Assembly: GCA_035438625.1 (NCBI GenBank)
Contig: DAORIS010000002.1
Coordinates: 34,832-98,831 of the forward strand
Reading direction: 5' to 3'
Source of the DNA: Minisyncoccota bacterium
Lineage (GTDB): Bacteria; Patescibacteriota; Minisyncoccia; Phycocordibacterales; DAORIS01
Length of the DNA: 64,000 bases
Numbering within the stretch: the first letter of the stretch is position 1; every line of letters begins with the position of its first letter. Shown piece by piece: positions 1 through 64,000 of the stretch. The notes below the pieces were generated by a model, which saw only the letters and a program-made list of their open reading frames with translations, did not search any database and had not been told where the DNA came from. Made by a program: the position numbers and the translations under genes.

Positions 1-2
1 CG

Positions 3-986
3 ATCGCTCAAATACAAAAACATGCTGACGTTGAAATAAAGAAAGCATTTTTGGGTATTGGTGGTGTTGGCCTTACATCACTAGTGCACCAAGGAAGCAT
101 TATGATTTCTCGTGCTGACGGTGAAATCACAGACCTTGATGTTGAAAAGGTTCTTAAGGTATGCGAAGAGACCCTTCCCTCTCACCACACGATTAACAAG
201 CGCATCCTCCATACTATTCCCATCTCATACAAAGTAGACGGAAAAGTAATCCTCAGTCGTCCACAAGGATTAAAAGGAGCAAAACTCGAAGCACGTGTAC
301 TCTTTGTATCTTGCGTCGATCAACATTTGAACGATCTCGTTGAAGCATTGAATAACGCCGGACTTGAAGTTGAAGATGTCATGGCGTCCCCACTTGCAGC
401 AAGCTTAGTCACACTTACAAAAGCTCAGAAAATTGCTGGCTGCGTCCTTGCAAATATCGGCGCTGAGACAGCTTCTATTGTTGTCTTTGAAAATAGCGTA
501 CCAATTTCACTTGAAGTGTTTCCAATTGGTGGCATTGATATAACTCACGATATTGCACTTGGCATGCGTATTCCGATTGACGAAGCTGAGAGTATTAAAC
601 GTGGAAAGAAAGAACATAATTTTCCAAAGAAAAAACTCGATGACATCATTGCTGCACGTCTCACAGATATTTTTGAGCTTATCGAAGCGCATTTAAAAAA
701 GATTGGGAAAAGCGGACTTCTTCCCGCTGGAGTAGTTCTCACTGGTGGAAGTTCTGGAGTTACCTCAATTGAAGACATCGCAAGAGCCACCCTTAAACTT
801 CCTGCACGTACTGCAAAGAGTATAAATATCAAAAACGAAAAAACAGTTCAAGATTCATTTTGGTCAGTTGCATATGGCCTTTGTCTCTTTGGAATTAACC
901 ATGAATCAGCTGAATCGCTTGGTATGCGAGTATTTGAACCAATTCGAAAAGGATTCATTGAGTGGATTAGACAATTTTTGCCATAA
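3..986 (+). CDS. ftsA: Cell division protein FtsA, C-terminal portion; the 5' end lies upstream of the window
   Basis: Open frame from the window edge (in frame with the ORF at 51..986). Actin-like ATPase sequence, and ftsZ follows immediately, which is the conserved ftsA-ftsZ order. Confidence 0.8.
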   Translation: MAQIQKHADVEIKKAFLGIGGVGLTSLVHQGSIMISRADGEITDLDVEKVLKVCEETLPSHHTINKRILHTIPISYKVDGKVILSRPQGLKGAKLEARVLFVSCVDQHLNDLVEALNNAGLEVEDVMASPLAASLVTLTKAQKIAGCVLANIGAETASIVVFENSVPISLEVFPIGGIDITHDIALGMRIPIDEAESIKRGKKEHNFPKKKLDDIIAARLTDIFELIEAHLKKIGKSGLLPAGVVLTGGSSGVTSIEDIARATLKLPARTAKSINIKNEKTVQDSFWSVAYGLCLFGINHESAESLGMRVFEPIRKGFIEWIRQFLP

Positions 987-1077
987 AACTTCGAAATAAA
1001 CTAAAAAAAAGTCAATATTGTTGGCTGTCATTTAGCTATCCTCTATGGTATAGTCAACGCATTAATCTAGTCACGAT

Positions 1078-2331
1078 ATGCCACAAGTAAAACCAGAAGT
1101 TGAAGCATTTGCACGAATCAAAGTGCTTGGCGTTGGAGGATCCGGAAAGAACGCCCTTAACCACATGATTAACTCCAAAGTTAAAGGAGTTGATTTCATT
1201 GCAGTTAATACAGACGCTCAAGATCTTCATAATTCTCTTGCTACTAAAAAAATCCATATTGGAAAGAATGTGACAAAGGGTCTTGGTGCTGGAATGAATC
1301 CTGAGGTTGGAAAGCGAGCAGCAGAAGAAACTCAGGAAGAAATTCGTGAAACTATCAAAGGCGCAGACATGGTCTTCGTTGCTGGTGGAGTTGGAGGTGG
1401 AACATTTACTGGTGCTGGTCCAGTAGTTGCACGTCTCGCAAAAGAAATGGGCGCACTCACTATTAGCGTCGTTACAAAACCATTCACATTTGAAGGACAA
1501 CAGCGTATGCGTAACGCTGACCTCGGTCTTGAAGAACTACGGCACGCAGTTGATGCGCTTGTTGTTATTCCTAACGACAAGATTCTCGCCGTCATTGGAA
1601 AAGATACAACTGCCAAGAATGGATTCGCACTTTGTGATGAAGTCCTAAAACAAGCTGTTGAAGGTATTTCAGACTTGATTACAACTCCAGGATTCATTAA
1701 CGTTGACTTCGCTGATATCCGAGCCATACTTGAAAACGCAGGATCAGCACTTATGGGTGTTGGAACAGCAACTGGTGAAAAGCGTGCTGAAGAAGCTGCA
1801 CGAGCGGCAATCAACTCTCCTCTTATCGACCTTTCTATCCACGGAGCAAAGGGCGTACTCTTCTCTATCGCTGGCGGTGATGACCTTACTATGTTTGAGA
1901 TCCAAGATGCTGCCAAGGTAATCACTGAATCAGTTGATCCAAATGCCAAGGTGATCTTCGGAACTGTATTTGATACAAAACTCAAGAAAAACGAAATCAA
2001 GGTTACTGTTATTGCATCAGGATTTCCTGATTCAACACCACGAAAGACACTCTTCTCTAGCGCAACAAACGCAGCAATAAATACAAACGCTGGAATGCCT
2101 GCTCCCGATGATTCTGATGACCGAAACAAAGGCCGTATCTTTAATTCAATTTTCAACAATCAATCACCTTCACAAGCTAGCAACGCTGCATCACAACCAT
2201 TTCCTTCAGCTTCTTCTCGCATTGAAAAGCCTGTAGAAAAAATCGAAGAGAAAAAGCCTCGTATTGAAGATGACGAGGATGATGACTGGGGCGCAATTCC
2301 TGCTTTCCTTCGCCGTTCGAAAGTTAAATAA
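1078..2331 (+). CDS. ftsZ: Cell division GTPase FtsZ
   Basis: Tubulin signature GGGTGTG appears as VAGGVGGGTFTGAG, and an N-terminal VLGVGGSGKNALNHM box is present. Acidic disordered C-terminal tail. Confidence 0.95.
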   Translation: MPQVKPEVEAFARIKVLGVGGSGKNALNHMINSKVKGVDFIAVNTDAQDLHNSLATKKIHIGKNVTKGLGAGMNPEVGKRAAEETQEEIRETIKGADMVFVAGGVGGGTFTGAGPVVARLAKEMGALTISVVTKPFTFEGQQRMRNADLGLEELRHAVDALVVIPNDKILAVIGKDTTAKNGFALCDEVLKQAVEGISDLITTPGFINVDFADIRAILENAGSALMGVGTATGEKRAEEAARAAINSPLIDLSIHGAKGVLFSIAGGDDLTMFEIQDAAKVITESVDPNAKVIFGTVFDTKLKKNEIKVTVIASGFPDSTPRKTLFSSATNAAINTNAGMPAPDDSDDRNKGRIFNSIFNNQSPSQASNAASQPFPSASSRIEKPVEKIEEKKPRIEDDEDDDWGAIPAFLRRSKVK

Positions 2332-2346
2332 TATTAAATTCTTTTC

Positions 2347-3330
2347 ATGACGCTTGATCTAGTGATCATTGGTGGTGGACCTGCTGGCGTAGGTGCGGCA
2401 GTTTATGCTGCTCGAAAACGATTACGCACTGCACTTGTAACTCCACATTTTGAGGGTCAGAGCACAGTCTCAGAGAAAATTGAAAACTGGATTGGTACTC
2501 CAGAAATATCAGGAGCAGAACTTTCAAAACAACTCCAAGCGCATGCAAAAGCGTACGAGGGTGAGTGGCTTGAGATTATTGAGAAAGACAAAGCAACATA
2601 TGTCACCCGTAAACGCGGGGCTTTTGTCGTAACTACACAAGAAGGAAAAACTCTTGAGACTCACGCGGTACTCATTGTTACTGGTAGCTCACGAAGAAAA
2701 ATTACCGTTCCAGGCTCAGACCGTTTTGAAAACAAAGGAATCGTATATTGCGCATCATGTGACGGACCACTATTTGCTGGAATGGATCTGATGGTAATTG
2801 GTGGAGGTAACGCAGCATTCGAAACAGCAATGCAGCTTCTTTCATATGCAACAACAGTAACTATCGTGCACCGTAGTGAAACATTTAGGGCTGATGCAAT
2901 TACAGTTGAAAAGGTACTGTCGCACCCAAATATTCGAATCATTAAGAACGCAGAAATTGTTGAAGTAAAAGGAACATCATTTGTAGAAAGCGCTATCGTC
3001 AAAGACGTAAAGACTGATATTAAAAAAGAAATACCTGTTAAAGGAGTGTTTGTAGAGATTGGATCAGTACCGAACACAGATCTTGCAGCTGACATTGTAA
3101 AGCGCGATGAGTATAACCGCATAACTATTAACGCGCGCAACCAACGCACATCAAGAGCTGGTATCTGGGCTGCCGGTGACTGTACTGACGCACTATTTCA
3201 ACAAAACAACATTGCAGTAGGTGATGCAATCAAAGCAGTGGAAGACATTTTCATGTGGGTCAAACACCACGAACACCACAAGAATTCACCTGAGAGTACT
3301 CACTCGGAATCAACAGAAGAAACACAGTAA
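2347..3330 (+). CDS. trxB: Thioredoxin-disulfide reductase (FAD/NAD(P)-binding)
   Basis: N-terminal GGGPAG FAD motif, redox-active CASCDG (CxxC) and a second GGGNAA NADPH motif, at about 327 aa. Confidence 0.85.
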   Translation: MTLDLVIIGGGPAGVGAAVYAARKRLRTALVTPHFEGQSTVSEKIENWIGTPEISGAELSKQLQAHAKAYEGEWLEIIEKDKATYVTRKRGAFVVTTQEGKTLETHAVLIVTGSSRRKITVPGSDRFENKGIVYCASCDGPLFAGMDLMVIGGGNAAFETAMQLLSYATTVTIVHRSETFRADAITVEKVLSHPNIRIIKNAEIVEVKGTSFVESAIVKDVKTDIKKEIPVKGVFVEIGSVPNTDLAADIVKRDEYNRITINARNQRTSRAGIWAAGDCTDALFQQNNIAVGDAIKAVEDIFMWVKHHEHHKNSPESTHSESTEETQ

Positions 3331-3333
3331 ACA

Positions 3334-3364
3334 AAAACACCTCCAATTGGAGGTGTTTTTGTTT
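3334..3364. terminator. Bidirectional rho-independent terminator between trxB (+) and the convergent membrane protein gene (-)
   Basis: Perfect hairpin AAAACACCTCC-aatt-GGAGGTGTTTT, flanked by an A-run on one side and a T-run on the other. Confidence 0.75.
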
Positions 3365-3376
3365 ACGAGAAACGTA

Positions 3377-4060
3377 TTAGTTTTCTTCTCGAAGACCATG
3401 GAGGAATCGTGCTGCTTCTTCCTTACCACCTAGACCAAATGCAAGGGCCAGTGCAAGCACTATACCTGCTGTAAGGATCTGGATAAGCTCAGGAGCAATA
3501 CCAAGTTGCAAGAGTGCTGCCATCACTGAGAAGGCAATGATTGCATACTTTGCAATTGAAGCTAAACGCTTACGATTCTTTGTGTTGACCTGTGACGCCT
3601 GGAGAGAACTTTCAACAATCCTCGAAGCGAAACTAGATGCAACAAGTCCGATTGTCAGTATAACTACCGCTACGAATACTTGAGGGATGTAGAACAATAT
3701 CCTGCTCAAGAAGGCTGTAATCTGTGGCAGATTCAAGATATCTGATGCTGCCATGAGCGTTGCAATAATAATGAGCCACTTTGCGATTTCACCTAATGCC
3801 CCTGAAAGGAGTACATACTTTGATCCCGCGTGTAACTTTTCATTAATACCAGAGCGACCAATGAGGTCGTCTACTTTTGTCGCCTTAACAATTTTCCGCA
3901 CAATACTTCCGATGAGAGACGCGATCAGGACGCCAAGTATGACGACAATGATTGCTCCCACCACCTGTGGGACATATACGATGAACTGGTACGCAACCTC
4001 TTGGACAGAGGTAAGCATAACATCACCGATATTTCTGAAATAACCGATTGTTGGATTCAT
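3377..4060 (-). CDS. Small membrane protein with conserved TM-helix repeats (MscS-N-terminal-like)
   Basis: 227 aa with repeated hydrophobic helices separated by short charged loops. No catalytic motif recognised. Confidence 0.5.
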   Translation of the reverse strand: MNPTIGYFRNIGDVMLTSVQEVAYQFIVYVPQVVGAIIVVILGVLIASLIGSIVRKIVKATKVDDLIGRSGINEKLHAGSKYVLLSGALGEIAKWLIIIATLMAASDILNLPQITAFLSRILFYIPQVFVAVVILTIGLVASSFASRIVESSLQASQVNTKNRKRLASIAKYAIIAFSVMAALLQLGIAPELIQILTAGIVLALALAFGLGGKEEAARFLHGLREEN

Positions 4061-4171
4061 ATGCCGTTATTTATTTTATAAAGGCTCAATGTTTGATGCG
4101 ATACTATACTGTACTCCCGTAGTAATTATACTCCTGGAAAAAGATAGGCAAGCAAGGTAAAATGCATAATA

Positions 4172-4609
4172 ATGAAAAACAATACACCTAAGATAGTTGG
4201 AATTGTTGTTGCTATTGCAGTTGTTATTGCATCAGCCGCAGCGTGGGCAGTTGGAAGAAATGATGAAATGGGCCCGGTCAATGAGTCTCAGCCAGTAGCA
4301 GATAAGCGAAAATACGAAGATGGTACATACGGAGCTACAGGACAGTACGTCTCTCCTGCTGGAGCCGAAGAAGTTGGGGTAACAGTTACCCTCACAAACG
4401 ATGTCATTACAGACGTGAAGTTTGAAGGAAAAGCTGAAAACCCAGGAAGTGTGACAATGCAAGGAAAGTTTGCAGAAGGATTCTCGTCACTCGTTGTTGG
4501 TAAGTCAATCGACGAAGTATCTCTTAGTGTTGTAAATGGTTCATCTCTCACACCAAAGGGCTTCATGGATGCGCTTGATAAGATCAAGGCAGAAGCAATT
4601 CGAGCCTAA
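4172..4609 (+). CDS. Exported or membrane-anchored FMN-binding-domain protein (FMN_bind-like)
   Basis: N-terminal signal/TM segment. Downstream EDGTYGATGQY...VTVTLTNDVITDVKF...PG resembles the FMN_bind domain of NqrC/RnfG/PplA-type flavoproteins. It is convergent with apbE. Confidence 0.6.
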   Translation: MKNNTPKIVGIVVAIAVVIASAAAWAVGRNDEMGPVNESQPVADKRKYEDGTYGATGQYVSPAGAEEVGVTVTLTNDVITDVKFEGKAENPGSVTMQGKFAEGFSSLVVGKSIDEVSLSVVNGSSLTPKGFMDALDKIKAEAIRA

Positions 4610-4619
4610 TACACTCTCT

Positions 4620-5534
4620 CTACGCAGTGAAAATTTCTCCGGTAAATCCCGGAGATTTTTTTACTTGTCCTTTTGAATTGACTATGCAACATTCAAAGGG
4701 ATCATTTGGTAATGCTAGTGCTAACTCTTCAGGAGAAACGAAAAACAAGCATGTTGCCAAACCATCAGCTAATCGTGCTGTTTGAGCAACCGTCCAGACA
4801 GCAGCGATTTCACTTGGTGACGTTAGGGTATGTGGATCAACGACATGATGAACTCCTTTCCAGGCTCTTCTGTTAATTGCTGAAGCACACACCGATCCTT
4901 GGGTAATTTCAATGACTCCAATAACTTGTGTTGGGTCAGTTGGGTGTTCCATGCCACAGCGAAGTAGATGACCGTCACCTTCATAATATATATCCCCACT
5001 TCCATTCACCAAGAAGCGTTTAATACCCCTTTCTTTAAGAAACAGTGAGATCTGATCGACGAAATATCCCTTGCCTAAAGCCCCAAAATCGAACAAGGAA
5101 GGCTGTACTATCTCTATGTGGGTAGAATCAACCATACGCACTGACTCAGTTAAATCAGGCACTATTCGGATCTCATCTTTCCTTTCAAGGGAGTAGTCAG
5201 CATCGTACCCAAAATCGCTGATTGCATACCCAACTAGTGGGTTAATTTTTCTACCACTTGGTTCGTACAATTTTTTATACACCTCGAGCATTTCCATAAA
5301 TTCTCTTTCAACTTCAAAAATACCGATCTTTCCGGCGATCTCCCACACAAATGAATCCTTCTTAAAACGAGAATATGTCTGATCAAACGTATTTGATCGA
5401 AGAACAATTTCATCTTTGAGTTCTGTCACCGCTGACTCAGAAATTTCATCCCAAATGGAAATCTCCCAGCTTGTTCCCATCGACTGGTATGAAAATATGT
5501 GTGGAGTATTTGGATTTTTTACAGGTTCGATCAT
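4620..5534 (-). CDS. apbE: FAD:protein FMN transferase (ApbE family)
   Basis: Length and internal motifs (GALGKGY, DPHT...SP) are typical of ApbE flavin transferases. Confidence 0.8.
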   Translation of the reverse strand: MIEPVKNPNTPHIFSYQSMGTSWEISIWDEISESAVTELKDEIVLRSNTFDQTYSRFKKDSFVWEIAGKIGIFEVEREFMEMLEVYKKLYEPSGRKINPLVGYAISDFGYDADYSLERKDEIRIVPDLTESVRMVDSTHIEIVQPSLFDFGALGKGYFVDQISLFLKERGIKRFLVNGSGDIYYEGDGHLLRCGMEHPTDPTQVIGVIEITQGSVCASAINRRAWKGVHHVVDPHTLTSPSEIAAVWTVAQTARLADGLATCLFFVSPEELALALPNDPFECCIVNSKGQVKKSPGFTGEIFTA

Positions 5535-7075
5535 GCAAATCCCGGGAAGTAATCAGTCTTAATATTCTTGCGCGGTACACCCATTCCACGAAGTAGCTTT
5601 TTATACGATGTGACCATTGCATCAGGTCCCGAGAGATAAAATACCCGCTCTGCATAATCCGGTACTTTATTCTTAATCATGTCAGGAGTAATAAACTCAA
5701 CCTCAACTGGAAATCCTCCAGGCACTCCCTCCTTCTCATTTACTAAATAAACCGATCGGAGATTTATTCTTTGTGCAGCTTCGGTAAGTAGATCTTTGTA
5801 TGCAATTTCTGCATATGTTTTGTTGCTGTAAAAGAGAACGACATCTCGTTTCTCATCTGTATCGAGTATGTATTTGATCATACTTCGAAAAGGAGTGATG
5901 CCAATTCCTCCTGCAATAAATACTAATTTTTTATTTGCATCTTTTGGGAGAATAAAGTCTCCTGCCAACTGCCCTGCAAGTATTGTCTTTCCTTCTTCTA
6001 AAGCTCTGAGATTTTGCTTAAACGAACTTGATTGCGGTGCAAACTTTACACCGAGTTTAATATCGCCCTCTGTTGGTGATGATGCGATTGTAAAGTATCT
6101 GCGCATTCCTCGCATATCAGTTCCTTCGTGAGGAAGTGTCCACTCTAAATATTGACCTGCTTTGTAGCTAATTGGTCCACTGATACTCGCGAAAGAAAAC
6201 TGTCGGGTATCTTTTGCAATCTCTTTTGCATTGTTGAGTGTGAGTATTAGTCGACGCTTGAGGTTAAAGAAGTATGAAAATACATTTCCTACAAGTAATG
6301 CAAACTCTGGCGTTCCGTAAATTGTAAATAGCCCTAGGTTAAGTGCCAGTGGCCAGCTACTTAACGCACCCACAAGAGCACCGTATGCAATTCGCTGATT
6401 TCTCTGTGGAGGAGTTGTAAATGGCTCAGTAAGCATAATTGTAGCCATGAAGATTAATGGCCACGAAGCATACAATTGTGACAAGTAATCAGGTACAGAA
6501 AAATTAATTGTTATCGCGTATATAGAAGCCACCCCAACTGATGCGAGAATACATGAGAGTACCAATGAAAATCGTCGTATCTTTCGGACCACAAGAAATC
6601 CAACTACGATTGCAACTGGAAGTAGGTATATGCTTCCAACCCACCATGTTGCTGCAGCAAACGGTGTAAACCCGAGTACAAAAGCTGCAAACGCTGCGGG
6701 GTTAAAAATATGTCTCTTTTTCCAGGCAAACACATACTTCGAAGCCATTGCGATAACCCCAGCAAGAACAAGTGCAATTGCGTCTCTACCAGACGACATT
6801 GGAGAGATAATCAGAAACAAAATTCCACCAGTAATGAACGCAGACTCACTATTCATAACAGCACCCACGATTTTCGAGAACAAGAAATTCGCCACACAAC
6901 ACGTAACAATCACAATTGTTGCTGAAAGTACCAATGTTGGTCCGCTATACGAAAGCACCCCGAAAAAACCAAGGAGAATTGCAATTGCTGCGATTGCAAA
7001 AACTGCGTACATCGTTAAGCGATACATCGCAATACCGTTTAAAAATCGATCAATATAGAATAGTGGTGATTTCAT
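5531..7075 (-). CDS. Polytopic membrane protein fused to a ferredoxin-NADP-reductase-like FAD/NAD(P)-binding domain
   Basis: About 300 aa with eight or more TM helices, then RRYFTIASSP (RxYS FAD motif) and GGIGITPF (NAD(P) motif). No 2Fe-2S cysteine cluster and few histidines in the TM helices, so probably not haem-based. Confidence 0.65.
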   Translation of the reverse strand: MKSPLFYIDRFLNGIAMYRLTMYAVFAIAAIAILLGFFGVLSYSGPTLVLSATIVIVTCCVANFLFSKIVGAVMNSESAFITGGILFLIISPMSSGRDAIALVLAGVIAMASKYVFAWKKRHIFNPAAFAAFVLGFTPFAAATWWVGSIYLLPVAIVVGFLVVRKIRRFSLVLSCILASVGVASIYAITINFSVPDYLSQLYASWPLIFMATIMLTEPFTTPPQRNQRIAYGALVGALSSWPLALNLGLFTIYGTPEFALLVGNVFSYFFNLKRRLILTLNNAKEIAKDTRQFSFASISGPISYKAGQYLEWTLPHEGTDMRGMRRYFTIASSPTEGDIKLGVKFAPQSSSFKQNLRALEEGKTILAGQLAGDFILPKDANKKLVFIAGGIGITPFRSMIKYILDTDEKRDVVLFYSNKTYAEIAYKDLLTEAAQRINLRSVYLVNEKEGVPGGFPVEVEFITPDMIKNKVPDYAERVFYLSGPDAMVTSYKKLLRGMGVPRKNIKTDYFPGFA

Positions 7076-7080
7076 AAAAA

Positions 7081-7671
7081 TTACTTAGGGAAATATTTCA
7101 ATGGATCTTTTTCAATAATAACAATTATTTGCTCAAATAAATCCATCACTTCACTACCTTCTTGTATCTTATTCCGCTTGTTTTCAAGCAAGTCTTTGAA
7201 TGCCACACCCACTGCTTTCCATGTTCTCCCTTCCATAATGAAATTGGTTAGTACTGGAGCTAATTTATCTAAGGAGTGCACAAATATACTTTCAGGATCC
7301 TGTTGTAACTCGTACTTTGTAATTGTTGGGTGCAAACTTACAAACTCTGGGAATTCTCTTTCAATCTGTAATTGTGCCTCTTTTTCTCTTACTGCTTTTG
7401 TTTCTTTTGCTTTTTCATCAAGAAAATATGTGTCTCCGGCATAAATTTCCACCAAATCATGCGTGAGACAGTATTCAAATACCTTTTGCTTATCCAGTTT
7501 CAAATCCAAACTATCAATCAGGTACCACGCGAGCATTGCAAGAGAATAGCTATGCTCAGCATCATTCTCATTTCTTTCTACATTTGGTACGTGCATGATG
7601 CGCTCAACCAACTGAAACGCATGCAAAAACTTCATGAATTTAACTGTTTGATCCAGTTGTGGCTTTTTCAT
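7081..7671 (-). CDS. HD-domain phosphohydrolase (YfbR-like 5'-deoxynucleotidase family)
   Basis: H...HD...H...D metal-binding pattern (AEHSYSLAM...THDLVE). Start placed at MKKPQL so that the CDS does not overlap tRNA-Ser. Confidence 0.65.
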   Translation of the reverse strand: MKKPQLDQTVKFMKFLHAFQLVERIMHVPNVERNENDAEHSYSLAMLAWYLIDSLDLKLDKQKVFEYCLTHDLVEIYAGDTYFLDEKAKETKAVREKEAQLQIEREFPEFVSLHPTITKYELQQDPESIFVHSLDKLAPVLTNFIMEGRTWKAVGVAFKDLLENKRNKIQEGSEVMDLFEQIIVIIEKDPLKYFPK

Positions 7672-7673
7672 TG

Positions 7674-7760
7674 CGGAAGAGGTGGGATTTGAACCCACGA
7701 GGAGCTTTCACCCCTGCCGATGTTCGAGATCGGTGCTTTCAACCACTCAGCCACTCTTCC
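7674..7760 (-). tRNA. tRNA-Ser (anticodon CGA)
   Basis: Cloverleaf folded by eye on the minus strand: GGAAGAG acceptor, long variable arm, anticodon loop CUCGAAC, T-arm GGTTCAAATCC. Confidence 0.8.
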
Positions 7761-7800
7761 TATAACTATTGCATCCTAGCATTTCAGCAAGGTATGACAA

Positions 7801-7830
7801 AAGATAAAGCCCGTCACATGACGGGCTTTA
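7801..7830 (-). terminator. Rho-independent terminator downstream of the small basic protein gene
   Basis: AAAGCCCGTCA-catg-TGACGGGCTTT hairpin followed on the minus strand by a T-rich run. Confidence 0.6.
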
Positions 7831-7843
7831 TGGTGTACGTAAA

Positions 7844-7993
7844 CTAATGGACACCTACAGGCTTGGGAACATAGCGCTTTCGACGACGCTTTGCCCCAGG
7901 CAGTGCAGTATCGTTCCTTTCACGTGTCCAACTTGTGGGATTTTGGAACAAGGGCAAGGTTTTATCCTTACCTTTTTTAGATCTCTTCGCCAT
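7844..7993 (-). CDS. Small, highly basic 49-aa protein of unknown function (MAKRSKKGKDKTLPLFQNPTSWTRERNDTALPGAKRRRKRYVPKPVGVH)
   Basis: Not in the ORF track because it is under 60 aa. ATG preceded by AAGGAAGG (a good SD, unusual in this window) and followed by an intrinsic terminator. I could not match it to any ribosomal protein family by eye. Confidence 0.35.
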   Translation of the reverse strand: MAKRSKKGKDKTLPLFQNPTSWTRERNDTALPGAKRRRKRYVPKPVGVH

Positions 7994-8135
7994 AATCCTT
8001 CCTTTACCTCAGTTGAGGTTGTTATGAAGTAGATGTAACCTTCCGAATAATAGTGTCCCACTATATTACGAATATGTCAAATCTATATTCAACCCTTTGA
8101 TTCTAGCCTTGGATTATTGTATAGTGTTCCCTGCT

Positions 8136-8207
8136 GGCCTCATCGTCTAACGGTTAGGACATGGGCTTTTCAAGCCCAGAATCGGGGTTCGATTCCCCGT
8201 GAGGTCA
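8136..8207 (+). tRNA. tRNA-Glu (anticodon UUC)
   Basis: GGCCTCATCGTCTAACGGTTAGGAC...anticodon loop CTTTTCAAG...GGTTCGATTCC...TGAGGTCA. Close to the canonical bacterial tRNA-Glu. Confidence 0.85.
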
Positions 8208-8216
8208 CAAAAAGAA

Positions 8217-8246
8217 TTGACAGTTATACGTGGGGCGTTATGCTTT
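8217..8246 (+). promoter_or_regulatory. Sigma-70-like promoter (TTGACA-16-TATGCT) driving the short structured transcript upstream of msrA
   Basis: Exact -35 hexamer with 16-nt spacing to a near-consensus -10. Confidence 0.5.
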
Positions 8247-8250
8247 TACA

Positions 8251-8371
8251 TAGAAGCCCGCAGGTGTCGATCCATATACTATTTACCGTCCGAAGTAGTG
8301 GAAGAAGGCAGATCGACAGTGCGGAATAGGTCCTGTCCTTCATTTTTATGGGGAGACAGGACCTTTTTTAT
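8251..8371 (+). ncRNA. Candidate small structured RNA or msrAB leader: long imperfect hairpin plus an intrinsic terminator (possibly SRP-RNA-like)
   Basis: CCGCAGGUGUCGAUC pairs with GAUCGACAGUGCGG over 13 bp around an apical region containing UUUACC...GUCCG...GGAAG...AAGGCAGAU, which is reminiscent of SRP RNA domain IV. It is followed by GGTCCTGTC...GACAGGACC plus a T-run at 8329-8371. No ORF. Confidence 0.3.
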
Positions 8372-8390
8372 TAACCTCTAATATCAATAC

Positions 8391-8927
8391 ATGGAATCAA
8401 AAAAATATGCATATCTTGGAGGTGGTTGTTTCTGGTGCACAGAGGCAGCATTTAAACTCGCAAAAGGGGTAATTTCTGTTATGCCTGGATACGCTGGTGG
8501 AACCGTTCCAAACCCTTCGTACGATGACGTGTGCGATGGAAATACTGGTCACGCTGAGATTATTAAAATCGAATACGATCCTTCGATAATTTCATTCAAG
8601 AATCTATTAAAGATATTTTTTGTTTCTCACGATCCCACAACACTCAATAGACAAGGAAATGATGTTGGTACTCAGTATCGATCTGTAATTTTCTACACAA
8701 ACGAAGAAGAAAAGAAAATTGCAGAGGAAACAATTTCTGATATTAACCAATCTGCAAAGCCAGGAGACCCAGTAGTTACTGAAGTCTCTCCTCTTACCGA
8801 ATTCTACCCAGCAGAAAATTATCATCATAATTATTACGCTAACCACAAAGAAGCTGCGTACTGCCAATTTGTCATTAACCCTAAACTTAAGAAGGTGCAG
8901 CAAGAAGCAGCAGAACTACTGAAATAG
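8391..8927 (+). CDS. msrA: Peptide methionine sulfoxide reductase A
   Basis: Active-site [12 protein letters not shown] motif. Confidence 0.9.
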
Positions 8928-8942
8928 GCATATACTATATAT

Positions 8943-9341
8943 ATGAGTGATCAAACCCCTCCTTCAGAAGAAGAATTAAAGAAAATGCTCACACCAGAGC
9001 AATATAAAGTACTTAGAGAAAAAGGGACTGAAATGCCTTTCTCTGGTAAATTCTTACAAGAAAAAAGGAGTGGATCATATAAGTGTGTAGTGTGTGGCAA
9101 CCCTCTCTTTGCATCAGACGCAAAATTTGACTCTGGTACTGGCTGGCCAAGTTTTGACCAAGCACTACTTGGATCCGTAAAACTTGAACGAGATGCAACG
9201 CACGGCATGGAGCGCACAGAAGTTACATGCGCACAATGCGGATCCCACCTTGGACACGTTTTTGATGATGGACCAGAAGCCACGACCGGAAAACGCTACT
9301 GCATGAACTCTGTATGTCTGGATTTCGAAGAAAAGAATTGA
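8943..9341 (+). CDS. msrB: Peptide methionine-R-sulfoxide reductase B
   Basis: Two CxxC pairs ([19 protein letters not shown]) and the SelR RxxEV...GHVFDDGP signature. Confidence 0.9.
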
Positions 9342-9384
9342 TAGTCTATTCCTCGCGGGAGATTAGCTGTTTTGGTAGTTGTTT

Positions 9385-9457
9385 GGGCGATTAGCTCAGT
9401 TGGTAGAGCATCTCATTGACGTTGAGAGGGTCAGAGGTTCGAGTCCTCTATCGCCCA
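9385..9457 (+). tRNA. tRNA-Val (anticodon GAC)
   Basis: GGGCGATTAGCTCAGTTGGTAGAGC D-arm, anticodon loop TTGACGT, T-arm GGTTCGAGTCC, acceptor ATCGCCCA. Confidence 0.85.
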
Positions 9458-9465
9458 CCCTGTAT

Positions 9466-9494
9466 AAAACCGGCTACACTAAGCCGGTTTTACT
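9466..9494 (+). terminator. Rho-independent terminator after tRNA-Val
   Basis: AAAACCGGCT-acact-AAGCCGGTTTT followed by a T-rich run. Confidence 0.7.
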
Positions 9495-9585
9495 ATTCTC
9501 AGCATTACTGGTTTTTTGACCAAAAACATGTAGTATTCGAGGCGGACGTTTCTTACACAACAATTTCTTCTTTAAAGGAGCCACC

Positions 9586-10500
9586 ATGGCTGCTAGGAAC
9601 AAAATTGAGACAGTCGACGAGTACGGAATCTGGCGCCCTGGCTGCTTTACAGCCAAAGGTATCTACTTCGGCGGAGCAACCAAACGCTTCTTCTCACAAC
9701 TCGACCCTCATGGTAATTCATGTACTCCGCAACGAATACGTGCCCTCATGCGGGAAAACTGCGGTGTCATTCCTTATTCATCAAGTGATCTGAAAGGATT
9801 TCTTCGGGAATTTACATACAAGTTGAGGGGTGATGCAAGCGCAGCTCACAGCTATGTAAAAACGGAACTAAAACATACGTCACACTCACTGATACTTGAT
9901 GAACGGTATTTCAAGCTAAGAACAAGTGATCAGTGTCAAAAATCAAAAGCAAAAGACGCGCTTCTAACCCGACTTTCAGGTGTTGCAATGATCATTAGCG
10001 CATCAGATTGCACACCAGTTGCCATATACGATCCAGTACATCACGTTGCAGCTTTGGTGCACTCCGGGCGGACAGGCACCGCAAAGCGCATTGCAGCAAG
10101 AGTCATTCGTCTCATGGAGGACAACTTCAACACAAGTCCCGCTGATGTAGTTGTCTCCATCGGACCGTCAGTATCACATAGTGCGTACGATTTTTTAACC
10201 AAAACATACCGGGAGTTTGTAATCGAGAACCATTATACCGACAACGATCTTGGACGCTTCAGAATTAATCGGGGTAACGGATCGTATGGACTCGACATTC
10301 CAGCAGCAATCCGGTTCCAACTAGAACAAATCGGTGTTCAACCTGAAAAAATTTACCGGTCAGACCTTACAACGACCGAAAACACCGATTTGTTTTGCTC
10401 AGCATCTGCAGCACCGGGTAATAACCCTGAAGAGCGTGTCGCAAACAGCGGAAGTAACGTGTACATGCTCATTCTTGAAGACCCACTCACTGACTTATAA
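9586..10500 (+). CDS. YfiH/PgeF-family (DUF152, laccase-domain) protein with an N-terminal extension
   Basis: ASDCTPV and HSGRTGT boxes correspond to the conserved ADCxPV and HAGWRG motifs of PgeF. The gene is noticeably more GC-rich than its neighbours. Confidence 0.55.
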   Translation: MAARNKIETVDEYGIWRPGCFTAKGIYFGGATKRFFSQLDPHGNSCTPQRIRALMRENCGVIPYSSSDLKGFLREFTYKLRGDASAAHSYVKTELKHTSHSLILDERYFKLRTSDQCQKSKAKDALLTRLSGVAMIISASDCTPVAIYDPVHHVAALVHSGRTGTAKRIAARVIRLMEDNFNTSPADVVVSIGPSVSHSAYDFLTKTYREFVIENHYTDNDLGRFRINRGNGSYGLDIPAAIRFQLEQIGVQPEKIYRSDLTTTENTDLFCSASAAPGNNPEERVANSGSNVYMLILEDPLTDL

Positions 10501-10517
10501 AGAAACAGCTTAATTGC

Positions 10518-10546
10518 CTGTCCATCCTACGGACAGGCTTTTTTTA
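10518..10546 (+). terminator. Rho-independent terminator
   Basis: CCTGTCC-atcctac-GGACAGG followed by TTTTTTT. Confidence 0.75.
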
Positions 10547-10568
10547 TACCTATATATGCGGTAGCCTG

Positions 10569-11762
10569 TTGTATATGCGCATACTTGCCATTGAAACGAG
10601 CTGTGACGAGACAGCTACAGCAATAGTTCATGGAACAGGGTCAATTGAAAACCCTGTTTTTTCACTTATCTCCCAAGAGGTTTTTTCTCAAGCTGATCTT
10701 CATACGCTCTATGGTGGCGTACTTCCAAATCTTGCACGTCGTGAACATGGACAAAAAATAATTCCGCTTGTGACTACTACAATTGAAAAAGTAAAAAGCA
10801 CTCCAATTGAATCGACAGAAATAACCCTAGAACACATCAAACATATTCTTCTTCGAGAACCAGAGGTGTATGACGCAATAATTTCAAACGGATTATATTT
10901 ACTCAAACCCGAGATTGACGCAATTGCTGTAACTCAAGGACCAGGACTTGAGCCGGCACTGTGGGTTGGAATTAATACTGCACGAGCTCTAGCGCTTCTT
11001 TGGAATATTCCTCTTATCCCAACTAACCATATGGAGGGTCACATCATTTCACCTCTCCTTAAGGCTCCTGGAAGCCCAGAAGTGCAATCTGTGGCATTTC
11101 CTGCAATTGCACTACTTATTAGTGGTGGTCACACCGAGTTAGTACTCACTCCATCGTGGGGACTGTACACCACCATTGGTCGCACGCGTGACGACGCGCT
11201 TGGAGAGGCGTTTGATAAAGTTGCACGTTTACTGTCACTTCCATATCCAGGCGGAGCACTTGTGAGCAAACTTGCAAAAGAAGCACGCAGCGAAGGAGCA
11301 GTTCCGCAAGAACACGGAGTACACCTTCCCCGCCCAATGATTCACAGCAAAGATTTTGATTTTTCATTTTCTGGAATTAAAACAGCTGTTTTATATTTAA
11401 TCCGCGACTTAACAAAAACCGGAGAATTAACTGACACCCAAAAGAAAGCAATCGCATGTGAATTTGAAAACGCTGTTTCCGAAGTTATTACTTCAAAAAC
11501 AAAAGCTGCGTGCATTGCACACAGCGCAAAATCACTCATCGTTGGTGGTGGTGTCATTGCAAACGATGTAATTCGAGAACGCCTTGAAACACTCGGTACC
11601 GAGCTTGGCATTACAGTACTCCTTCCAACGAGAGATCTATCAACAGATAACGCACCAATGATTGCTATGGCAGGATATATTCGCGCACTCGAAGATCGAA
11701 TAATTACTCCTAATGCAATCCTTGAAACCGTAGTTAAGGCAGAGGGAAATCTCTCCTATTAG
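10569..11762 (+). CDS. tsaD: tRNA N6-adenosine threonylcarbamoyltransferase TsaD (Kae1/Gcp)
   Basis: N-terminal ILAIETSCDETA, HMEGH metal-binding motif and glycine-rich SGGV boxes. Confidence 0.85.
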   Translation: MYMRILAIETSCDETATAIVHGTGSIENPVFSLISQEVFSQADLHTLYGGVLPNLARREHGQKIIPLVTTTIEKVKSTPIESTEITLEHIKHILLREPEVYDAIISNGLYLLKPEIDAIAVTQGPGLEPALWVGINTARALALLWNIPLIPTNHMEGHIISPLLKAPGSPEVQSVAFPAIALLISGGHTELVLTPSWGLYTTIGRTRDDALGEAFDKVARLLSLPYPGGALVSKLAKEARSEGAVPQEHGVHLPRPMIHSKDFDFSFSGIKTAVLYLIRDLTKTGELTDTQKKAIACEFENAVSEVITSKTKAACIAHSAKSLIVGGGVIANDVIRERLETLGTELGITVLLPTRDLSTDNAPMIAMAGYIRALEDRIITPNAILETVVKAEGNLSY

Positions 11763-13922
11763 ATGCTAATATCTACACATCCTATGAACGAAAAATTCAC
11801 CAAACCATACGACCCGCAAGGAACAGAGTCACGTATTTACGAGATCTGGGAAAAATCAGAATATTTTAATCCTGACAATCTTCCAGAGCGTCACAAGACA
11901 CCATTTACCATCGTCATGCCTCCACCAAACGCAAACGGTGACTTGCACGTTGGGCACTCTCTCTTCATCACACTTGAAGATGTAATAACTCGTTACAAGC
12001 GAATGAAAGGGTTTAAAGCACTATGGATCCCTGGAGCTGACCACGCTGGGTTTGAGACACAGATTGTGTACGAAAAGAAACTAGAGAAGGAGGGGCGTTC
12101 ACGCTTTAAGATGGATTCACAAGATCTCTATAAAGAAATCTATGATTTCACTATTGAGAATAAAGCGAAGATGGAAAACCAGGTTCGTCAGATGGGAGCA
12201 TCGTGTGACTGGTCTCGAGAAAAATTTACACTTGATCCCGACGTAGTTGAAACCGTGCAGCAAACATTTAAGAAAATGTATGACGACGGATTGGTGTACC
12301 GCGGAAACCGCATTGTGAATTGGTGTTCAAAACACCAAACTTCCCTTTCTGACGTTGAAACAGAAAGCAAACCATTCACCGATCCCTTTTATTACTTCAA
12401 ATATGGACCTTTCACTATCGGTACCGCTCGCCCAGAAACAAAGTTTGGAGATAAATATGTAGTGATGCATCCAGATGATAAGCGATATATAGAGTACAAA
12501 CACGGAGATACGTTTGAAACTGAATGGATCAACGGGCCAATCACTGCAACCATCATTAAGGATGAGGCAATAGATATGGAATTTGGTACTGGTGTCATGA
12601 CTATTACCCCATGGCACAGTCAGATCGACTTTGAAATCGCCCAGCGACACAACCTTGATGTAGAACAAATTATCGACCTTCGCGGAAAACTACTTCCAAT
12701 TGCTGGGGAATTTGCTGGTATGAAAATTGCAGAAGCTCGACCAAAGATTGTTGATAAACTTGATAAAAAAGGGCTATTGGTAAAAATAGATGAGAAATAC
12801 GATCACAACGTCCCTTGTTGTTATAAGTGCAACACGATCATTGAGCCACAAATCAAGGCACAATGGTATGTAAAGATGAAGCCACTCGCTGAAACGGCAC
12901 TTAAGGCTGTTGAAGATGGAAAGATCTCCTTCTATCCTGATAACTATCGAAAAATATTTAACTACTGGATGTCGAACACGCTTGACTGGAACATCTCCCG
13001 ACAAATTGTCTGGGGCATTAAGATTCCTGCCAAAATCTGTACTAAGTGTGGACACGGTGTGCCTGACACAGAAAACAAAATCTCTGTATGTGAAAAGTGT
13101 GAAAGCGAGATGGTACAAGACACAGATACCTTTGATACATGGTTTTCTTCTGGCCAGTGGCCATTGATTGTCACTGGATACCCAGATGGAAAGGACTTCA
13201 AGGAATTCTATCCAACCGATGTCATGGAGACAGGATACGACCTCATATTTAAATGGATTCCTCGTATGGTCATCTTTGGCCTCTACGTAGCAAAAGAAGT
13301 TCCGTTTAAACACGTATACCTACATGGTCTTGTAAATGATGCTCAAGGAAAAAAGATGAGTAAGAGTAAAGGAAATGTGATCAACCCCCTTGATATGACT
13401 TCTAAATACGGAACAGACGCGCTCCGTATGGCACTTGTGGTTGGTAACCCACCAGGAAGTGACACCGCTCTATCCGAAAGCAAAATCAAAGGATACAAGA
13501 ACTTTGCCAATAAATTGTGGAACATTTCCCGATTCGTATTTTCAAATACCGAAGGACTATCATTAAAAACAAACACACAATACGCTGAAGCAGATGCTGT
13601 ATTACTCAAAGAACTCACTGATGTAGTTACCGACATAACTTCTGACTTCGAAGAATATAGATATCACCTTGCTGCAGAAAAAATATACCACTATGTCTGG
13701 CACCGATTTGCTGATGAAATCCTTGAACAAAGTAAACCAATCATTGCAGGTGAAGATATATCACTAAAAACTTCAAGACAACAAACCTTGCTGTATATTC
13801 TCCACCAGTCAATTACTGTTCTCCATCCATTCATGCCATTTATCACTGAAGAAATCTGGGCACATTTCCCAAAAGAAAAAGAAGGAGACTTACTCATGGT
13901 GAGTGAGTGGGCAAAAAAGTAA
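11763..13922 (+). CDS. valS: Valine--tRNA ligase (class I; lacks the long C-terminal coiled coil)
   Basis: HIGH region PPPNANGDLHVGHSL, LWIPGADHAGFETQ (ValRS-specific box), KMSKSKGNVINP. 719 aa. Confidence 0.75.
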   Translation: MLISTHPMNEKFTKPYDPQGTESRIYEIWEKSEYFNPDNLPERHKTPFTIVMPPPNANGDLHVGHSLFITLEDVITRYKRMKGFKALWIPGADHAGFETQIVYEKKLEKEGRSRFKMDSQDLYKEIYDFTIENKAKMENQVRQMGASCDWSREKFTLDPDVVETVQQTFKKMYDDGLVYRGNRIVNWCSKHQTSLSDVETESKPFTDPFYYFKYGPFTIGTARPETKFGDKYVVMHPDDKRYIEYKHGDTFETEWINGPITATIIKDEAIDMEFGTGVMTITPWHSQIDFEIAQRHNLDVEQIIDLRGKLLPIAGEFAGMKIAEARPKIVDKLDKKGLLVKIDEKYDHNVPCCYKCNTIIEPQIKAQWYVKMKPLAETALKAVEDGKISFYPDNYRKIFNYWMSNTLDWNISRQIVWGIKIPAKICTKCGHGVPDTENKISVCEKCESEMVQDTDTFDTWFSSGQWPLIVTGYPDGKDFKEFYPTDVMETGYDLIFKWIPRMVIFGLYVAKEVPFKHVYLHGLVNDAQGKKMSKSKGNVINPLDMTSKYGTDALRMALVVGNPPGSDTALSESKIKGYKNFANKLWNISRFVFSNTEGLSLKTNTQYAEADAVLLKELTDVVTDITSDFEEYRYHLAAEKIYHYVWHRFADEILEQSKPIIAGEDISLKTSRQQTLLYILHQSITVLHPFMPFITEEIWAHFPKEKEGDLLMVSEWAKK

Positions 13923-13973
13923 CAGTGTTTATAAAAAACATATAAAGGTATGCGATAATACTACGCATATCGT

Positions 13974-14672
13974 ATGGATGTACTGTTTACGTTAACACTA
14001 ATATTCGCTGCTGGATTTATTCCCGCGCTCTTGTGGTTGTGGCTTGTATTATCTGAAGATCGAGCTAACCCGGAACCTAGAAAGCGACTAGTTATTTCTT
14101 TTCTTGCTGGAGCTATAGCAGTACTCGTAGTACTACCATTCCAGGAATATATTTTTAACTCTCCTGTTTCTTTTGCAGTCATGATTCTACTCTGGGCACT
14201 TGCAGAAGAAGTGCTTAAGTTCGGTTTTTCTGCAGTGTTTGCACTTCACACTAAAGACGCTGATGAGCCTATTGATGAGATTATCTATCTTGCAGCAACA
14301 GCACTTGGATTTGCGGCATTTGAAAACATGTTATTTCTCTGGGAACCACTCATGACTGGAAACTTATCTCAAGGAGTAGTCATCGCCCACATGCGATTTG
14401 TTGGCTCAACACTCGTTCACCTCGTTTCATCAATTATCATTGGTACATTCCTTGCTGAAACATTCTTCAGTAGTCGTTTAAAAAAGATTTCAATGGTTAT
14501 CATTGGTCTCTTTATCGCAACCCTCTTCCATGCGTCGTACAACCTCTTGATTATGGACGCATCAAATTCATCAGTGCTTCCAACATTCATGGCGCTGTGG
14601 ATTACTGCCCTTTCTGTACTTTCATATGCACACCATCTTAAGAAACGGTATATAATCAAGATATCAGCATAA
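13974..14672 (+). CDS. PrsW-family intramembrane metalloprotease-like protein
   Basis: Polytopic membrane protein with the EExxKF, FAAFENMLF and HxxxxS motifs characteristic of PrsW/CPBP-like proteases. Confidence 0.55.
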   Translation: MDVLFTLTLIFAAGFIPALLWLWLVLSEDRANPEPRKRLVISFLAGAIAVLVVLPFQEYIFNSPVSFAVMILLWALAEEVLKFGFSAVFALHTKDADEPIDEIIYLAATALGFAAFENMLFLWEPLMTGNLSQGVVIAHMRFVGSTLVHLVSSIIIGTFLAETFFSSRLKKISMVIIGLFIATLFHASYNLLIMDASNSSVLPTFMALWITALSVLSYAHHLKKRYIIKISA

Positions 14673-14682
14673 ATCGTCATAT

Positions 14683-15186
14683 ATGAGCAAAGAAAAAAAA
14701 TCATTCTTCGAACGTCTAACAGGTGCCATGCGCATGGACGATGAAATGCCAGAACATGGCCAATCTCACGCACCCATCCTAAATTCACACCCACAAATAC
14801 GGTCAAACACTCCGTCATCTGTCATAACTCCATCACCATCGTGGGGAGAAGAAGCTGAAGGCCAGTTAACTGTAGATGTATACCAGACGCCGGACGATAT
14901 TATTATTAAGACAATGGTCGCAGGTGTTAAGCCTGAAGACCTTGATGTAAACATTGCTCGTGACATGGTCACTATTAAAGGCTCGAGGGAGCACCTTCCA
15001 GAAGAATCAGCTGATTTCTTCCACCAGGAACTCTATTGGGGATCATTCTCACGAACTATCATGCTTCCTGAAGAAGTTGATATTGAAGGAGTGGAGGCAA
15101 ATGAGAAATACGGACTTCTTACAATCCGATTGCCGAAGATAGACAAACATAGGCAAACCAAGGTTCGAGTCAAAAGCCAGATGTAA
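14683..15186 (+). CDS. Hsp20/alpha-crystallin small heat-shock protein
   Basis: Alpha-crystallin domain (VDVYQTPDDIIIKTMVAGVKPEDLDV...GLLTIRLPK). Confidence 0.85.
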   Translation: MSKEKKSFFERLTGAMRMDDEMPEHGQSHAPILNSHPQIRSNTPSSVITPSPSWGEEAEGQLTVDVYQTPDDIIIKTMVAGVKPEDLDVNIARDMVTIKGSREHLPEESADFFHQELYWGSFSRTIMLPEEVDIEGVEANEKYGLLTIRLPKIDKHRQTKVRVKSQM

Positions 15187-15192
15187 CAAAAA

Positions 15193-15213
15193 ATCCCCTC
15201 ATGGGGATTTTTT
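15193..15213 (+). terminator. Rho-independent terminator after hsp20
   Basis: ATCCCC-tcat-GGGGAT followed by TTTTTT. Confidence 0.7.
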
Positions 15214-15215
15214 CA

Positions 15216-15291
15216 TGGTGCCGAGGACCGGGCTTGAACCGGTGACCCCACGCTCTTCAGGCGTATGCTCTACCAACTGAGCTACCTCGGC
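15216..15291 (-). tRNA. tRNA-Phe (anticodon GAA), CCA encoded
   Basis: GCCGAGGTAGCTCAGTTGGTAGAGC..., anticodon loop CTGAAGA, ...GGTTCAAGCCC..., acceptor CTCGGCACCA. Confidence 0.85.
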
Positions 15292-15334
15292 ATAAACTGT
15301 TGCAACCTCACCATTCTAAGCGATTTTGGGGCTT

Positions 15335-15676
15335 TTACAAGCTCTCACCTCCTGTTCCAGTCTTTGGAGCTTCCCCTGAACCATTTATCTGGTATGACTC
15401 CTGTAGGCGTTCTAACTGGGTACTAAAGCCCTCTAGAATGGTTGAATCACGTCCCGAAACGGTTTCATAGACACTAGTCACCGCCTGCAAGTACGGCTGA
15501 ATGAAGTAGAAGGCACCGAGCGCAAGACCGATAATCACAATCCAGTAAATTACCCTGTAAATCCTTCCCCATTTCTGGGCTCGATACATCGATCGAACCA
15601 TGCGGGTGTTTTCACCCAACTCTTGTTCAAGATGAGCAATACGCTCTTCGAGCTTTCCTACATTATTCTCTTCCAT
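15335..15676 (-). CDS. Hypothetical coiled-coil protein with a single TM helix
   Basis: N-terminal heptad-like LEERIAHLEQELGE followed by a hydrophobic helix. No known domain recognised. Confidence 0.35.
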   Translation of the reverse strand: MEENNVGKLEERIAHLEQELGENTRMVRSMYRAQKWGRIYRVIYWIVIIGLALGAFYFIQPYLQAVTSVYETVSGRDSTILEGFSTQLERLQESYQINGSGEAPKTGTGGESL

Positions 15677-15716
15677 TAGGGACTAGTATATCATCCGCTA
15701 TACTATAGATATTCAC

Positions 15717-16556
15717 ATGAAATATATTCCAAGAAAAAGAACTGTATTTATTGCACTCACACTGATTATTTGTATCGCGTTACTTTCATGGATATCTATC
15801 CGACCATCGAATGAGCGAGTATGGGCAACTGACCAAGCAGTACTTCCACATGCAGAAATCAATGGAGAACAAATCACGATACGTAATATCCGTAACTTTA
15901 CATACACATCAACCACAAATTACACCCCATCGTATTACGACAAAACATTTGATCTTTCAAAGATACGTTCCGTTGATTACATTGTTGAACCGTTCTCAGA
16001 CTGGGAAGGGTCAGCTCATACATTCCTTACATTCGGCTTTGGAGAAAGTGAGAGTACAGCTGAGTACGTCTCAATATCAGTTGAGATTCGAAAGGAGCAA
16101 GGTGAGTCATTCTCAGCCCTTAAGGGACTCTTAAAACAGTATGAACTGATGTATGTAATCGCTGATGAGCGCGATGTCATTAAACTTCGCACCAATTACC
16201 GAAAAGACGAGGTATTTCTTTATCCAGTCAAAGCTGATAAGCCTGGAATGCAACAGTTATTTCTCAGTATGATTGAACGGGCAAATAAGTTGTACAGAGA
16301 GCCTGAGTTTTATAACACCTTAACAAATACTTGCACGACAAATATCGTGAAGCATGTAAACGAGATAGTTACGGAGCGAAAGGTTCCACTTAGCTACAAA
16401 GTGTTGTTTCCAGGATACTCTGACCAACTTGCATACGACTTAGGGCTTATCGACACAGCCCTTCCTTTTGAAGAAATGAGGGCAACATACAAGATCAACG
16501 AAAAAGCTGAAACGTTTGCAGACGATCCTGAATTTTCTGTAAAAATACGACGATAA
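15717..16556 (+). CDS. Hypothetical N-terminally anchored protein (possibly DUF4105-like)
   Basis: Signal-anchor, then a soluble domain of about 250 aa. Family assignment is tentative. Confidence 0.4.
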   Translation: MKYIPRKRTVFIALTLIICIALLSWISIRPSNERVWATDQAVLPHAEINGEQITIRNIRNFTYTSTTNYTPSYYDKTFDLSKIRSVDYIVEPFSDWEGSAHTFLTFGFGESESTAEYVSISVEIRKEQGESFSALKGLLKQYELMYVIADERDVIKLRTNYRKDEVFLYPVKADKPGMQQLFLSMIERANKLYREPEFYNTLTNTCTTNIVKHVNEIVTERKVPLSYKVLFPGYSDQLAYDLGLIDTALPFEEMRATYKINEKAETFADDPEFSVKIRR

Positions 16557-16564
16557 CTTAATTG

Positions 16565-16636
16565 TGCCACCGGCAGGAATTGAACCTGCATCTAGGGCTT
16601 AGGAGTCCCTTGTTCTATCCGTTGAACTACGGCAGC
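16565..16636 (-). tRNA. tRNA-Arg (anticodon CCU)
   Basis: GCTGCCGTAGTTCAACGGATAGAAC..., anticodon loop CTCCTAA, ...GGTTCAATTCC..., acceptor CGGTGGCA. Confidence 0.75.
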
Positions 16637-17263
16637 ATTGAAATACACACGGATCTCTTCTATCAAACACATGATCAGCTTAAAATACTGACCACTTTTC
16701 GCTATCCTAACACGACACATGCCATAAGGTAACTTACCTAACTTTTTACCCTCAATAATCTCTGTTTCGTAAACTTGTGATTTTTTGAGACTTAAATACG
16801 ATGTCCAGAATTCAATAGCATTATTTTTGTCTATATCAGAATACAACCTAAGTGATATTTTCACAGATTCAGACTTTACTCCAATTTCATATAAACATTC
16901 TAGAAAAACTTTGATTAAACCTGGATCAGAATTTATCAGATTCAATTCTTTTTTATTGCCCTCTCCCCAATATATAGAAGCAAGTAGTAATAACTTATGA
17001 TTTATCGATAAAGTATCCTTAAAAAGTAGTTTTGCCTTTTGATGAGCAATTTTCCAATTTTTTTCTGCTGTTCTTTTACTTCCACCTTGTTTTTTGCGAA
17101 GGATATCCACGAATTCAGCATTAACACTGATATTCTTTATATGATGGAATATAGTGGTTTTACTTCTCCTAAGTTCTTGTGAAATTTCAGAGATACTGTG
17201 ACCTGTTTCACGTAAAAAATGAATCCTTTGTATTTCAAGTGGATTAAGTGGCACACCTGCCAT
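16592..17263 (-). CDS. AT-rich hypothetical helix-turn-helix protein (possible homing-endonuclease or mobile-element remnant). Its last 15 codons overlap tRNA-Arg.
   Basis: N-terminal HTH (GHSISEISQELRRSKTTIFHHIKN). LLLLASIYWGEGNKK is faintly LAGLIDADG-like. The region is visibly more AT-rich than the flanks. The C-terminus is translated from the tRNA body. Confidence 0.35.
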   Translation of the reverse strand: MAGVPLNPLEIQRIHFLRETGHSISEISQELRRSKTTIFHHIKNISVNAEFVDILRKKQGGSKRTAEKNWKIAHQKAKLLFKDTLSINHKLLLLASIYWGEGNKKELNLINSDPGLIKVFLECLYEIGVKSESVKISLRLYSDIDKNNAIEFWTSYLSLKKSQVYETEIIEGKKLGKLPYGMCRVRIAKSGQYFKLIMCLIEEIRVYFNAAVVQRIEQGTPKP

Positions 17264-17268
17264 ACCAC

Positions 17269-17505
17269 CTATTTGATCTCCAGGAGTTCTTTGATATGTG
17301 CCTCGTCAAAACCAATGACAATGTCATCATCAATTGCAATCACAGGAACACCCATCTGTCCTGACTTTTCTACCATCTCCATCCTCTTTTCAAGGTCAGA
17401 GAGAACATTATGTTCAGTATATGGAATTTCGTTATCCTTAAAGAAGTGTTTTGCGTGTTCGCAGTGAATACAAGTTGGTGTTGAGTATATTGTTACGTTT
17501 TTCAT
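17269..17505 (-). CDS. Glutaredoxin-like/NrdH-like thiol-disulfide oxidoreductase
   Basis: VTIYSTPTCIHCEHAK CxxC box and a GVPVI box, in a small thioredoxin fold. Start chosen at MKNVTIY. Confidence 0.7.
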   Translation of the reverse strand: MKNVTIYSTPTCIHCEHAKHFFKDNEIPYTEHNVLSDLEKRMEMVEKSGQMGVPVIAIDDDIVIGFDEAHIKELLEIK

Positions 17506-17585
17506 AGGGCGTAAGTATACCATTTTTTATTTTCCTGGTCATTAAATCATTATCAAAAAAGCATAACGAATAAGTAAATATAAAG

Positions 17586-17659
17586 TGGTGCGGGATAGGA
17601 GAATCGAACTCCTGCCTCATGCTTGGGAAGCACGTGTCCTACCACTAAACAAATCCCGC
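17586..17659 (-). tRNA. tRNA-Gly (anticodon CCC), CCA encoded
   Basis: GCGGGATTTGTTTAGTGGTAGGAC..., anticodon loop TTCCCAA, ...GGTTCGATTCC..., acceptor ATCCCGCACCA. Confidence 0.85.
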
Positions 17660-17661
17660 AA

Positions 17662-17979
17662 TTATTCTTCGTCTTCTTGTTCAACAAAAATATATACCCC
17701 TTCTCCTTCTTTGCCAACTCCATATTTTTTACGCATTTCTATTTCTTTTCCAAGCGGAGTCTTAATTGCGGCAATGTTATCTTCCAATTGGATCTTTCGT
17801 GCCTGCATATCATTGAATGACTTCTCTGCTTGCTTTGCATATTTTGAGACCTCAGCATATGTAGTGTACATTCCCCACGCACCTTTAATAGCAAAAAAGG
17901 CAAGGATCGTAAAAGCCCCTGCTAGTCCATACCACATCGCTGCTTTGATAGCAGCCCTTGAAGCTCGGGGCTGTTTCAT
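17662..17979 (-). CDS. FtsB/DivIC-like septum-formation initiator
   Basis: One TM helix followed by a coiled coil (QARKIQLEDNIAAIK) and a conserved-looking PLGKEIEMRKKYG tail. Confidence 0.45.
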   Translation of the reverse strand: MKQPRASRAAIKAAMWYGLAGAFTILAFFAIKGAWGMYTTYAEVSKYAKQAEKSFNDMQARKIQLEDNIAAIKTPLGKEIEMRKKYGVGKEGEGVYIFVEQEDEE

Positions 17980-18192
17980 ATAGTATATGATTATACATCA
18001 CACATATATGTCACTTTATTCAAACCGATCAAACAAATTTATCAAGCGCCTTTGGATGGTAATCAGCATCTTGGTTATTATTTCGTTCCTTCTCTTGTAC
18101 TTGCCTTCGTTTAGGTTCTAAATTGGTTTCAAAACATACATCTTGACATACTGACACAAAATGCCAGTGTTCTCATAGGTCGCTACTGAAAA

Positions 18193-18798
18193 GTGCTTGG
18201 CAAGTGTCAGCCACCTGGGTGTTCCAGGTCAATGGTAGCGAAGGAGCTCTTTATGTTAAAGCGTTGGAACAGACTTACTCTGAAGTGGATTAAGGATAAC
18301 GAATACCGTAGCACTGGCATTAGTCAACTAGGAGCTGATTGTGGTAACTATGTACTTCACAAACTTACCGCCACGTCATATCCAGGTTCCTACGGACAAA
18401 TTGAGATACACGTAGGTTGCTTGTTCGGGAAGAAGCTGCACGAAAAAGACATAACCTTTCTCAGCAGTTTAATCCATAAAGTACTTCAAGAAACAAGCGG
18501 TCAAGTCACCCATTCAATGGACAACCCGGGATTGTTTACGTTCCATTTCGTCGTATCCGATAACCACGGCTTCTCAAAACGAGCAATTAAAATCGTCAGA
18601 TCCATCCTGAGAGAGTTCCGAATTGACGATTTCAATAACTCCACACTTACCAACTTTCACTTCGAACAACTAACATTTGTTAAAGTTAAAGGTGACTGGA
18701 TACAGTTAGATGTTCTAATTCGTATGAACAACGGTCTTCCTTGCATACCAAGAAAGGTTGTAATTCCACAGCGTCCGAGAAAATTTTTACCAATCTAA
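18193..18798 (+). CDS. Orphan hypothetical protein. The longest ORF is given; the start may be the internal Met at 18253.
   Basis: No recognisable motif. Preceded by about 210 bp of non-coding DNA and followed by a strong terminator. Confidence 0.3.
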   Translation: MLGKCQPPGCSRSMVAKELFMLKRWNRLTLKWIKDNEYRSTGISQLGADCGNYVLHKLTATSYPGSYGQIEIHVGCLFGKKLHEKDITFLSSLIHKVLQETSGQVTHSMDNPGLFTFHFVVSDNHGFSKRAIKIVRSILREFRIDDFNNSTLTNFHFEQLTFVKVKGDWIQLDVLIRMNNGLPCIPRKVVIPQRPRKFLPI

Positions 18799-18812
18799 AT
18801 AGACAACCAATA

Positions 18813-18847
18813 CCACCAACGCACTAAGTGCACGTTGGTGGTTTTTA
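18813..18847. terminator. Bidirectional intrinsic terminator between the orphan ORF (+) and lepA (-)
   Basis: CCACCAACGCAC-taag-TGCACGTTGGTGG followed by TTTTT. Confidence 0.7.
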
Positions 18848-18863
18848 TATTTAAAAAGTAAAC

Positions 18864-20702
18864 CTAATCCCCTCCCTTCACCATCTTAATGAAGACATCT
18901 TGAGGAATATTCACCGTTCCTCTCTCCTTCATTTTCTTCTTTCCTTTCTTCTGTTTTTCGAGAAGTTTCATCTTTCGTGTAATGTCACCTCCATAAAGGT
19001 ATCCGGTAACATCCTTTCGCATGGCTGAGACGCTCTCTGAGGCGATAATTCGGCCCTGGGCCTTTGCTTGAATCTTCATAGCAAACATTTGTCGTGGAAG
19101 CACAGATTGGAGCTTCTCGACGGCTTTTCGGGCTTCAAGCTCCAGGCGTTTTCGTGAGACTACACGTGCAAAAGCAACCACTGGTTCGTCAGCAACAAGT
19201 ATGTCCATTCGAACAACATCGGCACTTCTCATCTCACCCATTTCATACGAGATAGAAGCATATCCTGATGTGAGACTTTTAATCTCATCAAAAAAATTTC
19301 GCATCATTTCTCGAAGTGGCAACTTTGCTTCAATCGCAGTTCGCTCTGTTCCAAAAAGATCAGTGTTTCCAACTTCTGCTTCATGTTCGTATAACACTTG
19401 TACCAAGCTTCCAACATATTCAGGAGGAGTGATGAGTTTAATGTTCACCCATGGTTCTCGAACCGATGTTATTAATGAATCTTCTGGAAAGAATATTGGT
19501 GAATATACTTTTTCAGTTTTTCCGTTTTTCATGGTCACTTCGTATGTGATAGATGGAGTTGTAACAATAAGTGAAAGTGAAAATTCCCGCTTTAAGCGTT
19601 CAGTGATAATTTCCAAATGAAGCATTCCGAGGAATCCGCAACGGAATCCGCGACCAAGGGCACCCGATGATTCTTCTTCAAATGAAAGTGCCGAGTCAGA
19701 TAGCTGCAAACGTTCAAGCGCCTGTCGAAGCAACGGAAAATCGTCTTGGCTTTCAGGATAAAGTGATGCCCACACAACTGGAAGTGCTGATTGATATCCA
19801 GGTAGTGCTTGTACTGGCTTCTTATCCAAGAAAATCGTGTCTCCAACAGAAGCAATTCCTGGCTCCTTGATTCCAGTTACAATGTATCCAATCATTCCGT
19901 TAGACAAACTATCAACTGGAGTTTCTTGTGGGGCAAACGTTCCTGTTTCAGTAGATTTGAATCGTGCATTTGAAACTGAGAATCGGCACTCGTCTCCTTT
20001 TTTAAACTCACCTCCGAATACTCGAACATACACAATAACTCCGCGGTGGTCTGAATATTGAAAATCAAAAATAAGTGCCCGAGGTCGGTCTTCTTGTGGA
20101 AATCCTTGATGATCAGTTACAACTTCTTTTGCTTCTTTTCTTTCAAATGGAGAAGGAATTCTTGCAACGATTGCCTGAATGAGTTCTTCTACTCCCTGTC
20201 CTGTCTTTCCAGAGACCTCCATAATTGTGTCTTCCTCCACACCTAAAAGTTCGGCCACTTCTTTTTTAACTCGTGGAATGTCAGCGTATGGAGAATCAAT
20301 CTTACTTACTGCGGGAATAATCACATGACCTAGCGTTCGTGCCATCGCAAGTGTTGTTAGTGTCTGCGCTTGCACACCTTGTGTCGCATCAACCAAAAGC
20401 ACTGACCCTTCTACTGCGGTTAGCGCACGTGATACTTCGTATGAAAAATCAATGTGTCCAGGAGTATCAATCAGGTGAAGCATAAAATCAACGCCATTGC
20501 GAGAATATTTCATGCGCACTGGCTGCATCTTAATGGTGATACCGCGTTCACGTTCCAGATCCATTGAGTCCAATACCTGGTCCTTCATTTTTCTTGCCTC
20601 AATTGTATGGGTCATCTCCAACATGCGGTCAGCAAGCGTGGACTTACCATGGTCAATATGGGCAATAATTGTAAAGTTTCTGATCTGCTTAGACTGGTTC
20701 AT
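18864..20702 (-). CDS. lepA: Elongation factor 4 (LepA)
   Basis: IRNFTIIAHIDHGKST G1 motif, DTPGH box, LepA-specific C-terminal domain. Confidence 0.95.
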   Translation of the reverse strand: MNQSKQIRNFTIIAHIDHGKSTLADRMLEMTHTIEARKMKDQVLDSMDLERERGITIKMQPVRMKYSRNGVDFMLHLIDTPGHIDFSYEVSRALTAVEGSVLLVDATQGVQAQTLTTLAMARTLGHVIIPAVSKIDSPYADIPRVKKEVAELLGVEEDTIMEVSGKTGQGVEELIQAIVARIPSPFERKEAKEVVTDHQGFPQEDRPRALIFDFQYSDHRGVIVYVRVFGGEFKKGDECRFSVSNARFKSTETGTFAPQETPVDSLSNGMIGYIVTGIKEPGIASVGDTIFLDKKPVQALPGYQSALPVVWASLYPESQDDFPLLRQALERLQLSDSALSFEEESSGALGRGFRCGFLGMLHLEIITERLKREFSLSLIVTTPSITYEVTMKNGKTEKVYSPIFFPEDSLITSVREPWVNIKLITPPEYVGSLVQVLYEHEAEVGNTDLFGTERTAIEAKLPLREMMRNFFDEIKSLTSGYASISYEMGEMRSADVVRMDILVADEPVVAFARVVSRKRLELEARKAVEKLQSVLPRQMFAMKIQAKAQGRIIASESVSAMRKDVTGYLYGGDITRKMKLLEKQKKGKKKMKERGTVNIPQDVFIKMVKGGD

Positions 20703-22365
20703 TTTCGGAGATGACTACGGCTGGCTTCTTACGTGTGATGCCGTCGAGGACGTGTCGAGCCTCAAGATTACCAATAGCTAGCAAAATTGCAAAGGCCCCA
20801 ACAATTCCAGTCACTCCAGCGACTGCTCCATGGAGAAATACCCCCAAGACTCGAGTTGTATCAACTGAGTCTGCAAATAGCTGAAGTACTGTGTACGCAA
20901 CTGCTCCTGCAACAAATGCACCCAGTAAATGTTCACATACAGGACGTACGAGTGAGCGGAGGTATCCCTTCATCACTTTCCTAAGAGACAACAGGAGACT
21001 ACATGCAGTAACTGCTGCACCGATACTGAAAGCAATTGGAAGCATGAGGACATCACTTCCATATTCCCCCTCTACACGCAACAAGTGTTCTAGAAAGTTT
21101 TCGATAGCCGGCACCTTATTCCACAAGATCATTAATATTCCAAGTACCGCAAAGCTTGTAAAACCACCAAGTAAGTTGGAAAGGAGTGGAATTTTTGTAC
21201 TTCCTCGTGCATACCATGTTCGGGTCATCACAAGAGAGAGTGACTGGAGTACAAGTGACGTTGTAAAGAGCGCAAAGGCTGCGGCAGTCAATCGCGTAGC
21301 ATTCCAGTCAAAGGCACCAGCACCGAGCGCTGTTCGAACAATTTGTGCACGAAGGACAATACAGAGCGCTGAGGCGAGTAAGCCAAAAAAGATTACCTGA
21401 CGGAGCGTAAAGATAAATTTCTCACGAAACACATCATTGTTCTGCTCTGAAAACAGTCTCGTCAGTGTTGGAAAAAGCGCAACAGAAAAACTCATACCAA
21501 TAAGCGACAGTGATACTGACTGAAGGTTCCATGCCAAGTTGAATACGGTAATTGATCCCACAACCAAATATCCTGCGACAATAACGAATGTAAATTCCAC
21601 CAACTCTGAGATTGATAAAGATAATGTTCGAGGAAGAGACGCGCGAATCACAGATGCGCTTTTCCTCAAAATTACGAATGGATTTTCTCGCGAAAGTCCT
21701 GGCACTTTTTTCTGCTTGATCAAATACGGAAGTTGAATTGCAGCGTGCAAGAACGCTCCAATTGCGACACCCCATACCGCCCCAATAATTCCATGTCTTC
21801 CAGCTAAAAATACTGCACCGCAGATAATTCCCAGGTTATACAGGATTGGTGATAGCGCAGTAATGATAAAACGTTGTGATGTCTGAATGATCGACGAGAA
21901 GATATTCGAAATACCCAAGAGAATTGGAGAGAGCAATAATAGCCGTGTCATAGCAACGAGCTCAGGCATCATGTCACCATATGCCGGGAAAAGAAGTGGG
22001 AGAATGAGCGGCGCTACAAAAAATGCAGCGAGTGCAAGTATAAGCACCATCCAGAAAAAAGCAGTAAATATTGTCTTGATTAATTCTTCTTGATCCTTTT
22101 CTCCACGCTTTTGCGCTTCAACAAGCATTGGCACAAGCACTGAAACTGAAATCAGTGCTGAGACAGCAATAAAGAGCATGTCTGGGATACGAAACGCAGC
22201 ATAATAGAGATCTAGCTCTTTACCCACTCCAAACGTACTTGCAAACACTCGATCTCGAAAGAGTGCCAGTAATTGCGAAACAAGTGCTGATGCAGCAAGA
22301 ATATATGCTGCATGATGTACAGCGCGTACCTCTTTATTAAACAGTCCTATGAGGTTCCGCACCAT
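20689..22365 (-). CDS. murJ: Lipid II flippase MurJ (MviN)
   Basis: 14-TM MOP-family protein with a MurJ-like N-terminus (LALFRDRVFASTFG, DLYYAAFRIPD). Confidence 0.85.
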   Translation of the reverse strand: MVRNLIGLFNKEVRAVHHAAYILAASALVSQLLALFRDRVFASTFGVGKELDLYYAAFRIPDMLFIAVSALISVSVLVPMLVEAQKRGEKDQEELIKTIFTAFFWMVLILALAAFFVAPLILPLLFPAYGDMMPELVAMTRLLLLSPILLGISNIFSSIIQTSQRFIITALSPILYNLGIICGAVFLAGRHGIIGAVWGVAIGAFLHAAIQLPYLIKQKKVPGLSRENPFVILRKSASVIRASLPRTLSLSISELVEFTFVIVAGYLVVGSITVFNLAWNLQSVSLSLIGMSFSVALFPTLTRLFSEQNNDVFREKFIFTLRQVIFFGLLASALCIVLRAQIVRTALGAGAFDWNATRLTAAAFALFTTSLVLQSLSLVMTRTWYARGSTKIPLLSNLLGGFTSFAVLGILMILWNKVPAIENFLEHLLRVEGEYGSDVLMLPIAFSIGAAVTACSLLLSLRKVMKGYLRSLVRPVCEHLLGAFVAGAVAYTVLQLFADSVDTTRVLGVFLHGAVAGVTGIVGAFAILLAIGNLEARHVLDGITRKKPAVVISENEPV

Positions 22366-22370
22366 AGCGG

Positions 22371-24821
22371 CTATTCTTCAGTTTCCCCTTCGCTTCCAGT
22401 AGTATCTTCTTCTGTGTCAATAGCTTCCTCTGCCTGAATTGCTCGTGAACCACTTGAAAGTGAACTTGAGAGCGCTTGCACATCTGTGTTTTCAGGGTTT
22501 GTTGTAAGCAAGATGTCTGTAAGCATTCGAGCCTCTTCGTTTCTTCCTAGTTCCCTGTATGTAAGTGCCAAGAAATACTGCGCGTTTGCATACTGAGGAT
22601 TAATGATAAGTGCTCGCTCAAAATCACGTGATGCCCCCTCAAAATCATCTATGTTGTACTTAAGAATTCCAACCTGGAGATGTGCATCAGCATTTGTAGG
22701 AGCAGTGAGTGCACCAACTTCAGCAGCTTCGATTGCCTTTTCTATTGAATTCTCTTGGATGTGGAGCTGTGCCTTGAAGAAATATGCGTCTGTGTAATTT
22801 GCCTTGAGTGCAATTGCTTGGTCAGCATATTCGAATGCCTTAGAGACATTACCGTTATTCCTCTCAAGTTGCGCAAGCGCAAGCTTAATCAATGGATTAG
22901 ATGGGGAAAGCTTCTGTGCTCGATCATACGCAGCGAGTGCTTGATCATATGCACCTTCAACCTTATACGCCGCAAGGACTGAGTATGTGTCTCCTAATGA
23001 CAACCAGTTTACATAACTATCTTCATTAAGTGCAACTGCCCGTGATGCGATACCGGTAACTTGCTGCACAATTGCTTGTCCTTGTTCCTGGAGTGCCTGT
23101 TGTTGGCTCTGGCTAGCGTTTTGAGAACTTGAGACGAATGTTGAAAGCTGTTGCAAACCAACACTGATCAACTCTCGGTAATACGAATCCCTTTCATCGA
23201 ATTGAAGTGCTCGATTATATCGTGATGTTGCTTCTGGAACATTTCCCTGAGCGAGTGCAGTTGAAGCACGATTCACTTCATATCGAGCATACGCTTGTGT
23301 TGTGAAGAGATATCCAAGCATGATGATACCCAAAAGAAGGAGAACAAGTCCTGCAACAGAGGCAAACGCTGCTCGTGGATCAGAGAGGTATGAGTACGCA
23401 CGAGTTCGAACAATTCCCATCGCAAGAGCGACCGTGATAAGAAGCCCGAGAAAGACAAACAAATATGTGTACAGTACTAATCCAGGGTTGCTGAATAGGA
23501 AGATCAAGATGAGATATACGACGCTAAATGAAAGCACTGCACCGTGATTACGCTCATGTTCTTCTCCGACTGTTCCAAGTAATAACCTAAACATAAGGAT
23601 TGCAGCAAACGCAATGAGTGCGATCCACGCCAATAGTCCTGGGATACCGAGAGTTACAAGTGAACTTAAGACTGTGCTAAATCCAAATGAAAAATCTGAG
23701 CTCCAAAGAATTGTGTTGTTGACTTCAATTGGCTTGAATTGGTTCCATGCGACATTAAATTGTCCTGGGCCCACTCCAAACACCTTTCCTTCCTTAATAA
23801 CATTCCAACCAAGTTCAAGTGTTGCAAGTGGAGAAAGCTTTGCTTCAATGTGCGGTGCATTGAAATTATTCAAAAAGCCTAGTCCAGGAACGTTTGACGC
23901 GATTGAGAAGACACTTGCACGTCCTGAAATCAAAATCATTGCAAACGACACAAGCACGATAACAAGCGGAGCTGTTGGTATTTTTGTAATAAAACGAGAC
24001 ACAGGAGTAGCTGTTCCAGGAATCACCTCAGCAGCACGTTCTGCCATTTGCTGATTTGCCTGCCGTGTCATTTTAAGGAATGAGTACACGAAGATAAGAA
24101 CTGCTGAAACACCCACCAACCACCAAACAGTGTTTATGTTAACAACTGAGATAGCAAGAGCTGAAATAACGATCGCAGCCGTTGAGATAACTACCCACAG
24201 ACGCTTTCGCGCTAAGAACTGGTGGTATGCAAGTGAGAGCACAAGCAAGAAGCCCGCAAAGAGTCCGACATCTGGCCATGCACCAAGTGGAGATGAGAGG
24301 AGGTTTCCAAAAATTCCAAAGTTAAGTGTTGCAGGTCCCATCAAGAAACGAATAGTGTGGAAGAGGACAAGAATCGCACCACCGATCCATGTGGCAATAA
24401 ATACCGAGCGAACAGTTCGGAGGGTTGTAAAAAATCGAACTGTAGCAAGAAGGAAAATAAGTCCCGCAAACACATAAGCAGCAGAATCAACCGTTGCAAT
24501 ATCAATAATTGTTGATGCACGGAGCGCAACAAGTGCTGAACTGATTATGGTAATAAGGAACAGTACCACAACTGCAGTTAATACGTGTGTTCGAGGAAAT
24601 TCAAATGAACCGAGCTTAAGATCGCTAATAACAACTGATAATGCGAGAAACAACATCACAAGCAAGACCATGATTGGCTTACTTGCAAATAACATGAACG
24701 TTGAAGGAATAATGAAAAAGGGTAACGCTGCAATTAAAACAAGCAGTGCACCTCGCGAAATAAATGTAAGCATGATGTATAAGTATATAGTACAACCGCT
24801 AAAAAAAGCACAGCTCCCCAT
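22371..24821 (-). CDS. O-antigen-ligase/Wzy-like polytopic membrane domain fused to C-terminal TPR repeats and an acidic tail
   Basis: About 500 aa of TM helices, then repeated TPR-like AxxYxxA(L)xLxP units, ending in EEAIDTEEDTTGSEGETEE. Confidence 0.55.
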   Translation of the reverse strand: MGSCAFFSGCTIYLYIMLTFISRGALLVLIAALPFFIIPSTFMLFASKPIMVLLVMLFLALSVVISDLKLGSFEFPRTHVLTAVVVLFLITIISSALVALRASTIIDIATVDSAAYVFAGLIFLLATVRFFTTLRTVRSVFIATWIGGAILVLFHTIRFLMGPATLNFGIFGNLLSSPLGAWPDVGLFAGFLLVLSLAYHQFLARKRLWVVISTAAIVISALAISVVNINTVWWLVGVSAVLIFVYSFLKMTRQANQQMAERAAEVIPGTATPVSRFITKIPTAPLVIVLVSFAMILISGRASVFSIASNVPGLGFLNNFNAPHIEAKLSPLATLELGWNVIKEGKVFGVGPGQFNVAWNQFKPIEVNNTILWSSDFSFGFSTVLSSLVTLGIPGLLAWIALIAFAAILMFRLLLGTVGEEHERNHGAVLSFSVVYLILIFLFSNPGLVLYTYLFVFLGLLITVALAMGIVRTRAYSYLSDPRAAFASVAGLVLLLLGIIMLGYLFTTQAYARYEVNRASTALAQGNVPEATSRYNRALQFDERDSYYRELISVGLQQLSTFVSSSQNASQSQQQALQEQGQAIVQQVTGIASRAVALNEDSYVNWLSLGDTYSVLAAYKVEGAYDQALAAYDRAQKLSPSNPLIKLALAQLERNNGNVSKAFEYADQAIALKANYTDAYFFKAQLHIQENSIEKAIEAAEVGALTAPTNADAHLQVGILKYNIDDFEGASRDFERALIINPQYANAQYFLALTYRELGRNEEARMLTDILLTTNPENTDVQALSSSLSSGSRAIQAEEAIDTEEDTTGSEGETEE

Positions 24822-24835
24822 GTGGAGAGCTGTGG
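24801..24835 (-). terminator. Intrinsic terminator of rnpB
   Basis: On the minus strand, CACAGCUCUCCACAUGGGGAGCUGUG followed by UUUUUUU. Confidence 0.7.
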
Positions 24836-25203
24836 TGCACTGTAAGCCGAATTCTGTTCTAAGAGGTATTGCTACGTACTTAGAGATATATATATGTCTG
24901 GAGAATAGATCGCTCTATCCTTCTTGCGTCTCTCTATGCTCTTGCGCCTCGTACGAGACGTCGCAAGAACACAGCACGGACTTGCACTCAGGCAAGGATT
25001 TAGCCGTTTCATTCCCTTATTCAGTATTAGGGATTCACCCACAAGTGGGTGCCTCTGGCTTTCACCTCGGGCGTCACTGCTCGCACCTCGCGGATTACTC
25101 CGTGCAGGGGTTACCTGCTGCCTTTCTCCAGGCGGACCTGGGAGTGTTCGGACTTTCCTCACGATGTAGAAAATCTATATCGCGCATATACCCGTGCACA
25201 TAT
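24836..25203 (-). ncRNA. rnpB: RNase P RNA (bacterial type A-like)
   Basis: The minus strand carries the P4 signatures AGGAAAGUCCG (5' strand) and ACAGAAUUCGGCUUA (3' strand) about 300 nt apart. The region is GC-rich with no credible ORF, and a GUGCAC P1 pairing closes the ends. A terminator follows. Confidence 0.75.
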
Positions 25204-25230
25204 ATATCATGACACAAAAAAGAACTTTAT

Positions 25231-26982
25231 TCAATACTTACGGTGTACCCTCTTTTTTGGTGCTAATGGGAGTGCCCCGCCGGCAACAATCATTGATCCG
25301 ATGATAATCATGAGGTACATAAGAGCCATGTCTCGTGGTGTTCGTGTTTGTCCAAAGGCAGCGAAAGTGGAAGCGCCAGCACCTGAGCGGATAAGATTAT
25401 CTTCTAAGAAATCTTCTGTTTCAGCGATCCAGGGAAAAGTCTCCCAGGGAAGCAGGCCGTTTGGAGTCCATCCACTGTCCCAAATAACAATACCATCCAC
25501 ATTAAGCGCTTTTAACGTATCAAGTTGTAGTCGATAAAAATCAAGTGGTAACTGTTGTAGCGCCAATCCTCCCGCTGTCGATTCATGATACCTTGGCCAA
25601 ATAAATGGATACACCGGTTTACCATATCGCTCTGCAATAGCAACTGTATACTCGGCGTAATACAACCAATCTTGTTGACTATTGTTTGACGTATATAGAG
25701 ATGGAAAAATATAATCTACCGCATTTGCAATTGGTGCAAGAAAATCACTTGCAGCAACAACCGCTTCGTACGCTGCAGTAAATTGTGCAGCTTGAGAAAC
25801 CGCCCACGCATCACCATCTTGGAGTAATCCATAGTTAACAGCGTGCGTAAGCTCTGACAAAGGGATAATAGAGTAAATACCGACCTTTAAATCAGGTCGC
25901 TCGTCTCGTATCCACCCAATAACTCGCAAATATTTTTCTGTTGAACTTGCTACAGCCACCTCACTATGAAAGTTAATGTTTGCAGGCCAACTTTCGATAT
26001 CAGGAACAGCTACAGCATTTAACGGGACTGTTTGTGCCCACGCACGAGTTGCAACTTCACTTGGCTCACCCGGGTTAGTTGCAGACGCATTATCAAAGAA
26101 ATATCCTCCCCAACCTACATAAATCGGATTTACTGCTGCACTAAAGATTGTTGGTTTATCGGTATACCCACCTATCGCATCAAATATTTTAAATATAGTG
26201 TTGTAAACAGGATCTGGAGGAGCATTGTCGTTTGAATTATTTCGACCTCCACCACCTCCACCTCCACTCCTTCTACGCTTAACTGTAGTTGTCGCCGTAG
26301 AATTTGTTCCCGTGTTTTTTGCAAGCGTTTGATTAACTAAAGTTGCATAGGCAAGATTTAATGCCGATCTTGTTTGTGGTCCAATTGATCCAACTGGTTC
26401 AAGTCCTTTCGATAGCTGAAAACTTGCTACCGCCTGAGCGGTGATAGGGCCAAAAAATCCTGTTGGCGGTTCAGTCATAAAACCAAGCGCAACAAGCAAT
26501 TCCTGAAGAGCCGTTACCTCAGCACCCCGAGCTCCAATTGTTTGTGGAAGAGTAAATGTAAATGAAGGAATTATTGTTGTGCTGGTTGTAGCTGGACTAG
26601 TAGGAAGAACATTCTGTGGTGCTCCACACACAAACAATCTAGTTAGAGGACCAAAAAATCCAGTTGCAGGAGTTATATTGACTGCCATTTGAAAATTTTT
26701 CAAAGCTTGCTGGGTCTTAAGTCCAAACGATGTAGTCTCTTGTCCAGGAGAACCGAGACCGGTTTGAGAAATGACATAGCCGTTGGCATTTAAGAATTGT
26801 TGGAGTGCGCGGACATCTTCACCTTCTGAATCAACCCTTAAATCACGAGTATAGATACAGGTTGTGTTTGTTTGAGCATTACTTTCTTTGAAAATAAATG
26901 CATCGTGCGTTAGCGATAGCCCAAAAATCAATCCGCTAATAGTTACATAACACACCAATCTCAAAAACTTAAAATTATTCAT
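25231..26982 (-). CDS. Secreted protein with two peptidoglycan-binding (PG_binding_1-like) domains, a Gly-rich linker, a TIM-barrel-like glycoside-hydrolase domain and a C-terminal TM anchor
   Basis: Signal peptide. Two copies of the VRALQQFLNANGY...GLKTQQALKNFQ-type PG-binding repeat. A GGGGGGGR linker. A C-terminal domain of about 300 aa with a VDGIVIWDSGW box. The final hydrophobic segment is followed by KKRVHRKY. Confidence 0.5.
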   Translation of the reverse strand: MNNFKFLRLVCYVTISGLIFGLSLTHDAFIFKESNAQTNTTCIYTRDLRVDSEGEDVRALQQFLNANGYVISQTGLGSPGQETTSFGLKTQQALKNFQMAVNITPATGFFGPLTRLFVCGAPQNVLPTSPATTSTTIIPSFTFTLPQTIGARGAEVTALQELLVALGFMTEPPTGFFGPITAQAVASFQLSKGLEPVGSIGPQTRSALNLAYATLVNQTLAKNTGTNSTATTTVKRRRSGGGGGGGRNNSNDNAPPDPVYNTIFKIFDAIGGYTDKPTIFSAAVNPIYVGWGGYFFDNASATNPGEPSEVATRAWAQTVPLNAVAVPDIESWPANINFHSEVAVASSTEKYLRVIGWIRDERPDLKVGIYSIIPLSELTHAVNYGLLQDGDAWAVSQAAQFTAAYEAVVAASDFLAPIANAVDYIFPSLYTSNNSQQDWLYYAEYTVAIAERYGKPVYPFIWPRYHESTAGGLALQQLPLDFYRLQLDTLKALNVDGIVIWDSGWTPNGLLPWETFPWIAETEDFLEDNLIRSGAGASTFAAFGQTRTPRDMALMYLMIIIGSMIVAGGALPLAPKKRVHRKY

Positions 26983-29900
26983 TTGTTTCTTCTGCTACTG
27001 ACTGATTTTCTGCCTCTCCTGAGTCATTGCTTTGTGGAGACCTATTTGAGTCTACTTGCACCTCTTCAGTTATTTCTGTTGATACTTCTATAGATTCAAG
27101 TATATCCTCTTTTTCAACGTGCGATCCACCCACAACCTGTTCTTCACTGATGGGATCAATTGGGAGTGGAATTGGAGTAGGTGCCGGACCTGGATCGTCT
27201 ATTGGTTTAGCCCCACACTCTAATTCAGTCGTTGTCATTTTTCCATTTTTAATCTTCACACAATATGGCTCTCCTGTTACTTCATCGTATAACGTAATAC
27301 CTGTTGGGTTTTCTTGAGAGCCCACAGTAAACGTCTCGACAACTAATTTCTTTAAGGAAGTGAGGGTGTTCGCCATAAAACTTTCATATGAAATCGTTTC
27401 TAGTTGCTCATTGATTGTCTTAACTTTCAGGTCTAATTCTTGGATAGAGTTAATAATAAATGGAGTGAGATTTCCATACGCAACTGATTTATATCCAGTT
27501 TTTGAATCAGTTGAGACAAGCTCTGGGAATATCTTTTCTACTTCTTGAGCAATCAATCCAAACCGCTTTGTATCATCAGACTGAGAATTCCATTGGAATG
27601 AAACCGGGCGAAGTGCTGTGATACGTTCAAGTGATGTTAGTGGATCAATTGAAGCCACGTCTTTCTTTAATCGTTCGTCGGAAGTACATGTCCACGTTGT
27701 TGATGTTGGGTTGATTTCACAATACCCGTTTGTATCTTCAAATCGAACGGGAGCATCATCACTTGAAACATATACATGAAGTTTCTTTGCAGGAGAGGTT
27801 GTACCGATTCCTAGGGAACCAGCTGCAGTTATATTTAAGAGAGTATTCGAGGAACTATCTTGAATTTGAAAAAGATCAGCACTTTGTGCCGCAACACCTC
27901 TGATTATAATACCAATTCTACTATTCGTACTTGGAACAAATGTAACATTCCCAACTCCATTTCGAATATTTCCTCGTAGATCTGCATCTGGGCTAACAAC
28001 AAATGAAGTACCACTAACAAGAAAACTATACGCAGACCCGGTATTGATGTTGGTATTAAAAAACAAAGTTCCACTACTTCTTATGTCGTTGGTAATCAAC
28101 CTAGTATTTGCAGTAACTATGTCACCACTAATATTACCTCCTACAGTAAGAAGCGAGCCTGGTGTCGTAGTGCCAATTCCAACGTTCCCACTAACAATCA
28201 GTCCATTACTTGGCGCAGCGGTTACACCACCATATGTACCAATAGACACCCCTCCAACAACATCCAATGCTGACTTAGGAAAACCGGTCTTGAGACCGAG
28301 ACGAATGTCCATTCGATCGTTGTCGTTTACCCATAACACTGACCCAGTACTCGTCGATGAAGCACCGTATGGAAACATATGAATATACTGACCACTTGCA
28401 ATCGTTGTACCATTTCCATATCCTGTACCCAAAATACGGTTTGCGGTTCCATTTACAGCAACCTGAAGCCCGTATCCAGTATCAATTGCAATATCTCCTT
28501 GTAACACATTGAATCGAGAAGGATAAGTACCTCTGCTGGTAGTTCCAACTGCAACACGCACATCTCCCGCCACAGTATCGCTACCTGAGATTGTAATACC
28601 TCTACTAGTTGCACTTGTTCCACCCGGAACGACCAATGTTGCATACCAACCGTATGGAATAATTGTTCCGTCACCATATCCTGCCGTAAGATTCGTGCCT
28701 GTCACGGTACCCCCGAATGATCCGCTACTTGAAACCGTTAATGCTCCAGTTTGTGAAACGGTAAGTAAAGAGGTGCCTGTTGATGACGCAACCACTAACG
28801 GATTAGAGCCCGCTGATCCAACAATTGACAGCTTGGCGATTGGCGAAGTAGAACCAATACCGACGTTTCCTACAGAAGTTATTCTTAATTTTTCTCCTAT
28901 GGTATTTGAACCCCTTGTAGAAAAGGCCAGGTAAGAATCATTAGTTGATGCAGCTTCCCAAGCACCAGTCACCAGTCCAGTAGTAAAATTACTTCCTGCT
29001 GACCAACCGTAAAAACCAAGTGATGATCCTACGTTTGCTGCCGCTACCGCATTATTAGTTATTCCTAGTGCAGGTGCAATACCTGAGGAAGTTGTAGCTA
29101 TTGTTAAAGTAAATTGTGGAGAAGTTGTTCCAATCCCGACATTACCACTACTTCCTTGGAATCTCAGATACGGTGTACCACCCACTGTTGTTACAAAATC
29201 AACATTTCCACCTGTTGATCCATTACGTCCAGTAAAAAATTCAATATTTCCTGAATTGGTTGTTACATCCTGAGAAAATTTAATGTGAGCATTGTAGTAA
29301 GAGTTTTGAGCATAAAATTTTATAAACGATGAACTGTTATATGTAGGCTGTCCAAATCGGATATTTCCATTGTAAATATCAAATTTTTCCGCTGGAGTCG
29401 TTGTGCCAATTCCAATACTTCCGGACGCATTAATTACCGTAAGTGCCGTGCCAGCAGAATTTTGCCATTCTTGTAAAGTAGAACTTTGATTTGAAGCACC
29501 ACGAATAATTAATCCTTTAGTTGTGCTTGCTGTTGCTGTTACATGAAGTTGTGCCAATGGACTTGAGTTACCGATACCAACTAATCCTGAACGATCAATT
29601 ATTAACCGAGTAGTTGGGTTATATGTTGAGCCTGGCGTTAGTTCAGAATCAGTTCGTAGCTGTACATATCCATTATTAAAAAATAAATCTGATGCATATG
29701 TTGCTCGAGCAACAAATCCTGAAGAGTTATACTCTCCACCTTGCATTACAAGACCAATAGAATCACCTCCTGCACCAAGAAACATTCCCCCTCCCAAAGT
29801 GTTCGAACCATTGAAAAAACGAACACTGGTATAGCCTCCACCATCCACAGTAAGTGTATGTGTTGGTGTGTTAGTCCCCACCCCAACATTTCCACTCGCC

Positions 29901-30586
29901 CTCCAGACATCAGTTCCATTCGATGCCCAGTTTCCAACGGCAGCACCAGCTAGGAGGTTTCCTGCCCAGTACAAATTACCCCCATCGTTATAGAGAGAGT
30001 TTGAGGTATCAGAAGGGGGAGTAATTTCCGCAAGGACAACATACTGTGCCAAAGAGAGTAGCCCTGCAATTGATGAAGTAGCGGTGTCCGTAACTGAAAG
30101 CGCACGAGAGAAGTCAATGGCACCTATGTCATCTTGAAGGTCTGAGATGTCCCCATTGACATCACTGAACCGATCAGCCATATCTTCACGAAATGAATCG
30201 ATGCGCTTGTTCACACGATCAAGAGAGACATTCGGTTGAGCTCGGAGGAGTTCTCTCATACGAACATCGATTTGAGCAATCACTTCTTCACGGGTGATCC
30301 CTGGTACTGTCACTTCACGGATGGTTTGGACAGTGTGGGTATCATAGACATATTCTGTTGATCCCTGAGGATACACAATGATAGGGGCAGTTTGTGGAGT
30401 TGCAACGTATGCAAAAGACGACGGCCCTTTCATTTCACATGAACCGAGGGTGGTGCAGTATATTCCACCAATATAATTTCCAAATGAAAATGCACGTAAT
30501 TTTTCAACCGGAACCGCAGAAAGGAAGATAGTTGATACAGCTATTAATCCAAAGAAAAAAGCCGTAATTCGGAAGTACGATTTCAC
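26975..30586 (-). CDS. Giant (1203 aa) secreted tail-fibre-like surface protein with a C-terminal intramolecular-chaperone autoproteolytic domain (Peptidase_S74-like)
   Basis: Signal peptide. Seven dispersed G-N-V-G-I-G-T-x-x-P repeats (GNVGVGTNTP, GLVGIGNSSP, GSIGIGTTTP, GNVGIGTTSP, GNVGIGSTSP, GNVGIGTTTP, GSLGIGTTSP). A C-terminal SDERLKKDV...GLIAQEVEKIFPELV...YGNLTPFIINSIQEL block matches the self-cleaving chaperone of phage tail spikes and fibres. Confidence 0.6.
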   Translation of the reverse strand: MKSYFRITAFFFGLIAVSTIFLSAVPVEKLRAFSFGNYIGGIYCTTLGSCEMKGPSSFAYVATPQTAPIIVYPQGSTEYVYDTHTVQTIREVTVPGITREEVIAQIDVRMRELLRAQPNVSLDRVNKRIDSFREDMADRFSDVNGDISDLQDDIGAIDFSRALSVTDTATSSIAGLLSLAQYVVLAEITPPSDTSNSLYNDGGNLYWAGNLLAGAAVGNWASNGTDVWRASGNVGVGTNTPTHTLTVDGGGYTSVRFFNGSNTLGGGMFLGAGGDSIGLVMQGGEYNSSGFVARATYASDLFFNNGYVQLRTDSELTPGSTYNPTTRLIIDRSGLVGIGNSSPLAQLHVTATASTTKGLIIRGASNQSSTLQEWQNSAGTALTVINASGSIGIGTTTPAEKFDIYNGNIRFGQPTYNSSSFIKFYAQNSYYNAHIKFSQDVTTNSGNIEFFTGRNGSTGGNVDFVTTVGGTPYLRFQGSSGNVGIGTTSPQFTLTIATTSSGIAPALGITNNAVAAANVGSSLGFYGWSAGSNFTTGLVTGAWEAASTNDSYLAFSTRGSNTIGEKLRITSVGNVGIGSTSPIAKLSIVGSAGSNPLVVASSTGTSLLTVSQTGALTVSSSGSFGGTVTGTNLTAGYGDGTIIPYGWYATLVVPGGTSATSRGITISGSDTVAGDVRVAVGTTSRGTYPSRFNVLQGDIAIDTGYGLQVAVNGTANRILGTGYGNGTTIASGQYIHMFPYGASSTSTGSVLWVNDNDRMDIRLGLKTGFPKSALDVVGGVSIGTYGGVTAAPSNGLIVSGNVGIGTTTPGSLLTVGGNISGDIVTANTRLITNDIRSSGTLFFNTNINTGSAYSFLVSGTSFVVSPDADLRGNIRNGVGNVTFVPSTNSRIGIIIRGVAAQSADLFQIQDSSSNTLLNITAAGSLGIGTTSPAKKLHVYVSSDDAPVRFEDTNGYCEINPTSTTWTCTSDERLKKDVASIDPLTSLERITALRPVSFQWNSQSDDTKRFGLIAQEVEKIFPELVSTDSKTGYKSVAYGNLTPFIINSIQELDLKVKTINEQLETISYESFMANTLTSLKKLVVETFTVGSQENPTGITLYDEVTGEPYCVKIKNGKMTTTELECGAKPIDDPGPAPTPIPLPIDPISEEQVVGGSHVEKEDILESIEVSTEITEEVQVDSNRSPQSNDSGEAENQSVAEETNE

Positions 30587-30630
30587 GGGTTAATTTTACC
30601 AGCAAAAACCTTTATTTTTCTTCCAATTTA

Positions 30631-32025
30631 TTAAGATTTGGGGATATCTGACGGCACATCAAAAATAGATTTTTCCTGTATTTGTCCAGCCAACACAGAC
30701 GCTATTTTTCTTCCACCATGAAGTGACGGTAAAATACCCACTCCGTTACAACCTAAGTTATACATCAATGGTTGATGCTTTGGGTCTGGTCCAATTAGCC
30801 TCATGCGTGATCTTGTGTACCCCATAAGACCGTGCCACGTAAATCCATATGACACCTTTTCTCCTTTTTTTAGAGTTTTTTCAACAAACTTTTGTATTCC
30901 TTCTGCTGCAATTTCCGGATATTCGTCGTTTGTTGAATACCCCTCATGATCAGCCAGTTCTCCCTCTGGTCCTCCAATGCAAATAAGACTCTGACTATCT
31001 GTTACAGGTGCTTCATCGGCATATTCAAATTGCCTGCGTGTCATGTAGAAATACGGATCATCATTCGTGTGGGCAGGATCAATGAAATAACTAATTGCCG
31101 TTGGTGGCTTTGAAGTATTTTCAACATATCCTGACATGTACCCAACTGTACCCTTTACCAAGTGGTGGAATTTCGCATTGGATTCCAGTCCGTCTTCCCC
31201 AATAATGGTTAAATGTTTGAAACCATTGGTGCACAACACAACTTTTTTTGCACACACTTCATATGTACCAACATCGAGCACTGCATTGTCTTTTCTAAGT
31301 AAAATTTTACCCACCCGACTGTGTTCAAAAATGCGAAATCGATCTTTGTATGCACGAAGCATATATGACGCAGCTTCATAACAAAACAGTGCGCTGTTCA
31401 TGCACCCTTTTTGAAATGACATGCTCGCAATATACGAATCGTCTTCTGTCTCAAGCATCTGAAGAATCTTTTCTTGAGGGATTCGTTCGTACAATCCTTC
31501 ATATTGATCAAGTGGCACACCAACATCGACATGATCAGCAATTCTAATAAATTCGGTTGCAGTACCACCTTCCTTTCTGACTATATTTTCTTTCAAGAAA
31601 TGTAATATTTGAGAAGTACTCGAAAGGCCACTATGTCCAATGAACCGTGCAAATGGAATGGTTAATTGTGCATCAGTATATATCTCATCAAGTAATAACC
31701 ACGCAGTATCAATTGCCTTTTGTGCCGCGACTGTCTGCTCTAGTCCATATTCTTCCTTGAGGCTTTGGAGTGACCGTTCGAAATAGCTCGTAATTTGCCC
31801 AGCGTTGTGTCCGGTAGCTCCGTGTGCGATCTTATATCCTTCTAAGAGTACTACTGACTTATTGGTGTATTTGAGTGTAAAAAAGGCAGTAGCGATTCCA
31901 GCAATACCCCCACCGATAATCGCAACATCAGTTTCGATGTCCTTGCCTTCAACCTGACTAGTTAAGTTATAGCCTTGTTTATTGACTTGATAGATCCACG
32001 GAGAGTTATTTTTAAACTCACTCAT
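30631..32025 (-). CDS. FAD-dependent oxidoreductase (DAO family)
   Basis: DVAIIGGGIAGIATAF dinucleotide-binding motif at the N-terminus, about 460 aa. Confidence 0.6.
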   Translation of the reverse strand: MSEFKNNSPWIYQVNKQGYNLTSQVEGKDIETDVAIIGGGIAGIATAFFTLKYTNKSVVLLEGYKIAHGATGHNAGQITSYFERSLQSLKEEYGLEQTVAAQKAIDTAWLLLDEIYTDAQLTIPFARFIGHSGLSSTSQILHFLKENIVRKEGGTATEFIRIADHVDVGVPLDQYEGLYERIPQEKILQMLETEDDSYIASMSFQKGCMNSALFCYEAASYMLRAYKDRFRIFEHSRVGKILLRKDNAVLDVGTYEVCAKKVVLCTNGFKHLTIIGEDGLESNAKFHHLVKGTVGYMSGYVENTSKPPTAISYFIDPAHTNDDPYFYMTRRQFEYADEAPVTDSQSLICIGGPEGELADHEGYSTNDEYPEIAAEGIQKFVEKTLKKGEKVSYGFTWHGLMGYTRSRMRLIGPDPKHQPLMYNLGCNGVGILPSLHGGRKIASVLAGQIQEKSIFDVPSDIPKS

Positions 32026-32027
32026 GA

Positions 32028-33461
32028 CTATGAAAGCTTAGCGGTAAATATTTCTTTGAGCATGACTGGGTTTGCAGAACCCTTTGATGCTTTCATACCT
32101 TGTCCAATGAGGAATTGTAGTGACGCAACTTTTCCAGCTTTAAATTCAGCAACAGGTCCAGGGTGAAGTGAAATAATTTCTTCAACAATTTTCTCAATTG
32201 CTCCACTATCATTTTTCTGTATCAAACTATGTGCCTCAGCAATAGCACGAGCACTACCTGCATTTTCTTCTTTTACAATATGTGCAATGACATCTTTTGC
32301 ACCGCGCGATGAGAGCTCGCCACCAGTAAACATACCAACTACCTCTGCAATGTGTGCAGGCGTTACACGAAGTAGTACCGCTTCAGCACCACCATCCTCA
32401 TTCTTTGCAATACCAGCAATATCAGAAACTATAAAGTTTGAAAGTGTCTGTATTGCACTCTTTTCTTTTGAAACGAGTGCAACCACCGCCTCTTCAAAAT
32501 ACGTGTCCCACACTGGATGACCATACACATAAAATTCTACATCCTGTTCTTTGAGGCCAAATTCTTGTGCATATCGAATTCGCTTCTGTGCAGGAGTTTC
32601 TCGGATTTCCTTTTCTAATACTTCACGAGTAAACTCTGGAATTTGAGAAAGGTATAATTTAGGCAAATCAGGGTCTGGGAAATATCGATAATCGTGAGAG
32701 TCTTCTTTCTTTCTCTGTGAAAAAGTTGTACCAGTACTTTCATCGAATCCTCGCGTTTCTTGTGTGACTGTTTCTCCTTTTTCGAGAAGTGCGATGTGTC
32801 GTGCAACTTCATATTCAATTGCCCGCTCTGCTGACTTAAATGAATTTAGGTTCTTAACCTCAACTTTTGTTCCAAATGTTTCTGTCTTACTCACTGAAAT
32901 GTTTGCCTCAACACGCATTTCTCCTTTTTCCATGTTTGCTTCAGCAACACCTAGATACTGTAAAAGAATTTGTAGCTCACGTGCAAAACGAGACGCTTCA
33001 GCGGCACTACTAATTACCGGCTCAGTCACAAGCTCCATAAGAGGAACTCCTGCGCGGTTAAAATCAACAAGACTTCCACCTTCTGATTCATGACTTGATC
33101 GAGCTGTGTCTTCCTCAAGATGAATACGAGTGAGTTTCACTCCAGCAAGTTCACCACCTGAAACAAGTGGATACTTGTACTGACTCAACTGATATCCCTT
33201 TGGAATATCTGGGTAGAAATAGTTCTTTCGGTCAAATTCTGTAAAGTCTGGCAGTGTTCCACCAACTGCAATACCAACCTTTAATACATTCTTAACTGCC
33301 TGGGCATTGATTGTTGGAAGTGTTCCAGGGTGTCCCATACAAACTGGACAAATATTCTGATTCGGACGACGTTCGTCTGGATCGTTCTTACACGAACAAA
33401 ACATTTTTGTAAGCGTTGCTAGTTCAGCGTGTATTTCAAGTCCGATAGTAGTTCGATACAT
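32028..33461 (-). CDS. gatB: Asp-tRNA(Asn)/Glu-tRNA(Gln) amidotransferase subunit B
   Basis: N-terminal IGLEIHAEL...KMFCSC and the overall GatB architecture. Confidence 0.9.
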   Translation of the reverse strand: MYRTTIGLEIHAELATLTKMFCSCKNDPDERRPNQNICPVCMGHPGTLPTINAQAVKNVLKVGIAVGGTLPDFTEFDRKNYFYPDIPKGYQLSQYKYPLVSGGELAGVKLTRIHLEEDTARSSHESEGGSLVDFNRAGVPLMELVTEPVISSAAEASRFARELQILLQYLGVAEANMEKGEMRVEANISVSKTETFGTKVEVKNLNSFKSAERAIEYEVARHIALLEKGETVTQETRGFDESTGTTFSQRKKEDSHDYRYFPDPDLPKLYLSQIPEFTREVLEKEIRETPAQKRIRYAQEFGLKEQDVEFYVYGHPVWDTYFEEAVVALVSKEKSAIQTLSNFIVSDIAGIAKNEDGGAEAVLLRVTPAHIAEVVGMFTGGELSSRGAKDVIAHIVKEENAGSARAIAEAHSLIQKNDSGAIEKIVEEIISLHPGPVAEFKAGKVASLQFLIGQGMKASKGSANPVMLKEIFTAKLS

Positions 33462-33470
33462 GAGAGTATT

Positions 33471-34478
33471 TTACCCAGCCCGTAATATTTTAACCAGCGT
33501 ATCTTTTGCTTCTTTCATTTTCTCATCATCGAGAATTGTAACCGCCATGCATGCGCGGATACGATCGGCAGCTGTTTTTCCTGCAGCTTTACGAACCTGT
33601 TTCTCCGCATCCTTGATACGCTTTGCAAGTACTTTCGGGTCTTCAATAATATCTGACTTGGTAAACAAAATAACTTCAGGCTTTTCTGCGAGTGCGTGGT
33701 CATAGAGCTCGAGTTCTCCACGAATAGTTTTATACGCCCCTTCCATGTCTTCATTTTCAAGAGAAATACAGTGAAAGAGCATTTTTGTCCTTCTGATGTG
33801 TCGTAGGAATTTATGTCCCAATCCTTTTCCTTCTGAAGCACCTTCAATCAATCCCGGAATGTCAGCGACAATAAATCCTTCCATGTCACCGAGGTTTGGT
33901 TCAAGTGTCGTGAATTGGTATGCGGCAACTTTTGCGCGAGCACGAGTCAGTGCATTGATGAGACTAGACTTACCAGCGTTTGGAAATCCAACGAGACCCG
34001 CGTCAGCGATAAGTTCAAGTTCAATAGAAAATATTCCTGACTCACCGTCTTTTCCAGGAGTCCATTCAATAGGTTTTGTATTTGTTGAGGCTTTGAAGTG
34101 TTCGTTACCATATCCGCCATTTCCACCTTTCAAGACTTCAATCTCTTGTCCTTCAACATCGAGACGATATTCCTTGCCGGTTTCTTTGTTCACAATAATG
34201 GATCCAATTGGCAACTCAAGTACAAGGTCTTTTCCACTTTTCCCGTGCATGCTGTTCTTCATTCCAGCTTCACCAGGATCAGCTGCGAACTTGTTGTTGT
34301 TTCTGTAGCGCATCAAAAGAGCCACATCTCGAATTGCTCGAAGATGTACATCGCCGCCGCGTCCACCATCACCACCAGAAGGACCTGAATACTCCTTTCC
34401 CTTCTCATGCCTCCAGCGAACTACACCATTTCCACCCTTTCCAGCTGACAGTTCCAGCTCAATTTCATCAATAAATGC
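33471..34478 (-). CDS. obg: GTPase Obg
   Basis: Obg fold with glycine-rich GKGGNGVVRWRHEKG...GGDGGRGGDV repeats, then a G domain (GFPNAGKSSL, DIPGLIEGA). Start set at MAFIDEI. Confidence 0.9.
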   Translation of the reverse strand, partial: AFIDEIELELSAGKGGNGVVRWRHEKGKEYSGPSGGDGGRGGDVHLRAIRDVALLMRYRNNNKFAADPGEAGMKNSMHGKSGKDLVLELPIGSIIVNKETGKEYRLDVEGQEIEVLKGGNGGYGNEHFKASTNTKPIEWTPGKDGESGIFSIELELIADAGLVGFPNAGKSSLINALTRARAKVAAYQFTTLEPNLGDMEGFIVADIPGLIEGASEGKGLGHKFLRHIRRTKMLFHCISLENEDMEGAYKTIRGELELYDHALAEKPEVILFTKSDIIEDPKVLAKRIKDAEKQVRKAAGKTAADRIRACMAVTILDDEKMKEAKDTLVKILRAG

Positions 34479-34563
34479 CATATCCCTGAGTATCCCAAGA
34501 AAATGCCTTAAATACAAGGTTTTTGAGGTATTTTTACGTCATTGTTTATATAAATCGTAAATA

Positions 34564-34592
34564 TTGACAATACTAGTCATATATGCTATAAT
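34564..34592 (+). promoter_or_regulatory. Perfect consensus sigma-70 promoter (TTGACA-17 nt-TATAAT)
   Basis: Exact match to both hexamers with optimal spacing. GGAG lies 7 nt before the ATG at 34687. Confidence 0.7.
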
Positions 34593-34686
34593 ATACATAA
34601 TCCTACGTAAAGGCATAAGTTTGCCTATACAGGTACGGGATACGGAGTTGGTACGCATGATGTGTATCAAACAAATGGAGTTCGTT

Positions 34687-35340
34687 ATGATCCGTCGTTC
34701 TTTGTCACTGTTTGCAGTTACCTTCGCTTTGATCGTTTGCGTAAGTCAGGTGGCTTCTGCGGCATTTGTGAATCAGTCGTACCATCTGCCCAGCATCGGC
34801 CACATCTACACATGGGGTGAAAACCATTCAACCAGTGAAACCACCCTCAGTCTCGACCTTCAATCTCCGGAATACGAGGTGCGAAGTACGGGATCAAGTG
34901 TGCAGTTTACCAATGATGGACAAGGGTACGTATTCCTGTCAATCGGCGCAATCAAGCGCGATTCGGGAGTTCGTAACCTCTCCAACATGAACTCGAACAG
35001 CAATGTTGTCTTTGATGACGTGGTGCTTTACAGCTACGCATCAACCGGCCACTACCTCGACGAGCACACCGGCGCCAAGATGAGCACCGGAAACGCATTC
35101 ATTGAAATGTCGCCGTTCATTGCCACCTGGTCTGATTTTCAGCTCAGTTCGCACTACGATGACGTTGACGCTGCACGCTATCTCTGGCTCAGTCTCTCGG
35201 CCCGTATCGAGTACATCGGTACGAACCCAGACACCATCGCAATGCTCGACGGTTTCAGCACCATGAGCATGGTGCCCGAACCGAGCTCGCTCGGCCTTCT
35301 CGGCGGCATGGTGATTTCCACCTTACGTCGTAAGCGCTGA
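34687..35340 (+). CDS. PEP-CTERM sorting-domain surface protein
   Basis: Signal peptide (MIRRSLSLFAVTFALIVCVSQVASA). C-terminal VPEP, a hydrophobic helix (SSLGLLGGMVIS) and RRKR. The gene is clearly more GC-rich than the surrounding DNA. Confidence 0.6.
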   Translation: MIRRSLSLFAVTFALIVCVSQVASAAFVNQSYHLPSIGHIYTWGENHSTSETTLSLDLQSPEYEVRSTGSSVQFTNDGQGYVFLSIGAIKRDSGVRNLSNMNSNSNVVFDDVVLYSYASTGHYLDEHTGAKMSTGNAFIEMSPFIATWSDFQLSSHYDDVDAARYLWLSLSARIEYIGTNPDTIAMLDGFSTMSMVPEPSSLGLLGGMVISTLRRKR

Positions 35341-35355
35341 AAACTACAAACAGTG

Positions 35356-35386
35356 AAAACCCACCTAAGACGTGGGTTTTCTTTTT
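35356..35386 (+). terminator. Rho-independent terminator after the PEP-CTERM gene
   Basis: AAAACCCAC-ctaagac-GTGGGTTTT followed by CTTTTT. Confidence 0.75.
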
Positions 35387-35395
35387 GCCAAAAAA

Positions 35396-36352
35396 TTACT
35401 CTAATGGTTTAGCAGGTGCGTCAGCTGCAATCTCTGCAAGTTTAATACACGTCTCTTTGTCTTTTGCGGTTATAAGAAATCGTTTGTTGTGGCAGAATAT
35501 TGATCCTGGAACACCAGTAGCTGCTTCAAGTACACCATCTCTCTTTCCTCCCCATGATTTTGGAAGCCACTTTCTATTTTCAAATGAAGCTAGCTTTGCT
35601 GGCACGCACTCAACTTTCCATGTTGTACTTTGAGTGTTTGGTCTAACAACATATAGCGGCTCTGGAAATTGAATGAGTGCTTCTGCGTATGGATAATTGC
35701 TATCAATGACAATAATTCGTTTGTCAGGTGCAGCATGGTACGCCTCAAGTACTTTATCTCTTGCTTCAAGACCCGCTTTTGCATGAGCAATTTCACGCAC
35801 AAGAATGATCTCTGCAAATTCACTGACTTTTAAGAAGTTTTGATCTGCGAGTTCATCTCCTTCTTTCCATGTTGGATTCATCGCAATAACAACATTGAAA
35901 AATAAATACGGATGAAGTCCAGGTCGTGTAGCTTCATGGAGTGAAAGTCCATTATCCATTGCGTCTATTGCCTGAACTAACCGAGAGTCCACTCGATCTG
36001 CTACTTCTTGAGACCCGCAAATACCAGCACCGAATTTTTTCCAGACTAATCCAAACGATGCATATGGAACACCATTTGCTCTCTCTCCTGCTCCACCAAA
36101 TTGATGGTGATCAAAACGAAGTGTTTCATCGTCATGAATGTCCCCCACATCAAATACGAGATCAGCTTGTGCAATCTGATCAGGATCACGAGTGCGTATG
36201 AATTTAATTCCCGGACTTACCAGCCTTATTACCGCTGATGCAAACACATCATCTGCATGGAACCGTGCGTTGTGTGTAACTGCGACTTGGATTTGTGTAG
36301 TTGATCCTGCTCCGCGAAGGTCTTTATTGTCGAGGGGTTGATGTAGGGACAT
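35396..36352 (-). CDS. MYG1/UPF0160-family metal-dependent hydrolase
   Basis: VAVTHNARFHADDVFA N-terminal motif and DHHQ box typical of MYG1/GAMM1 proteins. Confidence 0.65.
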   Translation of the reverse strand: MSLHQPLDNKDLRGAGSTTQIQVAVTHNARFHADDVFASAVIRLVSPGIKFIRTRDPDQIAQADLVFDVGDIHDDETLRFDHHQFGGAGERANGVPYASFGLVWKKFGAGICGSQEVADRVDSRLVQAIDAMDNGLSLHEATRPGLHPYLFFNVVIAMNPTWKEGDELADQNFLKVSEFAEIILVREIAHAKAGLEARDKVLEAYHAAPDKRIIVIDSNYPYAEALIQFPEPLYVVRPNTQSTTWKVECVPAKLASFENRKWLPKSWGGKRDGVLEAATGVPGSIFCHNKRFLITAKDKETCIKLAEIAADAPAKPLE

Positions 36353-37376
36353 TTCCGTTAGAAGAGAATTTCGGATAAAGCTTCAGAAGCTCAATTGCAA
36401 CAACAAGCAAGATTGGACCTGCGAGGAAACCTACTGGACCAAAGAATGCCAAACCACCCAATACTGAAAGCAAGATGAGGAATGGATGTACCTTTACTTT
36501 TTGTTCAATGAGTTTTGGACCGAGGAAATTATCTACAAGTCCTACAATAGCAACTGCCCAGATGAGGTATCCGATAGCAGCAAATTGATCTCCGGTTGCA
36601 AAGAGAATGATTACCGTTGGAATGTTAATGAGACCTGTTCCAACACCGGGAATGAGGGATGCGATAGCAATTACAACTCCCCAAAGAGCAGGGTTGGCAA
36701 TACCAAAGATTGCAAAACCGAGTGCCGCGAGTAATCCTTGGATAATAGCAATAATAAGTGAACCTCTTATTACAGAGTTAATAGTCAGCTCAATTCGCTT
36801 CATCAACTGTTCATCGTCTGAAGAATCAAGTGGTGAAAGACGGATCAAATATGTACGCCACTCCTTTCCATCTCTGAAGAGATAGTAGAGAGCGATGAGG
36901 AGAATGAATACATCAAGGATGAGAGTAATAGCACTTGAGAACAATACCCCTGTGTTATTAATCAACCACGCCAACGCACTTTGTACATACGCAGAAATAT
37001 CTACCTGGATTCCAGGGATAATCCTTTCTGCAAACTGCTGAATGCCCTGCTCTGCAGTTCTATATAACGATCCGGCAGAGTCGCTTGCAAGAGAAATGTA
37101 AAGATCACGTGCTTCATTGAATACAAGGAAACTAATAATTGAAACCGGAATAAGGATTATACAAACTACAGTAAGTACCGAAAGGATTGCTCCTAGACTC
37201 TTGTTTCCTGTCTTTTGGATCAACCGCTCATGCCATTTCTGGAAAAACACTGAGAACACAAGCGCAAGGAGTACTGGTACAAGAAATGGTGCCAAGACGT
37301 TGTACATCAATACCCAGGCTAAAACGAAAATTGCAAAGAAAAATATATGTTGCGCGAGGGAATTATTCATAAACAA
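36324..37376 (-). CDS. AI-2E family transporter (PerM/UPF0118)
   Basis: Eight-TM profile and conserved C-terminal proline/glycine-rich helices (LVDNFLGPKL). Confidence 0.7.
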   Translation of the reverse strand: MFMNNSLAQHIFFFAIFVLAWVLMYNVLAPFLVPVLLALVFSVFFQKWHERLIQKTGNKSLGAILSVLTVVCIILIPVSIISFLVFNEARDLYISLASDSAGSLYRTAEQGIQQFAERIIPGIQVDISAYVQSALAWLINNTGVLFSSAITLILDVFILLIALYYLFRDGKEWRTYLIRLSPLDSSDDEQLMKRIELTINSVIRGSLIIAIIQGLLAALGFAIFGIANPALWGVVIAIASLIPGVGTGLINIPTVIILFATGDQFAAIGYLIWAVAIVGLVDNFLGPKLIEQKVKVHPFLILLSVLGGLAFFGPVGFLAGPILLVVAIELLKLYPKFSSNGNVPTSTPRQ

Positions 37377-37408
37377 GAATTAACTATACTAATCGCCCTA
37401 TAACGACC

Positions 37409-38959
37409 TCATACTACCAGATTTCTTCCCGTCATTTGAGTAGGGGTCGGAATTTCAAGAAGTGAGAGTACGGTTGGGGCAATATCAGCAAGTGATCCAC
37501 CAGAAGATACTTGTGCTCCAGGATGTAGTCCTGTGATGATTGCTGGTACCGGATTTAGGGTGTGAGCAGTGTGCTTTTCTCCCGTCACCGCATCAATATT
37601 CACTTCTGCATTTCCATGGTCGGCTGTCACAAACGCACTTCCACCACGAGTATGAAGCGCATCAAGTACCCGTCCTAACTGAGTATCTACCGTTTCAACA
37701 GCGGTAATTATTGCTGGCACATTTGCGGTATGCCCCACCATATCTGGATTTGCAAAGTTAATGAAAATGAAATCTACACCTGCTTCTATTCGCTTAATTG
37801 CTTCATCAGCAATCGCCTCTGCACGCATCTCAGGAGCTTGATCATGCGTTGACACATCTTTACGTGATGCAAGAAGAACATGTTCTTCTCCTTCGTGTGG
37901 TTGCTCTCTACCTCCATTTAAGAAGTACGTTGCATGTGGAAATTTCTCAGTCTCAGCAAAATGAGCTTGGGTTAGTCCCGCCTTTGAAACTTCAGCACCG
38001 AGTGTGGTTTCAATTGAAATTGACGGGAACGCAACGAGCGATGGGTACTCACTTCCATATGACGTCATTGTTGTAAACAACACATTGTGAGCTGATACCT
38101 TTTCAAGAAACTTCTTTGAAAGCATTCTGGCTCTATCTGGTCTGAAATTAAAGAAAAATACTGCATCACCATTAGAAAGTGCTGAACTCCTTCCAAGTGG
38201 TGATGTTCCAATCGCCCCCTCTTCTTCTTGAGTAAACACCAACGGCTCAATGTGTTCATCAAGCTTTCCATCTTTATATAATTTTTCAACATGTGCTGAA
38301 GCAGGCATGTCTTTTAACTCACACACATTACCTTCACAATGGAAAATGGCCTTCTCAGCTTTCGCCAAACGGTCCCAGTTGTTGTCTCTGTCCATTGCAA
38401 AGAATCGGCCAGAAAGTGTGGCGATAAAACCAATCTGAATTTCTGCCAGTACTTTTTCTAAATCACGTAAGTATCCTGCCGCACTTTGAGGCGGCGTATC
38501 TCTTCCATCAGTAAAAAGATGTAACGCAACCGTACCAATTCCATGTTTCTTTGCCGCACGAAGAAAAGCAAACAAGTGTTCACTGTGTGCATGTACTCCA
38601 CCATCACCAAGTAGCCCCACTGCATGAAGTAATGATCCGTGTTTTTTTACATGATCAAACAATGCAATAAACGACGGGTTGTTTTCAAACTCCCCATTTT
38701 TAATCGCCTTTGCAATTCGAACAAGGTCCGTATCAATTGGTTTTCCAGCACCAATCGTTGTGTGCCCAATTTCACTGTTCCCCATCTGACCTTCTGGAAG
38801 ACCAACAGCCAGTCCTGATGCTTCAAGTAGCGTATGTGGGTATTCTTTCCAAAGCGCATCAAAGACAGGTGTCTTGGCCTCTGCAACAGCATTGTGCGTA
38901 GCGTCTTCTCTATAGCCCCACCCATCAAGAATAATTAGTGCGGTTTGCTTTTTCGACAT
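37409..38959 (-). CDS. gpmI: 2,3-bisphosphoglycerate-independent phosphoglycerate mutase
   Basis: N-terminal ALIILDGWGYRE and the Ser-phosphotransfer/Mn-binding boxes. 516 aa. Confidence 0.9.
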   Translation of the reverse strand: MSKKQTALIILDGWGYREDATHNAVAEAKTPVFDALWKEYPHTLLEASGLAVGLPEGQMGNSEIGHTTIGAGKPIDTDLVRIAKAIKNGEFENNPSFIALFDHVKKHGSLLHAVGLLGDGGVHAHSEHLFAFLRAAKKHGIGTVALHLFTDGRDTPPQSAAGYLRDLEKVLAEIQIGFIATLSGRFFAMDRDNNWDRLAKAEKAIFHCEGNVCELKDMPASAHVEKLYKDGKLDEHIEPLVFTQEEEGAIGTSPLGRSSALSNGDAVFFFNFRPDRARMLSKKFLEKVSAHNVLFTTMTSYGSEYPSLVAFPSISIETTLGAEVSKAGLTQAHFAETEKFPHATYFLNGGREQPHEGEEHVLLASRKDVSTHDQAPEMRAEAIADEAIKRIEAGVDFIFINFANPDMVGHTANVPAIITAVETVDTQLGRVLDALHTRGGSAFVTADHGNAEVNIDAVTGEKHTAHTLNPVPAIITGLHPGAQVSSGGSLADIAPTVLSLLEIPTPTQMTGRNLVV

Positions 38960-38967
38960 ACAAGTTT

Positions 38968-41450
<2,483 letters not shown>

Positions 41451-43972
41451 GGTGTTTAAATTTTATTTCTTTTTGCTCACCACCCTTACGAACAATAATT
41501 TTATCGTTCCTTCCTAATTCTTCACCGTGTGTTTCTCCTCCGGACTTAGATACTCCTCCACTCCCATCGTCTGTAATAAATGTTGCCTTGCGTTCAATGT
41601 CTTCCATTGCTTTCTCTTCTTTTGCAAACGCACCTGCTCCAATTCGAGGAATTGTTTCCATCACCTGGGAAATCAGGACTGATTGCATTGACTTGAAAAT
41701 TCTTAGACCCTCTCGCTTGTACTCTATAAGTGGATCGCGTTGTCCGTATGAACGGAGATTTACTGAACTTCGGAGATACTCCATTTCTTCTAGGTGATCT
41801 ATCCACAACATATCGTTTGTCTGGAGAAGCAACCGACGTATTCCCGCACTGGCTTCTTCTTTTCCAAGTGCCTGTACACGGTCCTCTATTACTTTATCAA
41901 CTTCCTCTACTGAAACCCCGTAATCTCCTTTAGTAAGAAACTCTTTTGCAATCTCAAGAACCTCGTCACCTTCAGCCGTAAGAAGCTTGCGACGACGTTC
42001 ATACATAATCTTACGCTGATGGTTCAAAATGTCGTCATACTGGAGTGTCTGCTTTCTGCTATCGAAATTAATTCCTTCGATTTTTGTCTGTGCTGATTCA
42101 AGTGACCTACTCAACATTCGATTTTGGATAGCCTCATCTTCTGGAAGTCCCAACCTACCGATCATTTTCTTTACCGTGTCAGCCGCAAACACACGCATAA
42201 GCATGTCATCAAAGGCCACAAAGAATTGAGTTGATCCTGGGTCACCCTGACGTCCTGAGCGACCTCGGAGTTGGTTATCAATACGACGTGCAGTATGACG
42301 CTCGGTACCAATAACATGTAGTCCTCCAAGGCTTTTTACCTCTTCAGACAATTCCTTTGGTGCCATTGCTCCTCCGAGTTTAATGTCGACTCCACGACCA
42401 GCCATGTTTGTTGCCACCGTTACAGCGCCTTTCTTTCCAGCCTCTGCCACAATTTCTCCTTCTCGCTCGTGGTTCTTGGCATTAAGCATTTGGTGCGGAA
42501 CACCAGCAACTTTCAAGTACTCAGAAAGTTCTTCGTTCTTTTCAATTGAAACCGTACCAATAAGTACCGGTTGTCCTGTCTGGTGGATTTTTTTTACATG
42601 TTTCGCAAGCGCAGTGAACTTTCCATGTTCTGTTTGGAAAATGAGGTCATTTTTATCATCACGAACTACCGGACGGTTTGTTGGGATTGGAACAGTATCA
42701 AGTCCATATACCTTAAAGAATTCTTCTCGTGAAGTATATGCAGTACCAGTCATTCCTCCTAACTTTTCGTACAGCCTGAAATAGTTTTGGTATGTGATTG
42801 AAGCAAATGTTCGTGTCTCACGTTGCACAAGCACTCCCTCCTTGGCTTCAACAGCCTGGTGAATTCCACCTGACCATCGTCGTCCTGGTTGCAATCGTCC
42901 AGTGTATTCATCAACGATAATTACTTCGTTATCTCGCACAACATATTCTTTTTCTCGCTTGTAGAGTGCCTTTGCCTTAACCGCAGTCTCAAGGTGATAC
43001 GCATATTTAATTCCAGCGTCAGTATAAATATTTTCTACACCTAACTGCTTTTCAGCTTCGCGAATACCCGCGTCAGTTAGCGCGATCTGGTGGTGCTTTT
43101 CATCAACCGTGTAATGCTCTTCTTCTTTTAATCTGTCAGCAATCTGTGAAAATCGAGCGTAGAGATTTTCTGATTCTTGTGCGGGTGCAGAAATGATAAG
43201 TGGAGTACGTGCTTCGTCGATCAAGATTGAGTCAATTTCGTCCACGATTGAAAATGGATGTCCGCGCTGCCTCAGGTTGCGCTTATCGTACTCAATGTTG
43301 TCTCGGAGATAGTCAAAACCGAATTCAGAGTTTGTTCCGTATGTAATATCTGCTTGGTACGCTTCTCGTCTTGTGCAAGGCTTTAGAAATTCATACACAA
43401 CCTTAAACGCAGCAACTTCATCTCGATGTTCGTCTGCTTCTACATGAGTTGGATCATAGAGATATGATGCCTGACCGTTGATGACACCGACAGTCATTCC
43501 AAGAGCGTTATAAATCTGACCCATCCATACACCGTCACGACGTGCCAAATAGTCGTTAACCGTTACAACGTGTACACCCTTTCCTGCAAGTGAATTTAGG
43601 AATACTGGAAGTGTTGCAACGAGTGTCTTTCCTTCTCCAGTTTTCATTTCAGCGATCGCACCTGAATTAAGTACAAGTCCTCCAACAAGCTGCACGTCAT
43701 AGTGACGCTGACCAAGAGTTCGTTTTGCTGCTTCACGGGTAAGTGCAAAAGAGCGAGTGAGTACTGAGTCTAGTGACCTACCTTCTGCCTGCACTTCTTT
43801 TTTAAGCACAATAGCTTCATCCTTCAACTGTTCAAGTGAAAGTGGTTCGTATTTCTTCTCAAGAGTGTTTATTTCAGCAATCTTAGAGGCGTATTTCTTT
43901 ACAGCCCGCTTTTCTGGGCTTCCAAACAATTTTTCCAGCATCGGGATATTTTAGCACAAAATATGCACGTTT

Positions 43973-45001
43973 TCAGCTTATTTTCGCTTGAATTTCTCCA
44001 ATATATTCAACCTCAGGCTCGATGGTAATGCCGGTCTTTTCATGTACCTTTTTTGATACAAAATCCGCTAACTTAGCAACATCCTCTGTCCTTGCGCCAC
44101 CATGGTTTACGATGACCAGTGCCTGCTTTTCATAGAGACCTACAGACCCTTCGGTGTATCCTTTTAACCCACACACCTTATCCAATATCCATCCAAGTGG
44201 AACTTTCATTCGTCCTCCATCAACTGGAAACCCCGGTATTTCTGGATATGTTCCTGTAAGTGTTTCGTATATCCCACTTTCTATAAATGGATTTTTAAAA
44301 AATGACCCTGCGGTACCAATGTGTTTCCAATCAGGCAACTTTGCCATACGGATTGCAATGACTGTGTTGCGTATGTCTTGTATGAGTGCTTCTTTTTTTC
44401 CTCCTAATTTTTCTTCAACTTCTTTAAAGGTGATTTTTCCACTGTTACTTTTTGAAAATCGTAATGTTGCACTGGTAACTATCCAATTTCTTCCTTCTAT
44501 AGTTTTAAAAAATGAATACCTGTATGAAAACAAACATTCTGCTTTGGGGAATATTCGCTTTTCTTGCGTATGAATATTAATGGCGGTAACCGTAACGACA
44601 ACATCTGCAATTTCTCCCCCGTACGCTCCGATATTCTGAACAATCGCTCCTCCTAGAGTTCCTGGAATATACGAGAGCATTTCAATACCCTGAAGATCAT
44701 TCATCACTGCAAAGTGCACAACGTCATCCCAGTTTTCACCCGCACCAAATTCATATTCAGTTTCAGCTATCTCATTGCGAGCTTGAATATTATTTTTAAT
44801 GACGAGTCCAGGAAAGCCCGTGTCAGATATCAAAATGTTTGAGCCACCACCTAAAACAAAAACTGGATACTGCTTCTTTGTATTCCAATCTAAAACTTCT
44901 ATTAATTCTTGTTCATTTTCAACTTCTACAAAAAACTCTGCCTGTCCTCCAGTTTGAAAAGTAGTTAGTGAAGCAAGGGGTTCGTGTTCTCTAATATGCA
45001 T
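43973..45001 (-). CDS. murB: UDP-N-acetylenolpyruvoylglucosamine reductase
   Basis: FAD-binding PCMH domain (LGGGSNIL) and the MurB C-terminal domain. Confidence 0.85.
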   Translation of the reverse strand: MHIREHEPLASLTTFQTGGQAEFFVEVENEQELIEVLDWNTKKQYPVFVLGGGSNILISDTGFPGLVIKNNIQARNEIAETEYEFGAGENWDDVVHFAVMNDLQGIEMLSYIPGTLGGAIVQNIGAYGGEIADVVVTVTAINIHTQEKRIFPKAECLFSYRYSFFKTIEGRNWIVTSATLRFSKSNSGKITFKEVEEKLGGKKEALIQDIRNTVIAIRMAKLPDWKHIGTAGSFFKNPFIESGIYETLTGTYPEIPGFPVDGGRMKVPLGWILDKVCGLKGYTEGSVGLYEKQALVIVNHGGARTEDVAKLADFVSKKVHEKTGITIEPEVEYIGEIQAKIS

Positions 45002-45010
45002 GCTCTGTAC

Positions 45011-45077
45011 TCAGTCGGTCACCGGGGCGAGCTCCAATGACAAATGTAAAATGTGAGTGCGACCGGTGACCGACTGA
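45011..45077. repeat. 15-bp perfect inverted repeat (TCAGTCGGTCACCGG ... CCGGTGACCGACTGA) with a 37-nt spacer, in the murB upstream region
   Basis: Read directly from the sequence. No T-tract follows on either strand, so it is not a canonical intrinsic terminator. Confidence 0.6.
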
Positions 45078-45116
45078 AAACAGTGCTCTAAAAGTATACC
45101 GCGTAGAAAATGAAAC

Positions 45117-45148
45117 GTCCAAAAACACGAAAGCCCGCTTTCGCGGGC
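45117..45148 (-). terminator. Intrinsic terminator for the upstream minus-strand gene at 45231-47504
   Basis: AGCCCGC-tttc-GCGGGCT hairpin followed on the minus strand by TTCGTGTTTTT. Confidence 0.6.
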
Positions 45149-45230
45149 TACGTGCTACATTTGTCCTGTAGTACGCTTTTAAGCGCACTCACCTACATAA
45201 TTATACTTCACTTTCCTCGCGAGTCAACCG

Positions 45231-47504
45231 TTATTGCTTTGGAATAATACTTTTTGTTCCGGCGTTAATTGCGCCTTCATATGAAGTAATTTCTTGAACG
45301 ATCTGGGTGTTACCCGCTGTTGCTGCTTGAGTCTTAAGTTCAGCCAAAAGTTCGAGTGCGCCCTTTCTGTTACCAACCTCAAGTCGTGCCGCAGCAAGAA
45401 GAATGTGAGATGTTGGAGAAATCCTCTCTTGTTTCTTCAGTTCTGCAACCTGTGCTTCAAGTACCGGAAGTACTCGTGCTGTGTGTCCTGTTATAAGAAG
45501 TGCTTGTACTACTCCACTGTTTTCCATGACTTGTGGGTATTTTTCAATAGTATCGAAGGCGAGTTGATCTCTATTGCTATAAAGCGCTGTAACTACATAC
45601 AACCCTTCAATAGAAATATTTTTCTCTTGAACACTGACTGCATACTCAGCTCGCTTAAATGCTTCTTCAAATTTATCCTGGGTAAGCAAGAAAGATATTT
45701 CATCAGAGATAAACATCTGCTTCTTTGGAGACAATTCCTGTGCTTTTCGGATTAATTCCATTGCCTTATCAATTTCTCCTGTCCTTGAGTAACTTGTTGA
45801 AAGAATGTAGTACGCACGTGGATCATTTGGAGACTCTTCAATTTGATCCTGACCCGCCAAACGAGAGTCATTCAAGAAAGCCATTCCAACTTCATTTCCA
45901 GCACCAGCTTGCGAAGCAACATTTACAGCATTTGTAATGTATTGCTCTCGAATTTCTTGGTTTCCAAACGAATCATATGAAAGCGCCTTATCGAAATACA
46001 TTTTGGTGGCTTCGAAATTTGCCATTTGCTCTGCCTGGGTCTTGGGCGGCTGGGCCATAATGCGTAGCGCAGAGAGAAGTGACCTATTTGCTGCATACGG
46101 CTTATATGTACCGGCGTATAACGTATACGGAACAACAACAAGTGAAAGTACTGCGCATACAAGCATGACTTGCGTCTTGAGTACTGAATCACCTGCTTCT
46201 GCGTTTCCCTTTTTAGAAACAACATCTCGAGGAACAATTTGTGAATGGAAGAATGCAAGTATTCCAAAGAACAAAATATAACTTGCCAAGTTATCAAACA
46301 CGAACAAGTTATGGATAAAGTAACCAACGAGTATTCCAGTGAATACTGATTTCTGTAGAATTGAGAGGCGATCGCCTGGTATTTTCCAGAGCGTGTACCC
46401 AAGCATTGCAATTAGTGCGATATAGGCCAAGAAACCAACAATTCCTGTTGTGACCAACCACTCGATAAACATATTATGTGAGCGGTCAAACCATTGTTCG
46501 TGAGAATAAATTGCAGGATCGTAGTAGGTAGAAAAGATATAGTTAAAACTTTCCTGTCCCCAACCAAAGATTGGTCGATCCTTTACTCCCTCAAATGCCA
46601 TTTTCCATAGTGTTGGACGGGCCTGAGTTTCAGCGTTTGTGAGTGTTACCTCTGTAAATCTCCTAAGAATTGAAACGTTCTGCACAACGCCCGTATCCTT
46701 TAACAAGAAAAACAATCCGACAAGTGCAGTGACGCCAATAACCATTCCAGCTGCAATTTTCTTCAAGAGCGGATGATTACGTTCATAGATTGCGAGAAAA
46801 ATTCCAGCAACAAACGAGCCACCTAATATACCAAGTACTGTTCCTCGAGTACCGGTAAAGAATACACCTGCAATAAACGCAATGATTCCAACAGCATAGG
46901 CTGCAATACGCCATTTTTCTTGTCGTACTTTTTTATCAGACACTGCAATCAGTAACAATATGCCAGCGTGAATGAAAAAGTATGCACCAACATATGTTGA
47001 GTTTCCGAGCATAACATTAATACGTGGGGCAACACCATTACTTAGAAGTCCTCCAATTGCGTCAGACAATCCAACTAAGAGCATGATTGCGCTTATTGAA
47101 AGCGATGTAACCGCATACCACAACCACTCTTTTGTTGTACGAAAAACATTTGAAGCGATGAATGCAAAGGCACCGAGGTGCAAGAGTGCAATGTACCCTT
47201 CCATTCGCTCATAGTTACTCCAGAAACTCTTATATGGATTTTCACTAAAGATATTTGCAACACCTACAATCACCACAAAAACCAAAAGTGACCACATAAG
47301 ACCAGACGCCTTTGGCCTAAAACGTGCGTCCCTCCACGCAAGAAACAAATATGCCACCAATGCAATTTCTACAAGCGCCCTAAATGCAAAGTTTTTTCCA
47401 GCGATATATGGGAAAAACATTTCATTTGAAACATATAGCGGTACTGCCAGCACCAGTCCCAAACAGCCGATAACAATATATTGTAGTGTTTTATTCAAAT
47501 TCAT
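45231..47504 (-). CDS. Second O-antigen-ligase/Wzy-like membrane domain fused to TPR repeats (paralogue of 22371-24821)
   Basis: Same architecture as the first copy: polytopic N-terminus, then about 300 aa of TPR-like repeats. Confidence 0.55.
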   Translation of the reverse strand: MNLNKTLQYIVIGCLGLVLAVPLYVSNEMFFPYIAGKNFAFRALVEIALVAYLFLAWRDARFRPKASGLMWSLLVFVVIVGVANIFSENPYKSFWSNYERMEGYIALLHLGAFAFIASNVFRTTKEWLWYAVTSLSISAIMLLVGLSDAIGGLLSNGVAPRINVMLGNSTYVGAYFFIHAGILLLIAVSDKKVRQEKWRIAAYAVGIIAFIAGVFFTGTRGTVLGILGGSFVAGIFLAIYERNHPLLKKIAAGMVIGVTALVGLFFLLKDTGVVQNVSILRRFTEVTLTNAETQARPTLWKMAFEGVKDRPIFGWGQESFNYIFSTYYDPAIYSHEQWFDRSHNMFIEWLVTTGIVGFLAYIALIAMLGYTLWKIPGDRLSILQKSVFTGILVGYFIHNLFVFDNLASYILFFGILAFFHSQIVPRDVVSKKGNAEAGDSVLKTQVMLVCAVLSLVVVPYTLYAGTYKPYAANRSLLSALRIMAQPPKTQAEQMANFEATKMYFDKALSYDSFGNQEIREQYITNAVNVASQAGAGNEVGMAFLNDSRLAGQDQIEESPNDPRAYYILSTSYSRTGEIDKAMELIRKAQELSPKKQMFISDEISFLLTQDKFEEAFKRAEYAVSVQEKNISIEGLYVVTALYSNRDQLAFDTIEKYPQVMENSGVVQALLITGHTARVLPVLEAQVAELKKQERISPTSHILLAAARLEVGNRKGALELLAELKTQAATAGNTQIVQEITSYEGAINAGTKSIIPKQ

Positions 47505-47521
47505 GGGCTACACTATACAGT

Positions 47522-48670
47522 ATGGATCAAAAAAGGAGGAGGAAGATTCTCTTTGTTATCACCAAGTCTAACTTTGGGGGTGCACAACGATATGTATTCG
47601 AATTAGCCACAGAGCTTCACCAACAAAAGTCAGAGGAATTTGAGATTTGTGTTGCTTTTGGAGGCTCTGGGTTACTCAAGGAAAAGCTGGGGGTAGCTGG
47701 TATTGGGACAATTGAGATTAAAGGATTAGAGCGTGACATTGGAATTTTTAAAGACCTCAAAGCATTTTTCTCACTGCTATCAATCTTAAGAAAAGAACGA
47801 CCCGACATCATTCACTTGAATAGTTCTAAAGCTGGGTTACTTGGCGTACTCGCTGGACGTATCGCACGTATTCAGAAAATAGTATTCACGGGACATGGTT
47901 GGGCATTCAACCAAAAGCGCTCGTGGATAATGAGCACAATCCTTAAGGCTTGTTACGTTGTAATCATCTCCCTCTGCCACAAAGTGATTGCAGTTTCCCA
48001 AAAAACAAAAGAGGATGTACTCCAGTTACCGTTCATTAATGAACAAAAAATTATTGTGATCCATAACGGCATTCCACAGCAAGAATTATTATCAAAAGAA
48101 ACGGCTCGAGAAAAACTACTTTCACATACACCTGGACATGTGCCCACCTCCCCAGAAACACTATGGATTGGCACACTTGCAGAACTCCACCCGAGAAAAG
48201 GATTAGATATACTTATCAATTCTCTTACGAATGTTTCTCGTCCATTTCACGCATGGATTATCGGTGCAGGAGAAAGCAAAGATTCACTTATTGAATTGGC
48301 GACTACCACTCGGCTCCAAGATAAAGTTTCTTTCACAGGTTTTATTTCTAATGCGTCAGCGCTATTACCTGCCTTCGACATATTTATTCTGCCTTCACGA
48401 GACGAGGCACTCCCATACGTGTTATTAGAGGCTGGTGCCGCGTCCCTTCCAACTATCGCAACAGCAATTGCTGGAGTGCCTGAAATCATTGAACACAATA
48501 AGACAGGTATACTTATTCCACCAGAGAACATCGGTGAACTTACTCGAGCAATTGATGCGCTATGTACTAACCCAGAACGTTCTCAATTTGGTATGAATTT
48601 ACGAACTACAATCCTAGAAAGATTTTCTCTTACTGGCATGGTAGAAAGAACTATCAAAGATGCATACTAA
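47522..48670 (+). CDS. Glycosyltransferase family 4 (group 1)
   Basis: GT-B fold with the E...LPSR..EA.P..LLEAGA..LP C-terminal signature. Start set at MDQKRRRKILFV to avoid an overlap. Confidence 0.7.
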   Translation: MDQKRRRKILFVITKSNFGGAQRYVFELATELHQQKSEEFEICVAFGGSGLLKEKLGVAGIGTIEIKGLERDIGIFKDLKAFFSLLSILRKERPDIIHLNSSKAGLLGVLAGRIARIQKIVFTGHGWAFNQKRSWIMSTILKACYVVIISLCHKVIAVSQKTKEDVLQLPFINEQKIIVIHNGIPQQELLSKETAREKLLSHTPGHVPTSPETLWIGTLAELHPRKGLDILINSLTNVSRPFHAWIIGAGESKDSLIELATTTRLQDKVSFTGFISNASALLPAFDIFILPSRDEALPYVLLEAGAASLPTIATAIAGVPEIIEHNKTGILIPPENIGELTRAIDALCTNPERSQFGMNLRTTILERFSLTGMVERTIKDAY

Positions 48671-49967
48671 AACCCAGAGACTCCAGACCTTCCTGGGAAG
48701 TGCTGGTTTTAAGAAATACTTTAATAACACCTCGTGGTTATTTATTGGTCGCCTGACAAACATGGTAGTTGGCTTTATTGCCACAACATATGTCATCCGA
48801 ACACTCGGACCAGAGTCATATGGAACGGTTAGTTATATCCTTAGTTTCGCTGGCCTTGGATCAGTATTGGCAAACTTAGGAATAGATCAGATTTTGTCTC
48901 GTGAATTATTAGTACAGAAAGAAAATCGTGGAACATTGTTAGGCACAGCGTTTATTATAAAAACAACCGGTGCTGTTGTCTCGACACTACTCTTAATTAC
49001 CACCAGCATCGCGATCGACAACAGCGCGTTCTTGACGCTTTTGATTGCATTTATGTCGTTTTCATATTTCTTTTCTGCGTTCGGTGTCTTTAATACACTA
49101 TTTCAAGTTGATGTTCGTTCTAAATATCCATCGCTCCTTTCGATATGGGTCGTGTTGATTTTGAGTGTCCTTAAAATTATTGTTGTCTTCTCAGGTCTGC
49201 CAATTGAGTTTATTATCGGGGTGTTCTTCATCGAACCAATTCTCTATGCCGTTGGACTAGTCTTTCTATATGTAAAACACTACAGCAGGCATATCTACAA
49301 ACTAAGTTTTGATATGAATATTGCAAAAATATTCATCAAAGAATCATGGCCACTAATTTTATCGAGTGCCTTTATCGTCATCTACTCACGCATAGATCAA
49401 GTGATGCTTAAAAACATGGTAAATGAAACATCTGTAGGATTTTATGATTCTGCTGTTCGTATTGCAGAACTGTGGTATTTCATTCCTGGAATTTTAGGAT
49501 CAGCACTGTTTCCTGCAATGGTTAATGCCCACCTAACAGACACATCTATATATACCCTTAGGATGAAACGCCTATATTTCCTACTCTGGTGGCTTGGAAT
49601 TGCGATTAGCGCCTCAGTATTTGTCTTAGCGCCATTTATCATTCACACACTCTATGGACCAGCATACGATATGTCGATATTAGTCCTTAGGATTTATGTG
49701 TGTGCAACCATACCAATATTCCTCGCAATGATTATCCAGCAACACCTTGTCACAAAAGGATTGACACGAGTAACATTTTTCATGACATTCCTTGGAATGG
49801 TTGCGAACATTGTTTTGAACATTTTCTTAATTCCTCGCTACGGAATATACGGTGCTGCAGTCGCAACCCTTGTTTCATATTCACTCATGCCGCTGTCGAT
49901 ATTGCTACTGAAATCAACCCGCGAACACGCGCTCCTTGTGCTAACATCTATTTCACATTTCCGTTAA
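48660..49967 (+). CDS. Wzx-type polysaccharide flippase (MOP superfamily)
   Basis: 12-14 TM helices, about 435 aa, located within the glycan cluster. Confidence 0.65.
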   Translation: MHTKTQRLQTFLGSAGFKKYFNNTSWLFIGRLTNMVVGFIATTYVIRTLGPESYGTVSYILSFAGLGSVLANLGIDQILSRELLVQKENRGTLLGTAFIIKTTGAVVSTLLLITTSIAIDNSAFLTLLIAFMSFSYFFSAFGVFNTLFQVDVRSKYPSLLSIWVVLILSVLKIIVVFSGLPIEFIIGVFFIEPILYAVGLVFLYVKHYSRHIYKLSFDMNIAKIFIKESWPLILSSAFIVIYSRIDQVMLKNMVNETSVGFYDSAVRIAELWYFIPGILGSALFPAMVNAHLTDTSIYTLRMKRLYFLLWWLGIAISASVFVLAPFIIHTLYGPAYDMSILVLRIYVCATIPIFLAMIIQQHLVTKGLTRVTFFMTFLGMVANIVLNIFLIPRYGIYGAAVATLVSYSLMPLSILLLKSTREHALLVLTSISHFR

Positions 49968-49989
49968 TTAATGGATTAACCAAAACACT

Positions 49990-50715
49990 ATGGAAAACGT
50001 TTCTTGTTCAATCATCACTTCCCTCTACAAGACAGACGAGCATATTGAAAATTACGAGCGACATATTCAAAAATGTGCAAAAAAACTACTGAAAGACAAC
50101 GTCTCGTTTGAAGTGATCGCAATAACAAACGACGCAACGGAACTTGAAACTGCAGTATGTGAGCGACTACAAGCAAACCCATGGTTTAGATGGATCGATG
50201 TGCCAAGAGAAACACTTTATGCAACTTGGAATAGGGGTGTCCGAGAATCAAAGGGATTTGCATGTACGTTTTGGAATGTAGATGATATTCGAACAAGCGA
50301 AGGAATCGTTGATGGAATAGAGCGAGTAAAAAGCGGTGCACCAGTTGTGTACTTCCCGTTTACATACAAGCGATATGTAAAAGTTGGACCATTTAAACTC
50401 TTGGCGAAGATAAAGAAAATTGATTTGCCTGCATTTTCAAAAGAAACATTTACCAAACACATGAACTGCGGACCGTTCTTTATGTTTTCTAAGGACTTTT
50501 ATTCAAAAGTTGGTCCGTTCGATGAGTGGTTTACGATCGCTGGAGATTTTGAATGGTGTACAAAAGCAGCACACATGGCAGTGTTTCAAAAATCAGAAAT
50601 TATCGGCGGAACATTTACGAGCGACGGACAAACTCTTTCTGGAAAAAGGAGCGAGCGACTCACGAAAGAAAACGAAAAAGTTGCCGAAAATATTAAAGTT
50701 CGGAACGGTAATTAA
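49990..50715 (+). CDS. Glycosyltransferase family 2-like
   Basis: N-terminal CSIITSLYK (GT2 SIIxPxYN-like box), DxD-type acidic residues, 241 aa. Confidence 0.5.
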   Translation: MENVSCSIITSLYKTDEHIENYERHIQKCAKKLLKDNVSFEVIAITNDATELETAVCERLQANPWFRWIDVPRETLYATWNRGVRESKGFACTFWNVDDIRTSEGIVDGIERVKSGAPVVYFPFTYKRYVKVGPFKLLAKIKKIDLPAFSKETFTKHMNCGPFFMFSKDFYSKVGPFDEWFTIAGDFEWCTKAAHMAVFQKSEIIGGTFTSDGQTLSGKRSERLTKENEKVAENIKVRNGN

Positions 50716-50718
50716 TGC

Positions 50719-51669
50719 ATGAAAATAATTGCAGTTACACCAGCACGAAACGAAGCTAGGCTCTTACCTTCATTTCTTACATTCTTGTCCTCTTTTGCTG
50801 ACTATATAATTATTGCCGATCAAGAATCGACAGATGGAAGCACTGAAATATACAAGCAGTTCCCAAAAGTATCAGTCATACAAAACCATCGCCCGTCACA
50901 CTCAAATGAAGTGAGGTGGGATCTGCTTACCAAAGCTCGAGAAATTGAAGGAGAAAACATTATTGTTTGCCTTGATGTCGACGAACGGATTCCGGCACAT
51001 TCTGTTCCATTAATTATTGATCACCTTAAACAGAAGGGGTCAGGCTTTAACGTTTCACTTCCCTGGATACAGTTATGGAAAAAACCAGAGGTGTACCGAA
51101 CTGACTGGCCGTGGGGAAATAACTACAAAGCGTGCATATTTTATGATGACCGAATCATGTCGTATGAACAATCTGTTGTGATCAATGATCACACCAATCG
51201 CATCCCAACCATTACTGCTGAAAAAAATACCATACTACCCTCACCACTTCTTCATCTTCAATACCTTTATTGGAACGAAGTGCAGCTTAAACAAGCGTGG
51301 TACAGGTGCAAGGAATACATTGCTGATCCCACAAAAATAAAGGCTATTAATTTAAAGTATGAATCCTCTCTAGACACTTCCCGAACAAAATTATCAGCAA
51401 CACCCCCCGAGTGGATTGATGAGAAGTCTTTCATTCCCACAAACATTGTAGAGACCACAAATCCGTGGCACCTACAAGAACTGCACGAAATGTTTAAGAC
51501 ACATTCCATTGCATACTTTGAGCCAATAGATATGTGGCACATTCAGACACTACAACAAGAATTTCAAACACAAGTTGGAAGAAAGCCTCACCCTACAAGA
51601 TATAACTCAATACTCCGTACACTGTATTATATTCTTCAATCCATCCGACAAAACCTTAAACACCAATGA
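50719..51669 (+). CDS. Glycosyltransferase family 2-like (GT-A fold)
   Basis: IIAVTPARNEARLL N-terminal box and downstream DVDE. Confidence 0.55.
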   Translation: MKIIAVTPARNEARLLPSFLTFLSSFADYIIIADQESTDGSTEIYKQFPKVSVIQNHRPSHSNEVRWDLLTKAREIEGENIIVCLDVDERIPAHSVPLIIDHLKQKGSGFNVSLPWIQLWKKPEVYRTDWPWGNNYKACIFYDDRIMSYEQSVVINDHTNRIPTITAEKNTILPSPLLHLQYLYWNEVQLKQAWYRCKEYIADPTKIKAINLKYESSLDTSRTKLSATPPEWIDEKSFIPTNIVETTNPWHLQELHEMFKTHSIAYFEPIDMWHIQTLQQEFQTQVGRKPHPTRYNSILRTLYYILQSIRQNLKHQ

Positions 51670-52532
51670 ACACCTGCATCATCACATCCGCATCCAATAA
51701 ATTCTTTCCATCGGTTCTGAATTTAATTGGTTCTATAAAAACAAATCACTCTCCAGTGATTCGGATTTTTGTATACGACCTAGGACTATCAAAAATCTTT
51801 AGAAAAGAACTTGAAACGATTGAAGGCGTGACAGTTATTACCCTTCCACCGTTTGTATCGTTCTGGCGTAGCTGCTACACATGGAAGTCCTACATTTTCT
51901 GCAATCCATTTGCAGAATTAAACTTCTATCTTGATGCTGGTACTCAAGTACTCCGCAGTCTCGATGAGATTTTTTCTATAATAAATAAGGATGGGTACAT
52001 TGCTGTCTCACAAGGTGTGTCGAATAAGGAGATCATCCCCGTCGATTACATTGAGACATTCAAGGCAGATCCTGCGATTTTAAATGAATCCTCTGTTACT
52101 GCTGGAGTGTTTGGATTTAAAAAAGACGGCTCTGTTTCGAACCAATTATCCTCAATGCACGAAGCATCAAAACAAGGATATTGCCTTGGTTTTTCAAAAG
52201 GTGACCAATGGAGAAACAAAGGAGTTAACAAAACAGACATTGTTCGATCCTGCGAAAAATTTAGACACGACACCACCCTGCTTAATATCTTCCTCAGAAA
52301 AGACAATCCAAATTTCTACGCACATGACGGTACTAAATATGCAGGCTGGAACACTCCACAGGACCATCCAAATCAACTTATTTGGAACATGCGTATGAAT
52401 TACACCCATTTACAGTATCTCCCTATTCGATACACACATAAAAAATTTTCACTCCTTGCAATTGTAAACCGAACCATCATTTATGTGTTTATATTGCTTA
52501 AACGTATGCGGTTAGTGATTAAAGGAAAATAA
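51666..52532 (+). CDS. Hypothetical protein, possibly a nucleotide-diphospho-sugar transferase-like enzyme
   Basis: Soluble, alpha/beta-looking protein embedded in a GT operon. No firm motif. Confidence 0.35.
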   Translation: MNTCIITSASNKFFPSVLNLIGSIKTNHSPVIRIFVYDLGLSKIFRKELETIEGVTVITLPPFVSFWRSCYTWKSYIFCNPFAELNFYLDAGTQVLRSLDEIFSIINKDGYIAVSQGVSNKEIIPVDYIETFKADPAILNESSVTAGVFGFKKDGSVSNQLSSMHEASKQGYCLGFSKGDQWRNKGVNKTDIVRSCEKFRHDTTLLNIFLRKDNPNFYAHDGTKYAGWNTPQDHPNQLIWNMRMNYTHLQYLPIRYTHKKFSLLAIVNRTIIYVFILLKRMRLVIKGK

Positions 52533-53356
52533 TGAACCACGATTTACTATCAACACTTAGCATCCCTCAAATGGATCAGTTCCACGAGTATCCTGATCCA
52601 TGCGTAAACAATCGATATTACCACCATCGTAAAGCACAAATTGTTTCTACGTTCATACAAAAGTATGCAAACCCATCTCACACACTACTTGATGCAGGGG
52701 CAGGTCGCGGTCCATACAGCGCGTTTGCTGCACCACTCTACAAATCAGTGTATATGTTTGAGTTCGATGCCTCTGAGCTTGAACACGCAAAAAAACATAC
52801 AAAAAATATTTCAAATATTCATGGAGAAGCTGTTGACCTTAGGCAAATTCCTCTCGGTGACGCAATGGTTGATGTCTGTATCTGCTCAGAAGTGTTAGAA
52901 CACATTCCCAACCACGAAAAAGCAGTTTCTGAGCTTTTCAGAACACTTACACCAAACGGTGTCGCACTAGTCTCTATTCCTAATGCTTTTAGTCTGTTTT
53001 ACATAAAAGTACGTTTCGGAAAAAGACACAGAGAATTACTCACTCGACTTGCACAGAGAGACACAAATGTTTTTAGTACACCTGAAGAATCCGGACTATC
53101 GTACCTCGAGTGGGAAATGATCCGTCATATTTCTTTCCCTTTTTGGAAAACCAAAGCTTTATTAAAGAAAGCTGGTTTTACCATCATCGCATCCCAAGGA
53201 GCAAATATAGTACCCATGCCATATAGAGTTCGATCGTTTCTCTTAAAAAAATTCCCGATTGGGTTCAAGGTGTGGATAGGGATCGATAGTGCACTAGGAA
53301 AGATATTTCCTTTCTTGGGTTCCTTTTACTTCCTTACACTTAAAAAACTTCCTTAG
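52532..53356 (+). CDS. Class I SAM-dependent methyltransferase
   Basis: LLDAGAGRGPYS motif I and DVCICSEVLEHIPN motif II/post-II. Confidence 0.7.
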   Translation: MNHDLLSTLSIPQMDQFHEYPDPCVNNRYYHHRKAQIVSTFIQKYANPSHTLLDAGAGRGPYSAFAAPLYKSVYMFEFDASELEHAKKHTKNISNIHGEAVDLRQIPLGDAMVDVCICSEVLEHIPNHEKAVSELFRTLTPNGVALVSIPNAFSLFYIKVRFGKRHRELLTRLAQRDTNVFSTPEESGLSYLEWEMIRHISFPFWKTKALLKKAGFTIIASQGANIVPMPYRVRSFLLKKFPIGFKVWIGIDSALGKIFPFLGSFYFLTLKKLP

Positions 53357-53747
53357 CTTTAAACACTACGATTTTTGCACCGATAAAGTTAGTGATTGTA
53401 GATACTCCAATTGCGCACACATTTGCCAACAGCACATTCATAGTAAAAACCTCTACCAGTAGACGAAGTGTAAGTAGACTCAACACAAGCGAGAATAGAC
53501 AGACTGCTGCATACAACATAAATTCTTTTCTTTTTCGATATCCACCTGACTCAAAAGACACCCTTCGGTTCAATTCATAGCTAATGAAGATGCCGACAAT
53601 GAATCCGATTGCACTCGAGAGAAGGTACTGAACGTTTGCAGTACGTAATAGAACGAAAAATATAGAATAGTTACAGATAGTGCTAATGACCCCGACAACA
53701 GCAAAATTTCGAAATTGTATTGCTGTTTTTCGATTAAATACATCCAT
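53340..53747 (-). CDS. GtrA-family small membrane protein
   Basis: 135 aa, four TM helices, N-terminal FxxVGxxxTxxN-like GtrA box. Confidence 0.65.
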   Translation of the reverse strand: MDVFNRKTAIQFRNFAVVGVISTICNYSIFFVLLRTANVQYLLSSAIGFIVGIFISYELNRRVSFESGGYRKRKEFMLYAAVCLFSLVLSLLTLRLLVEVFTMNVLLANVCAIGVSTITNFIGAKIVVFKAKEVF

Positions 53748-53822
53748 AGAGGTCTACGTGGCTGAAAGTATACCATTTGCATAAATATGCTACGATACCG
53801 TCTACAAACAACGGGACACTAT

Positions 53823-54419
53823 ATGCAGGTCATTATCCATCGTGTAAATAAGATCGAACAACTTGCCAAGATTCCAACACACTATGGAGTCGAAATTGAC
53901 ATCAGAGGGTTTGGAGACAAACTAGTACTCACACACGAACCTTTTGAAGACGGAGATGAGCTTGAGGAATATCTAAAGGGATATAAACACGCATTTGTAA
54001 TTTTCAATATCAAAGAAGCTGGAATTGAAAAGCGTGTTATTGATCTCGCAAAGAAATATAAAATCAAAAACTACTTCCTTCTCGATGTAGAGCCGTACTG
54101 GATCCATCACGCAACAACTGATGGATTTAAAAATATCGCTATTCGATACTCAGAGAACGAACCAATTGAAATGGCACTTAAGTACAAGAAAAAAGCTGAT
54201 TGGTTATGGATCGATATTCCAACAAAACTTCCCCTCTCACCTAAGATTGTTAAGCAAATGAAAGGATATAAAACATGCCTTGTGTGTCCTGAGCGTTGGG
54301 GCCGCCCTCAAGAGATTTCTAAGTACATCAAGAAAATTAAGTCATTGAAATTTAAGCTTGATGCAGTGATGACATCTCTAAAATACGCTGATGCATGGGA
54401 AACATTGAACAAGAAATAA
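53823..54419 (+). CDS. Glycerophosphodiester phosphodiesterase (GDPD)-like protein
   Basis: IIHRVN (HRG-like) and GVEIDIR...DKLVLTHEP (E-D...HD) boxes. Start set at MQVIIHRV. Confidence 0.4.
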   Translation: MQVIIHRVNKIEQLAKIPTHYGVEIDIRGFGDKLVLTHEPFEDGDELEEYLKGYKHAFVIFNIKEAGIEKRVIDLAKKYKIKNYFLLDVEPYWIHHATTDGFKNIAIRYSENEPIEMALKYKKKADWLWIDIPTKLPLSPKIVKQMKGYKTCLVCPERWGRPQEISKYIKKIKSLKFKLDAVMTSLKYADAWETLNKK

Positions 54420-54420
54420 T

Positions 54421-55179
54421 ATGCAAGTAATTATTCCAATGGCAGGATTAGGCCAACGATTCCAATTTGCAGGATATAAGGATCCTAAGCCACTTATCGA
54501 TATCGACGGAAAACCAGTTATCGAACACATTGTAAACATGTTTCCTGATGTAGAAAAGTTAATATTTATCGCAAATGAAAACCACCTCGCAAATACAAAC
54601 ATGCGAGATGTACTACAAAGAGTTGCTCCTCACGGTAAAGTAGTTGCTATTCCTGAACACAGACTTGGTCCGGTATACACGGTTCTCCAAGCAGTCGAGC
54701 ACATTGACGACAACCTTCCTGTCGTCACGTGTTACTGTGACATACACACACCGTGGAACTTTAAAGAATTTGTACAACATATGCAGGATACTAACGCCGA
54801 AGCTGGTGTCGTTGCTTTTAAAGGTTTTCATCCACCACTTCTACAAGAAGGCCTCTACGCCACAGCTCGCACAGACGAAAATGATGACGAAGTACTAGAA
54901 GTACGTGAAAAATTTTCTTTCACACCAAATAAAATGGACTCATGGACTTCCGCTGGTGTACACTACTTCAAAAGCGGAGCTTTGGTTAAAAAATACTTTA
55001 AAAAATTAATTGACCTTGATATCCGATGTAACGATGAGTTTTATATCAGTATGATCCACAACCTCCTTATAGAAGACAAGCTCAAAAACGTATTGCACCC
55101 AATAGACTTTTTCATCTCATGGGGTAAACCAGAGGATGTGAGAGAATATCAATATTGGTCAAAACACTTCAATAAGTAA
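54421..55179 (+). CDS. LicC-like sugar/alcohol-phosphate nucleotidyltransferase
   Basis: IIPMAGLGQRF...KPL N-terminal nucleotidyltransferase signature. Confidence 0.6.
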   Translation: MQVIIPMAGLGQRFQFAGYKDPKPLIDIDGKPVIEHIVNMFPDVEKLIFIANENHLANTNMRDVLQRVAPHGKVVAIPEHRLGPVYTVLQAVEHIDDNLPVVTCYCDIHTPWNFKEFVQHMQDTNAEAGVVAFKGFHPPLLQEGLYATARTDENDDEVLEVREKFSFTPNKMDSWTSAGVHYFKSGALVKKYFKKLIDLDIRCNDEFYISMIHNLLIEDKLKNVLHPIDFFISWGKPEDVREYQYWSKHFNK

Positions 55180-55180
55180 C

Positions 55181-55948
55181 ATGCGGACAAATTTAATGCT
55201 ACTGGCTGGAAGAGGGAAAAGATTTGCAGACGCAGGTTATAGTATTCCCAAACCCCTAATTCCTGTAAACGGCCTTCCTATGGTCATTTCTGCTGTTCAC
55301 AGCATGCCAAAGGCGGATAAGTTAATCTTTGTTGTTTCAGGTGATTATGTTAATAACCACGACATAACAAACCTCCTACTTTCATATTTCCCCGAGGCAC
55401 AAATTATTGTCCAAACAAGTCCGCTACAAGGACAAGCCCATAGTGCACTTGAGGCTGTTGATGCCATCGATCCAGAATCAGTGCTTACAATTGCAAGTTG
55501 TGACGCAGGTCCAACATACGATATGAATAAGTTTGAAAGCGACCTGCTTTCTGAAGATCAAGATGCACTTATATGGTCATTTAGACACTATCCTCCAATG
55601 CAGACACAACCAAGTGCCTATGGATGGATTGATGCAGACGAGCAAGGTCTAGTAAAAAAGGTACAGTACAAAGTTCCACTTTCTGACCACCCCCTTGAAG
55701 ACCATGCTGTTGTTGGGTGGTTTAGCTACAGAAAAGCAAAGACCTGTTTTGACAATGTAAAGGAAATGATTGAAAAGAACCTAAAGAGCGGCGTTGAATT
55801 TTCACTTGATGAATGCACCAACGTATTGGTAAAAAACAATCACAAAGTTAAGGTTTTTGAAATCGACACATTCCTTTCATGGGGAACCCCTATTGAATTA
55901 AAGACATATGAATACTGGCAGCGATACTTCGAAACAAAGAAAAAATAG
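55181..55948 (+). CDS. Second LicC-like nucleotidyltransferase (tandem paralogue)
   Basis: LAGRGKRF...KPLIPV signature, and the same length as the preceding gene. Confidence 0.6.
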   Translation: MRTNLMLLAGRGKRFADAGYSIPKPLIPVNGLPMVISAVHSMPKADKLIFVVSGDYVNNHDITNLLLSYFPEAQIIVQTSPLQGQAHSALEAVDAIDPESVLTIASCDAGPTYDMNKFESDLLSEDQDALIWSFRHYPPMQTQPSAYGWIDADEQGLVKKVQYKVPLSDHPLEDHAVVGWFSYRKAKTCFDNVKEMIEKNLKSGVEFSLDECTNVLVKNNHKVKVFEIDTFLSWGTPIELKTYEYWQRYFETKKK

Positions 55949-57668
55949 AGTCAGCGTACTTGTTTTACTTTTCATCACCGTCCTAGCAGCAAGCTGGGTA
56001 TGGCATATCACTTCTAGAAATTATCACTTCCAAGAAGTGGACTCTTCAGGGACCTATAACATCCTATACGAATTTCCTGGGTCAACATTACGCTTTATTG
56101 CACTTCTCTATCCTCACGGTAGTTTTATTTCAACAAGTACAGCTGAAAAAATTCTTTCGCACGATTCAATTCGTTCGATTAAAAACACATACCTTTCATC
56201 TTTTAGTGATGAATTTCTCATTAATCAACTAACACAAGCATCACTACTAAGTACATTTAGGTACGGTCTAACACAAGCAATTTCTTCCGCTCCTTTGCCT
56301 TTTGCAGTACAGAGTTTTTTCTCAATGGGAATTGGATCAACATACTCACCAGGTGCTGGTTTTGTGTATGGATTGGTTTCCGGACCAAACGCAGATTATT
56401 TGACGTTTATGTCTCGATCAATGGTCGTATCCATTACACTATTTCATGTATCTGTTTTACTACTATTTCTCATTAACAGAAAACTTGGAGTTTCAGATGG
56501 TGTAAATTCGCTTGTATGTTTTCTCATGTTGTTCTCGATAAGTATCTACTCGTCTGGAATTCATGTTGGTAGTACTGTGTGGAATTTCACAACAGAATTC
56601 TTGTGGTTATACTTTCTAGTCACCTATTACAAACACCCTGAGATACACCGACATATTGCTTGGTTAACAGGAGTATTGATCTTTTTCAATTACCTCATTT
56701 TACTGTTTTGGCTTGCCTTCATGTTCATTCGATTATTTGAATGGTGGAAACAGACACAGTCTCGTTCACTTAAAAAGTTTGGTGTATGGTTTTGGGGAAC
56801 AATAAAATCACAACTTCCAGCAATTATATTAATTGGTACAGCTACAATTCTTTTCTTCCTTCCAGGTCAAGGTTTTAGAGGATCTGCAACATTTGCAACG
56901 CTTCCTTCTGATGTCTATTACACCGTACTTAACTTCTTTAGTTGGTACACACACTCAGCACCATTCAATCTTTTACAGTACAGCATGGGTGTATTACTAC
57001 TCGCCTCATCACTATTGTTTTTCATTCCCAAACAAACAGAAGGGTCCGTTCATTCATTAGTTAAACAAATCTGTCTTCTCGTACTTGCTCTATATATAGT
57101 ATTAGCAATCCTCCACACCCTAAGTTTTGCTCCAACACGCCATATCCTTTTCCTTATACCAATACTATTTATCTCCATTGCACAGGGATTATCTATCCTC
57201 TCGAAAAAAACTGGGATTCATATACCTACATACGTATCAGTTTCAGCGCTTACCATCCTCTCTGTACTTGGTATGTATTGTGTATTCCTGCGTGGGTTTG
57301 ATACTGCCGACCGAACGGTGTTTCTAAACACCACTGATCCTGAAGTGTCTACAATTGGAATACACGATGGCTCGTATGATATTTATTACAAGTATGCAGA
57401 GAACAAGACTCCGGTGACGTTCATGCATCCTAAAATATTTGAAGCAGGTAAGACGTATTTGTATGTCAGCCCTTCTGTCGCATTTGAAACTCAGATGCGG
57501 GAATGGAGAAAAGAGCACGATATGGAAATAGAAATCTTGTATGATGCAAGGGAGATAACGGACGCATATTTCATCGCTCACAATCCAAATTTTGAGCGAT
57601 TCCGTTACAGTCGCCCCAACAACCTATACCAAACAAAATTTACCGTTCGATCAGTATCAAAAAAATAA
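55908..57668 (+). CDS. Large polytopic membrane protein (GtrC/GT-C-like candidate glycosyltransferase or polymerase)
   Basis: 586 aa with more than 10 TM helices and no soluble catalytic motif. It lies directly upstream of a DPM-synthase-like GT2 and near gtrA. Confidence 0.45.
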   Translation: MNTGSDTSKQRKNRVSVLVLLFITVLAASWVWHITSRNYHFQEVDSSGTYNILYEFPGSTLRFIALLYPHGSFISTSTAEKILSHDSIRSIKNTYLSSFSDEFLINQLTQASLLSTFRYGLTQAISSAPLPFAVQSFFSMGIGSTYSPGAGFVYGLVSGPNADYLTFMSRSMVVSITLFHVSVLLLFLINRKLGVSDGVNSLVCFLMLFSISIYSSGIHVGSTVWNFTTEFLWLYFLVTYYKHPEIHRHIAWLTGVLIFFNYLILLFWLAFMFIRLFEWWKQTQSRSLKKFGVWFWGTIKSQLPAIILIGTATILFFLPGQGFRGSATFATLPSDVYYTVLNFFSWYTHSAPFNLLQYSMGVLLLASSLLFFIPKQTEGSVHSLVKQICLLVLALYIVLAILHTLSFAPTRHILFLIPILFISIAQGLSILSKKTGIHIPTYVSVSALTILSVLGMYCVFLRGFDTADRTVFLNTTDPEVSTIGIHDGSYDIYYKYAENKTPVTFMHPKIFEAGKTYLYVSPSVAFETQMREWRKEHDMEIEILYDAREITDAYFIAHNPNFERFRYSRPNNLYQTKFTVRSVSKK

Positions 57669-57669
57669 C

Positions 57670-58371
57670 ATGAAACTTTCAATCGTAGTTCCCTTCTATA
57701 ACGAAGAAAAAAATATTCCATTAGTATTACAAGTATTTCAAAAGTTCGCTTCTTCATACGACTTTGAACTGATTTGTATTAACGATGGATCAAAGGACAA
57801 TACCGCTGAAGTGTTTACACAATTTGCAGGAAATAACTCATACCCGTTTGCAAAATTTATTTCATACTCTCCTAATGGCGGATACGGCAACGCCATAATG
57901 ACCGGGGTCCGAGCTGCGACGGGAGACATTGTTGGATGGACCCACAGTGATATGCAGACTGATCCAAAAGATGTATTCACTGCATTTGACGTGTTAAAAA
58001 ACGAGACCAATAAAAGGACACTCGTCAAAGGAGCACGTATCAATCGCCCACTTCCCCAGGTAGTTCTCAGTTACGGTATGGCAGTTATTGCAAGTGTAAT
58101 CCTCCGAAAGGTACTCGTTGAAATTAATGCACAACCAAAAGTATTTTTCAAAGAATGCATTGAGCTACTTACCAACGCTCCAAAAGATTTTTCTCTAGAT
58201 CTATACTTGCTATACCAAGCAAAAATTCACGGATACACAATCAAGACTATTGATGTTGAGTTCAAAAACCGATTACATGGAGAATCAAGTTGGGGTGGAA
58301 GTTTCCAAAATCGCATCAAGACAATCAAGCGCACATACGCATACATTTGGAAACTAGCAAAAAGTAAATAA
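57670..58371 (+). CDS. GT2 polyprenol-phosphate glycosyltransferase (GtrB/DPM1-like)
   Basis: LSIVVPFYNEE, INDGSKDNT and DxD-type motifs. Start set at MKLSIVV. Confidence 0.7.
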   Translation: MKLSIVVPFYNEEKNIPLVLQVFQKFASSYDFELICINDGSKDNTAEVFTQFAGNNSYPFAKFISYSPNGGYGNAIMTGVRAATGDIVGWTHSDMQTDPKDVFTAFDVLKNETNKRTLVKGARINRPLPQVVLSYGMAVIASVILRKVLVEINAQPKVFFKECIELLTNAPKDFSLDLYLLYQAKIHGYTIKTIDVEFKNRLHGESSWGGSFQNRIKTIKRTYAYIWKLAKSK

Positions 58372-58412
58372 AAAAAAGCCGACGTACATTGTACACCGGC
58401 ACACTTCAGAAC
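58372..58412. terminator. Bidirectional intrinsic terminator
   Basis: A-run, then GCCGacGTACAttGTACAccGGC hairpin between convergent genes. Confidence 0.5.
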
Positions 58413-58428
58413 GAGACCGTTCAATCTT

Positions 58429-59082
58429 CTACATCGTAAACAAATCCATCGCGGGACTGAAACGTGCATGCTCAATTTTGAGTACAATTGGCGATTCACT
58501 GAAAGTAGTATCGCCAATGTGTACTCGATCCCGGTACACATCGAGCTTATTTCCCACTTTCATCATCCGAGAAATCGTACAGTGGAAAATATCTGCGATT
58601 GCTTTTGGTTTGAGACCACATTCTGCAAATTCCTCCCAAAGGATTTCTCGCATGTTACGCACCTCGTCAGGAACATACTCTGCACAAAGTATGATGACAC
58701 TTTTGTCAGCAATCAACCGAGTGAACTCCACCTCAAGACCTTCGAGCGTTGGTAGTGACGGAACGACTTTCTGTTTGAAAGTTTCAAATGCTTCCTTGGG
58801 ACCGGTTGCGTTCATCACAGTCGTATGTAAACGGAAGTCTCTACCAACCATGAACAACTCGGAATTACTCTCTTGCTCAATGTTCTCCACAAGTGGGCGA
58901 AGCATACTGAGACACGTGGATTCTGATTGAGCAGTGTACCGTGCAAAAACACCGCATTGATCTCCAAGAAATTCAGGAGTAAAGCCTTCGAAAGGGGCAA
59001 TATTTCCTCTTGCAATCGCCTCAACACCCTCCGATTGGATCTGCTTGATACGAGCAACGACATTTGCCTGTTTAGCTGCCAC
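58429..59082 (-). CDS. 2H-phosphoesterase superfamily protein (LigT/ThpR-like)
   Basis: Two H-x-T-x motifs (LHTTV and FHCTIS) at the spacing expected for 2H enzymes. Confidence 0.45.
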   Translation of the reverse strand: MAAKQANVVARIKQIQSEGVEAIARGNIAPFEGFTPEFLGDQCGVFARYTAQSESTCLSMLRPLVENIEQESNSELFMVGRDFRLHTTVMNATGPKEAFETFKQKVVPSLPTLEGLEVEFTRLIADKSVIILCAEYVPDEVRNMREILWEEFAECGLKPKAIADIFHCTISRMMKVGNKLDVYRDRVHIGDTTFSESPIVLKIEHARFSPAMDLFTM

Positions 59083-59203
59083 TTTAAGCTCCTCTGTTGG
59101 AATTTGTGTAGTAAAAGAATTTTGTATATACTATAACATATTTTATAGAAAAATCAATATCTCCCAGCAAATACAAGCAACGTAACAATGCTAAAATCTT
59201 CCT

Positions 59204-60292
59204 ATGAAAAAAGTATTCGTCTCTGGTTGTTACGACATTCTTCACGCTGGCCATATTCAATTTTTTAAAGACGCACGAGCACTCGGTGACCACCTCACTG
59301 TTTCTTTTGCAAGTAAAGACGTACTCGCACTTTCTAAAAAGCGTAAACCTTCACTCCCAGACGACCACAAGATGATTATCATCGGTTCCCTTTCCTGTGT
59401 TGATGAAGTGGTCACTAGTTCAGACCTAGACCCAGTTTTTGATTTCAAAAAGAATATCAAACGAATAAAACCAGAAATTTTGGCAGTTACGGAAGACGAC
59501 AGGAATGCTGAAGTAAAACGCCAATTTTGTGCTGAACAAGGAATTAAGTTCGTTGTCTTACCAAAACGCCGAACCGCAAGCTTGGCATCAACAACATCAA
59601 TCCTTGCTGGCATCCACAATGTGTCAGAACTCCCCCTTCGTGTTGATTTTGCTGGTGGCTGGTTGGATGTTCCAAGATTTTCTAAAAAAGGTACATTCAT
59701 CGTAAATTGCACAATCACTCCTAAGGTATCTCTATCAAATTGGCCATACGAACAAGGTGGTGGACTTGGTGGATCTGCGGCATACGCACTACTACAAGTT
59801 AAGAATGGCGTAGCATCAGAAATTGATTTAGGTGTTGGCTGGCAAGACCCTGCCGTAATCAATGAAACCGGACTCTGTGTATGGCGCTCAGGAAAAGAAC
59901 CTGTCCTCGATGCAAAGTTTCATCCAGACTGGCTAGCAGGAAAAATGTTAATCGTGTGGACAGGTACATCTCATGTAACACCCGGACTGGTTGATAAAAA
60001 ACGAGATTTTAAATTAATTGCAAAAGCAGGAGGTTTGGCAAAGGACGCTGTATACAAGAAAAGTCTCCCGGGGTTAGCAAGAGCAATCAACACAAGCTAC
60101 AAAGTTCAAATTGGTGAAGGAATGGAACCCCTACAAAATATTGTAGGATCAATTGCAAAAAAATATCTTGGTGGAGGCCACGGTGGATACTCTCTCTATT
60201 TATTTGATAGCGAAAAGAAGCGAGAAAAGGCATTCAAAAAGATCGGTGAAGCAGCGAAAAAAATTGAGCCTTATATAAAGCCAATACAGTAA
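59204..60292 (+). CDS. Fusion of a cytidylyltransferase-like (HIGH-type nucleotidyltransferase) domain and a GHMP-kinase-like domain
   Basis: N-terminal VSGCYDILHAGHIQFF (TagD/RfaE-domain-II type). Downstream GGGLGGSAAYALL (GHMP kinase motif II-like). Confidence 0.55.
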   Translation: MKKVFVSGCYDILHAGHIQFFKDARALGDHLTVSFASKDVLALSKKRKPSLPDDHKMIIIGSLSCVDEVVTSSDLDPVFDFKKNIKRIKPEILAVTEDDRNAEVKRQFCAEQGIKFVVLPKRRTASLASTTSILAGIHNVSELPLRVDFAGGWLDVPRFSKKGTFIVNCTITPKVSLSNWPYEQGGGLGGSAAYALLQVKNGVASEIDLGVGWQDPAVINETGLCVWRSGKEPVLDAKFHPDWLAGKMLIVWTGTSHVTPGLVDKKRDFKLIAKAGGLAKDAVYKKSLPGLARAINTSYKVQIGEGMEPLQNIVGSIAKKYLGGGHGGYSLYLFDSEKKREKAFKKIGEAAKKIEPYIKPIQ

Positions 60293-60308
60293 CCTCTACA
60301 GCGAACCT

Positions 60309-61562
60309 ATGAGATCAGTCTTTTTATCCCTCCCAAAGCCTCTAAAAAAACTGCTCTTGCGAATATATGAGGATATCTGGACACTCGTATGTCTTTTTCG
60401 GTCTGGAGTATACACAACAGGAAAAAAATCTACTCCGCACACAAAACCTCGTATTTTATTTTTTCACCCAACAGCACTCCGGTTTGGCGGCACTGAAAAA
60501 TTACTCCAAGGACTTGCCAGACACTTCAACCCTGACAAATACGATGTGTATTTTATGTATGGAACTGAAACCGATTCAGAGCAGATACAAAATGCACAAG
60601 ATCGAAAGACATATGTTTCCCAAAACTCTTCGGTGACCTTTATTCCTTTTTCATATTCCACAATCGAGAAAAAATTTCCTTTCTTTATCAAGGACATGAA
60701 ACCAGACCTTCGAGGAGTCATTTCTACATATGAAATCAATGTACTGGTAGTCGCATGCTCTGGACACTCTCAATTCCCACATAATGTTGTTCGATCTATT
60801 CCGATCATTATTTTTAATATTTTTGGCTCACCAACTGCACAACCAAATGTAATTAAACACCTTTGTGTGTCTCATGAAGTAGGGAGCAAGGCTCTACGAG
60901 TAACAGACAGTTCTAGTGTTGGAGTTTTTTATAACCCATCCGAAGAACCTGATACCCGGGCAACAGAAAGAGGATTAGAGCTACGAAAAAAATTAGGTAT
61001 TCCAGATAATGCCACAGTATTTGGAAGAATCGGCCGTGCAGATAATGCTATTTTTGACCCAATTGGTATCAATGCATTTGAACAGTTAGTTCATACATAT
61101 CCTGAGGCGCATTACATAATTATGGCAACCCCACCAATCCTTCGAGATATCGTTAGAGATCGAAATATTCCAAACGTACATTTCATAGAACCTAGCGCAA
61201 AAGAAGATGACATCTGGGCATTTCACAAAGCTATTGATGTGCTTGCGCACTTTCGAGCAGACGGTGAATCTTGTGGGTTAAATATCATCGAAGCAATGAT
61301 GGCTGGTCGTCCAGTTATTTCTCACAAGACAAACATGTGGAACGCACACCTCGAATACCTTGATACCACTTTTAGTCGAATTGCAGAGCAACACGACTGG
61401 AAAACATATCTCACACACATGAAAGAATTTGTTGAGTTACATCGAGCGGGAACATTGATATCTTTAGGAAACGCAGCAAGTAGTAAGGCACTCGACATGT
61501 TTTTGTTCAAGAAAAAGGCTCAGGAGTTTGAAAAGATAGTTGATACCGTATTAAAGAAATAG
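60309..61562 (+). CDS. Glycosyltransferase family 4
   Basis: RFGGTEK N-terminal box and C-terminal E...GLNIIEAMMAGRPVIS signature. Confidence 0.7.
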   Translation: MRSVFLSLPKPLKKLLLRIYEDIWTLVCLFRSGVYTTGKKSTPHTKPRILFFHPTALRFGGTEKLLQGLARHFNPDKYDVYFMYGTETDSEQIQNAQDRKTYVSQNSSVTFIPFSYSTIEKKFPFFIKDMKPDLRGVISTYEINVLVVACSGHSQFPHNVVRSIPIIIFNIFGSPTAQPNVIKHLCVSHEVGSKALRVTDSSSVGVFYNPSEEPDTRATERGLELRKKLGIPDNATVFGRIGRADNAIFDPIGINAFEQLVHTYPEAHYIIMATPPILRDIVRDRNIPNVHFIEPSAKEDDIWAFHKAIDVLAHFRADGESCGLNIIEAMMAGRPVISHKTNMWNAHLEYLDTTFSRIAEQHDWKTYLTHMKEFVELHRAGTLISLGNAASSKALDMFLFKKKAQEFEKIVDTVLKK

Positions 61563-61580
61563 ATTATAATTCGTACATTC

Positions 61581-62444
61581 ATGAAACAATTCCTTCGAAA
61601 ATTTGTCCTCTCAACCTTTGGAAAATCAGTGTTATTGCTTCCCCACTCACTTACTAATCAATCACAACCAACAGCGGCAAAATCAGTCCATGGATTTTGG
61701 TACGTAGGTAACGTATTTAATACAAGTTCAATTGCCTATGGAGTAGCCAAGAACGGAGAGGTTGAGAAAGAAGAGGTAGCTGTTGCAATTTCAGTTCTAA
61801 AACAACTACCACCAAATTTCTCCTTCGTAGATATTGGAGCACACACTGGGTACTACAGCATTCTTGCATCAACACTTTTTCCACAGTCAAAGATCACCGC
61901 AATTGAGCCAGGTAAAGAATTCATTGAGGAATTCAAGATGAGTGTTGATCTAAACAAGATTACAAACATTTCAATACTGGAAGTGGCAGCTGGAAAAGAG
62001 AGTGGGGCCGGCACACTCCACATGCAAGGATCTGGTAGCAGCCTCTCTCCATGGTTTAAGAGTGAAACATCAACTGAAGCACGAACCGTACAAATTAAAA
62101 CACTCGACGAACTATTCCACAGTAAACAGCCAGTAGATTTTATTAAAATAGACGCTGAAGGCTTTGAGTATGAAATCCTTCAAGGTGCAAAATCTCTACT
62201 CTCTTCTGAAAAACCACTACTATATGTAGAAGTTGGCGGAGATCTTTCGGTACTAGATAGAAAATCAACTAACCCACACTTTAGCCAGACCTTTGAATAT
62301 ATGAAGTCTCTTGGATACACCGCATACGAATTCGAAAGTGGAAAAGGTCAAAAAGTGAATCCAACTAATCCGTGGAGTGGTATTCGAATGTGTCTTTTTA
62401 CTCACAATGAAAAGCACAGAGACGTTGCAAGAAACATTTCATGA
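61581..62444 (+). CDS. FkbM-family methyltransferase
   Basis: FVDIGAHTGYYS box and DFIKIDAEGFEYEIL box. Confidence 0.7.
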   Translation: MKQFLRKFVLSTFGKSVLLLPHSLTNQSQPTAAKSVHGFWYVGNVFNTSSIAYGVAKNGEVEKEEVAVAISVLKQLPPNFSFVDIGAHTGYYSILASTLFPQSKITAIEPGKEFIEEFKMSVDLNKITNISILEVAAGKESGAGTLHMQGSGSSLSPWFKSETSTEARTVQIKTLDELFHSKQPVDFIKIDAEGFEYEILQGAKSLLSSEKPLLYVEVGGDLSVLDRKSTNPHFSQTFEYMKSLGYTAYEFESGKGQKVNPTNPWSGIRMCLFTHNEKHRDVARNIS

Positions 62445-63355
62445 TTACTATTTTAACCAGACCTCCTACCCTATCAATTCTTACTATTAAAGAATTGGCT
62501 GCTGAAATTCTGGGTAGAACTCGGGGACCTAGAGCTGTTGTTGAGAGCTTAAAGCGAGGACTCACAGAAATTGGAAGCGAATTCGCTGTTAATTCTCTTG
62601 GTGTAACTGATACCACCCATGTCATTAGCGGCGCCACAACTTTAAAGTACGCAATTAACAAAAAGCGTCAGGGAAAAATCAAAAAACTAATTGCAGGACC
62701 AGTAATTAGTATCACTCCAACTGATCACGACAGTATTATTTTGTCCCCCGAGATCGACCTCATTTTGTTTCCATCTCAATGGACAAAGGATTTCTTTGTT
62801 CACCAATCCCCCTCGCTTGCCGACAAGATTAAGATTTGGCCAGCAGGTACCACAATATCTAATGACGTATCTCCACGCTCTCACAAACGTGCACTATTGT
62901 TTATAAAAAACCAAGATATTGTTACAGAAGCACGAGTTACTAAAGAACTTATACAGCTGGGCTACCAAGTCGTTCGTATGGAGTATGGAACTTTTGGCCA
63001 GAAAGAATACTTCAAAAACCTCTTAACATGCAGTTGCATGGTGTATATGAGTTTTTCTGAAAGCCAAGGACTAGCAATACAAGAGGCGTGGATGCGCGAC
63101 GTGCCTACACTTGTATACAACCGAGGTTTTTGGCAAAGCGGAACTGACATCTGGAAAGACTCAAGAATATCTGCACCATACCTCGACGCACGTGCTGGCA
63201 TGTTCTTTTCTCCCGATGAAAACATTGAGATGGACACTCGAACGTTTATTGAAAAACTTCCCTCTTACACACCACGAGTGCGGGCACTCGAACTGTCAGA
63301 CGAAGCATGTGCCAAAAAATATATTGATATAATTAGTTCCAATGAAGCTGCGTAA
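62441..63355 (+). CDS. Putative glycosyltransferase (GT-B C-terminal-domain-like)
   Basis: SESQGLAIQEAWMRDVPTLV resembles the E..G....EA...G.P GT4 C-terminal signature. The N-terminal half is not recognised. Confidence 0.4.
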   Translation: MITILTRPPTLSILTIKELAAEILGRTRGPRAVVESLKRGLTEIGSEFAVNSLGVTDTTHVISGATTLKYAINKKRQGKIKKLIAGPVISITPTDHDSIILSPEIDLILFPSQWTKDFFVHQSPSLADKIKIWPAGTTISNDVSPRSHKRALLFIKNQDIVTEARVTKELIQLGYQVVRMEYGTFGQKEYFKNLLTCSCMVYMSFSESQGLAIQEAWMRDVPTLVYNRGFWQSGTDIWKDSRISAPYLDARAGMFFSPDENIEMDTRTFIEKLPSYTPRVRALELSDEACAKKYIDIISSNEAA

Positions 63356-64000
63356 CCTCCTTACTCCCTCTCGATATTTTGAATTTGCACTCCGCATTCT
63401 TGCTGGAGGACAGATTACGTATAGCCAACTCGGTGAAGATCTGATTCTTAAACATTTGATGCACGGACAAAAGAGCGGTACGTATATTGATATTGGCGCA
63501 AATAATCCACGCTTTTTAAGTAACACGTATCTCTTTTACAAAATGGGCTGGAAGGGACTATGTGTTGATCCAAATCCTTCCAAAATTAATGCTCACAAAA
63601 TTTTCAGACCAAAAGATATTGCTGTCATTTGTGGCGCAGGACCCAAGGGAACACTTACGTACTACCTATATTCTGACGACGGATTAAACACATCTTCGGA
63701 AGAGACTATGGAGTCGTACGCAAAAAAAGGGATACAGCCGATCAAAAAAATCGAAACTTCACTCTTCCCTCTTCACGAGCTTGCAAAGGCACACCTGCCT
63801 CACCTGCCAATAGATATTCTCTCACTTGATACTGAAGGAAATGACATGGCGATCCTCACATCAAATGACTGGTCAGTGTGCTCGCCTCGATACATAATTC
63901 TTGAGACACTTGAATACTCTCCAACAGGACTAGGCGCCAAACTCAATCCTATGTATGATCCATATTTAGTATCGCTTGGATACACCCCAATTGCTGAAAC
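63342..64000 (+). CDS. Second FkbM-family methyltransferase (3' end beyond the window)
   Basis: Absent from the ORF track because no stop codon falls within the window. Translation gives MKLRNLLTPSRYFEFALRILAGGQ...YIDIGANNPRF...LSLDTEGNDMAIL, the FkbM signature. Confidence 0.6.
   Translation, partial: MKLRNLLTPSRYFEFALRILAGGQITYSQLGEDLILKHLMHGQKSGTYIDIGANNPRFLSNTYLFYKMGWKGLCVDPNPSKINAHKIFRPKDIAVICGAGPKGTLTYYLYSDDGLNTSSEETMESYAKKGIQPIKKIETSLFPLHELAKAHLPHLPIDILSLDTEGNDMAILTSNDWSVCSPRYIILETLEYSPTGLGAKLNPMYDPYLVSLGYTPIAE

Follow-up and report, generated by a model that had tools for sequence, protein, structure and literature searches.

A tail-fibre-like protein with a predicted S74 chaperone and a post-chaperone extension, probably a cell-surface fibre, encoded beside rnpB in a patescibacterium

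Introduction

The S74 folding device serves functionally diverse proteins, among them an endosialidase, the fibres of phage tails and MyRF, which is a transcription factor of eukaryotes. The means by which ultra-small patescibacterial (CPR) cells, which to our knowledge lack an outer membrane, recognise and hold their hosts are largely unknown, and work in the searchable literature is centred on type IV pili. The closest described kind of protein to that analysed here is the Bdellovibrio MAT (mosaic adhesive trimer) fibre family. In Caulton et al. 2024 (Nat Microbiol, PMC10769870), the MAT fibres of Bdellovibrio bacteriovorus are described as prey-binding adhesins, all 21 of which possess a beta-rich domain of ~130 aa directly after the signal peptide. 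The same paper reports self-cleavage at S782 of Bd3182, a MAT of the S74 subgroup, and a capping-loop motif, V-G-G/N-pi-x-x-P-x-x-x-L, that is common to MAT fibres and MyRF, while Patescibacteria are absent from the list of MAT-bearing lineages given there. A literature search, limited to searchable papers, retrieved none linking S74 fibres with Patescibacteria.

The protein described here resembles the MAT fibres in that it is the product, of about 1000 aa, of a cellular, non-phage gene with an N-terminal export signal, in its G/T/S-rich shaft with matching capping loops (NVGIGATSPSAKLQ and LVGIGTATPAAPLH as published for MAT fibres, and GNVGIGSTSPIAKL and GLVGIGNSSPLAQL here), and in its C-terminal S74 domain, with SDxxxK in both. 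However, its source is a monoderm-like patescibacterium whereas Bdellovibrio is a diderm predator, and it differs from MAT and phage fibres probably in its N-proximal region and also in a 140-aa extension beyond the chaperone (helices, a two-Cys module and an acidic tail), of which the text of the MAT report makes no mention. With the phage fibres (K1F/NF endosialidase, 3GW6; T5 L-shaped fibre pb1, 4UW8; S16, 6F45) it shares an S74 domain with a Ser-Lys dyad, placed at the end of a triple beta-helix that is predicted in the present case. MyRF (7DC3) constitutes a precedent for the S74 device in a non-viral organism and has one capping loop, RVGINTDRPDEALV; however, it is a eukaryotic membrane-bound transcription factor, the cleavage of which frees the N-terminal part for nuclear import, and it lacks both the fibre shaft and an extracellular role.

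Results and Discussion

Layout of the fibre gene and its N-terminal region

The window, i.e. the whole 64,000-nucleotide stretch of DNA that was analysed, contains an intact fibre gene in which the catalytic residues are retained (Table 1); its minus-strand orientation had not been given in the initial annotation. S74 is the sole Pfam family matched by its product, the six cysteines of which constitute three short-range pairs, in keeping with export. NCBI already lists an identical protein (HRH26059.1, Candidatus Paceibacterota) under the name "tail fiber domain-containing protein", and the homologues number more than 2,300. The kind itself is already known: automatic annotation names such proteins and thousands exist. 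The gene is much less unusual than the initial annotation took it to be, since NCBI already annotates the protein, its repeat motif matches the capping loop in the literature and a 2024 study had characterised S74 fibres of cellular origin.

Table 1. Coordinates in the window of the fibre gene, its parts and adjoining genes, with the basis of each assignment.
Feature	Position	Strand	Basis
rnpB	24827..25200		
Downstream glycosidase gene, 583 aa	25231..26982	-	overlap, Pfam, model, Foldseek
Fibre gene, single 1203-aa ORF, GTG start	26975..30586	-	
N-terminal export segment (aa 1-25)	30512..30586	-	sequence, Kyte-Doolittle
N-proximal region (aa 26-197), presumed cell-proximal fibre base	29996..30511	-	no family match; segments alike by eye in homologues
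LYN...VWR block (aa 198-231)	29894..29995	-	homologue comparison
G/T/S-rich fibre shaft (aa 232-945)	27752..29893	-	motif positions, PHROGs, PDB sequence match
Predicted mature tip (aa 946-968)	27683..27751	-	conservation in homologues, Cys positions
Peptidase_S74 chaperone/autoprotease core (aa 969-1059)	27410..27682	-	Pfam, alignment, AlphaFold2, Foldseek
Helical linker after chaperone (aa 1060-1084)	27335..27409	-	DSSP on model
Two-cysteine beta mini-domain (aa 1085-1126, '...TVGSQENPTGITLYDEVTGEPYCVKIKNGKMTTTELEC')	27209..27334	-	model, conservation, carrier surveys
Disordered acidic tail (aa 1127-1203) and stop codon	26975..27208	-	composition, pLDDT

The export signal that had been proposed for this protein was borne out by a hydrophobic N-terminal segment (MKSYFRITAFFFGLIAVSTIFLSAVP), in which the basic residues K2 and R6 are followed by a 19-residue hydrophobic core from residue 7 (19-residue Kyte-Doolittle maximum of 2.25, mean over the core). 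The segment is Sec-signal-like and would represent either a signal peptide, possibly cleaved after LSA24, or an uncleaved signal anchor; a clean AxA site is missing from it, and canonical AxA signal peptides are present in homologues.

The region that follows (aa 26-197) contains a Cys44/Cys50 pair and then a charged stretch that is predicted to be helical. No Pfam match was obtained for aa 26-230 (aa 26-197 being searched to E<=10), while counterparts of aa 26-197 are visible by eye in the CPR homologues P0013, P0015, P0017 and P0085. The beta-rich domain of the MATs was not detected in this partly helical-looking region, which is probably different from it. The block 'LYNxxGxLYWAGNxxxGxxxGxWxxxGTxVWR' was found in 12 of the 120 top homologues, each time directly preceding the first GNVG[IV]GT, and is, as judged from these sequences, a marker of a patescibacterial (CPR) subfamily.

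Shaft and capping-loop motifs

The motif G-x-[VIL]-G-[VI]-G-x3-P occurs in exactly seven copies in the fibre (aa 232, 334, 389, 481, 573, 800 and 923), corresponding to the seven dispersed G-N-V-G-I-G-T-type repeats of the initial annotation. Translation of the window in all six frames gave no further copy, so that its occurrence is far beyond chance. The fuller form of the motif is G-x-V-G-I-G-x3-P-x3-L, which in the fibre reads G-N-V-G-I-G-T-x-x-P-x-x-x-L. Between aa ~590 and 790 lies a 227-aa stretch free of the motif, and no PDB sequence match was found for the mid-shaft region. The best PDB sequence match of the fibre is the Bdellovibrio MAT fibre Bd2133 (8OND, E 2.4e-4), the S16 long tail fibre (6F45) being a further direct sequence match. 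Many PHROGs tail-fibre families match aa 379-604 and 775-1065, and 403 phage records match the protein, albeit at 26-33% identity and over no more than 32% of its length. The proposal that the gene is a domesticated fibre was sustained in part only: it is cellular and non-prophage, as indicated by synteny and by the contexts of homologues (see below), but with the nearest phage fibres this distant the data do not establish a phage-to-cell direction.

S74 chaperone and predicted tip

PF13884 (Peptidase_S74) matches aa 969-1024 with an E-value of 4.4e-17 (62.6 bits vs a cutoff of 22), the match spanning positions 1-57 of the 58 in the model. The S-D-E-R-L-K box (aa 969-974), which supplies the Ser969 and Lys974 dyad, is located at the start of the domain. 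Ser969, Lys974 and Gly1010 are invariant across 27 aligned long-tail relatives, and S-[DS]-x-x-x-K is retained in nearly all of the 82 homologues bearing S74. The AlphaFold2 monomer model of the C-terminal fragment is of moderate overall confidence (mean pLDDT 72.7, pTM 0.46), but its S74 core (aa ~969-1059) reaches pLDDT values above 90. The best PDB match of the modelled C-terminus by Foldseek is the MyRF ICA (7DC3; E 2.6e-5, rmsd 1.9 A over 118 columns), the 7DC3 alignments having TM(target) values of 0.64-0.68 and rmsd values of 1.8-2.6 A, and the endosialidase chaperone 3GW6 is matched with a probability of 0.96. By profile, Ser-Lys box and predicted fold, the C-terminal region of the fibre is assigned as an S74 chaperone. 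The profile match and the box uphold the S74 domain that had been noted from the sequence, but not its position at the C-terminus, which lies ~140 residues further on (aa 1060-1203).

Residues 946-968 ('PVRFEDTNGYCEINPTSTTWTCT') contain a Cys956/Cys967 loop, end directly before Ser969 and are near-identical in P0002, P0006, P0007, P0015 and P0016; this segment is predicted to form the tip of the mature fibre after cleavage.

Genomic setting

The 30 ORFs scanned in the window besides the fibre are all housekeeping or cell-envelope genes, and with rnpB close by this agrees with the neighbourhood first described. Likewise, no other phage genes were identified among them, whether for capsid, terminase, portal, tail tube, integrase or other phage structural families. 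Base composition and GC content are uniform across the window, which contains no direct repeats of at least 40 bp as candidate att sites. The slot GatB-fibre-rnpB-TPR-MurJ...LepA is retained in the related genome L002, and since LepA of this genome is only 68% identical to that of the source, the position of the fibre directly upstream of rnpB must be an old and maintained arrangement. Identity between the two fibres, which align in pieces, is only about 28%, and divergence of the fibre so much faster than that of its neighbours would be as expected of a partner-recognition protein. Three homologues examined also have housekeeping surroundings, with purine-biosynthesis and ribosomal-protein genes as neighbours at the P0013 and P0062 loci.

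The ATG of the downstream gene overlaps the fibre stop codon by 8 nt (ATGAATAA), and the two genes are probably co-transcribed. The downstream protein comprises, in order, a signal-like segment, two PG_binding_1 domains (E 3.3e-25), a Gly-rich linker, a GH56-like TIM-barrel domain and a C-terminal TM anchor. The model has a pLDDT of 93.6 and a pTM of 0.91, Foldseek ranks two GH56 hyaluronidases, 1FCQ (E 1.5e-8) and 2PE4, as its best matches, and an invariant Glu is found within DIE[HS]WP. Homologues of this glycosidase elsewhere do not adjoin fibre genes, i.e. the pairing is not conserved.

Small stable-RNA genes, e.g. rnpB, can serve as integration sites. The adjoining rnpB gene as such a possible site, the overlap of the fibre and glycosidase genes, the many PHROGs tail-fibre matches of the fibre and the matches of the downstream protein to PHROGs endolysin families would be compatible with the late region of a prophage, comprising a tail fibre and a lysin, that integrated beside rnpB and decayed, the gene then being left over rather than encoding a functional organelle of the cell surface. 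This is, however, highly improbable: besides the lack of phage genes among the scanned ORFs, the uniform GC content, the absence of repeats and the fibre slot shared with L002, the ORF is intact with its catalytic residues kept, the endolysin matches are due solely to the widespread PG-binding domain, and the two-Cys module of the extension is missing from 2.9 million viral contigs. Furthermore, in contrast to phage fibres, the gene has no virion context and the protein carries an export segment that is seen in just one of 45 phage-type relatives, these relatives ending about 82-124 aa past the Ser. A prophage-encoded tail fibre was rejected on the same lack of a phage gene block and of flanking direct repeats and on the synteny with L002. 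That the gene encodes a cellular surface fibre and is not part of a prophage is well supported. A diversity-generating-retroelement target was also considered and rejected, as neither a direct repeat of at least 40 bp in the window nor an RT among the scanned ORFs was found.

Extension after the chaperone

Two long helices are predicted over aa 1037-1087 (DSSP on the model: H138-165 and H168-188 in fragment numbering), followed by a mini-domain (aa 1085-1126) that is modelled as a three-stranded sheet with a pLDDT of about 80-85 and in which Cys1109 is invariant in aligned relatives. This two-Cys module was retrieved in 1650 cluster representatives (E<=1e-3), and S74 is present in 35 of 56 carriers. 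Among 41 confirmed GTDB loci, the title names a Patescibacteria lineage in 39 cases and only an 'uncultured bacterium' in two, while a search of the 2.9 million viral contigs of IMG/VR gave no match. The mini-domain, found here only in Patescibacteria genomes as far as titles name a lineage, would represent a Patescibacteria-restricted appendage, carried mostly on S74 fibres. The acidic tail (aa 1127-1203) is Pro/Glu/Ser-rich with a net charge of -17 and a pLDDT of about 46-55, and it contains neither a TM segment nor any known sorting signal; relatives possess similar tails after the module, never followed by a TM segment. Among S74-bearing homologues, an N-terminal export segment accompanies a long post-Ser tail (23/37 long-tail vs 1/45 others; Fisher p 8.5e-10). 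Neither this extension nor the overlapping glycosidase gene had been mentioned in the initial annotation.

The conservation of the extension, evident from the number of module representatives, and the occurrence of the module on proteins without detectable S74 (P0019, P0109 and L002:859-5316), which indicates a role independent of the chaperone, would both fit a reading in which S74 folds the fibre without releasing it, so that the mature protein is full length and the extension acts as a functional distal end or wall-attachment element. We consider this distinctly unlikely, as the invariance of the dyad Ser and Lys in all 27 aligned long-tail relatives argues that catalysis is retained, the conserved Cys loop just before Ser969 is what is expected of an exposed mature tip, and neither a TM segment nor a known sorting signal is present beyond the module.

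Proposed maturation and role

As the probable explanation, we favour a surface fibre of the patescibacterial (Candidatus Paceibacterota / Minisyncoccota) cell, homotrimeric and beta-helical, that is inherited with the chromosome, is exported and works like a phage tail fibre or a MAT fibre. The N-terminal hydrophobic segment would route the chain via the Sec system. The S74 domains of three chains would then associate and nucleate a triple beta-helix from the C-terminal end, as inferred from what is established for the endosialidase, T5 pb1 and Bd3182 chaperones, with the seven capping loops punctuating the shaft. The Ser969/Lys974 dyad, given its motif, invariance and fold, is predicted to cut the chain at Ser969, thereby freeing an acidic fragment of 235 residues, made up of the chaperone, the helices, the two-Cys mini-domain and the disordered tail, and exposing the conserved Cys-looped tip ...NGYCEINPTSTTWTCT. 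A mature fibre of about 940 residues would remain attached to the cell by its N-terminal part.

By analogy with the Bdellovibrio MAT fibres, the mature fibre most likely recognises and holds another cell or surface, which for an episymbiont would be its host. A surface fibre of another kind, using S74 for folding and serving as a structural part or spacer of the envelope, for attachment in biofilms or to substrates, or as a decoy for phages, is unlikely. It would suit the very different functions of proteins in which S74 occurs and the presence nearby of genes that concern the wall and envelope of the cell itself (MurJ, MurB, an O-antigen-ligase-like protein and the PG-binding glycosidase), and the data identify no ligand; nevertheless, the characterised cellular relatives, the MAT fibres, bind prey, and the divergence of the fibre relative to its neighbour (28% vs 68% identity), together with the several different fibres that related genomes carry, is a typical partner-recognition pattern.

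If the post-chaperone extension is itself functional, the logic that the chaperone is discarded may be incomplete. Tentatively, and with doubtful prospects, Patescibacteria may possess an S74 fibre version of their own, in which the released part is not a throw-away product: the two-Cys mini-domain and acidic tail could serve a further purpose, such as capping of the tip until contact, wall tethering or action as a secreted factor. Together with the fast-evolving fibre slot upstream of rnpB and the translationally coupled PG-binding GH56-like glycosidase, they would then make up a phage-like 'bind and breach' module by which the host range of these episymbionts is determined.

The surface-fibre explanation would extend the MAT-type strategy, a phage-style receptor-binding fibre on a cell, from diderm predators to monoderm-like episymbionts, and would make large, fast-diverging, phage-fibre-like surface proteins at conserved chromosomal sites candidate host-specificity determinants. 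The fibre is regarded as a lineage-specific version of a described fibre type and as a useful lead on how these symbionts may grip their hosts, and its chaperone bears a newly defined, lineage-restricted appendage for which an explanation is lacking so far.

Long trimeric surface fibres are also formed by the YadA-like trimeric autotransporter adhesins; however, the C-terminal beta-barrel translocator and YadA anchor are absent from the present fibre, in which Pfam detects S74 only, and its trimerisation would be S74-driven. Among the homologues, P0004, P0093 and L002:859-5316 carry YadA_head repeats, and P0101 is named 'trimeric autotransporter adhesin' by one source.

The S74 chaperone domain and the shaft of the fibre

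The fibre gene is a single ORF with a GTG start on a contig of 112,933 bp from the phylum Minisyncoccota (Patescibacteria/CPR), and its product (NCBI HRH26059.1) belongs to the Peptidase_S74 domain family by every feature that could be tested, with autocleavage predicted. This assignment is considered sound as it is based on four independent lines of evidence: the entire Pfam model Peptidase_S74 (PF13884) matches aa 969–1024 with a score well over the threshold (E 4.4e-17); Ser969 and Lys974 (the predicted nucleophile and its partner) and Gly1010 are invariant in an alignment with 27 relatives; the domain core reaches a pLDDT >90 in an AlphaFold2 model of aa 900–1203; and the best PDB fold match of this model is the ICA domain of MyRF (7DC3; E 2.6e-5, rmsd 1.9 Å, 118 columns), while the endosialidase intramolecular chaperone (3GW6) is also among the best matches (probability 0.96). 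The S-D-E-R-L-K sequence at aa 969–974 conforms to an S-[DS]-x-x-x-K box. Of the top 120 homologues, 82 bear S74, and nearly all of these have such a box. The initial annotation had placed this block at the C-terminus; the domain is indeed present, but the protein ends approximately 140 residues further on, and a Pfam search of the last 153 aa, where the chaperone had been expected, returned no match even at E≤10. A trimeric autotransporter was rejected, since Pfam gives no translocator domain in the protein.

Motif searching located all seven of the repeats that had been claimed, in the form G-x-[VIL]-G-[VI]-G-x3-P (aa 232, 334, 389, 481, 573, 800 and 923), and the rest of the 64 kb window, translated in all six frames, lacks the motif. 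Previously described as a viral tail-fibre repeat, it is more precisely the "capping loop" of S74-associated triple beta-helices, which is found in the mosaic adhesive trimer (MAT) fibres of Bdellovibrio and in mouse MyRF. The loops GNVGIGTTSPQFTL, GNVGIGSTSPIAKL and GLVGIGNSSPLAQL of the fibre match the published capping loops of MAT fibres (NVGIGATAPTAKLE, NVGIGATSPSAKLQ and LVGIGTATPAAPLH) and of mouse MyRF (RVGINTDRPDEALV), as listed in a supplementary alignment (Caulton et al. 2024, PMC10769870). The top PDB sequence match of the whole protein is the MAT fibre Bd2133 (8OND, E 2.4e-4), followed by the S74 region of the long tail fibre of phage S16 (6F45). Tail-fibre families of PHROGs match aa 379–604 and 775–1065, and 403 phage records match the protein, at an identity of only 26–33% and with a coverage that never exceeds 32% of its length. 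Additionally, capping loops 5 and 6 are separated by a gap of 227 aa, for which PHROGs and Pfam gave no match and a PDB sequence search (aa ~587–799) gave chance matches only; this region may represent a knob or ligand-binding domain inserted in the shaft.

The N-terminus and the two architectures of homologous proteins

The N-terminus of the fibre (MKSYFRITAFFFGLIAVSTIFLSAVP) has a basic beginning followed by a 19-residue hydrophobic core, in keeping with the signal peptide that had been proposed; the segment could be either a cleaved signal or a signal anchor. Textbook AxA signal peptides are seen in homologues. The six cysteines fall into three short-range pairs (44/50, 956/967 and 1109/1124), an arrangement that fits an extracytoplasmic protein. 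Pfam returned no match for the N-terminal 231 aa even at E≤10, and NCBIfam yielded a single sub-threshold chance match for the protein.

Comparison of the 82 S74-bearing homologues revealed two architectures. Forty-five end 82–144 aa past the nucleophilic Ser, with an N-terminal hydrophobic segment in only one of them, and look like virion fibres. The other 37 carry 176–629 aa past the Ser, and 23 of these possess an N-terminal hydrophobic segment, while most of the remainder are visibly truncated at the N-terminus; the association between long tail and hydrophobic segment is strong (Fisher p 8.5e-10). With 235 aa past its Ser, the fibre falls into the second, cellular class. Common to this class is the sequence LYNxxGxLYWAGNxxxGxxxGxWxxxGTxVWR, placed directly ahead of capping loop 1 (12 of the top 120 homologues).

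A two-cysteine module follows the chaperone

In the AlphaFold2 model the S74 core is followed by two long helices (aa 1037–1087), a small module of three strands that contains two cysteines (pLDDT ~80–85) and a disordered acidic Pro/Glu/Ser tail with a net charge of −17. The module, which is loosely similar to the Cys loop ahead of the cleavage site, would be freed along with the chaperone, since the predicted cut at Ser969 precedes both. A profile of the module matched 1650 cluster representatives at E≤1e-3 and 725 at E≤1e-10 among 1.84 billion proteins; its distance to the C-terminus has a median of ~104 residues, and a transmembrane segment was never seen after it among the carriers. Peptidase_S74 is present in 35 of 56 Met-starting carriers (250–2,600 aa), a bacterial surface Ig-like domain in 17, and Peptidase_G2, the other intramolecular-chaperone family, in one.

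A scan of GTDB (one genome per species) with a short peptide pattern from a tight five-sequence alignment, which detects fairly close variants only, gave 41 confirmed module loci, 39 titled as Patescibacteria lineages (labelled Saccharibacteria, Paceibacterota, Parcubacteria, Nomura-, Kaiser-, Niyogi-, Yonath- or Taylorbacteria) and two titled only "uncultured bacterium". S74 lies directly upstream of the module in 19 of the 34 loci with sufficient upstream ORF. A pattern scan of the same kind and reach found no carrier among IMG/VR viral contigs. The presence of a CPR-restricted module on the chaperone is a real architectural difference.

Genomic context of the fibre gene

The cellular setting that had been claimed from rnpB and housekeeping neighbours is borne out: of the 30 other window ORFs that were scanned, every one is a housekeeping or cell-envelope gene. 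Among these are FtsZ, thioredoxin reductase, TsaD, a class I tRNA synthetase, PrsW, LepA, MurJ, a TPR protein, a DAO oxidoreductase, GatB, Obg, MYG1, an AI-2E transporter, iPGM, enolase, a PLD-type enzyme, SecA, MurB, an O-antigen-ligase-like protein and glycosyltransferases; rnpB and six tRNAs are also present. GC content is even across the window, which contains no direct repeats of at least 40 bp.

Synteny provides the strongest argument for a cellular gene. Along the minus strand the order is GatB, DAO, fibre, peptidoglycan-binding glycosidase, rnpB, TPR protein, MurJ and LepA, and in locus L002 of a related genome it is GatB, a 1485-aa fibre-like protein, rnpB, TPR protein, MurJ, the S74 fibre P0002 and LepA. 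The LepA proteins of the two genomes share 68% identity, whereas the fibres in the GatB-rnpB slot align in pieces only, at ~28% identity, pointing to an old, maintained fibre site with quick sequence turnover. The L002 slot protein matches YadA_head weakly and carries the two-Cys module but no recognisable S74, and P0002 is a second fibre, of the S74 type, inserted between MurJ and LepA. These differences indicate that fixed chromosomal sites gain and lose fibre genes. Two further homologues lie in purine-biosynthesis gene surroundings and next to rpsL-rpsG-fusA on a 779-kb scaffold, respectively. The ~810-aa TPR protein, with C-terminal TPR repeats, is conserved between rnpB and MurJ in both genomes and gave no family match over its N-terminal ~600 aa.

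A prophage origin was rejected on the housekeeping context of the scanned ORFs, the synteny, the even composition and the lack of att-like repeats. Similarly, a diversity-generating-retroelement (DGR) target was rejected since the window holds no template/variable repeat pair, and a fibre of a contractile injection system or tailocin since no sheath, tube or baseplate family was found among the scanned ORFs.

Coordinates of features in the window and in locus L002 of the related genome
Feature	Position	Strand	Size or span
S74 fibre gene	26975..30586	-	1203 aa
Two-Cys module	27209..27334	-	aa ~1085-1126
Gap between capping loops 5 and 6	about 28217..28819	-	aa ~590-790
Glycosidase gene	25231..26982	-	583 aa
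Terminator-like hairpin at rnpB 3' end	24809..24834	-	
TPR protein	22371..24821	-	~810 aa
HTH_38 ORF	16592..17263	-	223 aa
tRNA-Arg gene	16564..16636		
Polysaccharide cluster	45231..~51700		
Fibre-like protein, GatB-rnpB slot	L002:859-5316		1485 aa
TPR protein, related genome	L002:5788-8211		
S74 fibre P0002	L002:10001-14815		1604 aa

The downstream gene for a GH56-like glycosidase

The ATG of the glycosidase gene overlaps the fibre stop by 8 nt (ATGAATAA), and no terminator-like site stronger than those within coding sequence was detected between the two genes. A clear and strong intrinsic-terminator-like hairpin follows rnpB (11 bp, 7 GC, then a T-run) and no comparable site occurs from GatB to rnpB, so that DAO, fibre, glycosidase and rnpB could form one read-through unit. 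Behind a signal-like N-terminus the glycosidase carries two PG_binding_1 domains, which a Gly-rich linker joins to a 275-aa domain, and it ends in a C-terminal transmembrane segment. The 275-aa domain is modelled as a TIM barrel (pLDDT 93.6, pTM 0.91) with GH56 hyaluronidases as best structural matches (bee venom hyaluronidase 1FCQ, E 1.5e-8; human Hyal1 2PE4, E 4.8e-7), and Pfam GH56 matches it weakly (E 0.023). Its alignment contains an invariant Glu in DIE[HS]WP, which corresponds to the GH56 catalytic D-x-E-x-W motif. The protein could act as an autolysin, or it could hydrolyse the glycans of a partner cell. Its domain defines a rare unnamed family, with only 40 homologues in 5.8 billion proteins. 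Three of these were examined for context and have LPS/EPS or other housekeeping genes around them, with no fibre gene alongside. A general two-gene system of fibre and GH56-like glycosidase was rejected on this ground, and the pairing is taken as peculiar to this genome.

Proposed mode of action

We propose that the protein would be exported by Sec via its N-terminal segment and that S74 would nucleate trimer folding from the C-terminal end, following the mechanism established for the family (endosialidase, T5 pb1 and Bd3182). The Ser/Lys dyad would then cut at Ser969, which would free an acidic fragment of 235 aa and leave the conserved tip ...NGYCEINPTSTTWTCT exposed, a step predicted from the motif, its invariance and the modelled fold. 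The mature fibre would presumably be kept on the cell through its N-terminal part and, as suggested by MAT fibres, may bind a host or other surface; such binding is indirectly supported by how fast the fibre diverges compared with its neighbours and by the presence of several fibre genes in the related genome. In its working the protein would resemble both an S74-type MAT fibre and a phage tail fibre, while its N-terminal domain probably differs from the one that defines MAT fibres and on which strict membership hinges.

Fibres of the cellular S74 kind have been described before (Caulton et al. 2024, PMC10769870), and the protein had already been named by automatic annotation, with >2,300 homologues scored. 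A literature search found no paper on S74 fibres, intramolecular chaperones or tail fibres in Patescibacteria/CPR; within the literature searched, the presence and form of S74 fibres in Patescibacteria are not described. The protein is a sound candidate for a role in host recognition in this little-studied group.

Other loci in the window

An ORF with HTH_38 as its only match (E 3e-6), the 3' end of which overlaps a tRNA-Arg gene, could be what is left of a transposase or a regulator, or it could be a mis-called ORF. Close to the fibre gene lies another envelope-decoration locus, a cell-surface polysaccharide cluster encoding a 757-aa Wzy_C (O-antigen-ligase-like) protein with TPR repeats, a GT4 glycosyltransferase, a Polysacc_synt flippase and GT2 glycosyltransferases; plus-strand ORFs up to ~57700 may extend this cluster.

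Follow-up and report, generated by a model that had tools for sequence, protein, structure and literature searches.

A predicted membrane-tethered, peptidoglycan-binding protein with a distant GH56 (hyaluronidase-type) barrel, encoded beside a tail-fibre-like gene in a Candidatus Paceibacterota genome

The gene considered here occupies positions 25231..26982 on the minus strand of a window of 64,000 nucleotides, the whole stretch of DNA that was analysed, and encodes from an ATG start a protein of 583 amino acids (NCBI HRH26058.1, 'peptidoglycan-binding domain-containing protein'), which is present in the ORF list and was recovered exactly on two assemblies. Upstream of it, and overlapping it, lies a tail-fibre-like gene (26975..30586, minus strand; GTG start, 1203 amino acids; NCBI HRH26059.1, 'tail fiber domain-containing protein'). 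All features of this locus are on the minus strand and the gene order is identical on the two assemblies, a 113-kb JGI contig and a 12.9-kb Logan contig (source samples JGI 3300014059 and SRR1145916). The two reading frames share 8 nt at 26975-26982 (ATGAATAA, which includes the TAA stop of the fibre gene); the ORF list thus reproduces the overlap given in an initial annotation of this DNA, and the co-transcription suggested there is, from that overlap, probable. The RNase P RNA gene, rnpB, follows 30 nt downstream of the hydrolase gene (24827..25200, minus strand; Rfam RF00010, 103 bits, E = 2e-30), and a terminator scan found a single strong terminator-like hairpin at the 3' end of rnpB (24834-24809) and none upstream of that end.

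The locus is chromosomal and belongs to a metagenome-assembled genome of Candidatus Paceibacterota (CPR/Patescibacteria). Its neighbours have housekeeping roles: a FAD oxidoreductase gene, gatB, obg, rnpB, a TPR membrane protein gene, murJ and lepA, and the base composition of the pair, both GC and GC3, matches that of the adjoining genes. A prophage origin and a recent horizontal transfer of the pair were both considered, and neither finds support in context or composition. Genes of the window with a bearing on the envelope include murJ, murB, pgeF and a Wzx/Wzy-type glycan cluster, whose Wzy_C/TPR, GT4, Wzx-like and GT2 genes lie at 45-62 kb. The window also encodes, 8 kb from the hydrolase gene, a PEP-CTERM protein that scores 18.3 bits (cut-off 16).

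A hydropathy scan of the hydrolase found exactly two hydrophobic segments, one at each end of the protein. The first covers residues 4-25 (FKFLRLVCYVTISGLIFGLSLT; 26908..26973, minus strand), with a Kyte-Doolittle maximum of 1.87 and an AlphaFold helix at residues 2-19, and has K5 and R8 before it; the prediction is of a signal peptide or signal anchor. The second covers residues 551-575 (DMALMYLMIIIGSMIVAGGALPLAP; 25258..25332, minus strand; Kyte-Doolittle maximum 2.18, AlphaFold helix 549-566) and is followed by a basic tail, KKRVHRKY (residues 576-583; 25234..25257, minus strand), which is predicted to be cytoplasmic, the final 12 residues of the protein (PLAPKKRVHRKY) containing five K/R. 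The C-terminal transmembrane helix and basic tail of the initial annotation are therefore both present.

Between these ends the protein carries two PG_binding_1 modules (PF01471), at residues ~48-117 (26632..26841, minus strand) and ~149-208 (26359..26538, minus strand). Together, in two stretches, they score 88.5 bits against a Pfam cut-off of 23 (E = 3.3e-25), the best stretch, residues 152-208, aligning to profile positions 1-57 of 57, in agreement with the tandem repeats described initially. Both modules align to the PG-binding module of a look-alike protein, P0134 (E = 3e-8 for the first), and the second also matches the N-terminal region of SleB (NCBIfam) and endolysin PHROGs. The poly-glycine linker noted earlier is a run of seven Gly at residues 240-246 (26245..26265, minus strand), set within a low-complexity Thr/Asn/Arg linker at ~residues 209-261, for which the model pLDDT is below 50.

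The catalytic-looking portion, of roughly 270 amino acids, is a real and conserved domain (residues ~262-531; 25390..26199, minus strand), and a family profile, hhalign and Foldseek each relate it to GH56, the family of the animal and venom hyaluronidases. The initial annotation had proposed a glycoside-hydrolase-like domain, which is upheld by the fold, that of a hydrolase, and by the conserved D-x-E motif, and had guessed at a GH18, GH25 or GH114 fold, in place of which all three methods give a distant GH56 barrel. A profile of 16 family sequences matches bee-venom hyaluronidase (1FCQ) with E = 9.8e-9, and a profile of 60 sequences also matches human HYAL1 (2PE4) and the wasp enzyme Ves v 2 (2ATM), with E values of 2e-3 to 6e-3. 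Alignment of 161 family members to authentic insect GH56 sequences with hhalign, in which the contiguous bee sequence was an exon-sized fragment joined to the 1FCQ stretch of the profile alignment, gave probabilities of 97.7-98.7% (E 2e-12 to 2e-15). The Pfam model PF01630 scores 12.2 bits on the window protein itself (E = 0.084), below its cut-off of 23.2, and is matched by 22 of 60 family members at E<=1e-3, with a best value of 1.4e-10. When predicted models were searched with Foldseek, the five GH56 entries of the PDB came first, at ranks 1-5, with E values of 1e-9 to 5e-8 and target-normalised TM scores of 0.40-0.51; any other fold began at E = 2e-5. AlphaFold modelled the isolated domain with a pLDDT of 80, and most of the barrel (~residues 311-500) has values of 96-98. 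We conclude from profile homology and predicted fold that the catalytic domain is a distant GH56 (hyaluronidase-type) TIM barrel, with, in the predicted models, the distorted (beta/alpha) form of that family.

Several searches miss this relationship. A phmmer search of the domain directly against PDB sequences returned nothing, so that the family profile is needed, and a profile of its N-terminal half retrieved no GH56 entry, only chance-level matches to MltA and muskelin (E ~1). When that half was aligned by hhalign to a six-sequence alignment of GH56 fragments, the D-x-E motif was mis-registered, at a probability of 1.4%, because GH56 has ~30 extra residues between the two strands; the segment from D-x-E to G-x-Y is shorter by that number in the bacterial family. 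Every solved structure matched by the domain is eukaryotic. A similarity to SGNH esterases (6NJC, 7PZG; E = 3e-4), which spans 75 residues in one helix-strand unit and has no support from the fold search, was set aside as local.

The predicted catalytic motif is D328-I-E330 (25993..26001, minus strand), which lies within 'VPDIESWP', follows a predicted strand (residues 324-328 of the AlphaFold model) and is the proposed equivalent of 'IDFESW' in GH56, where the catalytic pair of the bee enzyme is D111/E113 in the published numbering. On its own, the beta3 segment of GH56 matches this motif best, though weakly (E = 0.0036), and all seven of the inspected weak HMM matches that cover the motif fall on the same residues (E 0.015-6); it was these two comparisons that corrected the register. 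The alignment of the two motifs is weak but consistent, and their proposed equivalence draws on it and on strand order in a predicted model. Three further elements were placed by HMM and hhalign: Y370 of G-I-Y (25873..25875, minus strand), aligned to the second Tyr of 'WGYYAYP'; S428-L-Y430 in 'FPSLYT' (25693..25701, minus strand), aligned to 'LPSVY'; and W501 in 'VIWDS' (25480..25482, minus strand), aligned to 'IIWGS'. Among the 161 members the motifs D/N-x-E, G-x-Y, P-S-x-Y and I-W-G hardly vary, and the window protein keeps them: the first column of D-x-E is D in 140 and N in 20 and the last is E in 159, the Tyr at 370 is found in 148, the Ser and Tyr of P-S-x-Y in 148 and 160, respectively, and the Trp in 158. 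Eukaryotic GH56 enzymes read 'ESWRP' where the bacterial family reads 'E-x-W-P'; the missing Arg contributes to uronate binding, and its absence suggests that the +1 sugar may differ from that of eukaryotic GH56. Inactive GH56 paralogues exist in animals, and the loss of this Arg could also fit a GH56-like barrel that serves as a lectin, a non-catalytic glycan-binding protein, but the predicted catalytic and acetamido-holding residues are all kept and strongly conserved family-wide, and we hold this to be highly improbable.

The domain belongs to a large bacterial family, with 2,765 representatives (50% identity) at E<=1e-3. Most of its members, 116 of the 161, are stand-alone secreted proteins of ~280 amino acids; the fusions among the remainder include Ig-like, PA14, malectin or fn3 modules, and a fusion to Wzy_C occurs in one member. 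The genes usually form part of clusters for exopolysaccharide biosynthesis, in Nitrospira, Planctomycetota and Proteobacteria; cultured bacteria with a family member in such a cluster include Steroidobacter agaridevorans, Rubellimicrobium rubrum and Geminicoccus. Among 114 neighbours in 30 genomes, the commonest families are GT4/group-1 glycosyltransferases (14), GT2 enzymes (5), exosortase EpsH (4), DUF3485 (4), Wzx-type flippases (4), Poly_export and UDP-GlcNAc 2-epimerase. Bacterial proteins of this kind have been annotated as GH56 in CAZyme surveys, for example in Acidobacteria UBA6911 (bioRxiv 10.1101/2021.04.09.439258), and the literature searched yielded no biochemically characterised bacterial member.

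The window protein is an exceptional member of this family. Of the 161 family proteins whose catalytic domain is complete, 2 have PG_binding_1 modules, which suggests that the lineage of the window protein was re-targeted, and P0134 is the sole other protein among the 161 with PG-binding modules and a C-terminal anchor. The two sequences have in common the C-terminal hydrophobic helix and a 'PR' directly before it; a neighbour-joining tree decides neither way on whether they are sisters. The gene for P0134 is flanked by a DinB-type polymerase gene and prfB and has no fibre gene beside it. A metagenome scan for closer orthologues returned only relatives of the catalytic domain, at <=38% identity. 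A scan of 185,579 species genomes gave 97 confirmed loci, the best 80 of which include no Patescibacteria, suggesting an older acquisition.

The tail-fibre-like character of the upstream gene, as initially described, is well borne out. Its product has a Peptidase_S74 domain at residues 969-1024 (E = 4e-17), matches PHROG tail-fibre families with E values reaching 1.8e-25, and contains four 'G[NS][VI]GIG[TS]T[TS]P' (GxxGIGTTSP-type) repeats and one hydrophobic segment, residues 4-30, that places its anchor at the N-terminus. Four homologues of the fibre in other genomes were inspected and none has a PG-binding or hydrolase neighbour; one of them lies in a partly syntenic TPR-MurJ-fibre-LepA locus. 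The fibre is a probable operon partner of the hydrolase gene, as judged from the overlap, and we claim no functional partnership; most likely the 8-nt overlap reflects co-expression of two surface proteins rather than a conserved two-part machine.

The PHROG matches of the hydrolase are confined to residues 128-235, the catalytic domain has no relatives by tblastn in 50,697 phage records, and against viral structures (BFVD) it finds only generic TIM barrels with TM values of 0.3-0.4. Nor was a phage or prophage setting, with holin or structural genes, encountered at the locus, where the neighbours are housekeeping genes. The initial view of the layout as endolysin-like accordingly applies to the PG-binding part and fails for the catalytic domain, and the proposal that the two genes are a phage adsorption/lysis pair turned to use as a surface complex is not supported, given the lack of phage relatives of the barrel, the housekeeping context and a pairing that is not conserved.

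Our preferred reading, to which we assign a probability of about 0.7, is that the product is a membrane-tethered, wall-docked, retaining endo-beta-N-acetylhexosaminidase that acts on an envelope glycan of its own cell. Signal cleavage, membrane orientation, catalytic mechanism and substrate we infer, the chemistry by homology to GH56. The protein would be exported by way of its N-terminal signal and tethered by its C-terminal helix to its own membrane, the basic tail lying on the cytoplasmic side. Its GH56-type (beta/alpha) barrel would then sit ~20 residues outside the membrane, the distance given by hydropathy and the AlphaFold model, and a flexible linker of ~50 residues, including the Gly7 run, would join it to the two PG_binding_1 modules, which may dock the enzyme on the peptidoglycan layer. 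Substrate-assisted catalysis would be expected of such a barrel, with E330 as the putative acid/base, D328 orienting the 2-acetamido group of the substrate and Y370, S428/Y430 and W501 holding that group.

Chemistry of the GH56 type would imply that a beta-linked, GlcNAc- or GalNAc-containing envelope polymer is cut. The target most likely lies in cis, the candidates being the glycan of peptidoglycan (GlcNAc-beta-1,4-MurNAc) and a HexNAc polysaccharide that is exported or attached to the wall; substrate and activity alike are extrapolated from eukaryotic GH56. Because the barrel is so close to the protein's own membrane anchor, action on the cell's own envelope is favoured, and the retention of this anchor layout in P0134 counts in the same direction. 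A role in the envelope also agrees with the murJ, murB and pgeF genes and the Wzx/Wzy-type cluster of the window.

It is the substrate, and the substrate only, that separates this reading from its nearest alternative, in which the barrel trims or releases a self-made HexNAc surface polysaccharide, as an exopolysaccharide- or capsule-processing enzyme, and the PG modules merely park it in the wall. Hydrolases encoded in exopolysaccharide loci and having such a role include PslG, PelA, PgaB and BcsZ. Since the family is found elsewhere in exopolysaccharide clusters and not in peptidoglycan contexts, a non-peptidoglycan substrate is favoured, and the glycosyltransferases, EpsH, DUF3485, Wzx-type flippases and Poly_export that are commonest among the 114 neighbours speak for this alternative, as do the member fused to Wzy_C and, within the window, the 45-62 kb glycan cluster and the PEP-CTERM protein. 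The hydrolase gene, however, lies 18 kb from that cluster amid housekeeping genes, and PG_binding_1 modules, so rare in the family, are typical of peptidoglycan-acting enzymes. We regard the alternative as tenable, though we doubt it.

A different question concerns the C-terminus, where the helix and basic tail could be a sorting signal that is removed by an exosortase-, rhombosortase- or sortase-like enzyme, leaving the mature protein wall-attached or released. Known C-terminal sorting signals have the same three-part shape, with a short polar motif, a hydrophobic helix and a basic cluster, the 'PR' before the helix is shared with P0134, and the PEP-CTERM protein encoded 8 kb away is genuine. 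Yet no sorting-domain model in NCBIfam, PEP-CTERM and LPXTG included, matches the hydrolase at E<=0.1, the proteins scanned in the window, which is part of the genome, include no exosortase or sortase, and the conservation extends to two sequences; a removable signal seems to us unlikely.

Two further possibilities would give the fibre a part in the function of the hydrolase. In one, the enzyme cuts the cell's own peptidoglycan locally and so lets the co-translated, trimeric fibre of 1203 amino acids pass, much as FlgJ and VirB1-type enzymes open the wall for flagella and secretion systems. The gene overlap, the want of a terminator before the end of rnpB and the hydropathy of the two products, both membrane-anchored surface proteins, are consistent with this, and cleavage after HexNAc, the GH56 chemistry, would suit an N-acetylglucosaminidase; but P0134 has no fibre neighbour, the four fibre homologues have no hydrolase neighbour and the homologues of the fibre number hundreds against two proteins of the hydrolase architecture, so we think this quite unlikely. 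In the other, the fibre binds a host and the hydrolase digests the wall or capsule of that host where the bacterium, presumably an episymbiont, makes contact, as a weapon or an aid to adhesion. Many CPR bacteria, the group to which the Paceibacterota belong, probably live attached to hosts, the fibre resembles the receptor-binding fibres of phages and GH56 enzymes degrade capsule-like glycosaminoglycans. Against this, the C-terminal anchor keeps the catalytic domain near the producer's own membrane, there are no phage relatives or context and the pairing is not conserved, which makes a host-directed role very unlikely.

The closest known counterparts of the window protein are the GH56 hyaluronidases themselves (bee Hya/Api m 2, 1FCQ and, with a hyaluronan tetrasaccharide, 1FCV; HYAL1, 2PE4; Ves v 2, 2ATM), which provide its best profile and structure matches and share with it the barrel fold and the order of the strand motifs, D-x-E-x-W, G-x-Y, P-S-x-Y, Y/F-x-W and I-W-G, at an identity of ~13-16%. 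Among the animal enzymes, PH-20 and HYAL2 have a C-terminal GPI tether. The window protein differs from the hyaluronidases in lacking both the EGF-like tail and the Arg after the motif Trp, and in being bacterial and fused to PG-binding modules and a transmembrane anchor; hyaluronan is an unlikely substrate for it. With the bacterial GH56-like proteins it shares the catalytic family and the conserved active-site motifs, whereas those are mostly stand-alone proteins of exopolysaccharide clusters and the window protein is wall-binding and anchored. The spore cortex-lytic enzyme SleB and the phiKZ-type modular endolysins likewise place a wall-targeting module N-terminal of the catalytic domain, but their lytic transglycosylase, amidase or lysozyme folds are unrelated to the present barrel, which is membrane-anchored, chromosomal and outside any lysis cassette. 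The GH73 N-acetylglucosaminidases (FlgJ, AtlA), which cleave after GlcNAc in the wall glycan, sometimes for the passage of surface organelles (PMC4752226), may be functional analogues; their fold and mechanism differ, and neither in sequence nor in structure was a similarity to the window protein found.

A more far-reaching proposal, which we put forward as rather doubtful, is that the window protein and P0134 are the first peptidoglycan-directed GH56-type enzymes and a new class of bacterial wall N-acetylglucosaminidase, an ultra-small CPR bacterium having captured a barrel from an exopolysaccharide cluster and fused it to wall-binding modules and an anchor. Such an enzyme could make an opening for the co-expressed fibre in the wall of its own cell, or breach a host wall or capsule at the contact site, and the thousands of related bacterial proteins would form the prokaryotic sister group to the animal hyaluronidases.

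The assignment is a well-supported upgrade of the deposited annotation, 'peptidoglycan-binding domain-containing protein', in which the mechanism stays predicted. It describes a rare case of a GH56-type barrel put to new use, as we read it, in a CPR enzyme that is tethered to the membrane and docked on peptidoglycan, and through this gene a large bacterial sister family, found mostly in exopolysaccharide clusters, has been brought to light. If the enzyme is active, it would offer a tractable handle on envelope remodelling in unculturable organisms, could add a new catalytic class to the wall or capsule hydrolases and would bear on the origin of the animal hyaluronidases.

The hydrolase, the 583-aa product of the ORF at 25231..26982 (-; ATG start), has the layout proposed for it in the initial annotation. 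It contains exactly two hydrophobic segments, residues 4-25, a predicted export signal, and residues 551-575, the latter followed directly by the basic tail KKRVHRKY; AlphaFold predicts helices at 2-19 and 549-566. Between these lie two PG_binding_1 modules (residues ~48-117 and ~149-208; 88.5 bits against a cut-off of 23), a low-complexity linker with seven consecutive glycines at residues 240-246 and a C-terminal domain of ~270 residues (262-531) without a Pfam assignment.

We assign this catalytic domain as a distant GH56-like barrel, bearing out the earlier suggestion of a glycoside-hydrolase-like domain. Direct comparison of the domain with PDB sequences gave no match, and a word-indexed search of 5.8 billion proteins returned only 15 relatives, none of which carries a Pfam domain. 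A profile of these 16 sequences matches bee-venom hyaluronidase (1FCQ, GH56) with E 9.8e-9, and a 60-sequence family profile matches human HYAL1 and wasp Ves v 2 as well. At E<=1e-3 the family comprises 2,765 of the 1.84 billion cluster representatives covered by an exhaustive profile search, and 917 of these reach E<=1e-30. The window protein itself falls below the Glyco_hydro_56 cut-off (12.2 bits vs 23.2); 22 of 60 sampled family members match this Pfam model at E<=1e-3 (best 1.4e-10), and an alignment of 161 members matches an authentic insect GH56 sequence with an hhalign probability of 97.7-98.7%. The AlphaFold model is a (beta/alpha) barrel, with a pLDDT of 80 for the domain alone and 96-98 over most of the barrel when a deeper alignment is supplied. 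All five GH56 entries in the PDB occupy Foldseek ranks 1-5 (E 1e-9 to 5e-8), the runner-up fold being a GH5 mannanase (E 2e-5).

Four motifs have near-invariant columns over the 161 members: D/N-I-E-x-W (D in 140, N in 20; E in 159; W in 147), G-x-Y (Y in 148), P-S-L-Y-T (Y in 160) and I-W-G (W in 158). The window protein carries D328, E330, Y370, S428, Y430, W462 and W501. The last three motifs have residue-by-residue counterparts in the bee enzyme ('WGYYAYP', 'LPSVY' and 'IIWGS'); equivalence of the D-x-E motif is less easily shown, owing to the ~30 extra residues of GH56 past that strand. The single best hhalign match of the isolated GH56 segment 'GVGVIDFESW' is 'vvlDIEhW' (E 0.0036), all seven inspected weak local HMM matches covering this segment fall on the same motif and, in the predicted model, the motif follows the strand at 324-328, as expected of a barrel active site. 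Where GH56 reads 'ESWRP' the bacterial family reads 'E-x-W-P', and so lacks that arginine. The glutamate is near-invariant despite the replacement of Asp by Asn in 20 of the 161 members. Other families that cleave HexNAc by substrate-assisted catalysis tolerate such Asp to Asn variation. The Asn variant may mark a mechanistic sub-type, which would include the 568-aa member P0134 (L083:4426-6132; 'INIEHW').

P0134 is the only other of the 161 proteins with a full catalytic domain to carry PG_binding_1. It shares the N-terminal signal and the C-terminal hydrophobic helix with basic tail, its catalytic domain is 36-41% identical to that of the window protein, and a metagenome scan revealed no closer relative. 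Most members (116/161) are secreted single-domain proteins of ~280 aa, others being fused to Ig-like, PA14, malectin or fn3 modules and, in one case, to Wzy_C. When one genome per GTDB species was scanned, the domain turned up in Nitrospira (many), Planctomycetota, Gammaproteobacteria, Geminicoccaceae and others; of 97 confirmed genome loci, the best 80 include no Patescibacteria. Among 114 proteins flanking family members at 30 loci, the commonest families are glycosyltransferases (GT4/group-1, 14; GT2, 5), exosortase EpsH (4), DUF3485 (4), Wzx-type flippases (4), Poly_export and UDP-GlcNAc 2-epimerase, a set that points to exopolysaccharide biosynthesis clusters. Stand-alone GH56-like genes lie in same-strand arrays with these families (loci L003-L082, for example L006, L020, L026 and L035 in Nitrospira). 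Judged by this context, they seem to represent an uncharacterised EPS-cluster hyaluronidase-like hydrolase with a wide distribution in Nitrospira and Planctomycetota. Our literature search found no paper characterising any bacterial member; in published work GH56 figures as the hyaluronidase family of mammals and venoms, or as bare counts of GH56 matches in genomes.

The hydrolase gene starts 8 nt ahead of the stop of the fibre gene (26975..30586, -; 1203 aa, GTG start), an overlap noted previously and borne out here by the ORF coordinates. In NCBI, the two products come from a Candidatus Paceibacterota (CPR/Patescibacteria) MAG and bear the names 'peptidoglycan-binding domain-containing protein' (HRH26058.1) and 'tail fiber domain-containing protein' (HRH26059.1); gene order is kept, with both proteins identical, on a 113-kb JGI contig and a 12.9-kb Logan contig. 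A bacterial class A RNase P RNA gene (24827-25200, -; 103 bits, slightly above the 100-bit threshold) begins 30 nt past the hydrolase stop on the same strand. A terminator scan of the region detected no terminator-like hairpin ahead of the end of rnpB, where the region's only strong one lies (24834-24809, -; an 11-bp stem, then a T-run). Co-transcription of fibre and hydrolase is likely, given the overlap and the lack of an intervening hairpin, and all three genes may share one transcript. ORFs on both strands at 24547-25537, which overlap the RNase P RNA, are probably spurious. Upstream of the pair lie an FAD oxidoreductase gene, gatB and obg, and genes for a TPR membrane protein, murJ and lepA follow rnpB; with these chromosomal housekeeping neighbours, and a GC of 0.428 and GC3 of 0.284 for the hydrolase gene, inside the neighbours' range, nothing suggests a prophage.

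The fibre has one, N-terminal, hydrophobic segment, matches PHROG tail-fibre families (up to E 1.8e-25) and carries a Peptidase_S74 intramolecular-chaperone domain. Ahead of this domain, four copies of a GxxGIGTTSP-type motif ('G[NS][VI]GIG[TS]T[TS]P') within residues 389-810 lie at positions 389, 481, 573 and 800, at intervals of ~92 and then 227 residues; beyond it lie ~180 residues ending in an acidic tail. If the S74 domain cleaves itself like its counterparts in phage fibres, the protein would shed its C-terminal part. Among 120 listed of 267 homologues at E<=1e-20, those with organism names are mostly Patescibacteria, and on this evidence the fibre is a common CPR surface-fibre type. Its best homologue, 40% identical over 23% of the query, lies on a 72-kb contig of JGI 3300045996. 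Gene order there is TPR membrane protein - MurJ - fibre - LepA, which shows partial synteny with the window (fibre - hydrolase - rnpB - TPR - MurJ - LepA) but lacks the hydrolase; the position of fibre genes seems to vary around a conserved TPR-MurJ-LepA block. Of four fibre homologue loci examined, this one included, none has a PG-binding or hydrolase neighbour, and P0134 is flanked by a DinB-type polymerase gene and prfB. Sequence searches against PHROG families and 50,697 phage records found no phage relative of the catalytic domain, and viral structures gave only generic TIM-barrel matches. The initial annotation was right in part: the layout and the hydrolase-like domain stand, but the phage adsorption/lysis pair is not supported, and these five loci hold no evidence of a conserved two-component fibre/hydrolase machine.

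The protein combines a predicted export signal, two modules for wall binding, a GH56-type barrel whose active-site pattern is intact and a C-terminal anchor ~20 residues from the barrel. We infer that it would be held on the cell's own membrane with the barrel immediately outside, the PG-binding modules extending into the wall via a flexible ~50-residue linker, an arrangement that speaks for an enzyme working on the producer's own envelope. The barrel would act as a retaining endo-beta-N-acetylhexosaminidase by substrate-assisted catalysis, in which E330 would serve as acid/base and D328 would orient the acetamido group. As to substrate, peptidoglycan (GlcNAc-beta-1,4-MurNAc) is suggested by the PG-binding modules, a HexNAc exopolysaccharide by the genomic setting in which the family is mostly found. 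The window holds a surface-polysaccharide (Wzx/Wzy-type) biosynthesis cluster at 45231-62444 that could make the substrate but is 18 kb from the hydrolase gene; it encodes a Wzy_C + TPR protein (45231-47504), a GT4 (47486-48670), a Wzx/MurJ-like flippase (48660-49967), a further group-1 GT (60309-61562), two GT2 enzymes and a methyltransferase. Also within it, a 288-aa ORF without a Pfam match (51666-52532, +) ends in a hydrophobic stretch and basic tail ('...IIYVFILLKRMRLVIKGK'), possibly another tail-anchored protein. Elsewhere, a 258-aa ORF (34564-35340, +; C-terminal end '...MVPEPSSLGLLGGMVISTLRRKR') matches the NCBIfam PEP-CTERM sorting domain (18.3 bits vs a threshold of 16), which would not be expected of a Paceibacterota genome; no exosortase turned up in the scanned window proteins.

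The hydrolase is a rare domain fusion inside a large, uncharacterised bacterial sister family of the animal hyaluronidases, and its significance would rise substantially if it proved to cleave peptidoglycan.

Follow-up and report, generated by a model that had tools for sequence, protein, structure and literature searches.

How does a member of the Patescibacteria, a group regarded as having no outer membrane, come to carry a gene, rich in GC, whose secreted product ends in a PEP-CTERM-type tail, and is that tail a working sorting signal? The gene lies in a 64-kb stretch of DNA, here called the window, which belongs to a contig of 112,933 bp (JGI 3300014059 Ga0119868_1000023). An earlier account made from the letters alone, here called the sequence-only reading, took the base composition of the gene and its textbook promoter as signs of recent acquisition and high expression, and pointed out that PEP-CTERM systems are not expected in minimal-genome lineages. 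The premise about the host holds, because a search of 185,579 species genomes with its Obg gave Paceibacteria/Parcubacteria MAGs as the best matches, none of them above 64% identity.

The gene is a self-contained transcription unit with its own promoter, leader and terminator (table 1). The TATAAT hexamer occupies 34587–34592 and is separated from TTGACA by a spacer of 17 nt, at the end of which lies the TG-C of the extended −10 element. In a scan of 10 kb this promoter is the sole match at all 12 of 12 positions, and an exact TTGACA-N16–18-TATAAT occurs once in the 64-kb window, here, against an expectation of 0.04. The exact promoter with its GGAG site, as the sequence-only reading described it, is therefore real. 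In the interval 34564–35340 that it gave for the gene, the listed start, position 34564, is a TTG within the −35 box; the true start is the ATG at 34687, with GGAG (34677–34680) 6 nt upstream, and the coding sequence runs over 34687–35340. The JGI gene call gives the same 217-aa product. NCBI entry HRH26063.1 is a 227-aa version, named PEP-CTERM sorting domain-containing protein, from a Candidatus Paceibacterota MAG, and this longer PGAP start has no record in the contig index. Searched against Rfam, the leader matches no family, even at E≤1. Downstream, the terminator hairpin (35355–35381) is followed by TTTTT and stands back-to-back with the stop codon of MYG1 at 35396. On the other side of the cassette, the spacer next to obg shares the blocks AGTATC.CAAGAAAA and ATACAAGGT with a related contig, L005, and contains a candidate minus-strand promoter (TTGTCA at 34570–34565, 18 nt, AACAAT at 34546–34541) that matches consensus at 9 of 12 positions. 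Judged by these signals, the spacer probably carries the promoter that has fed obg–gatB since the operon was split.

Table 1. Features of the cassette and its product, in window coordinates. L005 is a contig with a second copy of the cassette; P0002 and P0003 are introduced in the text.
Feature	Position	Strand	Remarks
−35 hexamer TTGACA	34564–34569	+	kept in L005
Extended −10 element TG-C-TATAAT	34584–34592	+	identical ATATGCTATAAT present in L005
5′ leader, ~88 nt	34599–34686	+	from a putative transcription start; contains the GGAG Shine–Dalgarno site, 34677–34680; GGAGTTC kept in L005
Coding sequence, 217 aa + stop	34687–35340	+	secreted protein with PEP-CTERM tail; orthologues P0002, P0003
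Signal peptide MIRRSLSLFAVTFALIVCVSQVASA	34687–34761	+	from the translation (MIRR...VASA/A); signal peptidase I cut predicted after A-S-A
Hypervariable all-beta ectodomain, ~170 aa	34762–35271	+	rich in Ser/Thr/Gly/Asn/Tyr
PEP-CTERM-type tail	35272–35337	+	VPEP, then SSLGLLGGMVISTL (membrane helix), then RRKR
Intrinsic terminator	35355–35387	+	10-bp stem, 7-nt loop, T-run
AT-rich conserved spacer adjoining the obg start codon (34481)	34482–34563	−	blocks shared with L005
Complementarity, 5′ arm (codons 6–15)	34702–34729	+	pairs with 35332–35359
Complementarity, 3′ arm (last codons and 3′ UTR up to the terminator stem)	35332–35359	+	pairs with 34702–34729

The neighbourhood of the gene is a conserved Paceibacteria operon composed of iPGM, AI-2E permease, MYG1, obg and gatB. 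MYG1 is followed by obg on the same strand in the 107 related loci that have both, and the gap between them is at most 200 nt in 94 of these; in the nearest cassette-free lineage, whose MYG1 is 59% identical, it is 9 nt. With the two genes adjacent in 94 of 107 loci, the cassette gene is an insertion, and since MYG1 and obg stand 914 nt apart in the window with the cassette gene on the opposite strand, the insertion splits the operon. No integrase or other mobility gene, tRNA, terminal repeat or target duplication flanks the cassette.

Homologues of the product are few. A word-indexed search returned only the query itself, and an exhaustive HMMER search of 1.84 billion (1.84e9) representatives found two true relatives, 37% and 34% identical; the remaining hits were rejected as spurious RCC1-like ‘GHLYTWG’ matches, and a profile search added nothing beyond the two relatives. 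Among these representatives the family comprises three protein clusters, all of which sit in the MYG1–obg slot. One relative, P0003, lies on a 52-kb contig in the order MurJ, TPR, PG-binding, DAO, GatB, Obg, [gene], MYG1. The other, P0002, lies on L005 (1.4 kb) between fragments of Obg (81%) and MYG1 (69%); its cassette has TTGACA-16-TGcTATAAT and a hairpin terminator, and its start codon is a GTG preceded by GGAGTTC. L171, a fourth assembly, stops 168 nt past MYG1 and includes a P0003-type tail and the terminator. A metagenome scan with Obg returned relatives of at most 61% identity only, and the source and P0003 contigs were not among the returns.

The same cassette in the same gap is thus found in at least three further assemblies. 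It might be asked whether the abrupt change in GC, confined to one gene, marks an assembly chimera or contamination, in which a GC-rich fragment of another organism was joined into a CPR contig. The arrangement recurs, however, in four independent samples and assemblies (3300014059, 3300071358, 3300064042 and 3300049196), and at the junctions conserved promoter and terminator sequence, rich in AT, runs on into obg and MYG1 without a break; the chance of an artefact is negligible. The lineages that share the cassette are well separated. For seven neighbouring proteins, the window and L171 are 77–97% identical, with synonymous positions at 55–62%; for the window and L005, third positions of Obg are 44% identical, and synonymous sites of the hosts are nearly saturated. 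Because it occupies a conserved operon in several related lineages, the cassette is old and not a recent import.

What remains distinctive about the gene is its composition. Its GC content of 0.528 compares with a mean of 0.416 for the 53 other ORFs (z 4.4, rank 1) and its GC3 of 0.633 with 0.345 (z 6.3, rank 1), while GC1 and GC2 are ordinary. Under the codon usage of the window, the log-likelihood of its synonymous codons (z −4.4) is lower than that of any other gene, and the description of the gene as the GC outlier of the window stands. The excess is driven by C in the third position (41% in this gene and 58% in the second lineage, against 18% in the genome): NNC is preferred over NNT in all two-fold pairs, CTC, TCG, GGC and ACC are favoured, and the G-ending codons TCG, GCG and CCG are enriched too. 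On L005 the gene has 60% GC, and its GC3 of 0.85 contrasts with 0.33–0.36 in the fragments of obg and MYG1 beside it.

Such figures could point to a recent transfer from a GC-rich Gram-negative producer of EPS, in which case the PEP-CTERM tag would be orphaned, and nonfunctional or decaying for want of an exosortase. The third positions and codon usage are outliers, and the codon choice (CTC, TCG, GGC, ACC) resembles that of high-GC genomes, but GC1 and GC2 are host-like, and the regulatory sequence around the gene is AT-rich and conserved (34% GC in promoter and leader, 36% in the 3′ region with the terminator). The gene is an insertion relative to ~100 relatives, and the MYG1–obg junctions of other lineages hold other inserts, some of them GC-rich and one with a transposase; the cassette itself, however, is accompanied by neither mobility genes nor a tRNA nor target duplications, and the same slot and cassette are found in lineages whose synonymous sites are 40–56% different, with the highest GC3 (85%) in the more distant of them. 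A search for the donor lineage, which the sequence-only reading had proposed, brought up no homologue outside the MYG1–obg slot among the 1.84 billion representatives, and none in a GC-rich organism. That 82 kb of the contig hold no exosortase is as a transfer would have it, although VPEP and the basic cluster are invariant and not decaying. Taken together, recent transfer is very unlikely, and the step from GC-richness to recent acquisition is not supported. Viewed as a genomic islet, the gene is a compositional outlier at a syntenic site that is empty in 94 of 107 loci, but it is present in at least three diverged lineages, with no donor and no signatures of mobility. In the reading favoured below, the cassette has long had its GC3-rich codon usage, which is then no mark of recent arrival.

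The persistence of the excess is itself a puzzle. Had the gene arrived before the lineages split and then drifted neutrally, the excess should have faded, yet it is kept in two or three lineages. Possible causes are selection on the synonymous sites of a gene with very high expression, GC-biased gene conversion where the locus recombines, and repeated replacement of alleles from an unsampled pool. The first of these can be put in a stronger form, namely that translational or mRNA-level selection, with a preference for NNC, acts on the most highly expressed gene and that foreign origin has no part in the GC3 excess. This would account for an excess that is limited to third positions, dominated by C (41% and 58% C3 against 18%), expressed in every two-fold pair and maintained in two lineages despite saturation in the host. 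It accounts less well for the enrichment of TCG, GCG and CCG, which end in G, and general translational selection looks weak because enolase, FtsZ, SecA and HSP20 in the window have an ordinary GC3 of 0.30–0.40. The related Paceibacteria DNA (2.2 Mb) contains 17 other perfect-consensus promoters (19 with the cassette and its L005 copy); most of their genes have GC3 z-scores of ~0–2, and a few are raised, the clearest exceptions being L020/L097 (z 5.7) and L052 (z 4.8). Ribosomal-protein and EF-Tu genes are absent from the loci compared. On this evidence, selection as the source of the excess is somewhat unlikely. Whatever its source, a strong anomaly can persist across speciation, and for this reason the GC3 anomaly gives no timestamp of transfer.

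Comparison of the alleles reveals a second unusual property, in that the ends of the protein are conserved and the middle is not. Between the window protein and P0003, identity is 60% in the signal peptide, 63% in the tail and 25% in the ectodomain; between the window protein and P0002, the corresponding values are 48%, 48% and 36%. Over the same segment of MYG1, the hosts are 89% (L171, P0003-type) and 69% (L005) identical to the window. The closest hosts therefore bear the least similar ectodomains, 89% in MYG1 being paired with 25% and 69% with 36%. In a DNA comparison that covers the last 40 codons of the P0003-type gene (on L171), the rest being compared at the protein level, the window is ~97% identical over the stop codon, 3′ UTR and terminator including its loop, ~80% identical over the tail, and unalignable directly upstream of VPEP. 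Synonymous sites nearby are only ~60% identical, and the L171 3′ UTR shows a T-to-C change. The Logan assembly of SRR1145916, which has other parts of the genome, has no record of the protein.

Since its ends are conserved and its exposed domain differs against the relatedness of the hosts, the locus has the behaviour of one that encodes a variable surface antigen or adhesin. The pattern resembles that of flagellin and type IV pilin loci, with conserved ends around a central domain of 25–36% identity and discordance with host relatedness, and the L171 and L005 assemblies break at or near the conserved–variable boundary; the cassette protein has no relation of sequence or fold to the proteins of those loci, and recombination between its alleles is something that we infer. 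As far as sequence comparison can tell, the data fit old alleles that are exchanged, or kept by diversifying selection, as at surface-antigen loci. The conserved ends could also reflect the mere absence of diversifying selection there.

The protein itself consists of a signal peptide, an exposed domain and a tail, with the layout MIRRSLSLFAVTFALIVCVSQVASA, AF... and ~170 residues, and ...MVPEPSSLGLLGGMVISTLRRKR at the end. A signal peptidase I (PF10502) is encoded on the same contig. The ectodomain has no family match in Pfam, NCBIfam or PHROG. Its AF2 model, built with three sequences, has 10–11 beta strands at low confidence (mean pLDDT 56.8, pTM 0.52) and no significant fold match in the PDB. 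The tail consists of V196-P-E-P, 14 hydrophobic residues and RRKR at the C-terminus. Its identification as a PEP-CTERM-type tail agrees with the name that NCBI gives to HRH26063.1 and with model TIGR02595, for which the window protein scores 18.7 bits against a cutoff of 16 and passes; P0003 scores 21.1, and P0002 is not reported at E≤1. For PF07589 the window protein scores 16.1 bits, below the gathering score of 20.7, as do all the alleles (16.1, 14.6 and 18.8 bits for the three proteins). Residues V196, P197, E198, P199, S201, L202, L205, L213, R214, R215 and K216 are invariant in 3 of 3 alleles, giving a constant VPEP..SL..L..LRRK, and the remaining residues of the helix vary. Such invariance is to be expected of a recognised sorting motif and not of a decaying one; the alternative of a decayed or nonfunctional tag, which had been kept in reserve for a gene that proved no outlier in a genome without an exosortase, is accordingly hard to keep, and on the evidence of the alleles it appears unlikely.

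Is there an enzyme to read the tail? The sequence-only reading saw no exosortase in the window, and the absence extends to 82 kb of the contig: neither an exosortase nor a sortase (PF04203) is among the precomputed Pfam matches of all genes called at record positions 4748–87025, nor did any other candidate processing enzyme appear. When the multi-TM and unannotated proteins of this region were scanned directly with Pfam and NCBIfam, no exosortase came up; the scans yielded MscS, MurJ, an RnfD-like reductase, a membrane protein with TPRs and one orphan of 586 aa. This orphan (55908–57668), with 9 TM segments, was considered as a hidden exosortase and set aside, having no family match and no exosortase-like motifs by eye. 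In ~2.2 Mb of related Paceibacteria loci, 20 of the 28 representatives of multi-TM clusters were scanned against Pfam without an exosortase or other candidate processing enzyme being found; 15 belong to other families and 5 have no match. The 82 kb searched are roughly a tenth of a typical CPR genome. Among the papers searched, none connects exosortase or PEP-CTERM to CPR taxa, save for one mention in a reference list. Polysaccharide-biosynthesis genes occur at 45–64 kb, in a cluster 10 kb from the cassette, and are a possible source of a glycan acceptor.

The tail may instead be merely a PEP-CTERM-like membrane anchor in a single-membrane cell whose genome has no dedicated sorting enzyme, a possibility that we rate as substantial, if short of an even chance. 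It would agree with the lack of an exosortase or sortase in 82 kb, and with the literature found, in which exosortases are not linked to the CPR. The scores are marginal for a model of 24 residues (18.7 against 16, with Pfam below cutoff), and a C-terminal pattern scan of the window yields a single PEP-CTERM instance. The founding study defined PEP-CTERM by co-occurrence with EpsH, usually in many copies (the criterion being several paralogues per genome, median 8) and, among the species then known, in outer-membrane bacteria only; it warned of single hits close to threshold and of LPXTG tails, a known source of noise there (Haft et al. 2006, PMC1569441). In the same paper, PF07589 recognised only 22% of TIGR02595 hits. 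What an anchor leaves unexplained is the invariance of VPEP and SL among helix residues that vary and ectodomains that are 25–36% identical, an invariance that a plain anchor does not need. That ~90% of the genome lies beyond the sequence searched also counts against the anchor reading. The same type of tail is also found on a second, unrelated Paceibacteria protein in the 2.2 Mb of related loci (L096, 18258–18971), which is encoded beside a type IV pilin gene. This protein has a weak match to NF033554, via its tail only, and the window protein has none.

Among known systems, PEP-CTERM/exosortase (EpsH, XrtA) sorting in Gram-negative EPS producers offers a close parallel in protein architecture: a signal peptide, a novel ectodomain without known homology, and at the extreme C-terminus P-E-P, a hydrophobic helix and an Arg/Lys cluster that pass the TIGR02595 cutoff, together with polysaccharide-biosynthesis genes near the cassette on the contig. 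It differs in that the host is a patescibacterium, a group generally regarded as without an outer membrane, that one instance is seen in place of a paralogous set, that the DNA searched has no exosortase, that PF07589 stays below its gathering score, and that the cassette gene is hypervariable between close relatives and an outlier in codon usage. PepA-type proteins of floc-forming Zoogloea and other activated-sludge bacteria are likewise small secreted PEP-CTERM proteins, but there is no similarity beyond the tail. LPXTG/sortase substrates share the tripartite layout of motif, helix and basic tail, and a single-membrane, peptidoglycan-bearing host; in contrast, all alleles of the cassette have V-P-E-P-[S/T/A] with no Thr-Gly, and no sortase is encoded in the 82 kb. 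This motif, and the lack of a PF04203 match in the 82 kb, speak against a sortase substrate. In archaea, archaeosortase A recognises PGF-CTERM: the abundant surface protein (for example the Haloferax S-layer glycoprotein) is cleaved at a C-terminal tripartite signal and lipid-anchored. This is an exosortase-family signal in a single-membrane cell and, if a sorting enzyme exists here, is the best functional analogy, although the cassette motif is VPEP and not PGF, no archaeosortase-type gene was found and the host is bacterial.

The reading that we favour, and hold to be rather probable, is that the gene encodes a surface protein that is made in large amounts, is hypervariable and has a tail that works in sorting or as an anchor, in an old one-gene cassette and not a recent import. 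The self-contained cassette would have entered the Paceibacteria operon between MYG1 and obg, in the orientation opposite to theirs, in the ancestor, or in the shared gene pool, of a small clade. Judging from the signals only, the consensus extended −10 sigma-70 promoter, GGAG site and strong terminator would give high expression. The product would be exported by Sec and its signal peptide removed after ASA; the ~170-aa all-beta domain would then be exposed on the outside of the cell, with the C-terminal helix fixing it in the single membrane and RRKR on the inner side. Old alleles would be swapped by recombination via their conserved ends. As VPEP..SL is invariant, the tail, it can be argued, is still read by a processing enzyme. 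By analogy with archaeal ArtA substrates, its most likely fate, with about even chances, would be to be cut near PEP by an exosortase- or archaeosortase-type enzyme encoded elsewhere and then joined to a lipid or surface glycan; otherwise it may simply anchor the protein in the membrane. The protein probably serves an episymbiont as a variable adhesin or coat protein.

A bolder version of this favoured reading goes further. In a single-membrane CPR clade, the PEP-CTERM signal would be genuine and be recognised, either by a sorting enzyme of a kind not yet described or independently of exosortase, on a hyper-expressed surface protein of a recombination-driven antigenic-variation cassette, diverged alleles of which would be swapped between lineages at a hot spot while GC3 is maintained by selection or GC-biased gene conversion; as a whole, this is unlikely. 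The cassette is unusual in its host, hypervariable, and anomalous in GC3 in a persistent manner. PEP-CTERM/exosortase sorting was defined in EPS producers with an outer membrane; if Patescibacteria have such a tail, conserved and apparently under selection, it would reach single-membrane episymbionts with minimal genomes as well. The prediction is then that an exosortase-type enzyme lies hidden or that the signal has been put to a new use. As a candidate major variable surface protein, the product would bear on the attachment of CPR bacteria to their hosts and on the evasion of phage.

The cassette has one further feature. The two complementary arms in table 1 could form a long-range pairing of −27.8 kcal/mol, a value reached by 0 of 200 shuffles, and the cassette on L005 has an equivalent long-range pairing in which the sequence is different.

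The MYG1–obg junction of Paceibacteria is an insertion slot that has been used repeatedly. A gap of more than 200 nt holding unrelated small genes separates the two genes in 12 of the 107 loci, not counting L005, the related locus that carries the cassette, a one-gene PEP-CTERM surface-protein unit. The inserts, for which coordinates are collected in the table, include a GC-rich gene of 297 aa at L156 (GC3 0.73 vs 0.53), a DDE-type transposase-like ORF of 410 aa at L164/L162 and a gene for a four-helix-bundle protein at L124. The L156 gene is preceded by a perfect TTGACA-16-TATAAT promoter, a further case beside that of the cassette. Small genes at other loci (L020/L097 and L052) likewise lie behind perfect consensus promoters and have raised GC3, a possible sign that strong promoters and small GC3-rich genes go together more widely within the class.

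Start calls for the cassette gene in the window disagree, with PGAP choosing the ATG at 34657 (227 aa) and JGI the ATG at 34687 (217 aa). The 'ME' preceding MIRR, conserved in the window protein and its orthologue P0003 (from a 52-kb contig), is the Shine–Dalgarno site itself (ATGGAG); in L005, GGAGTTC is present but no ATG precedes it, in favour of the start at 34687. The −35 box of the cassette lies within a near-palindrome, ATTGACAAT, also present in L005, and TTGTCA-18-AACAAT on the minus strand is a candidate divergent promoter that could now feed obg–gatB following the operon split.

Within the cassette, 28 nt of signal-peptide codons are complementary (79%) to the stretch immediately before the terminator, a pairing of −27.8 kcal/mol that was reached in 0 of 200 shuffles. 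The equivalent places in L005 pair through a different sequence (15 nt, 93%), no better than shuffles do. A T-to-C change in the 3′ UTR of L171, a locus with a P0003-type tail, could match the F-V-A codons of P0003. The complementarity could be 5′–3′ pairing of the mRNA, or else could reflect inverted repeats that bracket the variable segment. Assemblies break at the cassette in both L171 (9978–10145), whose end coincides exactly with the point where allele similarity stops, and L005, a tiny contig of 1,446 bp that ends inside obg and MYG1. The cassette gene is also missing from a Logan assembly made from the same sample or a twin of it. Together with the breaks, this suggests that several cassette alleles coexist in the populations.

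Coordinates of features in the window and at related Paceibacteria loci
Locus	Coordinates	Strand	Feature
L156	8952-9903		large gap 5′ of obg
L164/L162	7946-9912		large gap 5′ of obg
L158, L055, L128/L050, L124, L080, L081, L045			large gaps 5′ of obg
L020/L097	3409-3801	-	small gene; GC3 0.54 vs 0.40, z 5.7
L052	6577-6885	-	small gene; GC3 0.82 vs 0.56, z 4.8
window	34541-34570		candidate divergent promoter (-), overlapping the near-palindrome
window	34702-34729 / 35332-35359		complementary segments
L005	431-445 / 1132-1146		equivalent segments
L096	18258-18971	-	secreted protein, 237 aa
L096	19073-19645	-	neighbouring segment
window	55908-57668	+	orphan membrane protein, 586 aa, ~9 membrane helices
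window	within 25231-30586	-	Peptidase_S74 (intramolecular chaperone) domain protein, 1203 aa
window	24827-25200	-	RNase P class A RNA, bacterial

Another Paceibacteria contig, L096, encodes a secreted protein unrelated to that of the cassette, with a PEP-CTERM-like tail (VVPEPKAFWLLASGLLVIGYAVRRKNG...) that weakly matches several PEP-CTERM NCBIfam families; the protein scores 17.8 against PF07589. At 0.55, the GC content of its gene, which adjoins that of a type IV pilin, is the highest in the locus.

Elsewhere in the window, the orphan membrane protein is encoded within a polysaccharide-biosynthesis cluster. Neither Pfam nor NCBIfam gives a match to it at E≤0.1, and a near-identical copy, equal in length and position, is found in a Logan contig of SRR1145916. 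Adjoining the Peptidase_S74 protein is a PG_binding_1 protein of 583 aa, which, judging by its C-terminal hydrophobic helix and KKRVHRKY tail, is probably a further surface protein anchored C-terminally, with no recognisable sorting motif. The RNase P RNA scores 103 bits, barely above the gathering score of 100, indicating that it is divergent.

Follow-up and report, generated by a model that had tools for sequence, protein, structure and literature searches.

What is attached, and to what, by a gene set that combines a membrane glycosylation system with two nucleotidyltransferases and an apparent phosphodiesterase? The set lies in a 64,000-nucleotide stretch of DNA from a Minisyncoccota bacterium (hereafter, the window). 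Both in the window and in its closest relatives, it is surrounded by a glycan cluster, which encodes Wzx, Wzy_C-TPR and GT4 and GT2 glycosyltransferases. The original prediction combined GtrA/GtrB/GtrC-type glycosylation with the handling of a phospho-alcohol. We consider it probable that the region works as a lipid-carrier glycosylation module of three components, complete in itself and equipped with a nucleotide-sugar pathway that is not a standard one. The bacterium, which has a small genome (CPR), probably carries a compact sugar-decoration gene set for a surface polymer. A check of the open reading frames (ORFs) recovered every predicted gene at its coordinates.

53340-53747, minus strand: GtrA-family 4-TM protein (PF04138, E = 7.2e-26, 91 bits; cut-off, 26)
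53823-54419, plus strand: GDPDl, a GDPD-fold minimal TIM-barrel of 198 amino acids, assigned by AlphaFold2 (AF2) fold and motif (ORF opens at 53787)
54421-55179, plus strand: NTP1, a nucleotidyltransferase of a 4EVW-like subfamily (NTP_transf_3, E = 4e-12; IspD, 1.9e-6; NTP_transferase, 1.6e-5)
55181-55948, plus strand: NTP2, a sugar-phosphate nucleotidyltransferase (NTP_transferase, E = 2.3e-8)
55908-57668, plus strand: polytopic glycosyltransferase of predicted GT-C fold, 586 amino acids, with a C-terminal soluble alpha/beta domain, in the 'GtrC' role (AF2 model and Foldseek)
57670-58371, plus strand: soluble GT2, a polyprenyl-phosphate glycosyltransferase type like DPMS, ArnC and GtrB, 233 amino acids (PF00535, E = 1.6e-21)
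58378-58400, minus strand: candidate terminator, a GC-rich hairpin (10-bp stem, 6 GC pairs) with a T-run, identified by match to consensus only
58429-59082, minus strand: 2H-phosphoesterase-like protein, 217 amino acids (PF13563, E = 6e-4, below the cut-off)

Because the five plus-strand genes (53823-58371) are spaced by 1 nt or overlap by 41 nt, they form one operon, with GtrA upstream and divergent. The hairpin and T-run sit between GT2 and the convergent 2H-like gene and are likely to be a terminator. A CTP_transf_like gene lies nearby (59204-60292).

A probable three-component core

GtrA has four hydrophobic segments in a crude scan and is likely to be the membrane partner of the soluble GT2 (as a split DPMS transmembrane domain), a flippase candidate, or both; the split-DPMS reading fits the Pfam name of PF04138, 'GtrA/DPMS transmembrane domain'. 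In relatives, GtrA is often fused to RPE/His_Phos or to membrane and PRK domains. Along its entire length, the GT2 can be aligned with the Pyrococcus furiosus Dol-P-Man synthase 5MLZ (catalytic domain; residues 1-210 to 23-233, E = 1.3e-12); ArnC and GtrB sll0501 are further matches. Its usual D-x-D motif is replaced by H-S-D ('THSDMQTDP', aligned with 'LDADLQNPP' of Escherichia coli ArnC), and H-[ASG]-D-x-Q occurs in 64 of 81 module GT2s.

The 586-amino-acid protein, which returned no match in Pfam and NCBIfam searches, models as a GT-C glycosyltransferase by fold. The top 14 PDB matches of its AF2 model (pLDDT 90.5) in Foldseek are exclusively GT-C proteins, including ALG9, ArnT, AftA, PglB, STT3, Pmt4 and DPY19, with a probability of 1.0 for the top ten and low TM-scores (0.25-0.43). 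Immediately after TM1, the family has a conserved R37-x-x-H40-F-Q-x-x-D45-S46 motif. It is small (24 members), and all source-named members come from a CPR lineage or a generic bacterial metagenome-assembled genome (MAG). Across the 12 distinct loci with this GT-C family, the gene is always in the same module and adjoins GT2 in 8, so the predicted synteny of the membrane protein and GT2 holds in relatives. The GtrA/GtrB/GtrC logic is therefore borne out by the PF04138 match, the full-length DPMS/ArnC alignment, the GT-C model and synteny in CPR genomes.

Nucleotidyltransferases and phosphodiesterase-like proteins

NTP1 and NTP2 both retain the catalytic G-x-G-x-R...K...D signature, with G9, R13, K23 and D107 invariant in NTP1 and G10, G12, R14, K24 and D108 invariant in NTP2. 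Comparison of the two, as originally suggested, shows 25% identity over the full length (E = 3e-35). They had been described as tandem LicC-type enzymes. The tandem NTP_transferase/NTP_transf_3 pair stands, but we rejected the LicC type: LicC (1JYK) matches the NTP1 profile at E = 0.014, over the N-terminal 50 residues only and at about rank 30. The closest solved relative is 4EVW (NTP1 profile, full length, E = 2e-16), followed by GlmU and HddC; the NTP2 profile matches 4EVW, GlmU, HddC, IPCT and RmlA. When the profiles were compared with the PDB, neither protein was nearer to LicC, IspD or TarI than to sugar-1-phosphate enzymes.

The 'GDPD-like' label had a mixed outcome. Sequence searches of Pfam, NCBIfam and the PDB with GDPDl found no match, the Pfam GDPD model (PF03009) matched 0 of 40 family members even at E <= 10, and hhalign comparisons with E. 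coli UgpQ and GlpQ were not significant. Although the call fails at every HMM threshold, the likeness is real at the level of fold and motif only: the PDB folds closest to the AF2 model (pLDDT 97.2) are the GDPDs 3KS5, 7E0V, 1ZCC and 4OEC (TMq 0.6-0.73, identity 12-14%), and the HR..ExD..H motif is kept with the same spacing as in UgpQ. Invariant residues include H6, R7, N9, E24, D26, R28, H38, K64, E65, E69, D88, E90 and R108. GDPDl retains the His-Arg, Glu-x-Asp and His set of metal-dependent phosphodiesterases. We predict that it acts in the cytoplasm as a metal-dependent phosphodiesterase or transesterase; its family is unannotated. Homologues begin at the second ATG. Clustering at 90% gives more than 1,669 of them and clustering at 50% gives 1,500 representatives (a lower bound of at least 1,500 clusters); they occur in CPR, DPANN, SAR11, Bacteroidota and Verrucomicrobiota at 45-82% identity.

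The 2H-like protein has two H-x-T/S motifs, with H86, T88 and H167 invariant in four orthologues. Orthologues are located within or next to the module in three loci (L012, L004 and L051), and we tentatively assign the gene to the module. It resembles the variant-A 2H family only weakly (hhalign E = 0.007).

Conservation, variants and fusions

Our survey counted genes within 8 kb of GDPDl in 47 loci, all of them in species-representative genomes and flanked by 5 kb or more; the loci were picked for carrying GDPDl, and were searched by a crude six-frame ORF scan and ad hoc HMMs. GDPDl rarely occurs without this GT2 and an NTP2-type transferase nearby: GT2 is present in 45 of the 47 loci, as is an NTP-family gene, and NTP2-type genes proper, scored with separate profiles, are found in 44. 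GtrA domains occur in 33 and polytopic proteins with 450 or more amino acids in 41 (a crude count). NTP2 is the universal member of the module and NTP1 is restricted to an 'NTP1-type' variant. Two alternative accessory gene sets are seen. In 45 of the 47 loci, either NTP1 or a PolB-NTase/His_Phos gene is present, but not both: the 28 loci with NTP1 all lack PolB, and the 17 with PolB all lack NTP1.

The synteny of GtrA - GDPDl - NTP1 - NTP2 - GT-C - GT2 is kept in an unclassified CPR-like bacterial MAG (GT-C identity 51%), in Doudnabacteria (37%), in a locus with two GT-C proteins (31-34%; source names Liptonbacteria and Microgenomates) and on an 811-kb contig, although the taxon labels of MAGs may be wrong. 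Module neighbourhoods vary among relatives. Among 50%-identity representatives of the GDPDl family we found the following fusions:

GDPDl-NTP1-NTP2 (P0211)
NTP1-NTP2-GDPDl (P0213)
GDPDl-NTP1 (P0270)
2H-GDPDl (P0187, P0230 and P0233)
GT2-GDPDl (P0306)
GDPDl-IMPase (P0182)
GDPDl with a Leloir GT61 domain (P0220 and P0250)

Chance does not account for the arrangement: the set turns up in many lineages that are unrelated, and its genes also occur fused to one another. The sugar is apparently made by an uncharacterised enzyme trio, which is found in many phyla of bacteria and archaea, at times as a single fused protein.

Judging from their sequences, the accessory genes of relatives suggest phosphates of pentuloses or pentoses. 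AraD passes its cut-off (NF006047, 317 bits; cut-off, 257), and an RPE domain is fused to GtrA; a PRK domain (NF005655, 209 bits; cut-off, 236) and a HAD protein with RuBP 5-phosphatase as its top match (NF053830, E = 4e-42) both fall below theirs. The module variant in the window has none of these pentose-phosphate accessory genes, and the pentose assignment is therefore borrowed from relatives.

A proposed pathway and its alternatives

The analysis shows which genes are present, what family or fold each part has, that the set is conserved, that its genes occur as fusions, and that there are two alternative sets of accessory genes. For the glycosylation module that we favour, we infer the catalytic steps and their order, the sugar, the nucleotide and the acceptor as follows. 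In the cytoplasm, NTP1, GDPDl and NTP2, with the 2H-like protein where present, would make a nucleotide-activated glycosyl donor from a sugar phosphate of central metabolism, probably one derived from pentose phosphates. Docked on the 4-TM GtrA, the DPMS/ArnC-like GT2 would load the sugar onto polyprenyl phosphate; the lipid-linked sugar would be flipped; and the 586-amino-acid GT-C would add the sugar, outside the membrane, to the glycan of the Wzx/Wzy_C-TPR/GT4/GT2 cluster.

A specific form of this pathway, which is conceivable but doubtful, is a nucleotide-driven relocation of the phosphate to the anomeric carbon. NTP1 would activate a non-anomeric sugar phosphate (a pentose-5-P, or a ketose-1-P such as ribulose-1-P) or, in the other variant, a PolB-type nucleotidyltransferase would act instead on the free sugar. 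GDPDl, with a sugar hydroxyl as the nucleophile, would expel NMP to form a cyclic or bridged sugar phosphodiester; 2H would open this on the other side to leave an anomeric phosphate; and NTP2 would then produce the true glycosyl donor for GT2. This scheme would use every conserved gene once and account for two nucleotidyltransferases. It is consistent with the tri-domain fusions in both orders, the 2H-GDPDl fusions and the exclusivity of NTP1 and PolB-NTase-His_Phos (28 versus 17 loci); PRK and the RuBP-5-phosphatase-like HAD would convert Ru5P to Ru1P; and AvrBs2 and XanP offer an experimental precedent (PMC12807533). A Lactamase_B_2 gene directly downstream of GT2 in L004, in the slot that the 2H-like gene occupies in the window, also fits; L004 retains a 2H-like gene as well. 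However, the scheme is wholly inferential, including its intermediates and step order, and the PDB profile matches fail to sort NTP1 and NTP2 into 'non-anomeric' and 'anomeric' enzymes. Furthermore, 2H is absent from 26 of the 28 NTP1-type loci, in which another ring-opening enzyme would therefore be needed.

It is unlikely that the acceptor of the GT-C is a protein (pilin, S-layer or lipoprotein) or a lipid rather than the polysaccharide encoded nearby. The GT-C fold covers protein O-, N- and C-glycosyltransferases, PglB, Pmt and DPY19 are all among the matches, and the varied neighbourhoods of relatives would suit such an acceptor, but the module of the window and its closest relatives lies inside the Wzx/Wzy_C-TPR/GT cluster.

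We regard as very unlikely the original proposal that the genes make a CDP-alcohol, with the GDPD supplying the alcohol phosphate, and decorate the polymer with phosphocholine, glycerol-phosphate or ribitol-phosphate. The weak IspD and NTP_transf_3 matches of NTP1, the weak match of the NTP2 profile to inositol-1-phosphate cytidylyltransferase, the GDPD-like fold and the CTP_transf_like neighbour are all compatible with it. However, LicD, TagF, LtaS, CDP-alcohol phosphotransferase and choline kinase were absent among the ORFs scanned (44-63 kb), the LicC match is distant and N-terminal, none of the 40 members tested matches the Pfam GDPD model, and the accessory enzymes of relatives are pentose-phosphate enzymes. 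The invariant partner of the nucleotidyltransferases is a polyprenyl-phosphate glycosyltransferase-type GT2, which requires a nucleotide sugar and so argues against a phospho-alcohol; the Leloir GT61 domain of the fusions likewise requires a glycosyl donor.

Canonical GDPDs are catabolic, and CPR and DPANN organisms scavenge lipids and nucleotides, but GDPDl as an unrelated housekeeping or scavenging phosphodiesterase, in the operon by accident, is strongly disfavoured by its linkage to GT2 and the NTP2 family in 45 of the 47 loci, from different phyla, and by its covalent fusions to NTP1-NTP2, 2H and GT2.

Comparison with known systems

The glycosylation module is known from sequence and models. 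A parallel in which a GDPD-derived enzyme acts on an NDP-sugar and a 2H enzyme then yields a sugar-1-phosphate has been established by experiment: the GDPD-derived AvrBs2 converts UDP-Gal to a sugar phosphodiester and UMP, and the 2H enzyme XanP hydrolyses that phosphodiester to Gal-1-P (PMC12807533).

A probable Gtr-type glycosylation core

The module and the 2H-like gene beside it comprise the following ORFs ((-) marks the reverse strand); every ORF of the original prediction was recovered at the same coordinates.

53340-53747 (-), GtrA membrane protein
53823-54419, 198-aa protein with a fold like that of glycerophosphodiester phosphodiesterases (GDPDs)
54421-55179, first nucleotidyltransferase (NTP1)
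55181-55948, second nucleotidyltransferase (NTP2)
55908-57668, 586-aa polytopic protein (GT-C)
57670-58371, family 2 glycosyltransferase (GT2)
58429-59082 (-), 2H-like protein

GtrA is a 135-aa protein with four hydrophobic segments and a match to PF04138 (E = 7.2e-26), which Pfam names 'GtrA/DPMS transmembrane domain'. The GT2 (233 aa; PF00535, E = 1.6e-21) is soluble, without transmembrane (TM) helices. Its residues 1-210 align with residues 23-233 of the Pyrococcus furiosus Dol-P-Man synthase (DPMS) 5MLZ (E = 1.3e-12), its N-terminal half aligns with ArnC and with the GtrB sll0501, and it matches the NCBIfam PgfS/ArnC models below their cut-offs. Because the GT2 lacks TM helices and PF04138 is shared by GtrA and DPMS, the two proteins together look like a split DPMS. 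In the alignment, 'THSDMQTDP' of the GT2 stands opposite 'LDADLQNPP' of Escherichia coli ArnC, and His thus replaces the first Asp of the D-x-D motif. Of the module GT2s from 81 related loci, 64 carry the signature H-[ASG]-D-x-Q, which takes the place of D-A-D-L-Q in ArnC, DPMS and GtrB and could point to an unusual donor or metal.

The 586-aa protein has no family match in Pfam or NCBIfam. An AlphaFold2 model built from a 24-sequence alignment (pLDDT 90.5) was compared with the PDB using Foldseek; the best 14 matches are exclusively GT-C enzymes (ALG9, ArnT, AftA, PglB, STT3, DPY19 and Pmt4), with low TM-scores of 0.25-0.43, and lower in the list PimE and AftB are mixed with GPI-transamidase chains, followed by unrelated transporters. 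The predicted fold of this protein is that of a GT-C. GT-C enzymes have their catalytic acid after TM1, in the first extracytoplasmic loop; directly after TM1 of the module protein lies a near-invariant R-x-x-HFQ-x-x-DS motif, which includes the near-invariant D45 (in HFQExDS) of the 24-member alignment. These 24 members form a family without a Pfam model, and all those named by source come from CPR lineages or generic bacterial metagenome-assembled genomes (MAGs).

GtrA, GT2 and GT-C genes are clustered and co-inherited across relatives. The proposal of a Gtr-like glycan-modification set is therefore borne out by the family match of GtrA, the polyprenyl-phosphate-type GT2, the GT-C fold model and the clustering, and we conclude that the module probably works by Gtr three-component logic, with a predicted polyprenyl-phosphate-sugar donor.

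A GDPD-fold protein outside the GDPD family

The 198-aa protein has no Pfam or NCBIfam match at E <= 0.01 and no PDB match by phmmer or profile search. PF03009, the GDPD family, matched none of 40 family members, even at E <= 10, and hhalign comparisons with E. coli UgpQ and GlpQ were not significant (probability <1%). The best 150 profile-search matches listed are all members of the protein's own family and thus offer no bridge to GDPD. By contrast, its structural model (pLDDT 97, from a 40-sequence alignment) is a TIM barrel closest to solved GDPDs: the best PDB folds are 3KS5/3KS6, 7E0V, 1ZCC and 4OEC (TMq 0.6-0.73), against 0.5-0.55 for other small barrels. Sequence comparison shows invariant H6-R7, E24-x-D26 and H38, spaced like H12-R13, E39-x-D41 and H54 of UgpQ and thereby candidates for the catalytic His-Arg pair, the metal-binding Glu-x-Asp and the second catalytic His. 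The label 'GDPD-like' in the original prediction therefore holds for fold and motif spacing but fails at the HMM threshold. Because the predicted fold and the motif spacing match, yet all sequence-profile tests are negative, we regard the protein as a predicted GDPD-fold enzyme that stands outside the GDPD family.

Homologues begin at the second ATG (53823). Grouped at 90% identity, the family numbers more than 1,669 clusters; at 50% identity, at least 1,500 representatives have E <= 1e-3, and 736 of these have E <= 1e-10. Proteins with 45-82% identity to that of the window occur in CPR lineages, in DPANN archaea (Nano-, Woese- and Pacearchaeota), in Pelagibacteraceae single-cell genomes and in MAGs labelled Cytophagaceae, Aquirufa, Sediminibacterium, Verrucomicrobiota, Armatimonas, Spirochaeta, Rhodospirillales and Gammaproteobacteria, taxon labels that may be imperfect. 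All sources that name these homologues call them 'hypothetical protein', and the family has no Pfam or NCBIfam model.

Fusions of the GDPD-fold domain among the 50%-identity representatives.
Fused to NTP1-NTP2, in both orders: P0211, P0213
Fused to NTP1: P0270
Fused to a 2H domain: P0187, P0230, P0233; partial in P0212
Fused to GT2: P0306
Fused to an IMPase-family phosphatase: P0182
Fused to a Leloir GT61 domain: P0220, P0250

Such partners put the GDPD-fold enzyme in cytoplasmic donor synthesis, beside both nucleotidyltransferases and the 2H enzyme, and speak against a catabolic or scavenging role.

Paired nucleotidyltransferases without specific similarity to LicC

NTP1 and NTP2 are paralogues that share 25% identity along their whole length (E = 3e-35). 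Pfam matches above cut-off place both in the NTP_transferase/NTP_transf_3 superfamily, and both keep the features of its GT-A-like fold, namely the G-x-G-x-R loop, the conserved Lys and the metal-binding Asp, in invariant alignment columns. Divergence of their substrate pockets, raised in the original prediction, is seen at motif level only: NTP2 has an invariant G84-Q85-A86 at the position of G83-P84-V85 in NTP1. The closest solved relative of both is 4EVW (NTP1, E = 2e-16 over the full length; NTP2, E = 1e-13), followed by GlmU and HddC and then by IPCT and RmlA for NTP2 or UTP-glucose-1-phosphate uridylyltransferases for NTP1. As 4EVW, an uncharacterized NDP-sugar pyrophosphorylase of Vibrio cholerae from structural genomics, has no known substrate, it permits no functional transfer to either protein.

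The two enzymes had been labelled LicC-type, and the module read as activating and transferring a phospho-alcohol such as phosphocholine, glycerol-phosphate or ribitol-phosphate. LicC (1JYK) aligns with the NTP1 profile over the N-terminal ~50 residues only (2-50; E = 0.014, about rank 30) and is not in the NTP2 match list at E <= 1e-3. Since profile searches put 4EVW, GlmU and HddC far ahead of LicC, we rejected the LicC-type identity. Pfam and NCBIfam scans of the ORFs between 44 and 63 kb revealed no LicA kinase, LicB transporter or LicD phosphotransferase; with no specific similarity to LicC either, the phospho-alcohol reading is unsupported.

P0177, a distant relative of NTP1 (locus L094, 8001-9176; 32% identity), carries an RpiB/LacAB sugar-phosphate isomerase domain as a fusion. 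It belongs to a different glycan locus, which encodes GT10, WavE, a HAD, two epimerases and a class I ribonucleotide reductase, and from which the GDPD-fold gene is absent. The RpiB fusion weakly supports a pentose substrate.

Linkage and two alternative front ends

ORFs were called in the 80 loci that come from species-representative genomes, and profiles were made ad hoc. For the 47 loci whose flanks each reach 5 kb or more, we counted the genes that lie no further than 8 kb from the GDPD-fold gene.

Genes linked to the GDPD-fold gene.
GT2 of the module type: 45/47
NTP2-family gene: 45/47
Polytopic protein of at least 450 aa (crude count): 41/47
Class II aldolase-family gene: 34/47
GtrA domain: 33/47

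The accessory genes fall into two sets with mutually exclusive front ends. Variant A (17 loci, from non-CPR bacteria and DPANN) has no NTP1; all 17 carry a GtrA-RPE fusion, a fusion of a PolB-type nucleotidyltransferase with a His_Phos_1 phosphatase, and a 2H phosphoesterase, and most have a bona fide AraD (NF006047, 317 bits; cut-off 257). Variant B (28 loci, mostly CPR) has NTP1 throughout (28/28) and never the PolB gene (0/28). A fusion of a membrane domain with phosphoribulokinase (PRK) is present in 19 variant B loci (NF005655, 209 bits against a cut-off of 236), most of which also encode a 340-aa aldolase-II-like protein and a HAD protein with RuBP 5-phosphatase as its best NCBIfam match (E = 4e-42, below cut-off). 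The window holds the minimal NTP1-type form, with no pentose-phosphate genes.

Fusions of membrane domains, mostly GtrA, with soluble sugar-phosphate enzymes were found in five loci (L007, 2134-4638; L009, 65-2569; L019, 3439-5925; L075, 3922-7101; L065, 5449-6510). Their architectures are GtrA, a polytopic domain with a weak Alg6/Alg8 match and a phosphoribulokinase-like domain (~830 aa); the same polytopic and PRK domains plus an aldolase-II domain, with no GtrA domain detected (1,059 aa); GtrA, RPE and His_Phos_1 (834 aa); and GtrA with RPE (353 aa). To our knowledge, membrane tethering of pentose-phosphate enzymes is unusual.

The 2H-like gene of the window is convergent and encodes 217 aa with two H-x-T/S motifs, H86-T-T and H167-C-T, conserved in four orthologues. 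It scores below the PF13563 cut-off (E = 6e-4; 20 bits against 27), and hhalign gives E = 0.007 and 5% probability for similarity to the variant A 2H family. In three other genomes, orthologues lie within the module or next to it. A Doudnabacteria locus (L004) has its own 2H-like gene between the GDPD-fold gene and NTP1; directly after its GT2, the position of the 2H-like gene in the window, is a Lactamase_B_2 gene (10592-11455, (-)) of the PhnP-like metallo-beta-lactamase family with a weak match to the anti-Pycsar protein Apyc1, followed by an inositol-monophosphatase-family gene.

Genomic setting

The module sits within a glycopolymer cluster flanked by chromosomal genes (SecA, MurB, MurJ, LepA, enolase, iPGM, a class I tRNA synthetase and six tRNA genes), and the G+C content is ~0.38-0.45 throughout the window.

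Genes surrounding the module.
Upstream: Wzy_C+TPR protein (757 aa), GT4, Wzx-type flippase, two GT2s, a 288-aa protein without a family match, methyltransferase
Downstream: CTP_transf_like/GHMP-like protein, GT4, FkbM-type methyltransferases, DUF268, GT11, GT2

The Wzy_C protein (O-antigen ligase/polymerase; 45231-47504, (-)), with its C-terminal TPR region, lies directly upstream of the cluster and also adjoins the module in the closest relatives (L003, L012 and L013); another large TPR protein is encoded at 22371-24821. Neither the 288-aa protein (51666-52532, (+)), which is kept beside the module in the same three loci, nor a 304-aa protein (62441-63355, (+)) has a significant Pfam or NCBIfam match, the latter having only a sub-threshold match to HemS. 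A 362-aa protein (59204-60292, (+)) has an N-terminal CTP_transf_like domain, with the RfaE domain II heptose-1-P adenylyltransferase and TagD models as best matches, both below cut-off, and a C-terminal part with weak likeness to the fucokinase/GHMP region of Fkp. Relatives of this protein are near the module in a few other loci (L009, L020, L038, L051 and L086); we see it as a possible second sugar-activating enzyme, which might serve the GT11 fucosyltransferase encoded further downstream in L001.

Elsewhere in the window, a 1,203-aa protein (26975-30586, (-)) has a Peptidase_S74 domain, the intramolecular chaperone of endosialidase and tailspike proteins, and is a phage-tailspike-like fibre in a CPR chromosome; its gene adjoins one for a 583-aa protein with PG_binding_1 repeats (25231-26982, (-)). 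A scan for sigma-70 promoters was uninformative because it gave fewer sites than shuffled sequences did.

Proposed mechanism

We think it reasonably probable that the module combines three-component glycosylation with synthesis of its own donor; fold and family assignments, synteny and fusions are shown here, and all of the chemistry is inferred. A nucleotide sugar would be built by NTP1, the GDPD-fold enzyme, the 2H enzyme where present, and NTP2; GT2 and GtrA would transfer the sugar to polyprenyl phosphate; and the lipid-linked sugar would be flipped, after which GT-C would add the sugar to the polymer of the surrounding cluster.

How the nucleotide sugar might arise is a more speculative matter. 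One idea, which we consider unlikely, is that the trio of donor enzymes relocates a phosphate to the anomeric position via a nucleotide-activated phosphodiester. A non-anomeric sugar phosphate from the pentose-phosphate pool would first be nucleotidylated, and transesterification would turn the product into a cyclic or bridged sugar phosphodiester, which would be reopened to the anomeric phosphate and nucleotidylated again; in the other variant, the PolB-type nucleotidyltransferase/His-phosphatase would take the place of NTP1. Relocation would account for the two nucleotidyltransferases, the mutual exclusivity of NTP1 and PolB, and the fusions, and it fits the pair of PRK and RuBP-5-phosphatase-like proteins, which would turn Ru5P into Ru1P. 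A direct precedent is the GDPD-derived AvrBs2, which converts UDP-galactose into a cyclic sugar phosphodiester and UMP, together with the 2H phosphoesterase XanP, which converts this product into Gal-1-P (PMC12807533). However, relocation leaves unexplained why most NTP1-type loci have no 2H gene. It is similarly doubtful that the GDPD-fold enzyme, two nucleotidyltransferases and 2H enzyme form an undescribed route, via such relocation, to an NDP-pentofuranose or NDP-ketose that would be hard to make by ordinary kinase and mutase chemistry, feeding a split-DPMS/GT-C system spread horizontally over CPR bacteria, DPANN archaea, SAR11, Bacteroidota, Verrucomicrobiota and others.

A compatible-solute pathway (GpgS/IPCT-like) was rejected, since GtrA and GT-C are among the partners and the GT2 resembles DPMS over its full length. 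A route from PRPP through 5-phosphoribosyl-1,2-cyclic-phosphate was dropped as wasteful and unsupported.

Significance

Overall, the observation in the original prediction was largely right. Three-component GtrA/GtrB/GT-C glycosylation is well known; what is new is a conserved, unannotated block for predicted donor synthesis, centred on the GDPD-fold enzyme, whose family spans bacteria and archaea at 45-82% identity and numbers at least 1,500 clusters when grouped at 50%. Its strict linkage and its fusion with nucleotidyltransferases, 2H domains and the lipid-carrier GT2 yield a concrete, testable prediction of a new way to an activated sugar, possibly a pentofuranose or ketose. The route by which such sugars enter glycans is only partly solved. 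Cell surfaces of CPR and DPANN episymbionts mediate host attachment, and the module would be among the few surface-glycan pathways defined for these organisms. Because carriers are assigned to genera with cultured members (Aquirufa, Sediminibacterium and Armatimonas), experiments are feasible.

Comparison with known systems

Literature searches (GtrA with RPE/AraD and nucleotidyltransferase; Patescibacteria GT-C) found no description of the module. Gtr-type systems include GtrA/GtrB/GtrC of Shigella and Salmonella phages, CsbB/GtcA/YfhO and GtlA/GtlB of Firmicutes, and PpgS/Rv3632/Rv3779 of mycobacteria (PMC8035078, PMC7389260). The module shares with them, in predicted role, a small GtrA membrane protein, a GT2 by which polyprenyl phosphate is loaded with sugar, and an extracytoplasmic GT-C, clustered in a glycopolymer locus. 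Unlike in those systems, its GT2 lacks the C-terminal TM helices of GtrB and has H-x-D in place of D-x-D, its GT-C comes from the 24-member family without a Pfam model, and three or four genes are dedicated to donor synthesis, as in no described Gtr system. The GT2 resembles DPMS 5MLZ and ArnC over the full length of the catalytic domain, and the DPMS TM domain and GtrA are both PF04138, whereas the module has one gene for the catalytic part and another, on the opposite strand, for the TM part.

The PRPP-dependent pentofuranose systems, which combine PPPRS, a MATE flippase and GT136 (Kelly et al. 2024, PMC11127046), are alike in concept: a GT-C enzyme adds side chains after polymerization, drawing on a polyprenyl-phosphate sugar, as is predicted for the module. 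In those systems the pentose is varied by auxiliary enzymes, and accessory genes in relatives of the module also point to pentoses. No UbiA-like PPPRS or MATE transporter was found by Pfam among the module and neighbouring ORFs, and the lipid donor, unlike that of PPPRS systems, would come from a nucleotide sugar via a Leloir-type GT2.

With GDPDs (PF03009; UgpQ, GlpQ, 3KS5 and 7E0V) the GDPD-fold enzyme shares a predicted TIM barrel, and it has a similarly spaced HR...ExD...H pattern that may correspond to their catalytic motif, but it is ~50 residues shorter, lacks the ENT motif, has no detectable sequence-profile similarity and occurs in a biosynthetic rather than catabolic genomic context. 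AvrBs2 and agrocinopine synthase are GDPD-derived sugar-phosphodiester synthetases, paired with the 2H phosphoesterase XanP (PMC12807533). AvrBs2 accepts an NDP-sugar and, with a sugar hydroxyl acting as nucleophile, liberates NMP; XanP cleaves the diester to a sugar-1-phosphate. Unlike the module, AvrBs2/XanP is a secreted-effector and nutrition system. Predicted GDPD and 2H folds are likewise linked, and sometimes fused, in the module family.
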